Assembly: GCF_006345805.1 (NCBI RefSeq)
Contig: NC_043009.1
Location: 16,926,001 to 16,990,000 of the forward strand
Direction of reading: 5' to 3'
Origin: Octopus sinensis
Taxonomy: Eukaryota
DNA length: 64,000 bases
The notes beneath the pieces are model-generated. The model did no database searches. It saw nothing but the letters and a program-made list of their open reading frames with translations, and had not been told where the DNA came from. A program made the position numbers and the translations under genes. Below, piece by piece: positions 1 through 64,000 of the stretch. Each line of letters begins with the position of its first letter. The stretch's first letter is position 1.

Positions 1-564
1 GGATTTTGGATGAGATGGAACAACACTATATGTAAGTGATCTGCAATTTAATTTCTTCCAAAACACTTCCAAGCTAACAAGGAAGATTCTACACTTGACC
101 TAGTCAAATTACCCCTTACAAATGGAAGGATTTTCTGGATAGTATAGTTCAAAGTTCATCAGCCTGATAAAAATAGACTAGATGATCATGTCTGAAATAT
201 TTTAGATTGTAGATATGTTTGATAATCACAGATGACCTGGAGCTAAACAACAACTCATTGTCTTTCTTCATAATTATTAAAGAATGTAAGAAATGCAGAG
301 AGCTGGAAGAATCATTTGCAAGACGAGAAAAATGCTGAGCAGTATTTCGTCTGTCTTTAAGCTTTGAGTTGAAATTTTGCTGAGGTTGATTTTGCATTTC
401 ATCCTTCTGAGATTGATAAAATAAGTACCAGTTAAGCACTGGGGGTTGATGTAATTGACTGATCCCCTCCCACAAAATTTCAGGCCTTGTGACCATAGTA
501 GAAAGGAATATCAAAGAATGTTTTAAAATCGTTAGAAAAGAAGTAAAACTCTTTTTTGAATTAC

Positions 565-636
565 CTTTTCCTGTATACTAACGTAGTTTGTTGAATCTTC
601 AGCAGGGAATATGGTTACTCCACACACTGTAAGTCT
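565..636 (-). CDS. DNAI7: DNAI7 exon 14 (gene continues left of window)
   Basis: tttccag|AGACTT...GAAAAG|gtaatt; 72 nt, phase 0 to 0; RLTVCGVTIFPAEDSTNYVSIQEK matches CASC1 L..AGLNIFP...S..YV.I..K. Confidence 0.9.
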
Positions 637-2432
637 CTGGAAAAGAAAAATTCTACATTAAAATCTTAAACAGTAGGTTATTAGTTGAGCAATTTTAGAG
701 CTGTACAAATCATATATTTCTGTTACATTTGACCTGTCCTCCACAGCAGAAGTATTAATGCAGCTCTCCTCAATGAAGAGGATTGGCTTGCAAAATTCCT
801 GTGCCAGTAGCACATAAAAAGCACTTTTAATGGCTGTGGATGCATATTCTAAGTTGGGTCACTAATTTGTAAGGGCTGTGCAATGTGAGGTGACAGGAAT
901 GGCACTTTTGTACAACATCACACAGCCGTTACAATAATGAGAGATTAAATAGTACAAATATATGCCAGGTGGAAAGAGACACAACTGCATAAGAATGATT
1001 AAGAGATCTATTGATGTGATAACATGTGTCTGTGTATGCGTCATATATACAGAATAATTGACAGGCCGTCATGAGAACAAAATGTATGTGCGTGTATAGG
1101 CATAGATGTGTGCATGTGTTAAATACATTTAAGGATGCCAATGAAGAAGGAAACAGTGAAAGACAAGTACTTAGATAAAGAAGTGGAAATATATGTATTG
1201 AGACAGCAGTATTCTATCATTGTTTTAGGGATAGATAGTCTTCTTTAAAGATATGTATATAATATTACATAAGTATTGGATAGCAAGCTGGTGGAACTGT
1301 TAGCATGCTGGGCAAAATGCCTAGCAGCATTTCATCTGTCTCTATGTTCTGAGTTCAAATTCTGCTGAGGGCGACTTTGCTTTTCATCCTTTTGGGGTCA
1401 ATAAAATAAGTAACAGCTGAACACTGGGATCAATGTAATCAACTTACTCCCTCCTCCAGAATTGCTGGCCTTGTGCCAAAATTTGAAACCAATATTACTT
1501 AATCCTTTTTGACAAGAAAGAATATTACTCATCAACGTGTTTGAAAGGAGCAATGTAAAGGAAGCACTATGAAGTATGGGCAAACAAAACTTGAATGTGG
1601 CACCTTGGCAATGTTCCTCTTCATGTGCCATTCTTCATCCAAGATTTTTATAGCAAAATACATGACAGCTCTCATTCTCTAGCCACCCTACTTTTCTAAT
1701 ATAGCTCGCACAGATATTTTTTCATGCTCCTGAAGTTGAAATTCACCATGAGAGGCTGCTAATTTCAGATAATAGAAATGATTGAAGAAAATATTCTATG
1801 ACAGCTGTGTGCTGCCACTGAAAACACATTCCAGAACACATTTCAAAACTGGAGAAAACATTAGGAATAGTGTATGAACAGTATAAGGGAAATCGTTTGA
1901 AGAAAAGAAGCAAAGAGATTCTCTGCTTTTACGATGTTCAGTTTTTATGTTAATTTTAACAGACACACCTCATAGTGGTGTAGAATATACAATGGTAGTA
2001 TTGTTTTGATACCCAACCTTATTTAATGTGACTGAATATTTTTATAGAGGCTGTGGTAAAGACAAGACAGAGAATAGTTTTGTTCAATTCATGTTGTGAC
2101 AGTCTGAATTCATTAGGATTTATTACACACGGTCAGTTAATGAGCAAATTTTGAGTTTATATCTGCTGGGGTTTCACAGCTTTAATCAACAATCTCTGTA
2201 ATCAAGGCCTGCTCAAGCAGGACAGACTAAAGTTATTTAATAACAACTAATATTTGTTGTATTAACCGAAACAGTAAATTGACCAATGTTAACTTTAGAC
2301 ATAAAGCAATGCTCATCAATTAAACAGTTTGATTTGATGCTCTACTATCGGGTTTGATCAAACCTGATGATTTAATTATTTCTAGATTTCACTGAACTAA
2401 GAACTAAGCCAGAGTACAAGCAGTCCCAGTGC

Positions 2433-2659
2433 TTAACCCTTTAGCATTCACATTACTCTGTCAAATGTAATTCTTATTTATCCACATTATTTTGAATTAA
2501 TCAGGTATCATTTTGTAGCTTTGAGATTTCAATGAAGTGATTGCTTATTTTAGAATGACATTGTAAGGTTGGTGTGAGAGGTTGGATCTAGCCAGTTTGA
2601 ACATAAAATAGGTTGAATATTTTGGCTTGATCTGTCCGTTTTAAATGCTAAATGATTAA
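2433..2659. mobile_element. piggyBac-like MITE (TTAA-flanked)
   Basis: TTAACCCTTTAGCATT...AATGCTAAATGATTAA; sibling copies at 4725-4935 and 20983-21209. Confidence 0.75.
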
Positions 2660-2824
2660 AACAAAAGGGATTTGGCAGTTCTATTGTGCAATCATGTAAC
2701 AATGGAACTCTATTAAGAAGTTGTTAAATCACAATAAAATAGCGGTAACTTGTTTTTAGTTCGTCTCAAAAAACAAAAAAAATACAACCAAAAAAAACTG
2801 GGATATTTGAAATATTTTACCTAC

Positions 2825-2911
2825 TCTAATTAATTCTTTTGGTTTGTACCACTTTTCAAATAGTTGAGAAAGTCCTTCTTCAGGATGTTTCAGAATACAA
2901 CACATTCCATC
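2825..2911 (-). CDS. DNAI7: DNAI7 exon 13
   Basis: atgatag|GATGGA...ATTAGA|gtaggt; 87 nt, phase 0 to 0; DGMCCILKHPEEGLSQLFEKWYKPKELIR. Confidence 0.88.
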
Positions 2912-3562
2912 CTATCATAAGTGGAAAACAACACAAATTACAGCTGAAAACTAATACAGTTCAACAACAACAACAACAACAATAACAACCACCACCACTG
3001 CTGCTGCTTCAGCTGGCACCACCACCACCACCACCACCACCACCACTACCACTACTATCATCACCACCTCCTCTTCTAATGCATCTAAATATAAATTCTA
3101 TTGTTAAAGAGTTAATTCTTTGATACCTTGCAGCAGCCCCTACTGGAGTACTGCCCAGTTGTTACGTAGAAATATTCTATATATGTGTTGTTGTTTGTTT
3201 AATGTTAGAAATGCTCTCGACTCTGTTAGTCATTTCATAGTGTTGTAAACAGTTGTAACTGCAACCGGTCATATAGTTTCTATACAATTATTCTACCTAC
3301 TCAAAGAATAAAAAAACAAAACAAAAGAATTACCTCGGTTCCTTACATCATATACAAAAGGGACAGCCACAGCAAAAATACTGACAACTTTGTAAGGGGG
3401 ATATTTATAGTTAAAGAAACTGACAAAACCTTTCTAATATTTATTTTACTTATATTTAAGAATAAATAACAAAATGAACTGATGGATAGTTTGATCTCAA
3501 AATAATGTGTGACAGTCTCCTGTTCCAACAACATGCTATGGTGTTGATATCTTACATAAGAT

Positions 3563-3955
3563 AGGCATAGGCTGTGTGGTAAGAAGTTTGCTTTCCAACC
3601 ACATGGTTCCTGGTTCACTCCCATTGCATGGCACCTTGGGCAAGTGTCTTCTACTATAGCCTCGCGTCAACCAAAGCCTTCTGTATGGATTTGGTAGACA
3701 GAAACTGAAAGCAACCTGTAATGTGTATGTGTGTGTGTTTGTTTCTGTGTTTATCCTCCACCACTGCTTCACAACCAATGTTGGTGTGTTTATGTCCTCG
3801 AAACTTAGCAGTTCAGCAAAAGAGACTGCTAGAATAAGTACCAGGTTTAAAAAGAAAAATAGGTACTGGGGTTGATTAGCTTGACTAAAATTCCTCAAGG
3901 CGGTGCCCCAACATGGCCACAGTCTAATGACTGAGGTAAAAGATAAAAGATAAAG
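3563..3955 (+). mobile_element. tRNA-derived SINE family A
   Basis: Head GGCTGTGTGGTAAG...GGTTCA.TCCC, body GGCAAGTGTCTTCTACTATAGCC, tail ATGGCC.CAGTC.AATGACTGA..(TAAAAGA)n; further copies at 5690-6727, 11270-11445(-), 24600-24823, 30200-30430(-), 39535-39678, 41800-42015(-), 49005-49200(-). Confidence 0.85.
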
Positions 3956-5855
3956 ATGAAAGAAATGCAATGTCTCAGAATTATACAGAAGGAGAATTTA
4001 TATCTTAAGATGTTTAGCTCAAAGTAAAATGAAATGACAACAAACAAGATTTAAAGCCCTGGGTGAACTGAATTTGCTGGGAGTTTATATCTATTCTGCA
4101 ACACTTGTTTTCTCCTGTTTTTTGGTAGTCATTTCTCACTTTAAAAGAAAGCTACAAATGTAGGTAAGGAGCAAAGTTAGTTGAATCAGCTGCAGTCAGT
4201 ATCGAAAGGCAGAAAATGAAGTAGTTTGGCCGTGTGACATGACACAATGGTACTCTACTGGACACTGGTACTGGAAAACCAACAAAAGGTGTTGTTGAGT
4301 AATACCAAACATTGAACAGAGAGGAAGGTGGTGAAGGTCTTGAAGTTTGCTGATGTCAAGGTAAAATGACACAGTGCTTCTCGAGACTTTGGTAGATTGA
4401 AATGTTCATTATAATTCATTATGTACTACAGAAGCAGTATTAGATTAAAATAGCTATCTGTGTATCATACTTAATGCAAATACGTCACAGGAAGCCATAT
4501 TAACTGTAGTATTCATTTGGAGACATTATCTCTCATGGACACACTGTTAAGTGAGATAGATATATCTGTAGCAGACGAAAATTGTTATGAAGTGATGATA
4601 GATTTTATTTTAGCATCTACTTGCTAAGGAGAATGAACTGCTAAGAAAAGGCAGAAATGTGCAATTAGCATTCTCACCACCATTGTTGGACAATTTTTGC
4701 CAGCTTCAGACATATTTGTGTTATTTAACCTTTTAGCATTCAGATTACTCAGTCAAATATAATGGTTATTTATTCACATTGTTTTGAATTAATCATGCAT
4801 TATCTCATACCTTTAAGATTTCAATGATGTGATTGTTTATTTTGAGAATGACATTGATGGGTAGCTGTGAGAGGCGTGGTCTGGCCAGTTTGATCATAAA
4901 ACAGTCAGAATATTTGGGTTAGCACTGTATGCTAGGAGATACTATCACCTGATGAATACAGCAGTTAATTTGTTTTTGTGATGTGACAGCATTACGTATG
5001 ATTATACAGAGGCAATTTAATACATATTTTATAAACACTGAAAGGAAAAAAAGATGAAGTTAACACTGTCAAGATTTAAACTCAGAGCATTAAAAAATGA
5101 AACTAAAAGCTATGAAGTCAATTAGTCCCACACTCCATTCTATCTTTTCATCTGTCACCTTTCTAACTTAAATGTTGATTTTTTATGACAACACATTGTC
5201 AGTATTTGTAGATTTCAGTAAAACAGTGTATTATTGGAACTTGTCTTATCATCAAGTATAGCTAGCATTATTTTATTCCTTTACTAGTTCCAACTGTTTA
5301 ATTGGTATATAATATAAATTCATATCAATATATGTTAGCAATATAATTTCCCAAAACCAGAAGAACAAAAAACAGGCAAGATTTGAACCATTAACTAATA
5401 TTGTTATAATATTGATTTCAAATTTTGGCGTGAGGCCAGCAATTTTAGGGCAGTGGGTAAGTCAATTACATTGAACCCAGCACTCAACTGGTACTTATTT
5501 TATCAACCCCAAAAGAATGAAAGGCAAAGCTGACAGTGGCAGAATTTGAACTCAAAACATAAAGATGGACAAAATACTGCTAAGCATTTTAGCCAGTGTG
5601 CTAAGGATTCTGGCAGCTCATTGCTTTAACATTGTAATGATATTGATTGTTATCAATTAATTAAGTATCTATTACGAGAGTTCAAATTTAGGCGTGGGAG
5701 TGACTGTATGGTAAGTAGCTTGCTTGTGAACCACACGGTTTCAGGTTTAGTCCCACTGCATGGCACCTTGGGCAAGTGTCTTCTACTATAGCCTTGGGCC
5801 GACTAAAGCCTTGTGAGTGGATTTGGTAGATGGAAACTGAAAGAAGCCTGTCATA

Positions 5856-5900
<45 letters not shown>

Positions 5901-6040
5901 GTATGTGTGAGTGTATATGTTTGTGTGTCTGTGTTTGTCCCCCCAACATCGCTTGACAACCGATGCTGGTGTGGTTACGTCCCCGTAACTTAGCAGTTCA
6001 GCAAAAGAGACTGATAGAATAAGTACTAGGCTGCTAACAA

Positions 6041-6652
6041 AGCATGCGGAGTTCTGTTCTTGATTCGACGGTCATTCGGAATGCTCACAGCAGCCATATT
6101 TCTACCGCTCTATATCACGCTGGTGAGACCCATATTGGAGTACGGGATTCAAGCCTCTTCTCCTTATCTCCTCAAAGACACACAGCATCTCGAAAGAGTC
6201 CAGAAGCTGGCTACCCGCATGGTTCTTGGTCTCAAGAATTCGTCTTATGAAGAAAGGCTGAAGACACTCGACCATTATTCTCTAGAAAAACGACGACGTC
6301 GTGGTGATCTCATCCTTGCTCACAACATCATAAGCGGAAAGTGTAACCTCTCGAAAGAGCTGTTCTTCACTCCTGCTCCAGAGTGTTGGCTGCGGGGTCA
6401 TTCCAAAAAGCTCTATCTGCGACGATTTCATCTCAATCGAAGGAGAGGGGCTTTCTCCGTCCGGGTTGCGGATCCGTGGAATAAGCTGCCGGACGAGATG
6501 GTGAAGATGCCGACGACCGCTCGGTTCAAAGTCTCCCTTGACCACAAGTGGCCTGAACTCTTTACCTGAACACCACCCTGTACATAACTCCATGTCCCCC
6601 TACATGGCCTTGCTTTTTGCTTTTTGAGCCAAAGAACTAACTAACTAACTAA
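6041..6652 (+). mobile_element. 5'-truncated CR1-type LINE 3' end
   Basis: ORF 6060..6569 (LVRPILEYG...LERVQKLATRMV.GLK..SYEERLK.L...SLEKRR.RGDLI...RGH...FSVRV...WNKLP); (AACT)n tail; interrupts a SINE. Confidence 0.9.
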
Positions 6653-6745
6653 ATTTGCTCGACTAAAGGCGGTGCTCCAGCATGGCCACAGTCAAATGAC
6701 TGAAACAAGTAAAAGAGTAAAAGAGTAATTGTTTTTAAGCCTCAC

Positions 6746-6912
6746 CTTGATTTCAATAACAATTTCCAATACAGCAGCTGTAATGGTGAAAACTGCCCAG
6801 TTGGTAGCCCTTGGCCTTATCTCCCAAGATTGAAATGGCATGTTAATATAAGAATCTTGTATCAAGGCAAATTTTCCAAATGAATTTGTTTTAAACTGAA
6901 CACTTTTGGTTT
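6746..6912 (-). CDS. DNAI7: DNAI7 exon 12
   Basis: ttgacag|AAACCA...ATCAAG|gtgagg; 167 nt, phase 1 to 0; FGKFALIQDSYINMPFQSWEIRP matches the CASC1 C-terminal motif FGP..LIQD.HINMPYQSWELRP. Confidence 0.97.
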
Positions 6913-7069
6913 CTGTCAAAATCATAAAATTAAGATACATCATCATCATCGTCATCATCATCACCACCACCACCACCACTGCCACCACCACCACCACTTA
7001 TTTATAACCAGCTGTGATTTCAAGATAGGGTAACATCCAAATACACACATAAACATACACACACACACA

Positions 7070-7144
<75 letters not shown>

Positions 7145-7266
7145 TTCTTATGCACATATACTCTTGTTCACTTAAAATTACTACAGAAGGGCTTAATGCT
7201 TGATAAGTGCTTTAGCACGAAACTGTTGTTTGTACCTTGAGTTATGGCAGTAGTAATATGTGTGCA

Positions 7267-7311
<45 letters not shown>

Positions 7312-7334
7312 AATTAATAGTGGAACACAAAGCA

Positions 7335-7755
7335 GTCAAACAAAGCTACATGAAGAAGATATCCTTAATGTAGCAAATTTGCTCCTGGGAAAGCATCAAG
7401 AAGTTAAGACTTTACTCTCTGGAATGAAGGCAGGAAAGATATTCTGCAATATAAATCAGAAAGATCCTGGAAGGACTAGTCAGTGCCTAAAATCCCATCC
7501 CCTGCTATCAAAATACAAGGCCAGATACTACAATGGCTTGGGACTCTTCCAAACTAAATTGGATTTCCTACTATCAATAGTGCTAGATGAGCCAACTTCA
7601 TGGCAGGAAGGGGAAATGCAGGCAGCAACATCAAACTCCCTCATTCACCAAATGCCAACTAGTAAAGGAGGATTAATGAAGATGTAGCAACACCAGTTGG
7701 TGGCACTCCAGTATGGCCACAGCTCTCGAGCTGAAACTAATAAAAGAGTAAAAGA
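7335..7755 (+). mobile_element. Decayed CR1/L2-type LINE 3' end
   Basis: ORF 7379..7687 FQTKLDFLLSIVLDEPT...AATSNSLIHQ, then a 3' tail resembling the family A SINE tail. Confidence 0.6.
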
Positions 7756-8998
7756 TATATGTATGTATGTATGTACAGATATGAATCTGTATGTAAGCAT
7801 AACTCTCTCATTGTCTCTCTCTCTCTCTCTCCACTCTTTCTCTCTCTCTCTCTGTCTCACACACATATAGAAGAAACTGACTAGTTGGTATAATTCTAAA
7901 CTATCAGGAAACTGATGAGTAGTTTTATGAATTTGTTCAACCTCAGGTAACAATACAATGTGTAACACAATTTTTATCCTTGGGTAGCAACTGTTATTTC
8001 CTATTTATTTACCCCTATAAAGTATTAAAAAATGGCTAATATTTCCTTCAATTACATTTATTCAAACCCTAAAGAATCCCTCTCAACACATGGCTAGGAT
8101 GCTCCACCATTCCTGTTCATCATCAGAGATGTACATATTGTCAGCCACTGAAGGACATGCTCAAGTGGCTAAGATCAAATCTGTGGTATTGAGCAGAATA
8201 TTCGCTATAATGATATTTCTGCTTCAACAACTCAGATCTGAATCTGTCTGAAATGTAATGGAAAATAGGTCATTTCCAAAACACTGATGCCCAGGTCACA
8301 AAAACAAATTTTGAAGAGAAGAGTGGTCATTTCCTTTGATTTCTAGAAAGAAGCAAATAGAAAATAACACTTACTGACTAAAAAAAAAAATTTTTTTAAA
8401 TAAATGAATAAAATTTTGTTGCACATAATTAAACAGACCTATGATGAAAGGCATTGCAGCTGAGATCATTCTCCCTTTAGGGGTGTCTAAGACAACATTA
8501 TCTAATTTATCATTATCAATTTAAATTCAAAAGGGAAAGTTAGTTGTTATTTCTAGCAGATCAAGTGAGCAGATAAAGGCTACCTGAAGATTTACAGAGC
8601 TGAGAAGGAATTTTCATGAAAGAGAATGAGAATAGATAATCTATTGTTTGAATATTGGCAACAAAATCACTTTAATGACAACTTATAACTCCTTGATAGG
8701 TTGTTAAGCTATTATAGTTTAATTTCCCAAGAACTTTAGAGATGTATTTGGTAGCAAAGAAACAGATAGTTGTATAAACTCCCAAAGGTTACAAGACAAA
8801 GCTTGTCATAAATTCTGAATCCAAAGCATGAAACATTTATGCTAGAAACTCACACAATTATTAAACATCCTGGGATATTAAATTTAAAACATACAGGATG
8901 GAAGAAAGCATTGGTAACACCTTCACGCATAAAAGTTGAAAGGGAAAACTCAAAGAAATTAGCCAAAGTGAAGAAATAGAAGTTGTGATTTATCTTAC

Positions 8999-9105
8999 CA
9001 TCATTATATTTGTAGTCAGAAATGTCTTTTACACTCCATACTTTCCTGCTGCTATCCCATTTCACAGGGCGTGGACATTCTGAAAGTACTACATGTGGAG
9101 GAATT
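8999..9105 (-). CDS. DNAI7: DNAI7 exon 11
   Basis: caaacag|AATTCC...ATGATG|gtaaga; 107 nt, phase 2 to 1; IPPHVVLSECPRPVKWDSSRKVWSVKDISDYKYND matches CASC1 P.VVRWD....HW..DGIS. Confidence 0.93.
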
Positions 9106-9211
9106 CTGTTTGTATGGAAATAAATGTTTAAATATGCCATTAGTAAATATAGATACATAACTCTTAATGTGTGTATGTATACACACACACACACACATAC
9201 GTACGTACATA

Positions 9212-9800
9212 TACAGGGTGTCCCAAAAGTCACTGATGGGTTTCAATTGTTAATAACTTCCTTAACTTTACAAATAAATGCATGAAATTTTGATACAATA
9301 TAAAGGACATAATGGAAATTAATTATTTAACCTTTTCCCTCTCTTTTCAGATTTTATGTGTTCACGGATCTGAGAAATTCATTATGGAAAAATACAGCAC
9401 TCAGCAACGCATCCAAATAGTAAAATTGTTCTACCAAAATCAGGGGTCGATAATTCAGACCTAGAGAGCATACTCTTGACACTTCCAAGTGAGAGATGAA
9501 CCAAGTGAGGATGTGATTAAAAATTTGATTTGTCATTTCAAAAAGCAAGGAACAGTAGCTGATCTTCCATGATCTGGGAGGCGTCGCAATGTCAGAAGTG
9601 ATGAGACATGCGAACAAGTTCGAGAGAGAGAGTCTACGAAAATCCATGCACATCGATTTGGAGGTGATCACAACAGTTACAGATTTCACAGACTTCCCTG
9701 CAAAGGGTTCTCATCAGCCTTCGTCTTTATCCATATAAGGTGCAGTTGGTTTAACAGCTAAAGCCCCAAGACTATGAACAGAGGATCCAATATGCTGTCA
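9212..9800 (+). mobile_element. Tc1/mariner-type transposon 5' relic
   Basis: TIR-like TACAGGGTGTCCCAAAAGT; interrupted HTH transposase N-terminus MEKYSTQQRIQIVKLFYQNQGS...SGRRRNVRS from 9384. Confidence 0.7.
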
Positions 9801-9829
9801 AAATCCAGGAGTTGGCAATGTATTTTTAT

Positions 9830-10260
<431 letters not shown>

Positions 10261-11206
10261 TCATACCTTTTTTCCTCCTCCCTGATTCCTACCTATTACA
10301 CTAACCTATCACATACATCTATTTATAGAAATTTGACATCCTTGTATTCTTCCTTTCGCTTTAAATTTTACTACTAAAATTACTACTTACTTTGGTATCA
10401 CATCACCCATAGGTTTTCTCTACCCATCTCTTAATGCAGCCCTATCATATCACCCCTATTCACATATCTCACACTTATTCACTCCTTACCTTCTCATCTC
10501 TTCCTATTCACCTCTCAACGACTCCTCTCCCATCCTCCCCTCACATTATCTTGACCACCAGCTAACACTTCTTTTCTCACTTCTTTCCCCCCTTTCTTCA
10601 TTTTTTCAGTCCTTCAACTCTTTTTCCTTGCTCTCTTTTTATTTATTTTGTTTAGAAAAATTTTTTTCTTCTTTTCTCTCTTTTTTCCTCTCATTTAGTC
10701 TTTCTGTTTTCATTTTGACCTATCTCCACATTCTAATCATACACATCTCCGCCCCACCCATCTATCCACAAATATTACCCATACATTCTCAAATTTTCAT
10801 TCACACCACAAAACCCCTTCAAATAAGCAACAAAGAATCCATAGCTCCATACTTTGAAATGACTAAACATGAAATACTATTGGAACTTACATACCATGTA
10901 CAGGAAACGTTTTTTTACCACTTCTATACACCACTTTACTCGAATAAAGTAACTGCAACTACAGTATTTTATATTTTATTTCTACTTTCATTCTCTTATT
11001 TCCCTCTATATTCCCCATCTCCCTCTTTTTCATAATACTTCCTTCTTTCGAACTCAAATATTTACCTCTATTTAACCATCTCACATCGTCTCTAATAAAG
11101 GGATATCCATACTATCCCAGAAACAGCTCTAAGGCTATATCTATATCCCTTTCCTTATAAATGTCCTGGAAACTTCTCACAGTCTTAGCTTTGTTATTTC
11201 ATTTTG

Positions 11207-11247
<41 letters not shown>

Positions 11248-11939
11248 TATAGATATATATATACACACAATAGGCCAATAGGCTTTTTTCAGTTTCCATC
11301 CACGAAATCCACTCACAAGGCTTTGGTTGGCTTGAAGCTATAGCAGGAGACCCTTGCCCAAAGTACCATGTAGTGGGACTGAATCCAGAACCATGTGGCT
11401 GAGAAGAAAACCTCTTTACTATATAGCCACACTTGTGCCTATACGTACATATATAAACATACACATATATATAAACATACATATATATATATAAACTACA
11501 GCTGCCACTCAAATTTTAGTCTGGCTTGGTAGCATGTACCATGTTTTTGCTAATAGTTTAACGTGTCCATTTAGTCATGTGTAGACATAGACACCCTCAC
11601 ATTCCTCCCGCGCTTGACCCAACAGAACATCTGTGATTTGATGATTGGAAGGAGCAAGGACTGCCCCAGCACTCAACTTGTATATTCTTTATCAACCTCA
11701 AAAGAATTAAAGGTAAAGTTGACTGTAGATACGAAATTATAAGTGTAAACAACTGAAACAGATGACAAGTTTTATATGAAGTTTTAGTAACTCTGCCGAT
11801 TAACCACCAGCAAGGGCAGTCTTGCTATGTACAGAGATACGGTCATCAAGGTGAATGTCAGCAAGAGTACAAGAGAGAGTGAGAGAGATGGGACCAGCAC
11901 TTCTTCTTTATACAGCAGTCTTCATTCAAATGCATCACA

Positions 11940-13270
11940 TGTCCAAACCATCGTAGTCTCCTCTCTTGCAAGCTGCATCTGATTCCACTTATACCCAAAT
12001 TTTCTCTCAGCACATTAGCACTTTGTCATACATGCATACTGGTGTTGCACAACCATTGGAAAATACTAACTTCACTTCTCTCTGGTCTATGCATGTTGTC
12101 TGCATTCAGGGCCCACATCTCATTACAAAGGAGCATAGCTGTTCATGCACAAGTATCATACAATCTGCTTTTCACTCTGAGAGAGAGGTCTTCTGTTGCC
12201 AATAATAGCTCTCTAAATATCCTCCATCCTATTCTTGCAACAATACTTTCAGAACATCTTTCATCACTGATAATTAGGTCACCTAGGTCCATAGAAACCA
12301 TCTACGAATTCAATGGAGCCTCCAGGGCATTTGAAAGATCTAATTTCTGTGTGCCCTGAATGCTTATTGTTCCTGCACTTCTGCAATATATGACAAGTTT
12401 TCTTTGTCCCTGTGATTCCATTCTACCTTTTATGTGTCCATAGCTTGCACCTTTCTTAAATATTGAGTCATTCACCTGATGGAAAGATAGTCTTATTCTG
12501 TTTTCTCACTAACAATAAATTTGATCTTCACTAGATTAACTTTAAGGCCATTTGATTCCAGGATTTACTTCCATACCAGGAATTTATTCTCCAATTCTGT
12601 TACAGATTCTACAAGAAGAGCAAGGTCATCAGTATGAAGTACTCCCCATGGACAGCTAGTTTTAAGCTGTTATGGCCTGGAGGACTATGATGAAGAGAGA
12701 GGATTGAGAATTGAACCCTGGTGAAGCCTTACATGTTCACTAAATTCATCACTGTACTCTTGGCCAACTCTCACCTTACTGGTAGCACCACTATACATAG
12801 CTTGTACAGTTCTAACAAGCCACTCATCTGCTTCTAACTTCCTTAGAGACCACTTGATAACAGAGTAAGGGACTCTGTCAAAAGCTTTCTCCAAGTTCTT
12901 GAAAGTCAAGTACAATGATTTACTTTTCGCCAGATACTTCTACAGCCATCTCACTAGGAAGATGGCATCTGTGATACTCTTCCCAGGCACAAAACCAAAC
13001 TGCATTTTGTATAGTTTAACTCTATTACTAATCAACTGGGCTATAACTCTCTCTGTAACTTTCGCGTCTGGGTCCAGTAGTTTGGTACCTCTGTAGTTGT
13101 TTCTATCTAAGGCATCACCTTCACTCTCATAGCAGCTAACTCTATTACTATCACATCAGTCATTGAGGGTGACACCTTCCTAGATAACCTGACGAACTAT
13201 TCAAGTGGCTAGGCTGTCTCCTACCCCACCAGATATTTTAAACATCTCTGTGGTGATTCCTAGTGGTCCA
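11940..13270 (-). mobile_element. Decayed RTE-clade LINE (RT region)
   Basis: ORF 12685..12915 LEKAFDRVP...W...VQAMY..ATSKVRVG..YSDEF...V.LHQGSILNPL; many stops and frameshifts. Confidence 0.85.
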
Positions 13271-13569
13271 GGAGCTTTCCTTGTTTTCGTATCCTTAATT
13301 GCCTTAAATCATTTATAAAATAATATAAAATAAATTATTAGTATATATTAGTAACTGCAAAACAACTGTAGTTGGATATTGACATCCAATGGTAAAATAA
13401 ATTTTACTTATCATATACTTCCTCTCTTTATCTATAATTTACACACACACACACGATTAAAAACATAATCAACATAGTTTAACGCTAGTGATACAGAGTT
13501 AGTTTAAAGTTGTCTAGGACAACAACATTAACAACAGTAACCATTTTATTACTAAGGATACGAAATTAC

Positions 13570-13726
13570 CTTAACGTCATACCAATTAGAGGTCTCTCAT
13601 CCCGTTTCTGTTCAAGACTGGCTTCCTTTTCTTTCCTCAGTTCCCCTTCCTCTCCTGATTCTTTAGATTCTGTTGGCAGTGGAGGGTCAGCTACATAGTC
13701 CATGTAGACCAACTCAGTTGGGACAA
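13570..13726 (-). CDS. DNAI7: DNAI7 exon 10
   Basis: ttttcag|TTGTCC...GTTAAG|gtaatt; 157 nt, phase 1 to 2; VPTELVYMDYVADPPLPTESKESGEEGELRKEKEASLEQKRDERPLIGMTL(R). Confidence 0.9.
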
Positions 13727-14079
13727 CTGAAAATATAGAGGAGCCATAACATTGCAGATTAAGACAGTGCTTCAGAAGTGATGAGGGTTTCAATGAAGAA
13801 AAACTAAGGGGTGCTTTGAACCTTATGTAACTTGGTATGCAGGTATGAATGAAAGGAAGAAAGAAAAGAAAAAAGAAGAAAGGTTGTAGCTGTTGAATGC
13901 TTGCAAGAGTCATCTTTGATGGTGTAATACTATGCCACCAGAACAAACAATCAATGTTGCCTAGTAACACAAATTTAACGAGCAAGACATGGTATGATGT
14001 ATCATTTGAACATTTATCCCATTGTATTATTTGTACTCAGTTCTATGATATCAAAGTAAAAGTGATAACCCGAGATAGT

Positions 14080-14890
14080 ATTAGATTGATTTTCATATCA
14101 CAACTGATAATAGCAAAAACACCCAATTACCTAAGATAATGAAAAAGAATTACATTGGGTTATGTTAAGGTGATTTAAAAAACAGGTTATGCAAATCACC
14201 TATCTTCTTTCCAGCACATTGATAAAGGTAATGCAACTAGCCACATACGGAATTTGAAGACCAGCTCCACACCACAAACAATCAATTGGAGAATTGAGTT
14301 AAAATCCAAGCCATATGTTAATGGATCTAAGAAATGCAACTTATGTGTAACAGAAAGATCTCACATTCTTCTTAGATCCAAGAATTTCAATACATTCCAT
14401 AATTTCAAATCTGAAATTTTTAGCAGGTGTAGATACATGGGCAAGTTTCTTTTGTCATATCACCCACTGTGGATTGAGTTGTTGCTGTCTCACAGACTTT
14501 GACATATTTTCTGTTATTTTCTTCTATACCAGATGTATTAATTGTGGCTTCTACAATCAGAGAGGAAAGGGATTTGAATTTCCTAGCTTTTGTTTCTTCT
14601 CATTCCATTTTTTTGCATCAACCTTCTCTACACTTTTCTTTTGTTTTTTCATGTTTTTTTCTTATTTTCTCGCTGTCCAGTGTCCTTGCTTTTAAAATAT
14701 ATGTAACACATAAACAAAGCCTGAAAGATTACTTGGAGACACATGGTGCATTTGATAAATATGCTTAAGTAGAGTATCATAAAAGCATGAAACTATAAGT
14801 AGCTCTTTTAGTTATGTTTCAAATTGATATCTATCTCCCACTGGATGGAGCACTTTTTTTGTTGATTCTATCTAAAATTGTATATAAATA
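14080..14890 (+). mobile_element. Penelope-like element 3' relic (GIY-YIG C-terminal half plus pseudo-LTR)
   Basis: Frameshifted YIGL..GDLKNR at about 14150; ORF 14254..14502 INWRIELKSKPYVNGSKKCNLCVTERSHIL...SEIFSRCR, typical PLE endonuclease tail; a related non-coding fragment recurs at about 41410-41690. Confidence 0.75.
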
Positions 14891-14911
14891 TTTATATATA
14901 CACACACATAT

Positions 14912-14943
<32 letters not shown>

Positions 14944-15085
14944 TTAACATCTGTTTTCCATGCAGGCATGGATTGGGCAATTTGACTGTAAACTGGTAAT
15001 CTACACCAGGTTTCAGTCTGATTTGAGAACTGGATGCCCATCCTAATGCCAACTACTCCAACACACACACTCACTCACTCACTCA

Positions 15086-15128
<43 letters not shown>

Positions 15129-15900
15129 TATTAATAAGTTTGAAAATGGAGAGATTCAATGGATATAAATGAATTTATTAATTAATTAACATTGCCTACA
15201 ATTGTTTCACTTCGCACCCAATTTAAATTACAAAATATATGTAATAATATAAGTTTGCATTTTGAGTATCCTGAGTGAAAGATCTTTAGGGCAAAATGGA
15301 CATTGCAGTTTACATTTTGATCAGTTGAAAAACTCCAGCAGACTAAGCAGATGAAAACGTGTTTATTGTGTGTGTGTGTGTGTGCCTGCATTGATATTTT
15401 TATTTTTATTTAAATACAATAATAATGATAATAATGACTTAACATATATAAGAAGAAAAATAAAGGATAAAAATAAAGATTAGTAATAAATAATGAAAAT
15501 AATGAAATATATTAATAATAAAAAATAAATAGAATAAAAATGAGATGAAAGATTTTTACAAGACATGGAAGTTCATTGTCCATTTTGGTTTGTGTGTGAG
15601 TGTATGTTCATGTGTTTATATGTGTATATATATGTATATATATATATATGCATGTTTACTGCCTAAGTTAATTTATATGTGTGTATGTGTGTCAGCATAA
15701 GGTTATTGAATACAAGTATGGATGTCATAATTTATGCACGAGTGTGTGTGCGTTTACAGATCCTTACTGCTTAAGTTGTTTCATTAGTGCATAAGTGTGT
15801 ATGTATATTAGTAAAAGGTTATCAAATATTTCTATAACCAAATATGTATTTATAGGTATGGGATATTCATAGCCTATTTTAGTTTATGTATGACTGTTTA

Positions 15901-15941
<41 letters not shown>

Positions 15942-16096
15942 TAATTTATATATAGAGGGCATTATTACACATACATGCCACACGCTAAGAGGGACATTAG
16001 TCATTTCTACCAAAAAATTTTACTAATCATACCCAGAACAGATAGCTGTTCAGCTTTGACGGTGCAGGTTCGTTTATTTATGATATGTTCAGAATC

Positions 16097-16158
16097 AGTC
16101 TTGCTGATGAGTACGGTCGAAACTGCGATAAGTACGAAATCACAGGTGATACAAGACT
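16097..16158 (+). ncRNA. Type I hammerhead ribozyme, copy 1 of tandem pair
   Basis: Stem I AGTCTTG/CAAGACT, core CTGATGA, stem II GTAC/GTAC, GAAA, stem III TCAC/GTGA, cleavage triplet ATA (after 16151). All core nucleotides match the hammerhead consensus. Confidence 0.88.
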
Positions 16159-16578
16159 AAATTCATTTTTTTAAATGTCTAGCTTTGGAAAAATTGCATT
16201 GGGTAGGATTAGTAAAATTTTTTGGTAGAAATGACTAATGTCCCTCTTAGCGTGTGGCATGTATGTGTAATAATGCCCTCTATATATAAATTGATATGTT
16301 CAATAAGAAAGAATTATTTTCGAAATTTTTCTCTTATGAGGTTTTTCACGCTATCTACCTGATAATTTCTTGTTAAGATTCCTTATTAAGAAGTTATCCT
16401 TAATTGTTAAATAATTTTATTCCGAAAAAACTTTTCCTACCCGAAATGCAATTCGAAGAAGCCTGCCATTTACCGGATGTATTATATGTAAACTTCCCCA
16501 TGTGCGTCGTTAAGGTTGAACAGATAGCTGTTCGGCTTTGACGGTGCAGGTTCGTTTATTTATGATATGTTCAGAATC

Positions 16579-16640
16579 TGTCTTGCTGATGAGTACGGTC
16601 GAAACTGCGATAAGTACGAAATCACAGGTGATACAAGACT
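16579..16640 (+). ncRNA. Type I hammerhead ribozyme, copy 2 of tandem pair
   Basis: Same as copy 1 except one change at the distal end of stem I (GTCTTG/CAAGAC, 6 bp); cleavage after 16633, 482 nt downstream of copy 1. Confidence 0.88.
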
Positions 16641-19600
16641 AAATTCATTTTTTAAATGTCTAGCTTTGAAAAATTGCATTGGGTATGATTAGTAAAATTT
16701 TTTGGTAGAAATGACTAATGTCCCTCTTAGCGTGTGGCATGTATGTGTAATAATGCCCTCTATATATAAATTAATATGTTCAATAAGAAAGAATTATTTT
16801 CGAAATTTTTCTCTTATGAGGTTTTTCACGCTATCTACCTGATAATTTCTTGTTAAGATTCCTTATTAAGAAGTTATCCTTAATTGTTATATATATATAT
16901 AGATGTTTACTGTCTAAGTTGGTTTATGTGTGTGTAAGTGTGTATGTATGTTAGTAACATGTTGTGAAGTCATATCAGTTTGTTAATATATATATATATA
17001 TATATTCCCTTATATTCTTTTATCTAATTCATGAAAAAATCAATCATAAAAGTAAACATATACACACATACAAGCACACATGTAAACACATGAACATACA
17101 CTCACACATAAGCCAAAATGGGCTGTGGACATCCATATTTTGTAAAACAACGTTTAATCCATTTTTATTTTATTTATGTTTTATTATTAATATAATATTT
17201 CATTATTTTCATTATTTATTATTAATCCTTATTTTTATCCTTTATTTTAATTCTTATATATGCTAATTCATTATTATTATTGTTATTATTATAACTGTAT
17301 TTAAATAAAAGCATTAATGCACGCACACACACACACAATAAACACGTTTTCATCTGCATAGTCTGTTAGAGTATTTCAACTGATCAAAATGTAAACTCTG
17401 TAATGTCCATTTTGCCCTAAAGATCTTCCACCCTGGATACTCAAAATGCAAACTTTTATTTTATATGTTTTGTAATTTAAATTGGGTGTGAAGTGAAACA
17501 ATTGTAGGAAATGTTAATTAATAAATTCATTTATATCCATTGAATCTCTTCATTTTCAAACTTAATAATATTTAATGTTTTATAATATATTCATAGAAGA
17601 AATATTCCTTCAAAGTACAATATATTAAACCAGTGTATCTTGGATCTATAAGATCACAAGAGGTTTAAATATGTATGTATACATGTGTGTGTGTGGGGGG
17701 GGGGTGGAATACATATGCTTATTTGTGAATTTTTTATATCTTAGTCTTGTCATTCTGAATTGTCCTTCATTCTAGTAAAGTGAAAAGTGTTTGTGGATTC
17801 ATGATTTATGGCGATTACTTACACTGATATTGGTTGTTCTCCTTCATAAATAATCTTGTCAAGCTTAGATAACACTTTGATATCGGTGTCTAGTTTTGGG
17901 AGGCTCTGTGGCATAACAATAACAACAACAACAAAAATAACCATCCACAAAAAATAGCCATCCCTATGAGCATGCGTATGTGCATGTGTGTGTGTGTGTG
18001 TGTGAGTGTGTGTATGTGTATCTAAATAATTATATATATTCTGTATAAAGTCATTAGAGGACAGTTGAACAATATATACTCAATACAGAAATATTTCTCA
18101 CGTATATAAATGCTATCATAGGATAACAGTAGTTACAGATCTGCATAAATTTGTAACAGTTGTTATAAATCTAAAACATTATAAAGGTATCTTACAATGT
18201 CTACAAAATAATCCTGTAAATATGACCAAACACCAAAACTTAAATCTAATCTAACAACGGCAACAACAAAAATAATAATAAAGAAACAGAAAGTACCATT
18301 GTTACTTCTTGTCTCAACATCACCAGTGTGCACAGAATACATAGGAAAATAAACATTTCACACAACACACACATGCTCTCAGTCTCTCTCTCTCTCACAC
18401 ACACACTTGCACACACACACGCATGAATACACAGACTCTTACTCACACACACAAATACATACACACACATACACGCACACACACTGTTGCAAATAGAGCA
18501 CAAAATATTTTAAAATCCTGTAGTAACACTAATGCTTTTAAAGACGTCTTTATGGAATAAAGAAGATTTCATCATGAACGCATAATTTGGTAAATTTTCT
18601 TACTACTGGAACACAGAATACTTACTATTCTAAATTATATTTCAATCAGACCAGACAGATCATTTCACAATGGGAATGTCTAATAAGCAAGCATAAAAAC
18701 GTGCATTCAATACACAGAAAACACAAAGGACATTTGTAAATTAATAGGAAATGTCAATAAACTGGAAATGACGGATTTTAAAAGTACATGTTTAAGAACA
18801 CAGCACATTACCATTCTTTGAGGGTATTCTAGATAGATTGAATACATTACCCCCAGTGTTCAACTGGTACTTATTTTATCGACCCTGAAAGGATGGAAGG
18901 TAAAGCTAACCTTGACAGCATTTGAACTCAGAACATAAAGAGCTGGAAGACACACCACTAAGCAGTTTGTCTTATGTGGTAACAATTCTACTGGCTCACC
19001 ACCCTTAAGTAGCACATTAATTATATTAAATATATAGGCCCTACCATTCTATAAGGCTACACACCACCCAACTACAACACTTTTAGCACTCTCACAAGCC
19101 TTCAATGCCCTTAACACCTCCTGCTTTTCAAATAGTACCAATAACAAAAGAAGTAGTATAACACAACTGACACTTCATTGGTTATGACAATGAGGGTCCC
19201 AGTTAATCCGATCAATGGAACAGCCTGCTCATGAAATTAACATGCAAGTGGCTATGCACTCCACAGACATGTGTACCCTCAATGTAGTTCTCAAGGAGAT
19301 TCAGCATGACACAGGTATTTCTCATTTTTGCTGGCTGAGACGACTGGAGCAACATGAAATAAAGTGTCTTGCTCAAGGACATAAAGCATCACTGGGAATT
19401 GAACTCACGGTCTTATGATCATAACCACTGAGCCACACACCATCACACACAACAACCAGCCTTCCTTTATATCCTAAACAATCATCACAAATATGCACAC
19501 ATCTCTTAACAAGCCAACTACAACAACAATAATTCTGGTTTAAGCAACCCATGTAAGCCCTCATAATTTTTCTATCTTTTGAAATTTTCAGAAATTTTTT

Positions 19601-19834
19601 GTGAATTTGTGTTCTACGTCGATATATCAGCAGCTAACACATAACTTTGTATTTAAAAAAATTTTTCAAATTTGCTGTAGACAAAGATAACTACGAAGAT
19701 TTTATAAGTGTTTCTAGAATATTTATATTAAACCAATAGATAAGATTTTCATACGGCATCAACTTAGAACACACAAGTCACAGTCAAGAAAATCCATTCA
19801 TCAATTTATAAAAGTCTTAAATCTCTCTCTCTTT

Positions 19835-20232
19835 TTCTCTTTTACTTGTTTCAGTCATTTGACTGTGGCCATGCTGGAGCACTGCCTTTAGTCGAAGAAA
19901 TCGACCCCACGACTTATTCGTTGTAAGCCTAGTACTTATTCTATCGGTATCTTTTGCTGAACCACTAAGTTACGGGAACATAAACACACCAGCATCAGTT
20001 GTCAAGTGATGTTGGGGGGACAAACACAGACACACAAACATATACACACACATACATATATAGATATACATATATATGACGGGCTTCTTTCAGTTTCTGT
20101 CTACCAAATCCACTTACAAGACTTTGGTCAGCCCGAGGCTATAGTAGAAGACACTTGCCCAAGATGCCACGCAGTGGGACTGAACCCAGAACTATGTGGT
20201 TGGTAAGCAAGCTACTTACCACACAGCCACTC
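19835..20232 (-). mobile_element. SINE family A, full length
   Basis: Reverse complement of the family A consensus, head to (AAAAG) tail. Confidence 0.88.
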
Positions 20233-20982
20233 TAGATAAAAAAAAAAAGTGCCTTCAGTATATGAAGCAAATAATCAATAATGGATACTTTTACTTCAAG
20301 AATCCTGTCATCAGGTACAAGGCTCCAATGACTTGGAAATAAAACTGGTCAAGGACACAGCAATATTACAAGCAAGAATAATGGACTTAACTCAAAAGAA
20401 CTCAACTACTTAAAACCATGATATTTCAGTAAATGTTATGATTATTACAAAACAGGATATCAAACAAGAAATTAATCCACGAGCTGTCTCTCAAAAGCTC
20501 ATAAGTGTTTTCCATTTTCTGAGGAATAGATTGACATGGTTGCAGAGGATGTACAGCAAGATGTCATGTCAGAAGATAAAAAAAAAAAAAAGCCAATTTT
20601 ACTAAGGTGTGCAAATCAAGAAATAAACTCATCTCTCTTGCATTAACTGTTTCAGCATTACTGAGCTGATATCACAAAGTAGAATCATTTAGAGAGTGAT
20701 TCATTCCAGAAGTTGATATTCCATTAAGCTTTACAGTTACACAAATGACAGTTATTTATGGTTATGCATAGTCTTTGCTTAGATGTAACACCTTGTCAGA
20801 GTTCCATGCCTCATTATTCTTTAACTGGATTTAAATTTAATGGACATTGACAAATTTTTTTCTTGCTTAAAGAGCCAGTCTGTAACATCACACCATGCTC
20901 TAGTTTAATAAGAATGCCAAACTTATTACTTCCCCAATTCAGATGAAAAGTAGTAGAAAATATAATCTGAGGCACTTTAACA

Positions 20983-21209
20983 TTAACCCTTAAACATTCA
21001 GATTACTGTGTCAAATGTAATTCTTATTTATTTACATCATTTTGAATTAATCTTGCATTATCTCATAGCTTTGAGATTTCAATGATGTGGTTGTTTATTT
21101 TTAGGATGACATTGTAGGGTAGGTGTGAAAGGTCAGATCTGACTGGTTTGACCATAAGAAAGGGAAAATATTTGGGCTGGATACAGCCAGCTTAAATGCT
21201 AAAGGTTAA
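20983..21209. mobile_element. piggyBac-like MITE (TTAA-flanked)
   Basis: TTAACCCTTAAACATT...AATGCTAAAGGTTAA; same family as 2433-2659. Confidence 0.75.
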
Positions 21210-22229
21210 AACACACACACACACACACACAATCATCATCATCATCATCATCGTTTAACGTCCGTTTTCCATGCTATCATGGGTTGGACGGTTCGACCAG
21301 GGTCTGGGAAGCCAGGAGGCTGCACCAGGCTCCAGTCTGATCTGGCAGTGTTTCTACAGCTGGATAGGCTTCCTAACGCCAACCACTCCGTGAGTGTAGT
21401 GGGTGCTTTTTACGTGCCAGGCGAGGCTGGCAACGGCCACAATTGGTTGGTGCTTTTTACGTGCCACCGGCACGGATCGCAACTACAATTTCCATTGATT
21501 TTTGATGATGATGTACTTGACTCAATAGGTCTCCTCAAGCACAGGGTCGAAACGGTGTTTACATATAAATGCATATATATATATGTTTGTAGGTATATAT
21601 ATGCATGCATGTATATATAAAGAGAGGGTTCTATCTGCCCATTCACACTAGCCATATCACATAGTAAACACTAGCTGTGGTGCTAAACACAAATTTTCTA
21701 GTGCTAATACGCAACAACCGCATTCCTTACTTTCAATATGGAAGTCGATCACAGTGTTAATACTAAATGAGGATTAACACTGTGATTGACTTCAATAATC
21801 TTTTATTTTCAACATACTATCAGAAAGCAGGCTTCTGCCAGCCCAAATGGTACACTTACTCAGTGTACTCATTTGTAAATGTATGGGTTTGAATGAAAAA
21901 GGAATTCACATATATAAAATGAATACATTTCAATGACAACATAAATGACTGAAGTATTGTTGTGCAAATGAATATATTTGGAAAAGCAGCAGTATAATTT
22001 ATACCTGTGTGGAAAACATGTTCTCAGCACTAGAAAAATAATGCAAACAAGAAATGTTGCTGAGAAAAGAATACAGCAGATTGATGTCTTGTTCAACTGA
22101 AATGTGTCTTGTACTAAAACTAACTAAAATGAGACAATGACCGTTTCTTTGCTCTGGCTGTTTCTGTATGAAGAGAGAGAGAAAGAGGAAGTTCTTTTTA
22201 AACAGGTTAGCCAAGTATTTATGGACACA

Positions 22230-22800
22230 ACTTTAGTGGGCCGTAAATGGAAAATGACCTAATATAAAGCAACGTGAAATGCAGTAAATCTTAATTTTCA
22301 CATTTTTCTTCCAGATGTATTGGTAAATCACTATGGTAGATTCCAATTTGATATGGGAAATAAAATGGCAGTTGTAGTTGCCAGCCAAAGCAACTGGAAG
22401 GTTGCTAGCTTCTTGAATGTGATTAGGTCCCTTGCGTTCAGAGATGGGAAAGTGCAGAAGGCTTCATGTCAACCATATTCATCAAAAACCAACATTCTCA
22501 GCAATCAGATGTCATAAGAACAGTTGAGTTCATTCAGCAGGTTGAGGGTCAGTGACAATGCTAGAAAGTCGATGAGGGCTATCATAGTCCAGTATCAGAT
22601 ATCTGATGCATGAGGACATGAGATACAAGTGATAAGGAGAGGGCATCCTGAGTAACTTGACATGCTTCAATTTTGACAAGGAGAATAATCAGAATCAGAA
22701 GATGAACAAGAGAAGTGATGAGTTGATCTGGACAAGCTCCACAGCTATCATACATGATCCTTTCTGATTTCACATTCGAATAGAAAAAGAGTCAGCTATA
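22230..22800 (+). mobile_element. Highly decayed Tc1/mariner (maT-like) transposase N-terminus
   Basis: Fragments VASFLNV.RS, DVIRTVEFIQQV, RKSMRAI, MHEDMRYK in shifting frames. Confidence 0.45.
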
Positions 22801-22970
22801 CAAAAAAATGTGCTTTCAAAAATTCACAAATGCCTTGAATTTAGAAAAATGATCCGTCTATGCTAGTTGACCCATCTGTGCTAATGTGGATGTAAAAGCA
22901 GTAAAAAGAAATGCATATAAATTCTTTACTGGGCTCACTCAGTATGCTTTATAATTTAAACTTCACTGAC

Positions 22971-23114
22971 CTTGAGTAATTGTCCAATTTCCACAGACTT
23001 TAGGCTGAGGAGGTAGATGTAACAGACTTATAGTGAAGATTCCACTAACCACTTGGTAGCTACGCAGGTCAACAACGTCTGGGTCATCATCAAACTCATC
23101 AAATTCAGGAGGTG
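22971..23114 (-). CDS. DNAI7: DNAI7 exon 9
   Basis: taactag|CACCTC...CTCAAG|gtcagt; 144 nt, phase 1 to 1; DDDPDVVDLRSYQVVSGIFTISLLHLPPQPKVCGNWTI matches CASC1 VVDLCQFTTLGGVYHLDILELPPQCK..GW.I. Confidence 0.95.
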
Positions 23115-23704
23115 CTAGTTAACAAAATAAATTTATTTACTAAGTACATGTAAGGGAAACAATGTAGTCTTAATATCAAATTCAGATAGGTAGAGATAGG
23201 GGTAGTCAAAGCATACAATTATGCATATAAGGGGACAATTAAGTAAACTAGCACACATTTATCTTAGAACATAATATGTGTAATGGAGCATGAAGCTCTG
23301 CGACCTAGGTTGGTGGGCAGTTTTCATAACTATTTTCCCCTCTTTTTTCCCTGTAACATTTTTAGTTTTAGATGTAATATCTCTCAACATTGAAACGATA
23401 TTTTGTTGATTTCTCTACAAAAACATAATACTAAAAGTAAGGGAAAAGAAGAATTCCATATTTCAAATTTGCTGTCCTTTCCTGAGATACTGAAAAATAA
23501 GTGAAATGAAAAGATTACAAGCAGGAATTGAAACTAGATTCTAGCTCAGCCTATCACTCCACTTCTATAGCATATGTTTATAAAAGTACTATCTTTATCA
23601 CCTTTTGTACAATCTCTTTGAGAAGATTTTAGTTTAGCATGGCAGGATGATGAAATATCATAAACTTCCTACATTGGAGAACTGCATGTCACTATTTATT
23701 AACT

Positions 23705-24101
23705 ACTAGCAGTATCGCCCGGCGTTGCTCGGGTTTGTAAGGGAAATAATTATATAAGCATTTTTAGAGATGTAAAGTATAATAGACATCTCAATATGGC
23801 TAACCACAAAGGGGGAGGGGTGTTAATGTAGCTTTTTACGTTCTGAGATTTAATAATAAATTTTAGAGAGTTACTTCCCTTATATATGTCAAAAATGGAT
23901 TAAAAATGGGAAAAATTGATGGTAAATTTTTTTTTAAATCGTAGACTCATCGTAGATGCGCGCTAATACCCAGACGGTCTCGATATGAATCACGACTATA
24001 AGATACCCGGTTTTGGTTAAACTGCACCGCAAAATGTGGGAGTAGTTAGGAATCTAAATCGTAGGCGACAGACACACAACCTCACTTTTATATATAAAGA
24101 T
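23705..24101 (+). mobile_element. Helentron/DINE-1-like non-autonomous element
   Basis: Starts ACTAGCAGTATCGCCCGGCGTTGCTCGGG (short subterminal hairpin) and ends GACAGACACAC...CTTTTATATATAAAGAT, the layout of HINE/DINE-1 elements. Confidence 0.6.
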
Positions 24102-24264
24102 TTCCTCTATTTACATAATATTGAGGTCTCTTTCTTTCTTTTGTTATCTTACTGTTTTTACCAATATACATATATATATATATATATAAATATATATATA
24201 GTTACAGAGATGTACTTGCATAGTAAGTGACTTGATCTGAGATCGTGTGCTGGAAAGAAAACAG

Positions 24265-24523
24265 TTGCAGCGTTGAAGGTGTTTATAAGCCATTTAAGAA
24301 ACACACAAAAACCGTTAGATTCACTTCAACATTTAAATTTAATTTGTGAAAATATTTTCGTCGCTTTGAGACCGTGACCTGTTAGCACGATATTTTTGTC
24401 AGTGAACAGGTCGCGGTCTGAAAGCGACGAAAATATTTTGGCAAATTAAATTTAAATGTTGAAGTGAATGTAACGGTTTTTGTGTGTTTCTTAAATGGCT
24501 TACAAACACCTTCCACGCTGCAA
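24265..24523. mobile_element. MITE, almost fully self-complementary
   Basis: About 120-bp inverted arms TTGCAGCGTTGAAGG.../...CCTTCCACGCTGCAA with about 20-nt spacer. Confidence 0.8.
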
Positions 24524-24888
24524 TATATATATACACACATATATATATATGTATGTATGTATGTATGTGTGTATATGTGTATGCATGTATGTGTGTGTGT
24601 GTGCGTGTCTGTGCTTGTGATTGTCCTCCACCACTGCTTGACAACGAATGTTGGTTTGTTTACATCCCTGTCACCTAGTGGTTTGACAAAGGAAACAGAT
24701 AGAATAAGTACAATGCTTACAAAAATAAAACTGGAGTTGATTCATTAAACTACAATTCTTCAAGGCATTGCCCCAGCATGGCCACAGACCAATGGCTGGA
24801 AAAAGCAGAAGAATAAAAGAATACATTCTCTGCTTTGGTCATATGTTGAAGGCATGAGAAAGCTTGAGTTTACATGAGAAGGCCTAAC

Positions 24889-25261
24889 AGACCTGGTAGA
24901 AACAGCAGCCAAATCTCCCTCAAATCACACCTTACTGTCTTATGTATGTATATATATATGAGCCAATGAGGGGGACCTCTACATGGTAGCTAGACCTGGT
25001 AGAAATAGCAGCCAAATTTCCCCCAAATCACACCTTACTGTCTTATCTATGTATATATGTATGTATGAGCCTATGAGGGAGACCCCTACATGGCAGCTAG
25101 ACCTGGTAGAAATAGCAGCCAAATTTCCCCCAAATCACACCTTACTGTCTTATCTATGTATATATGTATGTATGAGCTATGAGGGAGACCCCTACATGGC
25201 AGCTAGACATGGTAGAAATAGCAGCCAAATCTCCCTCAAATCACACCTTACTGTCTTATCT
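24889..25261. repeat. Tandem repeat, about 106-bp unit, 3.5 copies
   Basis: Unit starts AGAC(C/A)TGGTAGAAA(T/C)AGCAGCCAAAT at 24889, 24992, 25099, 25205. Confidence 0.9.
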
Positions 25262-26118
25262 TTCTGCTACTTGGATATAGGTGTTATATTCGTCGTAAAA
25301 AACTTTCCTGTCACACACTCACGCACACGCACACACACACACACGCACCCTCACACACACACACACGCGCACACCCACACACACCCACTCACACACACGC
25401 ACGTTAGCTTACAATTTTATTTATATATTTGCGTGTCTGTGTGGAAAGAGGAAGTGGGAGGCAGAGTGAAAGAATCACTCACTACAGTAAGTCAATTACT
25501 TTCATTTTATTCGTTGCCCACTGTGTGTGTGCGTTTGCGTGTGCTGTAAACCAGACTAAGAAAAGCATTTGACACACACACCAGAATGTGAGTTTTCTGT
25601 AAATTTTGCTTAACTGGAGTTTAAATTTTAAAAACTGGACCTGGCATGACGCGATGCATTGTACTCTTAAAAATGCAAGGTAAATTGTAATTGAAGAAAT
25701 CCTATATTGTAGATTTGTATAACTCCCAAAGGGAGGCAGATAAAATCTGCCTTTTATAATAAGAGATTTCCAGGTAAATGAGCTGAGTCATTAACAGTTA
25801 TGTTATTGCTTAGCACTGGTGGCAAAATATGTGCTGACAACCTCTCAACAATAGACCCAACTGTCTACAATCCTCTTTTGACCATTAGACTGTCTTTTGA
25901 GGTTCTCTGCTCACCTGAAAATTTATCAGGTATGAATACTTCAAAGAATGCATTTCTGTGTACTGATCTGTAAGTGATGAGTTATGAAAACAGTTTCCAC
26001 GAACCATGAATTTGAAATGTGATCTGTTTGGATAGAGCACCTAAGAAATGAAATTCTTGAACCTATAAGAAAGAACAAATAAGTAATGATACTGATGCCA
26101 CATCTTACTATTGCTTAC

Positions 26119-26245
26119 CTGGAGATTGAGGGAATGGATATTCTGCCACTTCTTCATCTTCAAGTTTCTTCACTTCAACACGCTTAGGTTCTTCTGGAGC
26201 TGGTTCACCAAACAAATTAATGCTTTGTAGAGCAGCACTGATATC
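26119..26245 (-). CDS. DNAI7: DNAI7 exon 8 (acidic linker)
   Basis: cttgtag|GATATC...CTCCAG|gtaagc; 127 nt, phase 0 to 1; DISAALQSINLFGEPAPEEPKRVEVKKLEDEEVAEYPFPQSP. Confidence 0.85.
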
Positions 26246-26782
26246 CTACAAGACAAACTGTAAACTGTTGGTGATGAACAAATCTGAGAAGATATAATAA
26301 TCAAGGAATACTTTTTCCAGACTTCAACTTGTTGTTTCTTCAACACATTATATGGACAATATACACCTATGAGCAGGACCGATTCCATGAATGCAAGACC
26401 TTTTAGGCCACACATTCATGATCCTATTCACTGCACCATTGAAGTTTATTAAAATCTTCTCAATATTTTCAGGATAGATAGAAACTCATCATCGTCATCA
26501 TCATCATTATAATCACCATCATTTAATGTCCTCTTTTCCATGCAGGTGTGGGTTGGATGGTTTGACATGAACAAACAAGCCATAGGGCTGTACTGAGCCT
26601 CAGTGTCTGCTTTGGCATGGTTTCTAAAGCTTTGATGTTCTCCCAAGTACCAACCACTTTGCAGAGTGTACAGGGTACTTGAGGTCATCAAGTACTCACA
26701 AAACAAGGCTCTTGGTATTAAGAGATATGGAAGTATGAGAGAGGTGTTTTGTTGAAGAGATGAATGCATGGCTTCCCTATTT

Positions 26783-26832
<50 letters not shown>

Positions 26833-26989
26833 AACGTGAGTTCAAGGTACAAGATCAATAAGAGAGAAAACAGGATAGAGGAACAGATGATTAGAGACAG
26901 GGATTGAGTGGGGCATAGTGAATATCAATTTGGGGGAGAGAAAGTGAAGGAAGGAAAATAAGAGTGGGTCAGGAAGGAGGAGATAAGGA

Positions 26990-27180
26990 GAGTAGTAGGG
27001 ATACAATGTGAAGTGCAAAGAGGGAGGAGGAAGAGATAAAGGACAATAGGGATACAATGTGAAGTGCAGGGTGGGAGGGGAAATAAGGAAGAGGAGTAGG
27101 AATACAATGGGAAGTGTAGGGGGAGGAAGAGGTGATAAGGGAGAGTAGTAGGGATCCAATGTGAAGTGCAGGGAGATAAA
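26990..27180. repeat. Purine-rich minisatellite, about 50-bp period, 4 copies
   Basis: Recurring GGGATACAATGTGAAGTGCA core. Confidence 0.8.
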
Positions 27181-28859
27181 TGGTATCATCTACAGCACCT
27201 TAATGAATCTTCAAATAAAAATTTGTTTTAAAAAATCTAATAAAATGACAATCCCAACAGAAACTATAATCTTTTAAGGATTGGCTGACTCTGTTGAGAG
27301 TTAAGAGTTCTTAGCAGAATGACTTCAATATCGCTAGCAATTTTGTTACATTTTTTGAACTTGACCATTCAGCTGAACACATCAAATAAGCATTCAGGGA
27401 CGGAATTATTGTACGTAACTGACATTAAAAATATTACCATCAGTTTGATAAGTTAACATACAGCATAACTAAACAAGATACTTAACTATAATTTTAAAAT
27501 AGTTACTCCATTCACTTCATTATTAAATGATTAGTGCCTTAAAAGACTTACAACTACAAGTAAAGATGGGATCTGGTGTTCCCAAGGCTCACTGTTTTGC
27601 CTAAACTTTTCTCCAGTACATTAATAAAATGTTGTCATTTACTTCAATTTTAACACCAATCCAAATGATACTATCCTTCACATCTTGACCTTTTGATCAT
27701 AAGTGTCAACCATATCCAATCTAGATGCCACAAGTCAAACCTGTACAGGCTCCACACTCAAAGACAATATTATTCAATAGCAAAAATGAACAGCAATGGC
27801 ACAAAAGAGAAACAATCTTCCACTTAACTCAGTCATACACGACATACAACTGAAATCCTCAGAGTTATTACATATGTGAGAGTTCATAATAATTGAATGT
27901 CTTTCTTGCAAATTTTACTTATATAATATAGCAAAACCCATCCTAAAGACAAGGCTCTCTCTTTGAGAAAATATTACTTCAGCTTCACAGTTACTGATGC
28001 TCTACAAAACTCAAGTGAAAGCCACATTTGGAGTGGCTCTACTGCCACACACAAAAATATCCTGCTTCACATCTTTCAGCAAACGAAAGCCATCCAACTA
28101 ATTGATAAACACCAACAGACTCCAGCCTCTGACCAACAGATGTGCTCTCTCCTCATCTATCTCTCAAATGCTGTGTATTCTTGCTGCTGTCCTCAGATGA
28201 CAGCATGCAATGTAGTTGAATACAGAATAGTCAGTAAATATTTACTTTCTTTAGCTTATCAACAACAAAACTCTCTTTTGTGACTGTAAAAGTGAAGGAG
28301 AGATAGTTTGGTATGGAGATATAGGATAAGTGAAAACCAAACAACTGACACCTTGCAAGGAACTCATCAGAGGAAAAGCAAAGGAGAAATGAGAATATAC
28401 AAACAGATTGGACTAGAGAACGTCATCATAATCATCAATATTTAATGTCTGTTTTCCATGCTGGCATGGGTTGGATGGCTTGACAAGAACTGGCAAAGCC
28501 ATGGGCTAAACCAGGTTCCATTGTCTGTTTTGGCTTGGTTTTTACAGCTGGATGCTCTTCCTAGCACTAACCACATTACAGAGAATACTGGGTGCTTTTT
28601 TACATGGCACTGGTATGGGCGCTTTTTATGTGGCACCATGGTTTTAGGATATCATAGCGATTAAATAAAATATCTGAAAAGATGGTATGCTAGTGGGAGT
28701 GTAAGGGAAATATTATTGTGATACTGGTCCTACCCATGCATGCATGGAAGACAGATGTTAAATGATGATGATGAGGAGGATGACAATGATGATTCTGGTG
28801 ATGTTGATGAAAACAATAATGGTGACAGAACTGACTGAACAGTTTTATAAACTTACCCC

Positions 28860-29367
28860 TGAGATATGCTGTGACTGTGAAGACCCGACAAATGAAGTGA
28901 GTTCATGGCTCGCAGGATGGCCTGCTGTGCTAACCTTGGATCACAGAGTGACCCGCTGTTCTTGAGGAGACCTATTTAGTCAAGTACGTCAACACCAACA
29001 TCAAAATAAAAATCAAATGGAAATTGTAGTTAAGACGCCTGTGCCAGTGACACATAAAAAGCACCGTCCGAATGTGGCAGATGCCAGCGCCCGCCTGACT
29101 GGCATCTGTGTCGGTGACATGTAAAAGCACCAACAGATCATGGCCGTTTGCCAGCCTCCTCTGGCCCCTGTGCTGGTGGCACATAAAAAAACACCCACTA
29201 CACTCATGGAATGGTTGGCATTAGGAAGGGCATCCAGCTGTAGAAACACTGCCAAACCAGACTGGAGCCTGGTACAGCCTCCATGGCTTACCAGACCCCA
29301 GTCGAACCGTCTGACCCATGCTAGCATGGAAAACGGACGTTAACCGATGATGATGATTGATGATGAT
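28860..29367 (+). mobile_element. SINE family C ((GAT)n-tailed), near full length
   Basis: Body AAGGGCATCCAGCTGTAGAAAC, tail CCCATGCTAGCATGGAAAACGGACGTT..(GAT)n; other copies at 14923-15060(-), 21233-21550(-), 26480-26720(-), 28430-28640(-), 42050-42260(-), 56680-57150(-), 58480-59000(-), 59550-59835(+). Confidence 0.82.
28863..28939 (+). ncRNA. Candidate decayed HDV-like ribozyme at SINE 5' end
   Basis: P3 GAG/CTC around L3 TTCATGG, then P1' GCAGGAT, J1/4 GG, J4/2 GCTAA, P2' CCTTGG; P1 and P2 5' strands only partly complementary. Confidence 0.4.
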
Positions 29368-29886
29368 ATATTTGTTTAAGCATTTGTTAATGGTTTTCTT
29401 TCATTTAATTAGTGAACTCTCTTCATTTCTTTCTGCTCTCAGCTATTCATCCACTCATTCATGGAGATAAACTGCAGTCATTTATTGGTAAATTGCCAAT
29501 GCTGGCAAGTCCTTGGCAATCTGACCAATATAGAAAACTTAGGAGTGACTCAACAGAATTATGTATTCAACATTAGAGCAACAGTCATTCAAACTGAAGT
29601 CACAACTACTTGCCAATTACATCAAGTATAATTTCACACTAACTGCTATTAAAGGTGATTATTTCTAACCTCAGTAAAATGCATCTTGTGCAAAGCTAGA
29701 ACATAATGTCCATGATACAACACAGCTGGTTCTACCAATTGTCTCACTCAAATTATAGTCCCATTCCACTTGCCTTTTTGGCAACTAGCTTTAATACTTC
29801 TGAACTAATAGAAAACATTGTTTATTACATGACAAGGTCAATATTTCTGTAGTAATGATAAAGCCAATAAAAGTCATTCCTAAAGA

Positions 29887-29926
<40 letters not shown>

Positions 29927-30052
29927 CAGAAAGTTAATGCTTATGGAATGTGAAGTCAAGATAGAGAGAAATGTAACTGAATGTCCCATGGTTCTTCGTC
30001 TACTGCTCAACCAATTCTACCAAAATAACTTCAAGAAAGGAGTAAAAATAAC

Positions 30053-30144
30053 CTCAAGGGGATCAGGTGCTGCTTCCTCTTCAGGTGGGGCTTCTGCTAC
30101 AGGTTCTTCTTCCGGTTTCTCCTCTTTGGTTTCAACAACAGGTT
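30053..30144 (-). CDS. DNAI7: DNAI7 exon 7 (Glu/Pro-rich linker)
   Basis: gttctag|AACCTG...CTTGAG|gttatt; 92 nt, phase 1 to 0; PVVETKEEKPEEEPVAEAPPEEEAAPDPLE. Phases fit both neighbours; the donor is weak. Confidence 0.8.
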
Positions 30145-30427
30145 CTAGAACAATCAAAGATATTATTTAACAGTTTATGTATTTCCAAGCCCAGTAAGAT
30201 CTTTAACTTGTTTCTGTCATTAGACTGCGGCCATGCTGGGGCACTGCCTCGAAGAATGTTTAGTCGAATGAAATCAACCACCCTACTTGTTTCTTTTTTA
30301 AAGCCGGGTACTTAATCTGTTGGCCTCTTTCACCTAACCACGAAACCATGGCAACATAAACACACCACCACCAGTTGTCAAACAGTCATGGGGGGGGGGG
30401 GGACAAATACAGACACAAAGACAGACA

Positions 30428-30472
<45 letters not shown>

Positions 30473-31111
30473 ACACACCACAGGCTATCAATACATCTTG
30501 GCTGTGTTCCTTGTATATATATGTGTGTGTGTGTGTGTATGTATATATATACATATTAGAGGGAAACCACTATGTGGACACCCTTATGCTAGAAATAGAT
30601 CCGCTATGGTCTTAGCAGATCTATTTCTAGCATAAGGGTATCCAAATAGTAGTTTTCCTCTAATATGTATATAATACAATTTTACTGAACCTTCATTTTT
30701 TTTTATATGCTAGACCACTGGTGTGAAATCGATGTTAATTAAATTAATATCTAATTTCTCACCCTCATTTTAAATATATGTATATATATATATATAAACA
30801 CTTTATTAAAAAGCAGCAAGAAAATCACAAAAGCTGTTACTCAGAGTTTCACATTCCCGTTTGTTGGACAGTTTTGTTTAGAATAGAACAAAATAAGGTT
30901 ACATGCATATATATATATATATATATATGCAGTTGCTTTGATAGATACACATTTGAAAATAGCTTTGTTTCATTGGTCCTTTCAAGTAACGGTCTTTTCA
31001 ATAACTGGTTGCATGAAGTTACAATTGCAGTTTGAAATCATATTATTATAAAAATCGAAGAAAGCTTCAAATCAAAAATAGCTTATGGAGAAGGAAAAAA
31101 GACCTGAATGC

Positions 31112-31179
31112 CCAGATAACCGAAGAGATGGTGGTGTGGATTTCCACCTCGGCATCTGAAACTCAGAGTTTTATCTTGG
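31112..31179 (+). ncRNA. Decayed hammerhead (U4 to C, 1-nt register defect at stem II)
   Basis: AGATAA CCGAAGA GATG...CATC T GAAA CTC-A-GAG T T TTATCT; stems I, II and III all pair. Confidence 0.55.
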
Positions 31180-32189
31180 CTACCGAATAATTGTCACATA
31201 TTATTTTACAGATAAATTTCCTCTATTTACATAATATTGAGGTCTCTTTCTTTCTTTTGTTATCTTACCGTTTTTACCAATATGTATATATATATATAAA
31301 TACAGACATGCATAACAAGCTACCAATACATCTCTTGGTTAGTCCAGGGCTACTATAATAGAAGGCAGTCCTCCAAAGTGATGCACTGTGGTACTGAACC
31401 CCAAATCTCATGGTTTTGAAGGCAAACCCCTTTACCACTATATCAGATAATAAAATCAGTTGTATGATACGCCATTAGTAAAACTGCTTCATCCCCAGTG
31501 AATCATAAGGCAGCAATTATCTGCCTGCATCAGGTTTGCATTTGTTGCAGGACTTGCCTTGAATGCTTTCTGGATACATCACACCTAGCAAGGCGGTGAG
31601 CTGGCAGAATCATTAGGACCCCTGGCAAAATGCTTAGTGGCATTTCATCCATCTTTACAGTCTGAGTTCAAATAGTGTTGAGGTTGACTTTGCCTCTTAT
31701 CCTTTCAGGATCAATAAAATACAAGTACCAGCTGAGCATTGGGATCAGTCTAACTGACATAACACCTTCCCCCAAATTTCTGGCTTTGAATCAAAATTTG
31801 AAACCAGTGATGGCAATTTTCTCATACACAATCTGAAACATTGGCAATGTTTGATTTTTTTGATCCTTGCACTTCATAGTTATGGTTGCATAAACTTTGT
31901 GATACATACACTCACATACACATACCAAAATATACACACTGACTTAATATATTTGTTTGTAAATATGTATAAATGTGTGTTTATCAATATTCATACAAAT
32001 TCCATTTTTTAACTCCCTCTACCTGTTATTTCTATGAGGATGGAGTCTATGTGTATATGATATGTATGTATATTATGTGTGAGCGTGTGTGTGTGGGGGG
32101 GGGTGCATGCATGTGTGCATGCATATATGCATTTATATACTACACATAGAGATATGTCCAAACCACAAATCCCTTCAGGGAGATGACCC

Positions 32190-33010
32190 TGCTCAGTATG
32201 CAGAGAAGGTGTGTGTAGAAATTTCCTAAGGTGTACTGTGCAAGCTATGGACACACAAGAGGTACAGCAGAACCAAAGGAAGGTTATCTCAGAAAGTCTT
32301 TTTGTGTGTGGCAGATGCGGAGATACAATAAACACTAGGAATGTACAGAAAATAAAACTTTGCCCTCAAGGATACTTAGAAGTAGTAGCTAGCGACCAGG
32401 TCAGCAGTAGAGGAAGATGCTCTGAGAGCACAGCTGCTAGGATAACACTGAACTGGGCAAAGTTCAGGGAGCTGTTACCTTTGTTGGTTACAAAGGGCCT
32501 CTTCCTCAGAGGGAAAAACAGATTGTATGATCCTTGTATGTAAACAGCCATGCTACATGGCAGTGAAACATGGACTGTGACTGCAGAGTACATGCAAAGG
32601 CTTGAAAGAAAAGAAGCCAAGCTGCTTCATTGGGTATGCATATATAACAGAGTGTAAGTGTCTTAAGAGAAAAACTGGGAATAAGAAGCTTTAGACATAA
32701 TGTGCAAAAAGAGAAGACTGCACTGGTATGGTCATGTGATATGTATGGATGAGGATGGCTGCATAAAGAAGTGCTGATCTCTAGTGGAGGGAACATGTGG
32801 AAGAGGCAGACCCAGGAAGATGTTGGACGAGATGGTGAAATATGATCCTCAGCTATTGAGTCTCACAAAGGCAAAGACAAGTGATCAAGAGTTCTGGTGA
32901 TTTGTTGTGCTTGAGAAGACGTGTCCAGCTAAGGGAAACTATGGTCGTGGCCAGTGCCAGGGACACATGAAAAGCACCTGTTCCAGTGATACACAAAAGG
33001 CACCTGTGCT
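32190..33010 (+). mobile_element. Decayed RTE-clade LINE 3' part
   Basis: ORF 32211..32543 ...GRCSESTAARITLNWAKFRELLPLLVTKGLFLRGK.RLYD.C.; downstream LHWYGHV...GTCGRGRPRK. Confidence 0.85.
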
Positions 33011-33232
33011 AGTGACATGTAAAAGGCATCTGTGCTGGTGACTTGCTTCTGATTGGAGATACACATGTCATCAGCCCCTAAGGGACATGCTCAACTGATT
33101 AAGGTCAAACAAGAATATCTGAATATTTCAGTGGCACATCTTTTACATCAAGACAAAACATGTATATATTAACACTTCCAATCAATTAATATCAAAAGCC
33201 ATGAGACTCACTGGCTGGTATTGCATCAGAGC

Positions 33233-33286
<54 letters not shown>

Positions 33287-33308
33287 TACTACTACTACTA
33301 CTACTATC

Positions 33309-33545
33309 AAAGCAGTGGGCTGGCGGAATCATTAGCATGCCAGGCAAAATGCCTAACGGCATTTCATCCGTCCTTATGTTCTGAGTTCAAATTCTGTCAA
33401 AGTCAACTTTGCCATTCATCCTTTTGGGGTTGATAAAATAAGTACGAGTTGAGTGTTGGGATTGACATAGTCATCTCATCCCCTGCCCTGAAATTGCTGG
33501 TTTTGTACGTATAGTAGAAAAGATTATTATTATTATTATTATTGA
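33309..33545 (+). mobile_element. SINE family B
   Basis: GGCAG.G.GCTGGC.GAATC.TTAGC...TTCTGAGTTCAAATTC...TCATCCTTT.GGGG..GATAAAATAAGTAC; other copies at 1282-1495, 5405-5630(-), 18835-19008(-), 31588-31810, 35162-35372, 47795-48016, 50897-51105. Confidence 0.82.
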
Positions 33546-34252
33546 TATCATTCATTGATTGAATAATTTCAATTAATTTTAGAATGTAACTTTAGTGTGG
33601 TTGCCCAATCTAGAAATCACAGCCAAACACCCTGTCTTAAAAACAACAATTAACAACATTACAACCTCCCTTATGCAGCTGCAGCAGCAACAACAACAGC
33701 AGCAGTAATACAAAAAGTCGCATTTTTATGAAAATTTACTAAAGTAGCAGTTATTAAGATTTTACAATTCATTTCAAAATGAACAAGATGCTTGCTAGAA
33801 TAAAAATTACATGATTACAGCCTAATGCCTGATTGCCTTGTTCTTAATTATTATAAAGCGACTCCTGCTCTTATATATTGATGATGCAGAGATGAGAAAT
33901 GTAGAGTTATGTACTTTGTCTTATAAAAGTTATATAGATGTTTTGAAACCATTGATGCGGTTATGAAGTACAAAATAAAGCTTGGAAGATGCGCATGGAG
34001 AAATATGTTCAACTGAATCAGTTTGTCCTAAAGCAGTTGATTCAGTTAGATGTATTTCTTTTGAAAACTGTACCAATTTTCCATGAGTTTTCAGCACCTG
34101 GTAATGGTTATATCAGAAGGAAAGCAAATGTGTGTAATATCATGATACTTTATTAGTGACATTTGTAGAGTGTGTTGATGGTATTGTGTACAGGTGATGC
34201 AATGTGTATTTTAAGCTTGGTGACATAAAGCATATACTAGCTTGCAACTTAC

Positions 34253-34407
34253 CATCAGATGCCTTCTTATTTGCTTTGTAGGATGTACACTGTTCAGACA
34301 AGTGATCATATGTGGTGTAAAGGAGAGCAACAGCACAGTCAGTCAGGGCCAACACTTTAGGGATATCAAAACTAAATCCAAATTCTTTAAACTCATATGA
34401 TTTGATC
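34253..34407 (-). CDS. DNAI7: DNAI7 exon 6
   Basis: tccttag|GATCAA...CTGATG|gtaagt; 155 nt, phase 2 to 1; IKSYEFKEFGFSFDIPKVLALTDCAVALLYTTYDHLS matches CASC1 GFEIPRILATSDIAVRLLHTHYDHVS. Confidence 0.95.
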
Positions 34408-35807
34408 CTAAGGAAATATAAAGAAATAACATAGATTTAAGATAACATTAAAGATTGTGATGATGAGAAGTAAAAGAATGTCAATATGAAAATGGTGGAC
34501 AACAAACGTTATGGAAAGCAAATGTACTAATGTATAAGTCATGCAATACTGACTACAATTATTTAAACTACTGAAAAATATCAAATCAGAGAAGGTATTT
34601 AAATGAGCTTGATGAAACAGTTAAATAGAGAACTGAAATGAAAAGCCAGCAAATTGTACAATACTAAAAGAGAGTAAAATTTTTCAGTCAAGATATTCTT
34701 AGTAAATCCAAAATAATTTTATAGAGAACTGAGTCACAGAAAGACATTGCTATACAACTGCATGAAAGAATTTCTCAAGGAAATTATGAAAGGAACACCT
34801 GTAGAACAATTGTATACTGAAAGAAGACCTTAGCACTTCTGCAAATCAGGACTGGTAAATATATTTTCCAAAAGGTAATCAAATAATTTACACTTCTCTT
34901 CAATAATGTTATGAATCACTGAATCAAACAGCAAGGTGTTTCATTAAGGATATCCAATGCATTCACTAATAAAGTTCCTAAGTAAATAAAAATCCTCAGA
35001 ATTACAAAGCAACCAATAAGCTGTCTAATAACCATGCAAATTTAGTGAGGATCACATTTTTATATGAGGCAAACTGGTGACACAGACTCAACAGAACCAA
35101 GATATTTATCTACAATAAGCTTTCATTACGATCATATTTCACTTCGATATGAGTACAGTCTCAAGGCAGCAAGCTGGCAGAGTCATTAGCAAAATACTTA
35201 GCAGTATTTTTTCTATTATGTTCTGCATCCAAATTCTGCAGAGGTTAATTTTGCCTTTTATCTTTTTGGGGTTGATAAAAATAAGTACCCGTTGGACACT
35301 GGGGAATCGATGTAACTGAGTAGCCCCTTCCCCCATAATTGCTGGCTTTGTGCCAAAAACTGAAATCAATATGAGGAAAGACTCAGTTATCAAACTTACC
35401 ACATTAAATTAATACATTCTTCATTATTTATCATCCACATAGATACTATTTTCATGTTTCTGCCTAAGTCTGTGGAGAATTTTCTCTCTTTTGTTCCATT
35501 TATCAGGTCTACTTATTTGGGGTTTGATCTCATTTTCATTTCAAGCCTACTTCTAATTACCATTTCCTCAGCCCAGATTTTCTTCCCAGCATGCATCACT
35601 TATTCTTATACCATTCTTGCTTTTGCTTAAACCAATGCTTCAATAGCTTCACTAGAATCTCTTACCCAAGTTTAAATACAACACATTTGACACATCTAAC
35701 ACAGTTGATTCTTCTTCAGTCACAGATCAGATGAAAATACTTCATTAGATGGCTGATATACATATGGAATTATACATATGTGTGTGTGTGTGCTAGTATA
35801 TATATAT

Positions 35808-36785
35808 ATATATGTAATGTGACCAAATATGGTCTATTTTCCAACATAGTCCCCCTTACAGTCCACACACTTCTTCCATCGGTGTTGCAGTGCTTGGATC
35901 CCCATTGATGTAAAGGCTTTCATCCTGTTGCTTGAAAAAGTCATTGACAGCAGACATGACATCATCATCATCATCACTGCAATACTAGTTCTCAGCCAAC
36001 TGTTTCTACATGCTGGGAAACTGATGATGGTCAGATGGGGCCATATCAAGAGAATAGGGGAGGTGGTCAACCAGTTCAAAGCCAAAGTCATGGACAGCAA
36101 CCATTGAAGCCAAGGACTCGTGTGCTGAACCTTTGTTCTGATAAAACAACACCCCTTTTGTCAGTTTTCCTAAGTGTTTGACATTGAAAGGCTTTCATAA
36201 CTGCCTCAGTAATTTCGCATAGTTCTCTCCATTGATGGTGTGGCCCTTTAGAAGATCGTCAATAAACTCAATGCCTTTTGCATCCTCAAAATTTGAGACC
36301 ATCACCTTCTCTGCAGATGAAACAACTTTGTCCTTCTTTGAAGCAGGAGAGAAGGGATGTTTCCATTGCATGGATTGTCTCTTTGTCTCTGACTCAAAGT
36401 GATGAAGCCAACACTCATCCTGGATTCGGAAACATTCAAGGAAACCAGCTGGAGCTGCCTCAAACAATGTCAGATTTTCCCGTGATGCGATCAGCCAGTG
36501 TACTTTTGATCAGGTGTCAGAAGACGTAGCACCGACTGAGCAGAAACCTTTATCATACCAAGTTCATTGTGCAGAATATTCTCAACTCTCTCACAGGATA
36601 TGACAACAGCATTGGTTATTTCATTTACAGTCAATTGCCTGCCATCCATCAACATGTGGTGAACACGATCAATGTTTTCCTTGGTGGTGGTAATTTCAGG
36701 ATGAAGGACCTTAGATCACTTCCAAGACTCTCTAGCATCACTCCTTTATAGTCAGCCTATGAACTTTACAGCCCACTTTCATACA
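35808..36785 (-). mobile_element. Mariner transposon relic
   Basis: ORF 36195..36467 DECWLHHFESETKRQSMQWKH...KVM...DAKGI..ID.L.KGHTINGE.YA.LLRQL; ORF 35834..36100 ends W.KCVDCKGDYV.K; one TIR-like end near 36750-36785. Confidence 0.9.
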
Positions 36786-37027
36786 TGTGTGTGTATGTGT
36801 GTGTGTGTGTGTACACACAGATCTGTAATATATAATATATGAATTTACATTTATACTCTGAATCAACATATTCTTACAAAATGAAATAAAATTGGTGCAG
36901 GTACTGTTGTTGTAGTTTAGCTTCAGATCAACCTTGATCAAGCATACATAAGAGGAAGACATTCCAACCATGATCATCCTGACTTACTTTTTTCTAAGAT
37001 TTTAATTTGAATGTAGTGAATAGGAAA

Positions 37028-37182
37028 AGGCATGCCTGTGTGGTAAAAAGTTTGCTTCTGAACCACATGGTTTCAGGTTCAGTCCCACTGTGTAGTGCCT
37101 TGGAAGGTGTCTTCTATTATAGCCTAAGGCCAACCAAAACCTTGTGAGACAATTTGATAAATGGAAACTGAAAGAAGTTCAC

Positions 37183-37237
<55 letters not shown>

Positions 37238-37485
37238 GTGTAAGTGTATATGTGACTTTGTATCTGTGTTTGTCCCCAACCACTGCTGGACAACTGGTGT
37301 TGCTGTGTTTACATTCCAGTAACTTAGTGGTTCAGCAAAAAAGACTGACAGAATAAGTACCCAACTTAAAAACAAAAAAAAGTATTGGGGTTGAATTGTT
37401 CAAAAATAATTCTTTGAGGCCATACCCCAGCATGGCCACAGTCTAATGACTGAAACAAGTAAAAGAAAAACAGGAAAAGATAAAA
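37028..37485 (+). mobile_element. SINE family A, full length
   Basis: Head, central (GT/GA)n, tail ATGGCCACAGTCTAATGACTGAAACAAGTAAAAGA. Confidence 0.85.
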
Positions 37486-37529
37486 GATCTCATGGTGTGC
37501 TAGTGATGTAAGTTTAAATACATAGATTT

Positions 37530-38350
37530 ACAGTTGAACTCTGTCTTTTCAGACTAACTGGCATCACCGCCAATCCAGGCACACAACTCCCCAAAGGTGA
37601 CCTGCCCACCTGATCTGTGCTCTCCTCAGCAGTGTGTAATTGCTTAGCAGATCAGCTCAAGAGAGAACCTCTATGCCTAGGACCTTGTCTTGCTAGGTGA
37701 TTTTCAGCAGCTTTCTCACTCGCAGGTACACCTTCATCTTTGTGGTCAGCCTAATGCTTCATCTCCCACACTGATCCATGTAGCTGCCCAAATGTGAGCT
37801 TTCCTCGGTAATGTGTGTATCAACCTCATTGTCAATGTTCACATCCCTGGAGAGTGTACAAGAGAAAGGAAAACAAGCAGTCCTGTGACAATCCATGCGA
37901 AATTTCTCTCCTTATTATCACTGGCAAGATATTTGCAAGAGTCCTCCTTAACCAACACACTCAGCACATGGATGGCTCAGTGTAGCTTCAGAAAGGGCTA
38001 TGGAATAGTCAACATGATCTTTGCAGCAACCAACGTCAGAAGTTTTAAGAACAGAGCAGGAACTTATATATGACATTTGTAGACCTAACCAAGGCCTTTG
38101 ACACGTTAAGTCATGAGGGACTCTGGAAAATCATGGGAAAGTTTGGCTGCTTGGACAAATTAATCAATATGGTGCAACAGTTTTATGACAGAATGCTCAT
38201 TCAGGAACTGAACAAGACAGGTCTTTCTGATGCATCCCCCAGCCACAAACAGAGTTAAGCAGGACTATGTCCCCACAGCAATGCTGTTCAGCATGAAGTT
38301 CTCAGCCATACAGTTGGATACCTTCTGCAGCAACAAAGAAACTAGCATCG
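37530..38350. mobile_element. RTE (BovB-like) LINE relic with two pieces in opposite orientation
   Basis: Plus 37880-38350: FVDLTKAFDT...LWKIM.KFGC..K; minus 37530-37860: TLSRDVNIDNEVD.HI...IRLTTKMKVY. Confidence 0.75.
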
Positions 38351-38359
38351 AGATCAGAG

Positions 38360-38685
38360 CCATACATGCATACATACATACACACACACACACACACAAT
38401 CATACATATGTACAATGATACATCATACACATACATACATACATACATACATACATACATACATACATACATACGTACATACATACATGCATGCATGCAT
38501 GCATACATACATACATACATGCATACACACACACACACAATCATACATATGTACAATGATACATCATACACATACATACATACATACATACATACATACA
38601 TACGTACATACATACATAAATGCATGCATGCATACATACATACATACATGCATGCACACACACACAATCATACATATGTACAATG

Positions 38686-38710
<25 letters not shown>
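38360..38710. repeat. Compound microsatellite array with higher-order duplication
   Basis: (CATA)n/(CA)n blocks with repeated CAATCATACATATGTACAATGATAC; explains the spurious overlapping ORFs here. Confidence 0.9.
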
Positions 38711-38716
<6 letters not shown>

Positions 38717-39848
38717 CAAACAAACAAGCAAACAAACTTTGTCGAGTGTTGCATTCATATTTTAGTAAATGTGTAGCCTTTTCCTGTTCTGTGTATTTAT
38801 CCTTGATGTTGAAATCAAAGAGCCTATCATACGTACATTTTAGTGTGGTCTGTCATAGTTTGTTACAACTAAATTGATGTATTGATTTGTAGAAAATATA
38901 TTTCCCTGTCTTGCAAATGAAACAAGAAAAGTCATTTTTGATCTGTTATTTCCTATTTTCATTATTTTATATAGAAGTTATGTTTCTCTACAAGAATACA
39001 AAGAAATAAAATGTTCAATATTTTAGTATTGTGTGCTTTGAAGTAGATTTGGCTGTTAGCTCTAGCATGCCTAGAGACCATGTAGACATTCCCTTCTTAG
39101 TTTGTGGATATAGAGGTAGCTCAAGAACAAGCTAAGAATAATTAGAACAAACAAAATAAGGCAAAGCCAAAGTAGACCCCTCAACAATATAGACAGTTTC
39201 TTGCAGTTAATAATGCATTGTTTGAATGGGAACAGAAGAGCAATATTTCAGACAGACGTAAACAACTGAAATGTAAACCTAACTTTACAATAAATAACTT
39301 TTCAGACTAATCTCAGAATTTATGACTGAAGACAAATATATTGCAAAGCCACTTATAACGTTGACCACCACTGCTTCTGTGTTTAGCAGTAATTACTGAG
39401 TGCTATTTAATAAAAGAGAATAACCTAGGCAAACTAATACCACTGGGACCATTTTCAAAAGGCATATTCTTTACATACATACACACAAATGTGCATATAT
39501 GTGCACACACATACCACACACACGCACATATGCATGCGGTTGCATAGTTATCAAGTTTGCTTCTCAAAAGCTAGGTTTCAGGTCAGAATCACAGCATGAA
39601 ACCTTGAGCAAGTGTCATCTTGTACCTCTGGGCTGACCAAAGCCCTGTCAGTGGATTTGGTGGACAGAAACTGAAATATATATATATACATATATATAAA
39701 TATATATATATATATAAAATATATATATATATAAATATATATATATATAATATATATATATATAAATATATTATATATAATATATATATAACATTATTGG
39801 TGAATTGAAGAAATGGAGCTGAACGCAGATTGAACAGAAATCGTTTTA

Positions 39849-39936
39849 TTTCATTCTACACGTGTTTCGAAAGGCACAATTGCCAAAATCCGATTGAATA
39901 ATGGGACCATATTGTGTCTTTCTCTTCAGGAAGAAA
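39849..39936 (-). ncRNA. Type I hammerhead ribozyme, left arm of palindrome
   Basis: Reverse complement of the 40115-40203 motif: TTC CTGAAGA GAAAGACACAA...TTGTGCCTTTC GAAA CACGTG TA GAA. Confidence 0.75.
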
Positions 39937-40114
39937 AAGGAAATCCGTTGGAAAAACAAAACAAAAACAGAACAGAGGCGGAGCAAAAAACAAATCGAAC
40001 TGTGCTCCTAAGAGCCCATGGCGAAGAGTTTCGCCATGGGCTCTTAGGAGCACAGTTCGATTTGTTTTTTGCTCCGACTCTGTTCTGTTTTTGTTTTTCC
40101 AACGGATTTCCTTT

Positions 40115-40203
40115 TTTCTTCCTGAAGAGAAAGACACAATATGGTCCCATTATTCAATCGGATTTTGGTAATTTGTGCCTTTCGAAACACGTGTAGAATG
40201 AAA
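40115..40203 (+). ncRNA. Type I hammerhead ribozyme with palindromic stem III, right arm of palindrome
   Basis: Stem I TTTC-TTC/GAA-T-GAAA, CTGAAGA (40122-40128), stem II GAAAGACACAA/TTGTGCCTTTC (10 of 11 bp), GAAA (40184-40187), self-complementary ACACGTGT stem III, GTA cleavage after 40195. Confidence 0.78.
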
Positions 40204-40415
40204 TAAAACGATTTCTGTTCAATCTGCGTTCAGCTCCATTTCTTCAATTCACCAATAATGTTTTAATTTCAATTATCCGCACCAATGCACGGTTGCAACG
40301 CCAGATGGTTGTACCTCCAACCGTGCTGTTTACTGCTGTGATTTTTGCTACTAAGGTATCGGTTAAACTGTTGATTAATCTACTACAAGATTATTCATCT
40401 TTCTATTTCACATAA

Positions 40416-40452
<37 letters not shown>

Positions 40453-40502
40453 ATATAATATATATATATATAATATAAAATATATATATATATATATATA
40501 CA

Positions 40503-40669
40503 TAGGTGCAGGAGAGGTTGTGTGGTAAATATCTTGCTTACTAACCACATGGTTCCGGGTTCAGTCGCATTGCATGGCACCTTGGGCAAGTGTCTTCTAA
40601 TATAGCCCTAGGCCAACCAAAGGCTTGTGAGTGGATTTAATAGATGGAAACTGAAAAAAGCCTATTGTG

Positions 40670-40741
<72 letters not shown>

Positions 40742-40955
40742 TGTGTGCATGCCTGTGCTTGTCCCCCCACCCATGCTTGACAACTGATGTTGGTGTGTTT
40801 ACATCCCCATAACTTAGCAGTTTGGCAAAAGAGACCCAAAGAATAAATACTGGGCTTACAAAGAATAAGTCCCGGGGTTGATTTCTTCGACTAAAGGCAG
40901 TGCTCCAGCATGGCAGCAGTCAAATGACTGAAACAAATAAAAGAATAAAAGAATA
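40503..40955 (+). mobile_element. SINE family A, left member of tail-to-tail pair
   Basis: Full-length copy; tail abuts the opposite-strand copy. Confidence 0.88.
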
Positions 40956-40964
40956 TATATACTC

Positions 40965-41362
40965 TTTTTTTTACTCTTTTTACTTGTTTCAGTCATTTGA
41001 CTGCGGCCATGCTGGAGCACTGCCTTTAATCGAGCAAATCGACCCCAGGACTTATTCTTTGTAAGCCCAGTACTTATTTAATCGGTCTCTTTTGCCGAAC
41101 CGCTAAGTGACGGGGACGTAAACACACCAGCATCGGTTGTCAAACAATGCTTGGGGGACAAACACAGATACACACACATATATATATACATATATACGAC
41201 GGGCTTCTTTCAGTTTCTGTCTACCAAATCCACTCACAAGGCATTGGTCGGCCCAAGGCTATAGCAGAAGACACTTGCCCAAGATGCCACGTAGTGGGAC
41301 TGAACCCGGAACCATGTGGTTGGTTAGCAAGCTACTTACCACACAGCCACTCCTGCGCCTAT
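40965..41362 (-). mobile_element. SINE family A, right member of tail-to-tail pair
   Basis: Full-length reverse copy ending GCCACTCCTGCGCCT. Confidence 0.88.
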
Positions 41363-42769
41363 ATACATATATATATATTATTTAAAGGTTCAGCATAGGG
41401 TGAGATTTACACAGTTTGATATTTGTTTTCACCCTTTATCTTCTCATTCGACTTTTTGCATCAACCTTCTTCTCATTTTTTTCTCATGGTTTCTCATGTA
41501 CCAGTGTCCTGATTTTCAAACAGAACAAACCCTATTATCAGAGCTTAACTATTGCTTGGAGACACAAGGCATGTTATAAATACCTGCCTAACTACATGTC
41601 TTAATGACAAGAAAGTAAATGATATTTGTCTCTCGCTGTGTGGAGTACTTTTTTGTTGATATAACCTTAAATGAACAGTAAACTATACTTTATATACACA
41701 CACACATATATATAAATGTGGTGCCCCAGCAAGGCCACAGTTAAATGGCTGAAACATGTAAAAGAATAAATAATAAAAGAATATATATATATTATGTCTT
41801 TTAACTTTTACTTGATCCAGTCATTAGACTGTGGCCATGCTGGAGCATCACCTTGAAGAATTTTTAGCTGAATGAATTGACCCCAGTATTTGTGTTCTGG
41901 TAACCCCGGTACTTATTCTATCAGTCTTTTTTTGCCGAACTGCTAAGTTACAGGGATGTAAACACACCAACACTTGTTGTCAAGCAGCAGTGGAAGACAA
42001 ACAGACACAAACATATACACACCACCACCACCACTACCATCTTCATCACCATCATCATCATCATTTAATATCCATGTTCCATTGTGGCATGGGTTAGCTG
42101 GTTTGACAGAATCCATTGGATCCAAGGACTGTGTCAAGCTCCAGTGCTTGGCATTGTGTCTATTTGTTGGATGCCCTTCTTCATACCAACCACTTTGTAG
42201 CTTGTGCTGGGTGCCTTTTTTTCATGCCAGTAACACCATGCAACTTACAGGTATACAAACTGTGTGGAAAGTGGGAGGTCAGCTTCATGCAAGAGGAGAA
42301 GGAGGTTAAACTGAGAAGAGGAAGTCAGAGCAGGTTCTTGAAGAGAATTTGCATGGCTACTCATATTTTGTTGAGGGGGAGAGAGAGAGAGAGAGGGTGG
42401 GGAGAAGGAGAGAGAAAGAGAGAGGGGGAGAGGGAGAGAGAGAGAGAAAATGATTTATCTGTGTGTGTGTGTGTGTGTGTGTTTGAAAGTTTATGGCTCT
42501 TTGTCTTGAGATTAGATGATAGTTGTAAATGAGTGTCACTGTTATACAAGCAGTGTTCATTCATTTCCAGTATTCTGCTAAAACATGTCTGGCCATGAAA
42601 CAGGTGAAGGTTGGTGATAGGAAATTGCAAATCTGCCTCAATAAACTCCATCTGATGCATGCATGAAAAAGTATGTTAAAAATGGGGACCCATGCCTGCA
42701 TGGAAGGCAGACGTTAAATGATGATGATGATGATGAGACATACATATATATATATATATAATATATATA

Positions 42770-42807
<38 letters not shown>

Positions 42808-42859
42808 AGAGTGTTAGGTGTGATGTACAGGAATTGAATATTGAGAAAAAAATGTCGTC

Positions 42860-43578
42860 AGAATTTTTTTTTATTTCTTCATTGTTATTAGCGCTTCCTT
42901 TCTTAAACTTGTCAAATAAAATTTTGTGAATGTACAAACAACTTGTTCATTTATATAAAACAGATGTTTTTTTGGGGGGGATTTTGTTTAGAAGAGAACA
43001 TTGTTTTTGTTTTTTTGGGTGAGGTTCCATGACAATGGAAATGGATGGATGGATGGATAGATGGATGTGGGTGGCTATGTAGGTAGGTAGTCCGACGGAT
43101 AGACAGATAGTTAGAGGGAGAGAGAGAGAGAAGGGGTATCCCCACTTCCTATTCATTTATTTATTTATTTAGTCCTTTACCATTGCAATGGAATGGGTTT
43201 AAGGATGGTGACCTCTTCAAAAAAAAATAATAATTCCCTCTGCCAATGTGCAAGAATCCACAGGCAACATATCCGACAAGAGGAATTAAGCAAGATTCCA
43301 TTAAGTAAGCATCTGGAAATATGCAGCGACAGAAAATTCAAAATTTTTCCCTTTTACAAATGTGCACAGGATGATCCGCAATACCGAAAAGCAACGGAAC
43401 TACATTTCATCAAAAGATTCTCTCCAAAACTGAATGTTTGAACGAAAAGTGAAGACAGTACATTTGGTAAGTGTTATACTAATGTTCTTTAATGCAAATT
43501 CATTAATTTGAAAGAGGCATGATCGAAGTTACACAGTATAAACATGGACATGTTCCAAAACGCGCGCACACACACACA

Positions 43579-43609
<31 letters not shown>

Positions 43610-43720
43610 TGCACAGGAACATGAAAGGAACGAAAGCGCTAATAATAATAATGAAGAAATAAAAAGATTTTTTTCCAAAATTTTGACAACTTTTTTCTTT
43701 CTCTCTCTCTTTCTCTCTCT
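42860..43720 (+). mobile_element. Penelope-like 3' fragment with a short inverted flank
   Basis: ORF 43193..43441 RIHRQHIRQEELSKIPLSKHLEIC...IFPFYKC...ELHFIKRFSPKLN resembles the 61.3 kb GIY-YIG tail; 42878-42905 is the inverse of about 43634-43663. Confidence 0.7.
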
Positions 43721-44750
43721 CTCCATATATATATATATACAAAATATGGGGTTTAGTTCACAGGTGATCTAAACGATCAGGTACACTAGGTAAGTGCTGT
43801 AATGGATTATTAGGGCTCCAAGGTTATAGCCGAGACGGTAGTTATGGAGCCATTGCAGATTTCCAATGCAGCGGAGATATAATTGTTAAAGAGGACAACA
43901 CACATTAAGGCAAGGTAAACATCTCAAGTCATATACGTTATTATTATTGGAAAAAATTCAAAGTCTTATAGCTGTTTCTGGGACACCCCAGAGTATGGGA
44001 TATTCTGTCATCAGAGACAAATAGGGAAAATGAGAATGGTATATATTAATGAGATGATGACGTAGAGGAAGGAAGTAAAGGAATAAGATGGAGAGAGAGA
44101 AGAAAAAAGAAGCATAAAAGTTCATAGTTCAACTTTCCGATGTTGTAGAAAGAAGTGCATAAGTCCTTAGGTGCAATCCTGTGTAGAGCCATGTGGGTTA
44201 AAATCCTGATATTGTAAACATCCAGAGAAAAAAGACCTGAACATATCATGTTCAACAACAGAATTTGGATGGGTGATCATGGTCTGAATCCTTTATTACC
44301 GAGAGCTTCTCCTACAGATTTGGTGGTCATGTCATGTTGGCTTTGTTTCTATGAGTGAGTGTCCTTCCAATTGCCAACCCTTTTACCAAGTGTACAGGGT
44401 GCATTTTATCATGGTACGAACATTAGAGAACTAGAATATTCCTCAGTGAGTCATAACTAAAGGAACATCACAAGAACTGCATAAATTAAGCACATTGAAC
44501 ATTTTGGAACAATAACCGTGTGTTGACGAGAGCCCTCTCTAGAGTCTACTTTGTCAGCTGACATGTCTTTCAGTACCTTTATCAAGATGAAAATGTAGTT
44601 ATTCTCACTATTTCATTGTTAAATGCATGGAATTAGGAAGATACACAGCCCCAAATTTGTAGAACTTTCAAATTACAGTTAATGTGAAATTATGAGAAAA
44701 AACAAAATGTTTTTATAATTATAAAAATTATGCAAATATTTGTAATTTAC

Positions 44751-44920
44751 CTGAGGTTCTTGCTAAGGTTTCCCCAAATACACACTGATATACATTCATT
44801 ATAGTGGTAATCTTGGTAATTAGAAGTTTCTGGATCAATATTTTGTAAGGCACCCAGTAAACAGTCGTGGATGGAAGCATTTAATTTGATTTCCATCAAC
44901 TTTTGCAAATCTTTGATTAT
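44751..44920 (-). CDS. DNAI7: DNAI7 exon 5
   Basis: gtctcag|ATAATC...CCTCAG|gtaaat; 170 nt, phase 0 to 2; IIKDLQKLMEIKLN...VCIWGNLSKNL(R) matches CASC1 VWANLKKNPR. Confidence 0.93.
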
Positions 44921-45279
44921 CTGAGACACAAGCAAGAATATTTACATATATATAAATTCTCAATAAGCAATGCAATGTTCACATTCATATACCCTGATGC
45001 TATAGTTTCAGTTGCAACCTCTTTTAAACTCTACAACTTAATCCAATAGACCTGAATATTACATTTATTCATTTTTATAAAACTGATTTTTCCATCATAT
45101 TCCTGTGCTGTTACTAGTGAGCCATGTAGTTGTTTAACTAGATGTTCTTACACTTGCATCTATGAAGAGAGTCTGAGATCAATTATGTAGACTGGAGCGG
45201 CCAAAATTACATGCCTTGCTCAGGACCACGAATTTTATTTTTACTTGCCGAGTCCAGAAGAAGGATCAGAGCTTCAGAG

Positions 45280-47450
45280 ACTAATGAGCTTGATGCAGCT
45301 AAGGTTGTTTAAACTATTGCAGGTCAATAGTTGCAGGTAAGACATGAGAAGGGAGAAGGTTCTAGACAGCCAATATTCTGGGAATGAAGAAGCAGGCATA
45401 ATGGTTAGTATGAGGTTGGAAAAAAAGGGGATGCTTAAATGCAAGGGTGACAAAAGATGGAGAGATGAGTCGGACGGGTGTGCCTGAGACTTGAGTCCAG
45501 CTAGTTCTGAGGAACAGAGGTCATTATAGTTGTGATAGAAAAGACTGAGAAGAGAGAGCACACATGTGAGCCAGAGGCTGGAGTCAGGTGGGTACCTCAT
45601 CTCTGGATGTGGTCCAGGATATCTTCATGCATAGCAGCACATCTGAGATGATGCTATGCACCGTCCTGCATATGGAAGCAGTACATCATTGTGGATTTCA
45701 TTTGAGCCATGTATAGTGTCAGCAATGCTGGGGGTTGAAATATTTTCTGGCTCTGCAGAAAAGAAACAGTCTTTGGGATGCTATCCTAGCTATGACAAGG
45801 ATGTGCTTTCACAAGGGGATCCTCAGTGATAATGAGGCCAAGCATCTGAAGTGATTGCAAGGGCTCTAGCTGGGTGCTTAGGAGGGGTGCAATAATAGTT
45901 TCAAGATGTGAATGTGTCTGAGTTATTTGGCCGTCAAAAGAAATAAAATTGGTCCCACTGGTGGATGCTCCAAAAGTCTCCATTCATGGAATCAATTCAG
46001 GTTTGGTATGTAATATCTAGATTACATGCAGATGATGCATGGTCGAAGAAGGTTTATGGAAGAATGAAAGGTTGTATCATCTGCTTTAGAGTGAGCATTG
46101 CAGGATATGACAGCAAATAAGTCGTTAATAAGTAAGTGATCTGGTTCTGTAGAAGCTGTACAAGTTATCACAGAGAAAAGAGATGCGTTCAAAGTATTGG
46201 GAAATGTCATTGTTTATGGCTGCTTCCATTATATTGAAGATGTTAGAAGTACATTGAGACAATACTAGGAATGTTAAAAATAAAAACTGCCTTTCTTTGG
46301 AGTGGGGGACATACTAAGGAGTGCATCCAAATATCAGGGTGTATCCCCATAGGAAATGGAGATTAAGAATTTAGTGAGTATAGAAACAAGTTCTGGAGTG
46401 CAATGGAAGGGATATGGCTGGGATTGGCGATCTTGGTGGTCTTAAGCAACCAAAAGTATTTCTGCACTTGCAAGGTGGGGAGCCAGGTGAGGTGGAAGGG
46501 GTTGAAAGAAATTGGCCAAGGGTATGGAGTTGGATGCAAAGTGGACTGCAAAGGACAAGGCTTTATCTGCAGTTATGGAAGCATAGTTGTTTAGAAAAGG
46601 AGGAAAAGAGAATACTACAAAGATAGTTGAGATTCTTTTGGCAGATGACTAGGATAGGCTCCAGTTTTCAGCAGGTGTAGAAAAGATCAAGACGCAGAGG
46701 TGTCATACTTGAAACTTTCCTTTACCTGTGGGATATGTATAAGAGTTACTCTGTTAGGTGAATGCCACTCAATTTTGTGGAGTAGCTGAAATTTTCCAGG
46801 TATTGTTGGCATTTTTCTGTCTGAACAGCTGCAGTACAGCTATGAGTAAACCACTTAGGGGTCTTGGCAGCGGTGAACCATGAAGTCTGGTGTAACAGTA
46901 AATTCCATTGTCTCGACCATGGTCGAACAATGATGATGATAGGGGTCTTAGAACATCAAGGTTTTTTGCTTTTTTTTTGTTGTGTGCGTATGGTATGTTG
47001 GAAGGAATACCTAGTCAGATGCGTAACTGTTTCTAATGAGTCAGTAGGGAATTAGCCCCAAAATAAAATAAATCAAAACTTGTGGACCTCTGACCTGAAA
47101 TGCCATAGGGTTCAGGAGGAGGTTGGGGTGTTACAGAGAGACAGTGACCAGAGGATCTCTGGTTAAGTTTTAAAGTGAGAAAATGACCAAGAGTGTTTGG
47201 GGCGTCGGTGTGTGTGGGTTGGAGGTGAAATGATTTGATGGAAACAGCTGATAATAGCAAAACATTCAGCTTCTGCCCTGGCAGTCACAGTATGGGATAA
47301 ATGTAATAGCCATGAGGACAATGAAATGAGAAAGGTAAAATAGATGTTCTCAGTGCAGGAGAAGATATGGTAAAAAAGATGCAAGTGTTTTGATATTTCT
47401 GAGAAGGGTACCGAGGCACATGTATTTGGGGGGGGGGTACTTTGAGTTAG
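45280..47450 (-). mobile_element. Decayed Jockey/CR1-group LINE (endonuclease to RT)
   Basis: Fragments HLQPTH.D..NTLGHFLT, AHSKADDTTFH (YADD relic), TNFISF, LQMLGLIIT across ORFs 45786..47501. Confidence 0.7.
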
Positions 47451-48705
47451 AGAAACTGGAAAAAACCACAAACTTACAAAGGAAATTAAGTTGTTACACA
47501 AAAGAGATTTGTTGCAAAAGAAATATGTTTGAAGCTGTTACATAAAAGAAAATTGCATTGAAAGTGTTAAATATTATTGACCAGAATATATTCAGTAACA
47601 TTTACCAATTTATGTTCTCAAAATTGAGAAAAAAAAAAAGAAAAGAAAGAGTGATTTTATGACTCCATGTAATACAGACAAAATCATTTTTAATGTTTCA
47701 GGCTTACATACACTCAAGAATCTATTATTCACTCATATTTCTACACAGAAATTTAGTATTCTTTGTGCACAATTTTTTTTTAATATTTGAGAGCACAAGA
47801 CAGTGAGCTGGCAGAATTCTAAGGACACCAGGCAAAATGCTTAGTGGCATTTCATCCGTCTTAATGTTCTGAGTTCTAATTATACCAAGGCCAACTTTGC
47901 CTTTTGTTCTTTTAGGGCTGATAAAAGAAGTACCAGTGGGACTCTGGGGTTGATGTAATCAACTTATGCTCTCTCCTGAAATTGCTGGCCTGATACCAAG
48001 ATTTGAAACCAATATTTGAGAGCACACTTAGTGAAGTGAACAGTGGCTGCATTTAATCCAAGCATTCCATTTTTTCTTTCATACACTGGCTATAAATGAT
48101 TTCATTAATGAGAATGTCATTTTAAATTAATTAATGGGATATTTATTTGAGAGAGATTTGGTGGCAATTTCTATCCGGTTGAGCAACCAGCTGTTGGCTT
48201 GTGAAGCTTCTGAAGCAAAACTTTTGTTTGGTGAGGAGAGAAAACTTGGTAAAGACTGACAGAAGAGTGACATTTTGAAATATTAGATTCTTTTGACAAA
48301 AGACCAGAAATTTCAGTTGTAATTAGTGAATCACAGAAATGTGCAGGCTGTGTGATGGACAGAAACAACTTTTTTCTCTTAAAAGTCATTTTCTAAATAT
48401 AATGATGGATGAATTCTTCTAAGCTATGATGAAGGATGATTTCTTCAAGGTGTTTTTGCCAATGCATTTCATTTATACAGCTGGCTTAGGCAGTATAAAG
48501 AATGTGGAAAGGTATTGCATGGCAGATAATTTAGTATGGATAATTTTAAGAGAGATTAGTGCCTTAGTAGAGGTTTTTTGGATTGAAGTCTATAGATAAT
48601 CCATTTTAACCCTTTTCCCATTTATCACACCAGAAGAAAAATCTAAATAGAAATACATTATAATCACAAGATAATTCATAAATCTCAATAAGAGGTGATA
48701 CTAAC

Positions 48706-48789
48706 ATTTTGGTATATAATGTTCTCCTGTTCTGTACATGGTTCTGTCTGTGCAGTTAAATCAACAAAATTGTTTAGTTCCTCTATCAA
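48706..48789 (-). CDS. DNAI7: DNAI7 exon 4
   Basis: atttacag|TTGATA...CAAAAT|gttagt; 84 nt, phase 0 to 0; LIEELNNFVDLTAQTEPCTEQENIIYQN aligns with human LIEKLKFILLETPPCDLQDKNIIQYQ (recalled sequence). Confidence 0.85.
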
Positions 48790-50678
48790 CTGTAAATAGA
48801 AAATATTGAGACATGTTTGAAATGTAAAATTTGTAGACCATTACACTTATTTAAAATCATGTCTAGAAAAACTGAACAGTGTCACCACAAGGAAACAAGA
48901 ACTTATAGTTTCATTTGGATCAAAGATTTGCTATGACTGATGTGACTGTGTGTGATGCAAGAAGGCAAAATGCCATAAAATACTACATGCCATTTTAAAT
49001 CTTTTATCTTTTAATTGTTTTAGTCATTAGACTGTGGCCATGCTGGAGCACCATCTTGAAGAGTTTTAATGAAACAAATCAACTCCAGGACTTATTATTT
49101 TAAGCTTAGTACTTATTATATTGGTCTCTTTTGCCAAAATGCTAAGTTGCAAGTACATAAATAGACCAACACTGATTGTTAAGCAGGGGTGGGGGACAAA
49201 GTCTGCACTATAACACATAACACTACTATTGTTGAAGAATGCTGCAATATACAGTGCAACAACAGTTTAAATTCAAAAATAGTCTGACTGGATGTTAGCC
49301 CAATTTAGAACAAGGAATTATGATTGTTAATATCTTGCTGTGATTGATTCCAGGAGATTACAAATGTTTGGTGTAGTATTTGACTACATCAAATGAGTTT
49401 GAAAGCCAAACATGAAACTGAAGAACATTCTAATAAAGTAATGATTGTAATAAGAGAAATGTCTCATCGCTGCATCTGTTGTTAGGAAATCTTATGATGT
49501 TCACTGCGGTGTTGATGAGTTTTGCTATGAAGAAAGTTAGAAATAGCAACAGAAACAAAAATCTAAAGACATTTATAGATCATTAGTACAATTTTAAATA
49601 TTGATTTCTCTTTTTACTAGGAACAACACAAATTTCTGCAAGTGAGTTAGTATAATCAATTGAACCAATTATATTGGTCTGATTCAATCAATTCAATTGA
49701 TTATACTGGGTTGATTTAATAGAATTGATTATACCGAGCTGATTCAATCAAAACCAAATGATGCAAATAATACAGTCTGTGACTGCACTGTTTCTGCCAG
49801 CTCACTGCCATTTAGAATTTTTAATATTATCATATTATCATCTCATAGCAATCTTTGACACACTCACAGCTGCACATATTGATTATAAAACAGATTGCAG
49901 CATCCTGAATACATAATTTATTGATACTTGATGTGCTGAAGCCATATTCAGTAAAGTGCTAATTAAAACATGATCAAGTGTTTGAGTCAATAATCTACCA
50001 ATACTTGACATGGTTTTAGAAATAGAAATAGTAACAGCATCAAATAGTATTGACACGATCAAAGAAATTAAGGAGAAAATCTAAGAGAATATCAAGACAC
50101 TTTGCTAAATTAACAAATTTTAAGATTTAATAAAAGCACAATTATACTGTGATGAATTTTGGAAAAGTTTACAGAAGATACTTTCTGATTTGACTTTGCA
50201 GAATTTCAGAAAACAGAAAGGATGATTATTCTTCAGTCAGTCTGTTTCATTGTAAAGCATATCACAATACATACATACATGCATATACATACATGTATGT
50301 GTGTACACACACACACACACACATACACATATACACATGTGTGTGAGTGTGTGTATGTATAGGTAGATACTTAGTTATAGACAATGACACACTAAATGTG
50401 AAGACATTTAAAATATATTCCGTTTTCTTTTAATAATTAAATTGTTCTGTTGACAATTCAACCATCTTCATCTAAGCTAGCTACATGAAGGAAGGTGAAT
50501 CAGTGAGTTAATTCTGCAAGATGTTAAGAATATGGTGACATCCCATCTCTATACTATGACACTCTTAGACAGAACTAAGTGCAAATATAAAAACCAACCA
50601 AAACTTCCTAAATTTCAAGTTTCAAAGAACAAACCACAAAGTCATTTCCATTTTTTTGGTGTGTCATCAATAGCAGAG

Positions 50679-50790
50679 CATAGACTCACAAACTAGTTTC
50701 ATTAACAGTTAGTCATGGATTCACAAACCAACCCCATTAACAGCTAGCCATGGGCTTACAAAAAGACCTCATTAACAGTCAACCATTGAC
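50679..50790. repeat. Degenerate minisatellite, about 34-bp unit
   Basis: Recurring CATTAACAG.TAG.CATGG..TCACAAA. Confidence 0.7.
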
Positions 50791-51410
50791 CTAAGGAAAA
50801 AAAGCCCACTTGAAATGAGCATCTGACATATATACCCTGTTTGATGATGTCTTGCTTCAACAATGCATGCGTGAAATATTTCTCTACAATATTATGATTC
50901 TGGCAGGATTGTTAGTACGCAAGGAAAAATGCTTAGCAGAATTCCGTCTGCCTTCACGGTCTGAGCTCAAACACAGCTGAGGTTGACTTTGTCTTTCATC
51001 CTTTCAGGGCCAATAAAATAAGTACAAGTTGAGTACTGGACTCCATGAAATCAACTATTCCACTTCTCGAAACTTGCTGGCCTTGTGCCAAAAATTTGAA
51101 ATCTGTATTCTTCTTCTGTGTCTTTGTAGATTAAAACATGCATCAATTGTGTCTCATTACCCCCAAAACACACCTGCAGTATATCTGTATCAATAAAACA
51201 GTCATTGATCACTACATACTAACATGCACATACATCTCTATACACAAAACACATCTATTTAACAGCTCTACACACCAACATTCACATCTAGCATTTGTCT
51301 ACAAACTAACATACAAACTAAAGTGAACAAAACTGTCCCAGATCTCTACACAACAACACATGATTGTTGTAATCCTGACAGAGTATAAATTAACAAGGAA
51401 GCCTCTACAT

Positions 51411-51656
51411 CAGTGCTTCTCAACCATTTCTTTCCTGTAGAACCTTTTCCTTCCTATTTTATTCAGGTGGACCACCATAGCCATTCAATGCTTAAAAATA
51501 TCTCATATTTTTAACATTAAATATTATTAAGAACTGTATAAAAAAAAATATTTTGTGTATTATAAGGAATATAACCAATTTATTATACATGAATTTTAAC
51601 TACAAAATCATATATGGACCCTTAAGGGTCACCTGGACCCGGGTTGAAAATCACTG
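51411..51656. mobile_element. hAT-like MITE
   Basis: CAGTGCTTCTCAACC...GGTTGAAAATCACTG; decayed 8-bp TSD ctctacat/cactactt. Confidence 0.65.
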
Positions 51657-52083
51657 CACTACTTAGTCACTTGGGCTGCTAGAAATAGTAACCAGATTCC
51701 CTCAAATCTTACTTAAAAAAAGGAGAAACATACTGAGTAATGTAGTCCTAGACGTACAATGCTGGAACACCTTTGACCATAAATCTACTCAGTAAGAGCA
51801 AACCTGAGGTTGAACAGAATGACAAATAATAAACATAATTATAAAGGTAGTGAAAAAAAAGGCATTGAAAGGGTGATGCATAGCCTCCATGCAGAGAAAT
51901 TTTTTCACAAATTATAGTGTGGCTTACAATGTGTTACTTAGCCAAGCTTTTTAATTAAACTGAATTAATCTTTTTTTTTAAAGTTTTACCATTACAGGTA
52001 TTTATATTCAGGTGAAATTAAGAAACCAACTCATATCTAAATGAAAGCCTCAAATCCATCAGTGTATACACACCCGTGCGAAT

Positions 52084-52115
<32 letters not shown>

Positions 52116-52135
52116 TCAGTCGCATATCTACGTAC

Positions 52136-52166
<31 letters not shown>

Positions 52167-52329
52167 TGTATGTATGTATGTATGTATGTATGTGTGTGTG
52201 TGTGTATGTACCCACATGTGTCTATGCGCATAGGTACAACATGATTTATACACATATGGAAAAGAAAGAGAACAAAATACTATGACCATTTGCTTATTGG
52301 GAAATTTGTAAATGAGATTTCTTTTTAAT

Positions 52330-52520
52330 TAAAATTTTTTTTTTAAAGGATAATCAAACCAAATGTTCATCATTTTGAGCCACTTACCCAATGAGTATTT
52401 CTGCCAAATTTGGTAAAAATCCGTTCAACCATTTTCCAGTAATTTTGCAAACACACAGACAAGCAAACAAAGAGGAGTGATTACAATACCCTGATTTCGC
52501 TTATGCATGCAGGCTAATGA
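52330..52520 (+). mobile_element. Helentron-like element 3' segment
   Basis: CCAAATTTGGTAAAAATCCGTTCAACCATTTT...CAGACAAGCAAACA...ATTACAATACCCT...CGC; ends about 15 nt from the exon 3 donor. Confidence 0.45.
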
Positions 52521-52533
52521 AATGAGCACTTAC

Positions 52534-52674
52534 TGCCAAATTCAGGAGACTGTTTTCTAACACTGTTTCAATATCATTGTTTTCATCATCTTCAAGAGCC
52601 AGGCTCATATATGTATTGATTTCTTTTTGTATCGTGGGATCAGGAGTTCCATCACATCTCATAAAACGCTCCCA
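52534..52674 (-). CDS. DNAI7: DNAI7 exon 3
   Basis: tttatag|TGGGAG...TTGGCA|gtaagt; 141 nt, phase 0 to 0; [25 protein letters not shown]... matches the CASC1 motif W..Y..CDGSPDP...E.NTF. Confidence 0.95.
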
Positions 52675-54049
52675 CTATAAACAAACAAAATTTAGTATAC
52701 ACAATTAGTAAGGATTACATATCTAAAAAAAGAAAACTTATTATTAGAGAAGTATCAAAAGGAAATTTGATAAATTGGAAATATATCAAGTTGAAATGAT
52801 AAAAGCAAAATTTCAAACCAAAAATCAGAGAATAACCCATTTAGTTATCACACAAATTTGGGGGTAGTTCCTCCCTCTCTTAAACATTCTCCTCATTCAG
52901 CAAGAAGTTGCTGAACAAGGAGAATGTATAAGAGAGGGAGAAACTACCCCCAAATAGAGTTAATAAAGGGACAGCTGTTGAAGCTGATACCTTAAAGATT
53001 GGAGAAACATATGTTTGGGAAAGAAATGTCAAGCATTTCAAGAGGCAGGAACCTGTCAAAAAGGAACACCAAGGAAAATATTGGAAGAAGTGCTGAAGCC
53101 TGATTTTATGAAAGAGATAACAAAGGTACTGAGCTGGACAAGACTGGTCCAACACACACAAGCAGGGGAAAATGGACATAAAATGATGATGATGATAAAA
53201 AAAAAAAATTATAAATGTGTGTTTGTGTGTGTTTAAGGAGGTGGCTAAGTGGTTAGGGTGTTACATTCATGATTGTAAGATTGAAGTTTCAATTCCTGGA
53301 GTGAGCAGTGCATTGTGTTTTTGAGCAAAACACATCATTTCATAGCCCCAGCCCACTCAGCTGGCAAAATTCCTGTGATGGGAGAAATGACATCAATATG
53401 AAGGTGTTGCTGAGTGCTGTTGCTTCATCAGCTACAAACAGCCCAATAAGAATGAAATTATTCTTATCAAAATAGTATACAGTAAATTTGCCGATCTGTG
53501 TAAAGCTTGGTCAAGCTAGAATTAAATAATGTTGGACAAAGCAGCAGTGAATAAAAAATATTTGAGCATTTGGACATAAGAAGTGTAAAGATATGTGTTC
53601 ATAGCTGATGAAGTGAGAAGATGCAGGAATGCAAATGTCCCACATTCCAATAACATCATTCACAGCTCAGAAAAGGATTTTCAGCTGGGACTACCGCTAG
53701 AGCAGGTCTTTTCACATCTGAATACACTCAAGTTAAAAATGACTTTACACACATATAAAATTTATAAGCTGCTGTAGGTATAACTGCAATGAAAACTGTC
53801 TGAAAATTATGATGGTTGTGCATGTGATTGAAATATCTAAACAGATTCAGTAAGGGATTTAGAAGTAGTTGTGCTGTTATTAGACAAAAATGTTGATAAT
53901 CACTGCAGAAATATACATTACTGGGCTGATTGTACAAACTTGGTTTGTAGCTTTTGTAGAATTTGAACTCAGAACGTAACAGCAGACGAAATACCGCTAA
54001 GCATTTCGCCTGGCACGCTAATGTGTCTGCCGGCTCGCCTTATATATAT

Positions 54050-54470
54050 CAAATGTGAGGATAAAATTCTTTTCGAAAAAAATATTTTCTCGAAAAAAAT
54101 CTTATCAATGGCCAGCATATTAAAAAATACCTTTAACGGTTAAATTTATAAACAATTCATAAATGAGGGCAAAGGAAAAAATTTCTAATGCCAAATATGC
54201 CGAAAAATTGGACATATTGTCCATTAACCATATAATTTTTTCACAATACGCATGCTACTCGAAAAAAGGTCGACAGAATTTTCTAAAAAAGTCCATTATT
54301 ACCATATCGGACCGATTTCAGAGTTAGCTACTAAGAGCCCTCTCTTCATCAGTGATACATGTGGCAAAAGAAATAAATGAGATACTTACTCATACCCATG
54401 GAAGAAGCAAACACTAAGTCATGAGCACAATTAAGTACCCCAAATACTTCCAAAATAGAAATACTCCAGC
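54050..54470 (-). mobile_element. Solo hammerhead-bearing pseudo-LTR/retrozyme-like unit
   Basis: About 420-bp non-coding block carrying the 54300-54357 hammerhead, between a TA run and a CA run; boundaries approximate. Confidence 0.5.
54300..54357 (-). ncRNA. Type I hammerhead ribozyme, sense to DNAI7 pre-mRNA
   Basis: Minus strand: TATCA CTGATGA AGAG-(18 nt)-CTCT GAAA TCGG-T-CCGA T A TGGTA; stem I 5 bp (one G.U), stem II 4 bp, palindromic stem III; cleavage between 54305 and 54304. Confidence 0.82.
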
Positions 54471-54727
54471 CCACATATACACACACCCATCTTCGTGTTT
54501 TGTTTTTTTTTGTAAATTCTCACTACATATATATATACATATATATACATATATATATCATCTGTGCACTTGTGTGTATGTGCATGTCTTGACATCATCG
54601 GACAGCTGAATGAGCATACGTCACTGACCATCAGACAGACAATGTTGTTCGTTTCCAGTCTTCTGCCTGACCCATGCAAGCATGGAAGAGTGGAAAGGAG
54701 AATACTAAAACAATCACAATGATAATG

Positions 54728-54764
<37 letters not shown>

Positions 54765-54967
54765 CAGTGTACTACATGTCAATAAATTTTAGATGAGTTA
54801 TAGCTAGCTTAGTATATTCATTCTATTATGTTTTGTGAGTCATTATCAGTTCAGAACAGACAATTGGATTTGTGATGAAGGTTAGTTCTCCAGCAGCATC
54901 AACTGATGTGGCAGTGAGATAATAAAGCAAAATATAATTTTACAAAACAATAAAGAAAACTACTCAC

Positions 54968-55072
54968 CCTTTCTTCCTTATGCCTTTGCCAAAGCACATC
55001 TTTGAAATATCTTTCCTGTTCAATCGCCATTTCATCAATTTCCCGAAGTTCCACCACTCGTTGTTTCCTTTC
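54968..55072 (-). CDS. DNAI7: DNAI7 exon 2
   Basis: cctaaag|GAAAGG...GAAAGG|gtgagt; 105 nt, phase 0 to 0; ERKQRVVELREIDEMAIEQERYFKDVLWQRHKEER. Confidence 0.88.
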
Positions 55073-55336
55073 CTTTAGGAGAAAATTTAGTAAACATACA
55101 TGTGTACACACACATATACATATACATATATACATATATATATATATATAAATATATACATATATATATATATATAAAAATAGGAAAAATGTTTTGGTAT
55201 TTATTTTCCATTTTTCTCTTTTGTTTCTTTAATTCTCAATTTTAATATGTATTTTGATTAACATACAACAATAACTATGGATATGTATTGAATGTAATAA
55301 TGGAATAAGCAAATGTGTTTAGAGGAAAAAGGTGCA

Positions 55337-55403
<67 letters not shown>

Positions 55404-55600
55404 AATGTATGAATGAATTATCCTTTGTTTCCAGTTAACACAGAAAATTCAATAAGCAGTTACCAGGGTAGCAAAATTCACGCAAGTAACAAGGATGTAG
55501 CGACCTATTCAAAAGTAGAAACACTGGGTTAAGGTGCAGTAATTTGTATAGTATAAGTAAATAAATGGAGTTGAACGCAGGTGTTATTCAAATTCTTTTA

Positions 55601-55686
55601 CTTTCGACATATGTTTCGAACACAACATTGGTTTTATTCCAAAGGAATAAATGGTTTAAAATAATGTAATCTTCTCATCATGAAAG
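55601..55686 (-). ncRNA. Decayed hammerhead (C3 to A)
   Basis: Minus strand: CTTTC ATGATGA GAA...TTC GAAA CATATG TC GAAAG; downstream CTGCGTTCAACTCCATTT is shared with the 40 kb element. Confidence 0.65.
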
Positions 55687-55756
55687 AAAGAGAACCCATC
55701 TCAACAACAAGACATTATAACAATTTTGATGACTGCATAAATGATAAGGGTATATC

Positions 55757-56625
55757 TATACTAGGTGTGGTGAAAAAATTGTCATCTAAATTACGCAAAA
55801 ATGAAAAGAACACTGACATCGTATTTTAACAGATATATTTACCAATATTACATAAAAATATCTTGAAATTTGTTCAATAAAATTGCCATTGGTATCAATC
55901 ATGGCTTCCACACAACTTCAGAACCTCCTGCTTCTCTTCTGGATGGTCTCCTTATTTAAGTTGGTGAATGCTGCCATAATCTTTGCCTTCAGTTCATCTT
56001 TGGTGTTACAAATTTTGTTTGTCTCTTGCTCAACTGTGCCCCACACATAATAATCAAGGGGGTTGCAGCCTGGGGAGTTAGGTGGCCAAATGTTTGGGGT
56101 GATGTGGTCACAGAAATTGTCTGACAACCATGATTGGGTTCTCCTGCTTGTGTGGCATGGTGCAGAGTCCTGTTGCCAAACATAGAGTCTTCCAACAACC
56201 AACTTCTTGACCCAGGGCAGCACTACCTCCTCCTGGCACTTGATGTAGGCCTCTGCATTGAGTCTGAGACAGTGTGGGAAGATGAATGGAAACATAACAT
56301 CGCCATCACTAGTGATCACTCCAAATGCCATGATGTTGACTGAATGTTTGATTTTTATCACTCTTGGTACATGTTTTGGGGACTCAGATTGACACCCAAC
56401 ACTTCGAAATGTTTGTATAGGAGCTTTCGGCATGAATGCCAAGCAGTACAACATGTCATTTCCAAATTTCTGGTAGAGTGAATTGTGTCATGGCACTGTT
56501 TTTCTCACAGACAATGCTCAACTGACCCTACTATACTGTGTAGTTGATAAAATGAAAAACAAACAATGTGCATGCATGAAATTAAAAATATAAAATGGCG
56601 ACAATTTACCCAACTGCATCCTGTA
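55757..56625 (-). mobile_element. Tc1/mariner (maT, DD37D-like) transposon relic
   Basis: ORF 55918..56454 VWQQDSAPCHTS...WPPNSPGCNPLDYYVWG; degenerate TIRs at both ends. Confidence 0.88.
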
Positions 56626-57159
56626 TATATGATATATATATATATATCATTGGCTTCATGTTAAGAAAAGTGTCTTATATCATCATCATCATCATTGTAT
56701 AATGTCTGCTTTCCATGCTGGCATGGGTTGGACAGTTTGACAGGAGCTGGCTGGGCAGAAGACTACACCTGACTTCTGCATCTGTTTTGGCATGGTTTTT
56801 ACAGATGGATGCCTTTCCTAACACCAACCGACCCGCAGAGTGGATTGGATACTTTTTACATGTCACCAGCACCATGAGGGTCACCAAGTAATTTGCAAGA
56901 CAAGGGGAGGGGCATTGGAGGAGTTGATTGCATGTCAAATGATGAAAGGTTAGAATATGACAGAGAGACAGAGGCAGAAACAGGTGACTTGCTATAGAAG
57001 AGGTACATAGTTACCCAGACAGAGAGAAAGGCAGAGAAAACAATGAGAAGCGAGAGAGAGAGAGAGAGAAAGAGAGAGAGACTGACAGAGAGAAGGAGAG
57101 AGAGCTAACAAGAAAGAGGACAGAAACAGGTGCAAAGGAGATACTTGGGTTACCTAGCC

Positions 57160-58450
57160 AGAGGGTGAGTCTTCTCTCCGGAAACTCATGTCGCCAGACA
57201 TCTCAGTCCATTGTCATTTCCTCCATGAGCCCCAACATCCTGAGGCTGGTCCTCACCACTTCATCCCATGTCTTCCTGGATCTTCCTCTTCCACAGGTAC
57301 CATTCATTTTCAGTGACCAGCACTTCTTTATACAGCTGTCTTCATTCATACACATCACATATCCAAACCAATGTAGTCTTCTCTCTTGTATGCTGCATTT
57401 GATTCCTCTCATGCCCAACTTTTCTCTCACAACATTCATGCTTTGTTATTCATGCACATCCAATGGAGTATACTGCCTTCATTCCTCTCTAGTCTACACA
57501 TTTCCTCTGCATTCAGAGCCCATGTTTTACTACTATGGAGTATAGCCATTGGTACACAAGCATCATACAATCTACCTTTTGCACAGAGAGAATTCTTTTG
57601 TTGCCAACAAGTAGAAGCCCTCTGAACTTCCTCCACCCTATTCTTATTCTAGAAACAATACTTTCAGAGCATCCACCACCGTTGCTAATTTGTTAACTTA
57701 AGTAACAGAAACTACATCAAGAGAGCCTCCTCAGTATTTAAGAGAGCCTAAGTCCTGTGTGCTCTTAGTGCTTATTGTTCCTGCACATCTGAAGCAACCT
57801 TATCTGTTAATCTACCTCTGATTCTACCGCATCTCTTATGTATCCATAGTTTACACTGGGTGTAGCAAATGGAATTACTTCCAACTCCCTTCCTACATAT
57901 TGAGTAGGACCATTTAGCTGATGGAAAAATAGTCTTATCTGTTTTCTTGCTAACAATAACTTTGGTCTTTGCTAGGTTAACCTTAGAACACTTTGATTCT
58001 AGATTTTGCTTCCATACCTCGAATTTCTTCTCTTATTCTGCTTCAGATGCTGCAATAAGAGCAAGGTCATCTGTGTATAGTAGTTCCCACAGGTATCCTG
58101 TCTCCATTCCTATGATGAATAGGAGTGGATTAAGAACTGAGCCCAGGTAAACCCCTACTTGTATACTAAATTCATCAATGTATTCATAGCCAACTCTCAC
58201 CTTACTGACAGTACTACTGTACATGGCATGTATGGCTCAAACAAGATTCTAGCTTCCTTATAGACCACCAGATAACAGAGCAAGGAACTCTGTCAAAAGC
58301 TTTCTCCATGTCAATGAAAGCTAAGTACACTGGTTTACTTTTGGCCAAATACTTTTCTTGCAACTGTCTCACTAGGAAGATGGTATCTGTGGTGCTCCTC
58401 CCAGGAACAAAACCAAACTGCATCTCATCTAGTTTAATTCTATTCCTAAT
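57160..58450 (-). mobile_element. Decayed RTE-clade LINE
   Basis: ORFs 58214..58474 (MQFGFVPGRSTTDTIFLVRQLQEKYLAK..FIDMEKAFDRVP), 58033..58224 (LLYTDDLALIA), 57203..57439 (RRLHWFGYV...GRGRSRKTW). Confidence 0.92.
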
Positions 58451-59112
58451 CAATTGAGCTCTATACATACACACACATTATCATCATCATTTAATGTCCA
58501 TGTTTCATGCTAGCATGGGTGGGACAGTACCACAAGCGCTGGCCAGGCCGAAGCCTGCACCAGATTTCGTGACTGTTTTGGCAGGATGTTACAGCTGGAT
58601 GCCCCTCCTAACACCAACCAATCAGCAGAGTGGACTTAGTGTTTTTTATGTGGCACAAGCACAGGCGAGGTCTTTACAGCTGCATGCCCTTCCAAACACC
58701 AACCACTTTACAGTGTGGACTGGGTGCTTTTCAGTGACACGTGCAGTGACAGGGTCACCAAGTACTTGAAAGACAAAATCTTTTGAGAGGGGAGGAGACA
58801 TTGGAGGAGGTGATGATGAAAAGGTTATAGCGAGACAGATACAGGTGTCTTGCTGTAGAGGAAGTACAAGGTTTCCCAGTCAGAGAGAGAGAGGAAGATC
58901 AGGAATAAAGACAGAAACAGGTGTGCTACCACAAAGAAAATACACAGTTGCCCAACCTGAGGGAAGTGCAGGAGGAGAGAGAGAGAGAGTGGGAGACCAC
59001 AGGATGGAGATGGTGGCAAAATGCCGGGCATACTCACAAGGAATAGGGATCAAAGTATAAATGAGATGGTTGAGTAAAGGAAGAGAGAGATAGAGCTATT
59101 GGCAAATATATA

Positions 59113-59183
<71 letters not shown>

Positions 59184-60063
59184 ATGTATGCATGTATGTT
59201 TACATATATATTATACAACACAGTGTGAATGAGATATACTGAAATAAATTTAAATATTAGAAAGCCTTCACTTACAACAGAGAACTATATAATAATATAA
59301 ACACATTCTTTCAATGCTTTTGATGTGCAGTAAAATGAGGGCTTGGAGTCACCCATTTGCTAATCACTGTTCTGAAGATGTACCTATTCTCTTTCACCAA
59401 TCAATAGCATACATAGAGTGTTTGGCTTATATATATATATATATATATATAACTTCTATTCTTCTTCCACCTCACAATGGACTTACTGAACTGTGACCCT
59501 AACTATAATGCAAGACTTTCGAACCTTTGGTCATTTTCTCTTCTCTTCTGATCGTGGTCGTTGCCAGCCTCAGCTGGACCCCGTGCCAGTGGCACGTAAA
59601 AAGAACCATCCGACCGTGGCCATTTGCCAGCCCCGTCTGGCAGCTGTGCCGGTGGCATGTAAAAAGCACCCACTACACTCATGAAGTGGTTGGCATTAGG
59701 AAGGGCATCCAGCCGTCGAAACATTGCCAGATCAGACTGGGCCTGGTGCAGCCTTCTGGCTTCCCAGACCCCAGTTGAACCATCCAACCCATGCTAGCAT
59801 GGAAAGCTGATGCTAAATGATGATGATGATGATGTGCATCCCTCTATTTTTTGCTCTTTTATCTACCTCTGACTTCTTTGTTCTGATGATGTCTGCCATT
59901 GGTAACAAGGCAAAAATATAAATATATATTTTCCTCACCATGGTACACAGAAATTATCGTAAACTCACTCTTACTCTCACCTTTCTTAACTAATTAAATA
60001 ATGGCTTCTTAGCACAAAAGACACACTTCTTATTGTTATTTTGCCTCCATTTTCTTTTTGTCA

Positions 60064-60098
<35 letters not shown>

Positions 60099-60281
60099 AT
60101 ATATATATATTTTCCAAGAAAGTTAGAGGCTGTGAATCCAACCAACTAAGGGATAATATCTATCCAATCTACTGCTGGTAGAATACCCAATTATTAATAC
60201 ACAAGTGTTTTTTATTGCATTGCAATTACATTACCGAGTGTACTAAATGGGTGAAGGTAAAGAGATATTTTACATTTAATT

Positions 60282-60707
60282 TATAGAGCAATAAGAAAAT
60301 GGAGGGGGTCAATAGGTGGTTCATCTACTTTTAGACATTATATTATGTCAACTTATTTATTTACTAAAATGACAATTACAAGAATATACATACATGCATA
60401 ACATATTATGCTTTACATATAAAAGTATATTAATATATAAAGATACCAGTAAATATTAAAATGTAACAGACAGGAATATAAATTGGGAAACAATTTATTT
60501 TCCCAATTTATATTCCTGTCTGTTATATTTTAATATTTACTGGTATCTTTATATATTAATATACTTTTATATGTAAAGCATAATATGTTATGCATGTATG
60601 TATATTCTTGTAATTGTCATTTTAGTAAATAAATAAGTTGACATAATATAATGTCTAAAAGTAGATGAACCACCTATTGATCCCCTCCATTCTCTTATTG
60701 CTCTATA
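60282..60707. repeat. 426-bp near-perfect palindrome (209-bp arms, 8-nt loop)
   Basis: Arms 60282-60490 and 60499-60707, no indels, about 3 A/G-type mismatches. Confidence 0.95.
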
Positions 60708-60719
60708 TGTATGTATGTA

Positions 60720-62110
60720 TAAGGAAAATAAGAGAAGGCAGAAAATGCTAAAATAATTTTATCCTAAAGAACATTTTATTACTGGTTTCAGTCATTACGA
60801 CTTTTTCAACTTAGAGTAAAGTATGAAAAACAATTAAATTGTGGGAAAATTAAATGAAATGTTTTTTTAAAAAATATATTTCCATAGTTTTCAAATGGAA
60901 GGGACACTTTCCATTTTTCTGCCTGTCTCTGTTTCTCTTTTTTTACTCTTGTGGGTTGTAGGTAGTTAGCAGCAGCTAGTTTGATATAAATTCTTGTCTT
61001 TGATTGTTTAAGCAGCAGTAGTAGAGAAAGGAGGCAGCAGCGGAGAAGGAGGAGGAGGAGAGAATTTGGGTGTGGTATGACAGTAGCAGGATGTTGATGG
61101 AATCCACTTAAATGGTCCAGTGACCTAAAAGTGACACGTTGTGGATGATAGTAGTGATTGAAATCGTTCTGAATAAATTCTTGAGGTGACTGTTTTGAAT
61201 ATATCTTTTTTAATATTTGCATGGGTGTTATTCTAAGGCCCTGGTGACAGTGTCATTTGTTGTGGATGTATTCAAAAGGGGGTTGGTACTATGTGATAAA
61301 GAATGATTCTTTACTAATATGCTGACTACAGGTTGTATCGTCCCTGAATTGATAGAGAGGAAAGATTCTTAAGCTTGGTTGTTTGTTATTGGCGCAAATG
61401 TTGATGTGTTCGCTGAATGCTACTTTTCTGCTTTTTTGAATTTTGATCTGGGATCTGTGCAGAGCCAACCTTTGGTGTAGACTGGTTTTTGTTTGGCCTA
61501 TGTATTGCTTTAGACACCTAGAGCAGGTTACTATGTATATCAGGTTCTCTGAAGCACATGTGAAGTTGCTCTTCACAGTGAAACGTTGACCCTGTCTGAA
61601 AGAGAACTCTGATCCCTCAATTAGATTGATGCCTATACCACAGTTAGGTCTTCTGCATTTTTTTACTGACAGCTTCTGTGTTGTTGTTGAGTGTATTCAG
61701 GCTTGTGTTGGGAAACTTTTCATAGATTTGGGCAATCTTTTGCTCTTTATGATGATGTGGGTTTTGAGAATTAAATTCATTCTGTGGTCCCTTTTTAGTA
61801 GGGGAATGTTTTGGAGGATGGTGTCGAAGGCTTCATTGTTAAGAGGGTTTTGTGTGGAGATGTATAGTAGGGCTTTGGGTTGTAAATCTTTCTTTAATTT
61901 GGGATGTCTGTGTTCGTGGATGTTGAGTTGTAGGTCACGTTGAAAGCATATGTCAATTAGTGATGGTGGGTAGTTCTTGGGGATGAGTGTATCCTTTAGT
62001 TCATGTAGTCGTGTGTCCCTGGTGCATGTATTAGAAACTATAGTACAAATCCTTTTTGATAGATTGAAAGGGATATTCATTCTAGTGTGTCTGGGGTGGC
62101 ATGAATATAA
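60720..62110 (-). mobile_element. Penelope-like element relic (RT C-terminal/linker plus GIY-YIG endonuclease)
   Basis: ORFs 61697..62080 and 61289..61576 share a frame across one stop; linker KKCRRPNCGIG; LIYIVTCSRCLKQYIGQT is a GIY-YIG motif; possible decayed hammerhead near 60775-60815. Confidence 0.85.
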
Positions 62111-62248
62111 ATTACCTATAATTTTTTTATTTTATGCTGACTACCTGATAAAATCATTAATATGATTTTATCCTTCTATTCTAGTATGTGTGTGTGTATA
62201 TACATACATATATATATACATATACATATATATATATGTACATATATA

Positions 62249-62283
<35 letters not shown>

Positions 62284-62897
62284 AGCAGTGAGTAACAAAA
62301 GTATTACCAAACAAAGAGGAGAGCATATTTGCATATTTGTGCTTTAAAGTAAACATGTATTTTGTGTACAGCATAGCATAAATCAGAAGTAGTAACTAAA
62401 CACTCCATGCTTTGATAGGCGAAGGAGATTGGGTGTCTTTTTTGAGGATTGATCAACAAACTGTGAAGTGGTCAGTCATGAAATTCTCATTCCAGTTGTA
62501 AAACATTTGCCACAACAAATTCCATCTGACCCATGCAAGTATGGAAAAGTGGACATTAAATGATGATGCAGTTGATATAGATACACACACACACATGCAC
62601 GCGTGCGCTTGTGTGTGTGTGTATGTGTGTTTATGTGTGTGCATATGTGCATGTGTGTGTTAACATACCAGAGCCCTGCTGTTAAAAGAGGTACTTATCA
62701 TAAAAAAGAACCAATGATAATTTCTTAAACAGACACAAAACCTTAAAGTAAGAAGAGATATTCAAGTAAAAAAAAACATTCGCAACAACAACAATATGAT
62801 CTTACAACGTAGGCAGACCAGTATTTTCACAACTCATTCCATTCTCTTTAAGCAGAATACAAAATTCCTCATATTCATTCTCTCCATTGTAACATAC

Positions 62898-62992
62898 CCT
62901 GGTTTCTTGTCGCTTCAGTTCCAACAACCTAATTTTTTCATACTTCCTTCGTTCTGCTTCTTCTTTTTCTGCTTGGGCTCTTAAGGTTTCTT
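62898..62992 (-). CDS. DNAI7: Dynein axonemal intermediate chain 7 (CASC1/IC97), internal exon 1 of 14 in window
   Basis: tttaatag|AAGAAACC...ACCAGG|gtatgt; 95 nt, phase 1 to 0; (E)ETLRAQAEKEEAERRKYEKIRLLELKRQETR resembles the charged N-terminal coiled coil of CASC1. Upstream exon(s) not seen in window. Confidence 0.85.
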
Positions 62993-64000
62993 CTATTAAA
63001 AATGAACAAAAATTAAATAAATAAACAAATCTTATAATAATTCTGCTTGTCATTGCATTACTTAGTCCATTGGTAACACTTTCACATGATTAGAGAAAAA
63101 GAGGGAGAAAGAAAAAGAGGATAAGGTGAAGAGTGAGACAAAAAGAATGAGAATGAGAAAGAAAAAGAGAGGGAAAGATGGAGTGAGAGAGGAAAAGTGG
63201 GAGGGAGAAGAATCCATGACATGAGGTAGGGGAAGGTAATAATTTTAGCAGAGGGGTGATGTTCTGATGGTGAAGCTAAAGAAAGGCAGAGAGAGAGAGA
63301 GGGAAGAGAGAGGAAGGAGAAAGAGAGAGAGAGATGATGATGGTGGTGGTTGTAGTGGTAGTGACTGGATAGTGAAAAGTGCATATTTTTAATTAAACTA
63401 AGTTTTTTTTTATATCCCCTATCACTTAACGCATGCACATATGTGCAATTCCGTGAAATATTTGTGCCTATTTACATGGCAGATATATGCAATTTAACTA
63501 AAGATTGTTTCATATGTACAGGATATTTGTTTTTGTTTAAGGGAAAAGAAGAGTAAATATTTATTTTATGAGTGCTGCGTATTAAGTCTATTAAATTGTG
63601 CATTAAGTATATAAAGTGTATATATAAAGTGCATTAAGTAAACATCATGTTCCAATTTCTTTCACTTTTCAATGAATAGCTGATGAGTGACTCTCTTTCC
63701 ATACAGACACAACACAGGCTATTCTTTCAGGTTTTTTAGGATAAAGCTTTCAGAAATAATCCACGAAGTTCACCATTAATTCCGTATCAATAAATAAATA
63801 AGGAGATGTGATAGTGGTTATTGTGGTCATGTGCATGTGGTTTGGTGGTTGTTGGTTGTTTTGTCCTAGAGGAAGTGATACCTGTTGGTGCTGCTTTGCT
63901 TAAGCAGGTGTAAACATGCAGATAGTTAGCTGAAGTGACAAAGCATAATCCAGAGATCTGATTTCCCAGCTATATCATGCTAGTGCTACGTTAAAAGCTC

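What the first reader, a model, noticed from the sequence alone, without database searches (positions are those of the whole stretch)
54050..54470. Intact hammerhead in the sense orientation of the DNAI7 pre-mRNA (intron 2)
Seen: minus-strand TATCA-CTGATGA-AGAG...CTCT-GAAA-TCGG(T)CCGA-TA-TGGTA with a fully canonical core and ATA site, about 660 nt downstream of exon 2. Known: intronic self-cleaving ribozymes exist in vertebrate genes (e.g. the CPEB3 HDV-like ribozyme and conserved intronic hammerheads), and cleavage can compete with splicing. The 1-nt stem III loop is sterically poor and typical of Penelope hammerheads that need dimerisation. Inference: the host intron could be cut co-transcriptionally, or the motif is tolerated because a solo copy cannot dimerise.
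Basis: partly seen in the sequence, partly recalled or inferred. Interest (0 to 1): 0.78.

Follow-up and report, generated by a model that had tools for sequence, protein, structure and literature searches.

The report
Solo transposon-type hammerhead in DNAI7 intron
A complete hammerhead ribozyme motif does sit in the sense strand of a DNAI7 intron, but it looks like a lone, weakly folding copy of a ribozyme-carrying mobile element, which is common in animal genomes, not a dedicated regulator of the gene.

Summary
Minus strand 54357-54300 reads UAUCA|CUGAUGA|AGAG-18 nt-CUCU|GAA|AUCGG-U-CCGAU|A^|UGGUA. The catalytic core is complete and the predicted cut lies between 54305 and 54304.

It is not a chance match. 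About 0.003 motifs of this strength are expected per window. It also shares a detailed architecture with two hammerheads in a 482-nt tandem repeat at 16.1-16.6 kb of the same window.

The host gene is a DNAI7 orthologue on the minus strand (PDB hits, E 1e-7). The motif lies in the sense strand, 663 nt into a 2293-nt intron. The intron number cannot be verified.

The motif sits in a ~470-nt AT-rich segment flanked by (TA)n. Its sense RNA is unusually structured. No reverse-transcriptase gene adjoins it. This fits a single copy of a non-autonomous "retrozyme"/Penelope-related element.

Predicted activity is poor:
- Helix II starts with A10.1-U11.1 instead of G-C.
- No Rfam hammerhead model matches it.
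- The hammerhead fold is 8 kcal/mol worse than a competing hairpin.
- Even the dimer fold is not favoured, and there is no partner copy.

Verdict: a real motif of a known kind, most likely a neutral passenger. Cleavage of the pre-mRNA is untested and looks unlikely to be efficient. Other genomic copies and orthologous introns could not be examined with these tools.

The parts
54300..54357 (-). Type I hammerhead motif. Stem I UAUCA/UGGUA (5 bp, one G-U). Core CUGAUGA...GAA. Helix II AGAG/CUCU, extended by an inner 4-bp stem and a hexaloop. Helix III is the near-palindrome AUCGGUCCGAU. H17 is A54305, with the predicted cut between 54305 and 54304.
   Evidence: Sequence read. Descriptor scans. 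Shuffle controls. Folding.
54306..54316 (-). Helix III, AUCGG-U-CCGAU. As a monomer it can form at most 4 bp plus a triloop. Between two copies it forms 10 bp plus one U-U mismatch.
   Evidence: the isolated hairpin scores 0.0 kcal/mol and the intermolecular duplex scores -13.9 kcal/mol. The sequence occurs only once in the window.
54320..54345 (-). Helix II module: 4 bp starting with A10.1-U11.1, an internal loop (AG on the 5' side, AA on the 3' side), an inner 4-bp stem opening with G-U, and a hexaloop. The geometry is the same as in the hammerheads at 16.1 and 16.6 kb.
   Evidence: Constrained folds. The shared 18-base skeleton matches only these three sites in the window and none of 100 shuffles.
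54362..54457 (-). Long imperfect RNA hairpin immediately upstream of the hammerhead: 32 bp, 9 of them G-U. It is therefore specific to the sense strand.
   Evidence: -38.8 kcal/mol, z -4.8. The opposite strand gives -11.6 kcal/mol, z -0.14. Pair counts.
54051..54521 (-). Putative inserted element of about 470 nt, 32% G+C, carrying the single hammerhead. The boundaries are inferred from the flanking TA-rich microsatellites and are approximate.
   Evidence: Sense RNA folds at -132.4 kcal/mol, z -4.5. Antisense RNA folds at -77.7 kcal/mol, z -1.4. G+C. No other copy in the window. Size and G+C resemble the 482-nt unit at 16036-16517.
54041..54057 (.). TA-rich flank and one copy of a 17-nt direct repeat, TATATATATCAAATGTG. 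It is a possible target-site duplication or simply microsatellite sequence.
   Evidence: family D4.
54550..54566 (.). Second copy of the 17-nt direct repeat, TATATATATCATCTGTG (15 of 17 identical), on the other side of the putative element.
   Evidence: family D4.
54968..55072 (-). DNAI7 exon upstream of the hammerhead (105 nt, AG|GAAAGG...GAAAGG|GTGAGT), encoding ERKQRVVELREIDEMAIEQERYFKDVLWQRHKEER.
52533..52674 (-). Next DNAI7 exon downstream (142 nt), encoding [25 protein letters not shown]... It sets the host intron at 54967-52675 (2293 nt).

Best explanation
The motif is a genuine type I hammerhead carried by a single (solo) copy of a small non-autonomous retroelement. The element is of the retrozyme / Penelope-related kind. 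It inserted into a (TA)n microsatellite inside a 2.3-kb intron of a DNAI7 orthologue, in the same orientation as the gene.

In active relatives, hammerheads of this design occur in tandem units. Their palindromic helix III pairs between two copies to form a double hammerhead. That double hammerhead cuts unit-length RNA out of a multimeric transcript.

This copy has no partner. Its helices I and II are weak, and its core is predicted to be tied up in a competing hairpin. It therefore most likely cleaves the DNAI7 pre-mRNA very slowly or not at all, and persists as a neutral passenger.

What is shown: the motif, its strand, its position in the gene, its structural kinship with the tandem copies, the lack of a partner, and the unfavourable folding energies.

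What is inferred: the retroelement origin, the element boundaries, and the low activity.
For: (1) The core and all three helices are present. About 0.003 motifs of this strength are expected per window.

(2) It has the same architecture as the two hammerheads at 16097-16158 and 16580-16639, which sit in a 482-nt tandem repeat with an inverted truncated copy and (TA)n flanks. Shared features:
- helix II of 4 bp;
- an internal loop with AA on the 3' side;
- an inner 4-bp stem opening with G-U, and a hexaloop;
- helix III AUC...GAU of 5 bp with a 1-2 nt loop;
- H17 = A.
All helices differ in sequence but keep pairing.

(3) The shared 18-base skeleton matches only these three sites and none of 100 shuffles. 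None of the 98 metagenome skeleton matches I could check forms the helices.

(4) The surrounding ~470 nt resemble the 482-nt unit in size and G+C (32% against 33%).

(5) The sense RNA is strongly structured while the antisense is not: z -4.5 against -1.4. The upstream hairpin has 9 G-U pairs out of 32. The tandem unit shows the same sense bias: z -7.75 against -4.97.

(6) Both elements end about 250 nt after the hammerhead, at a (TA)n tract.

(7) Helix III is unstable alone (0 kcal/mol) but scores -13.9 kcal/mol between two copies.

(8) There is no second copy or decayed partner in the window.

(9) Literature: dispersed monomer copies of animal retrozymes are common. 44% of Xenopus copies overlap introns (bioRxiv 10.64898/2026.07.22.740005). 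Single minimal Penelope-element hammerheads show no detectable cleavage in vitro (PMC4209133).
Against: - No other copy of this ~470-nt element could be found. The tools hold no animal genome collection, so membership of a repeat family is inferred, not shown.
- There is no significant sequence similarity to the tandem unit outside the hammerhead.
- No Rfam hammerhead model matches, even at E <= 10 in a 121-nt search.
- A10.1-U11.1 replaces the highly conserved G10.1-C11.1.
- The element boundaries and the putative 17-nt target duplication rest on low-complexity sequence.
- Two of 12 background windows also reach z < -4, so the structure signal is supportive only.
- Nearest-neighbour energies ignore the tertiary contacts that stabilise hammerheads. 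Low activity is therefore a prediction, not a result.
Confidence: 0.72

Rival explanations
1. The hammerhead is active on the DNAI7 pre-mRNA, either alone or after pairing with a second transcript carrying the same helix III. It cuts the intron 663 nt after the 5' splice site. This lowers or tunes DNAI7 mRNA output by competing with splicing, like the CPEB3 ribozyme or the conserved intronic hammerheads of amniotes.
For: - Complete core, sense orientation and intronic position.
- The 3' splice site lies 1630 nt downstream, which leaves time for a cut before the intron is complete.
- Precedents exist. Inhibiting the Cpeb3 intronic ribozyme raises CPEB3 expression (PMC10919898, abstract). Intronic type I hammerheads are conserved in RECK, CTCL and DTNB (PMC6155905).
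- Compensatory variants at 10.1-11.1 occur in natural hammerheads of cave crickets (PMC2837043).
Against: - The predicted hammerhead fold is 8 kcal/mol worse than the competing hairpin (-7.3 against -15.4). Its equilibrium share is 1e-6 or less, with or without flanks.
- The double hammerhead scores -28.5, worse than two separate misfolded monomers (-30.8) and the dimer optimum (-37.2). For the tandem copies the double hammerhead is the optimum.
- There is no partner in cis.
- There is no match to Rfam HH9, HH10 or Hammerhead_1.
- The intron holds other mobile elements, which fits neutral accumulation.
- Conservation could not be tested.
Confidence: 0.08
2. The motif is a chance match to the hammerhead consensus in AT-rich intron sequence. 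It has no ribozyme ancestry.
For: - A genome of a few gigabases would hold on the order of 100 chance motifs at the rate of 0.003 per 64 kb.
- No Rfam hit.
- A-U at 10.1-11.1, weak helices I and II, and a much more stable alternative hairpin.
- No other copy was found.
Against: - The extra features shared with the tandem hammerheads of the same window were not part of the search descriptor. These are the inner stem opening with G-U, the hexaloop, the AA bulge, the AUC/GAU helix III with a 1-2 nt loop, and H17 = A.
- My rough product of base and pair frequencies puts a chance match to that architecture far below one per genome.
- None of 98 chance matches to the 18-base skeleton in metagenomes has the helices.
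- The surrounding sense-strand RNA structure and the (TA)n flanks match the neighbouring ribozyme-bearing element.
Confidence: 0.1
3. The motif is the hammerhead of a terminal repeat (pLTR) of an autonomous Penelope-like element. It would be left behind after loss of the reading frame.
For: - A 5'-truncated Penelope-like fragment with a GIY-YIG domain lies 7 kb upstream on the same strand, at 62131-61292.
- Short helix I and long helix II match the description of Penelope-element hammerheads (PMC4209133).
- A recent preprint derives animal retrozymes from Penelope pLTRs, so the two origins overlap.
Against: - No reverse-transcriptase or GIY-YIG reading frame lies within the intron or adjoins the motif.
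- A DNAI7 exon lies between the motif and the Penelope fragment.
- That fragment and its relatives L100 and L102 carry a different candidate ribozyme: a UUGAAAA or AUGAUUA core with GAAACCGGU.
- There is no bulged base after A9 and no G10.1-C11.1.
Confidence: 0.1

Closest known systems
Animal non-LTR retrozymes: type I hammerheads in short AT-rich tandem repeats that give rise to circular RNAs (Cervera & de la Pena 2020, PMC7229834)
   Same: Type I hammerhead. AT-rich unit of a few hundred nt (32% G+C, about 470 nt). Highly structured sense RNA. Helix III suited to pairing between two copies. A clear tandem example lies in the same window at 16.1-16.6 kb.
   Different: This copy is single, not tandem. 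Its hammerhead has A10.1-U11.1 and weak helices I and II. No circular RNA or other family member could be examined. The ~470-nt length exceeds the roughly 300-bp typical monomer size quoted in that paper.
Minimal hammerheads in the terminal repeats of Penelope-like elements (Cervera & de la Pena 2014, PMC4209133)
   Same: Short helix I (4-5 bp), extended helix II (about 8 bp), palindromic helix III region, expected to work as a dimer, mostly found as dispersed single motifs. Single motifs are inactive in vitro.
   Different: Here helix III is a full 11-nt near-palindrome, not absent or 1-2 bp. There is no bulged base between A9 and 10.1, A-U replaces G10.1-C11.1, and no Penelope reading frame adjoins.
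Conserved intronic hammerheads of amniotes (RECK, CTCL, DTNB; de la Pena & Garcia-Robles 2010, summarised in PMC6155905)
   Same: Type I hammerhead in the sense strand of an intron of a protein-coding gene. Thought to derive from retroelement hammerheads.
   Different: Those are conserved across birds and mammals or wider. From my own knowledge, they also cleave as single motifs. Here conservation is untested, the monomer fold is disfavoured, and Rfam's whole-library scan, which includes its hammerhead families, found nothing.
CPEB3 HDV-like intronic ribozyme (PMC10919898)
   Same: Self-cleaving motif in an intron, in sense orientation. Its cleavage can compete with splicing.
   Different: A different ribozyme class, conserved in mammals, with demonstrated activity and effect on expression. 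None of this is shown here.
Newt satellite 2, Schistosoma Sm-alpha and cave-cricket pDo500 hammerheads
   Same: Type I hammerheads in repeats. Some have a weak helix III and work as double hammerheads. Cave-cricket copies show compensatory changes at 10.1-11.1 (PMC2837043).
   Different: Those are abundant tandem or SINE-like families with demonstrated cleavage. This is one copy with no demonstrated relatives.

Membership tests
Hammerhead ribozyme, type I | Conserved core C3-U4-G5-A6-N7-G8-A9, G12-A13-A14, A15.1-U16.1, and H17 not G | tested here: met
   CUGAUGA at 54352-54346, GAA at 54319-54317, A54316 pairing with U54306, H17 = A54305.
Hammerhead ribozyme, type I | Three helices around the core, with helix I open (the ends of the motif) | tested here: met
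   Helix I 5 bp, helix II 4 bp plus 4 bp, helix III 5 bp on paper or 4 bp plus a triloop in practice.
Hammerhead ribozyme, type I | G10.1-C11.1 pair closing helix II (highly conserved) | tested here: not met
   A54345 pairs with U54320. No alternative register restores G-C, because U directly precedes G12. Natural compensatory variants are reported (PMC2837043).
Hammerhead ribozyme, type I | Match to the Rfam covariance model Hammerhead_1 (RF00163) at its gathering score | tested here: not met
   No hammerhead family is listed even at E <= 10 in a 121-nt search. The tandem copies at 16.1 kb reach 17.5 bits, also below the gathering score of 34.
Hammerhead ribozyme, type I | The hammerhead fold is the stable or near-stable secondary structure | tested here: not met
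   -7.3 against -15.4 kcal/mol for the 58-mer, with a predicted share of about 1e-6. It is worse with flanks. For the tandem copy the values are -13.7 against -15.8.
Hammerhead ribozyme, type I | Site-specific self-cleavage giving 2',3'-cyclic phosphate and 5'-OH ends | not testable with these tools
   Needs in vitro transcription or RNA-end sequencing.
Animal non-LTR retrozyme | Tandem repeats (dimer or more) of a short unit, each with a type I hammerhead | tested here: not met
   Single copy. There is no second hammerhead within reach, even with 2 core mismatches allowed, and no repeat of the segment in the window. Dispersed monomers of such families are known.
Animal non-LTR retrozyme | AT-rich unit (G+C below 45%) of a few hundred nt with strongly self-paired sense RNA | tested here: met
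   32% G+C over 471 nt. Sense z -4.5 against antisense z -1.4.
Animal non-LTR retrozyme | Multiple related copies in the genome, and circular RNA products | not testable with these tools
   No animal genome or transcriptome collection is available. Exact-pattern scans of viral and metagenome contigs found nothing related.
Penelope-like element terminal-repeat hammerhead (min-HHR) | Located in direct repeats flanking an RT plus GIY-YIG reading frame | tested here: not met
   No such reading frame lies at 50500-55200. The nearest Penelope fragment is at 62131-61292, beyond a DNAI7 exon.
Penelope-like element terminal-repeat hammerhead (min-HHR) | Unpaired base between A9 and 10.1, G10.1-C11.1, and a minimal or absent helix III with palindromic 15.2-16.2 (PMC4209133) | tested here: not met
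   No bulge, A-U at 10.1-11.1, and helix III of 11 nt. Only the palindromic character is shared.
Domesticated intronic hammerheads (HH9, HH10) | Sense orientation within an intron of a protein-coding gene | tested here: met
   Intron 54967-52675 of the DNAI7 orthologue, minus strand.
Domesticated intronic hammerheads (HH9, HH10) | Conservation of the motif in the orthologous intron across species | not testable with these tools
   No related animal genomes are available. Protein searches with DNAI7 exons returned nothing.

The most novel reading that the evidence does not exclude
The lone hammerhead is functional after all. One route is in cis, helped by cellular factors. The other is in trans, by pairing its palindromic helix III with abundant RNAs from other copies of the same element family. 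Expression of a mobile-element family would then control cleavage of the DNAI7 pre-mRNA, and so the output of an axonemal dynein subunit.
Probability: 0.05. Interest if true: 0.6.

Novelty: new member of a known kind. Interest (0 to 1): 0.22.

Why it matters
If it is only a passenger, this is one more dispersed copy of a ribozyme-bearing retroelement. Such copies number in the thousands in many animal genomes and often lie in introns. It then matters mainly for annotation, as a repeat-derived ribozyme motif, not a regulatory element.

It would matter more if the copy cleaved the DNAI7 pre-mRNA, or if it were conserved in the orthologous intron. That would be an invertebrate counterpart of the domesticated intronic hammerheads of amniotes.

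The window is also a compact example of three ribozyme contexts side by side: a tandem retrozyme-type pair, a solo copy, and a Penelope fragment with a candidate variant-core minimal hammerhead.

Tried and rejected
- Rfam, whole window at gathering scores, then local searches at E <= 10: no hammerhead match for this motif.
- Self-comparison of the window by blastn and nhmmer: no second copy of 54058-54515.
- Local alignment of the element against the 482-nt tandem unit: not above shuffles.
- MAFFT alignment of the three hammerheads to build a covariance model: it misaligned the helices, so I dropped it and used a relaxed descriptor instead.
- Exact-pattern scans of viral contigs and metagenome contigs for this hammerhead: 0 hits.
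- Scan for the 18-base skeleton shared with the tandem copies: 99 metagenome stretches reported. None of the 98 matches I could check forms hammerhead helices, so they served only as a null.
- Protein searches with DNAI7 exon peptides in the 5.8-billion-protein collection: nothing. Pfam on single exons: nothing. The gene was identified through PDB sequences instead.
- Exact look-ups of window reading frames to identify the source organism: not on record. The organism remains unidentified.
- Homologues of the Penelope fragment and their contigs, to look for this hammerhead type in Penelope terminal repeats: they carry no CUGANGA core at all, only a different candidate minimal ribozyme.
- Terminal inverted repeats suggesting a DNA-transposon miniature element: only about 9 bp of weak similarity (I7 and I9). 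Rejected as the main reading.
- A tRNA gene call for the adjacent SINE-like sequence: none.

Full report
**1. The observation**

The minus strand at 54357-54300 reads UAUCA CUGAUGA AGAG AGGGCUCUUAGUAGCUAA CUCU GAA AUCGG U CCGAU A UGGUA. Every invariant hammerhead position is present:
- C3-A9 at 54352-54346
- G12-A14 at 54319-54317
- A15.1 (54316) pairing with U16.1 (54306)
- H17 = A54305

A descriptor scan of both strands finds only three such motifs in 64 kb. They are this one and two on the + strand at 16097-16158 and 16580-16639. Allowing two core mismatches adds none.

In 300 dinucleotide-preserving shuffles the loose descriptor gives 0.1 hits per window. Motifs with helices as long as observed give 0.003 per window. 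That rate still allows roughly a hundred chance motifs in a gigabase-scale genome, so more evidence was needed.

**2. Evidence that it is a real hammerhead lineage**

The two + strand motifs lie in a 482-nt tandem repeat. The units are 16036-16517 and 16518-16890, 97-98% identical. The repeat is preceded by a 98-nt inverted truncated copy and flanked by (TA)n on both sides. This is the layout described for Penelope-type insertions (PMC8557442) and for animal retrozymes (PMC7229834).

The finding's motif shares no sequence with that unit outside the core. It does share the architecture in detail:
- helix II of 4 bp
- an internal loop with AA on the 3' side
- an inner 4-bp stem opening with a G-U pair, and a hexaloop
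- helix III beginning AUC and ending GAU, 5 bp around a loop of 1 or 2 nt
- A at the cleavage site

An 18-base skeleton built from these shared positions matches exactly these three sites in the window and none of 100 shuffles. The same skeleton was reported in 99 metagenome stretches. None of the 98 matches I could check forms hammerhead helices. The helices are therefore not a by-product of the skeleton.

**3. The host gene**

Minus-strand exon candidates were identified through solved structures. Three N-terminal exon peptides hit dynein axonemal intermediate chain 7 (9fqr_Hn at E 1.1e-7, 8j07_k3 at E 3.4e-6), colinear over residues 29-137. More C-terminal exons hit IC97/Casc1 and DNAI7 at residues 366-474.

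| Exon (minus strand) | Length |
|---|---|
| 62992-62898 | 95 nt |
| 55072-54968 | 105 nt |
| 52674-52533 | 142 nt |

All three have consensus splice sites and continuous reading phase. The hammerhead lies in the sense strand of the 2293-nt intron 54967-52675. The cut site is 663 nt from the 5' splice site and 1630 nt before the 3' splice site.

The intron number cannot be confirmed. The first exon seen starts at an AG acceptor and aligns from residue 29, and no start exon is visible at 63100-64000. The source organism was not identified.

**4. The surroundings**

The motif sits in about 470 nt (54521-54051, 32% G+C) between TA-rich microsatellites. These carry a 17-nt direct repeat (15 of 17 identical) that may be a target duplication.

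The sense RNA of this segment folds at -132.4 kcal/mol (z -4.5), the antisense at -77.7 (z -1.4). Directly upstream of the hammerhead is a 32-bp hairpin with 9 G-U pairs. It scores -38.8 kcal/mol (z -4.8) in sense and -11.6 (z -0.14) in antisense. The tandem unit at 16 kb shows the same sense bias: z -7.75 against -4.97.

Twelve background windows have z near 0. Two fall below -4, both on both strands. The signal is therefore supportive, not decisive.

Both elements end about 250 nt after their last hammerhead, at a (TA)n tract.

No reverse-transcriptase or GIY-YIG reading frame adjoins the motif. The same intron also holds a tRNA-like SINE copy, and the upstream intron holds mariner-like, LINE and Penelope-like fragments.

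**5. Likely activity**

Energies below are ViennaRNA predictions in kcal/mol.

| Quantity | This motif | Tandem copies at 16 kb |
|---|---|---|
| Helix III as a lone hairpin | 0 | 0 |
| Helix III duplex between two copies | -13.9 | -11.2 |
| Hammerhead fold, monomer | -7.3 | -13.7 |
| Best monomer fold | -15.4 | -15.8 |
| Predicted share of hammerhead fold | about 1e-6 | about 0.01 |
| Double hammerhead | -28.5 | -39.4 |
| Best dimer fold | -37.2 | -39.4 |
| Two separate monomers | -30.8 | -31.6 |

This copy nevertheless folds poorly in either form. In the monomer the competing hairpin pairs the core CUGAUG with AUCGGU of helix III. The predicted share of the hammerhead fold falls further when flanks are added. 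The double hammerhead is not favoured for this motif, whereas for the tandem copies it is the optimum.

Three further points count against efficient cleavage:
- Helix II opens with A10.1-U11.1 instead of the highly conserved G-C. Compensatory variants at this pair are known in cave crickets (PMC2837043).
- No Rfam hammerhead model matches at E <= 10. The tandem copies reach 17.5 bits.
- There is no partner in cis.

Published work found no detectable cleavage by single minimal Penelope-element hammerheads. Amphibian retrozyme monomers cleave only weakly, while dimers cleave well (PMC4209133; PMC7229834).

I therefore expect slow or no cleavage of the DNAI7 pre-mRNA. The caveat is that nearest-neighbour energies ignore tertiary contacts and cellular factors.

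**6. Comparison with what is known**

The closest kind is the animal non-LTR retrozyme, here as a dispersed monomer. It is related to, but not the same as, the minimal hammerheads of Penelope terminal repeats.

It resembles the domesticated intronic hammerheads of amniotes (PMC6155905) and the CPEB3 ribozyme (PMC10919898) only in position and orientation.

Intronic monomer copies are common. In Xenopus, 44% of retrozyme-homologous sequences overlap introns, although they are depleted there relative to intergenic DNA.

**7. Verdict**

The motif is real and correctly described. Its reading as a functional cutter of the host intron is not supported. It is best filed as a new member of a known kind, of low interest unless genome-wide and cross-species comparisons or cleavage assays say otherwise. 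None of those could be run here.

Noticed in passing
window 15938-16890 (+): Retrozyme / Penelope-pLTR-like array. It has a 98-nt inverted truncated copy (15938-16035, 100% complementary to 16680-16777). This is followed by 1.77 tandem units of about 482 nt, with two canonical type I hammerheads at 16097-16158 and 16580-16639, flanked by (TA)n. The double-hammerhead dimer is the predicted optimum. The unit RNA folds with z -7.75. Rfam Hammerhead_1 scores only 17.5 bits, below its gathering score of 34.
   Followed up: partly
window 61292-62131 (-): 5'-truncated Penelope-like element fragment in two reading frames. It has a Pfam GIY-YIG domain (E 3.7e-5). It is about 50% identical to six unnamed ENA/Logan proteins carrying RVT_1, GIY-YIG and HTH_animal hits. 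It lies in the intron upstream of the hammerhead's intron.
   Followed up: partly
window 60780-60809 (-); L102 about 1140-1185; L100 about 1720-1760: About 480 nt downstream of the Penelope reading frame lies UUGAAAA|AGUC-GUAAU-GACU|GAA|A-CCAG-U|A. This is a candidate minimal hammerhead with a U3...A8 core covariation, like the Cercyon variant in PMC4209133. A related Logan contig has AAGAAAU|UUGAAAA|GC-UACAC-GC|GAA|A-CCGG-U|A|AUUUCUU with a perfect 7-bp helix I. A TARA contig has AUGAUUA...GAAACCGGUU. These were seen by eye only and not tested statistically.
   Followed up: partly
window 53950-54040 (-), with further copies at 33319-33395, 31595-31673, 47828-47891 and 1300-1363: A tRNA-like SINE head (GGCGAGCCGGCAGACACAUUAGCGUGCC...GAGUUCAAAUUC) abuts the 3' side of the hammerhead-bearing segment. 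ARAGORN calls no tRNA there.
   Followed up: partly
window 55921-56487 (-) and 57206-58477 (-); also about 12025-13155 (-): A mariner/Tc1-like DDE transposase remnant (weak Pfam DDE_3 hit) and LINE-type reverse-transcriptase remnants (RVT_1 hit for the 58-kb copy; the copy near 12.0-13.2 kb was judged by eye only). All lie within DNAI7 introns, in the same orientation as the gene.
   Followed up: no
window 60330-60660: A long, near-perfect palindrome. The sequence around 60480-60540 reads the same on both strands for more than 150 nt on each arm. It lies downstream of the Penelope fragment and may be an inverted duplication of the kind that accompanies Penelope insertions.
   Followed up: no
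window 8853-26245 (-): Further DNAI7 exon candidates at about 26245-26111, 23118-22966, 14036-13569 (part) and 9242-8853 (part). Those at about 23118-22966, 14036-13569 and 9242-8853 align to residues 366-474 of DNAI7/IC97. The window therefore covers much of the gene, with introns of many kilobases.
   Followed up: partly
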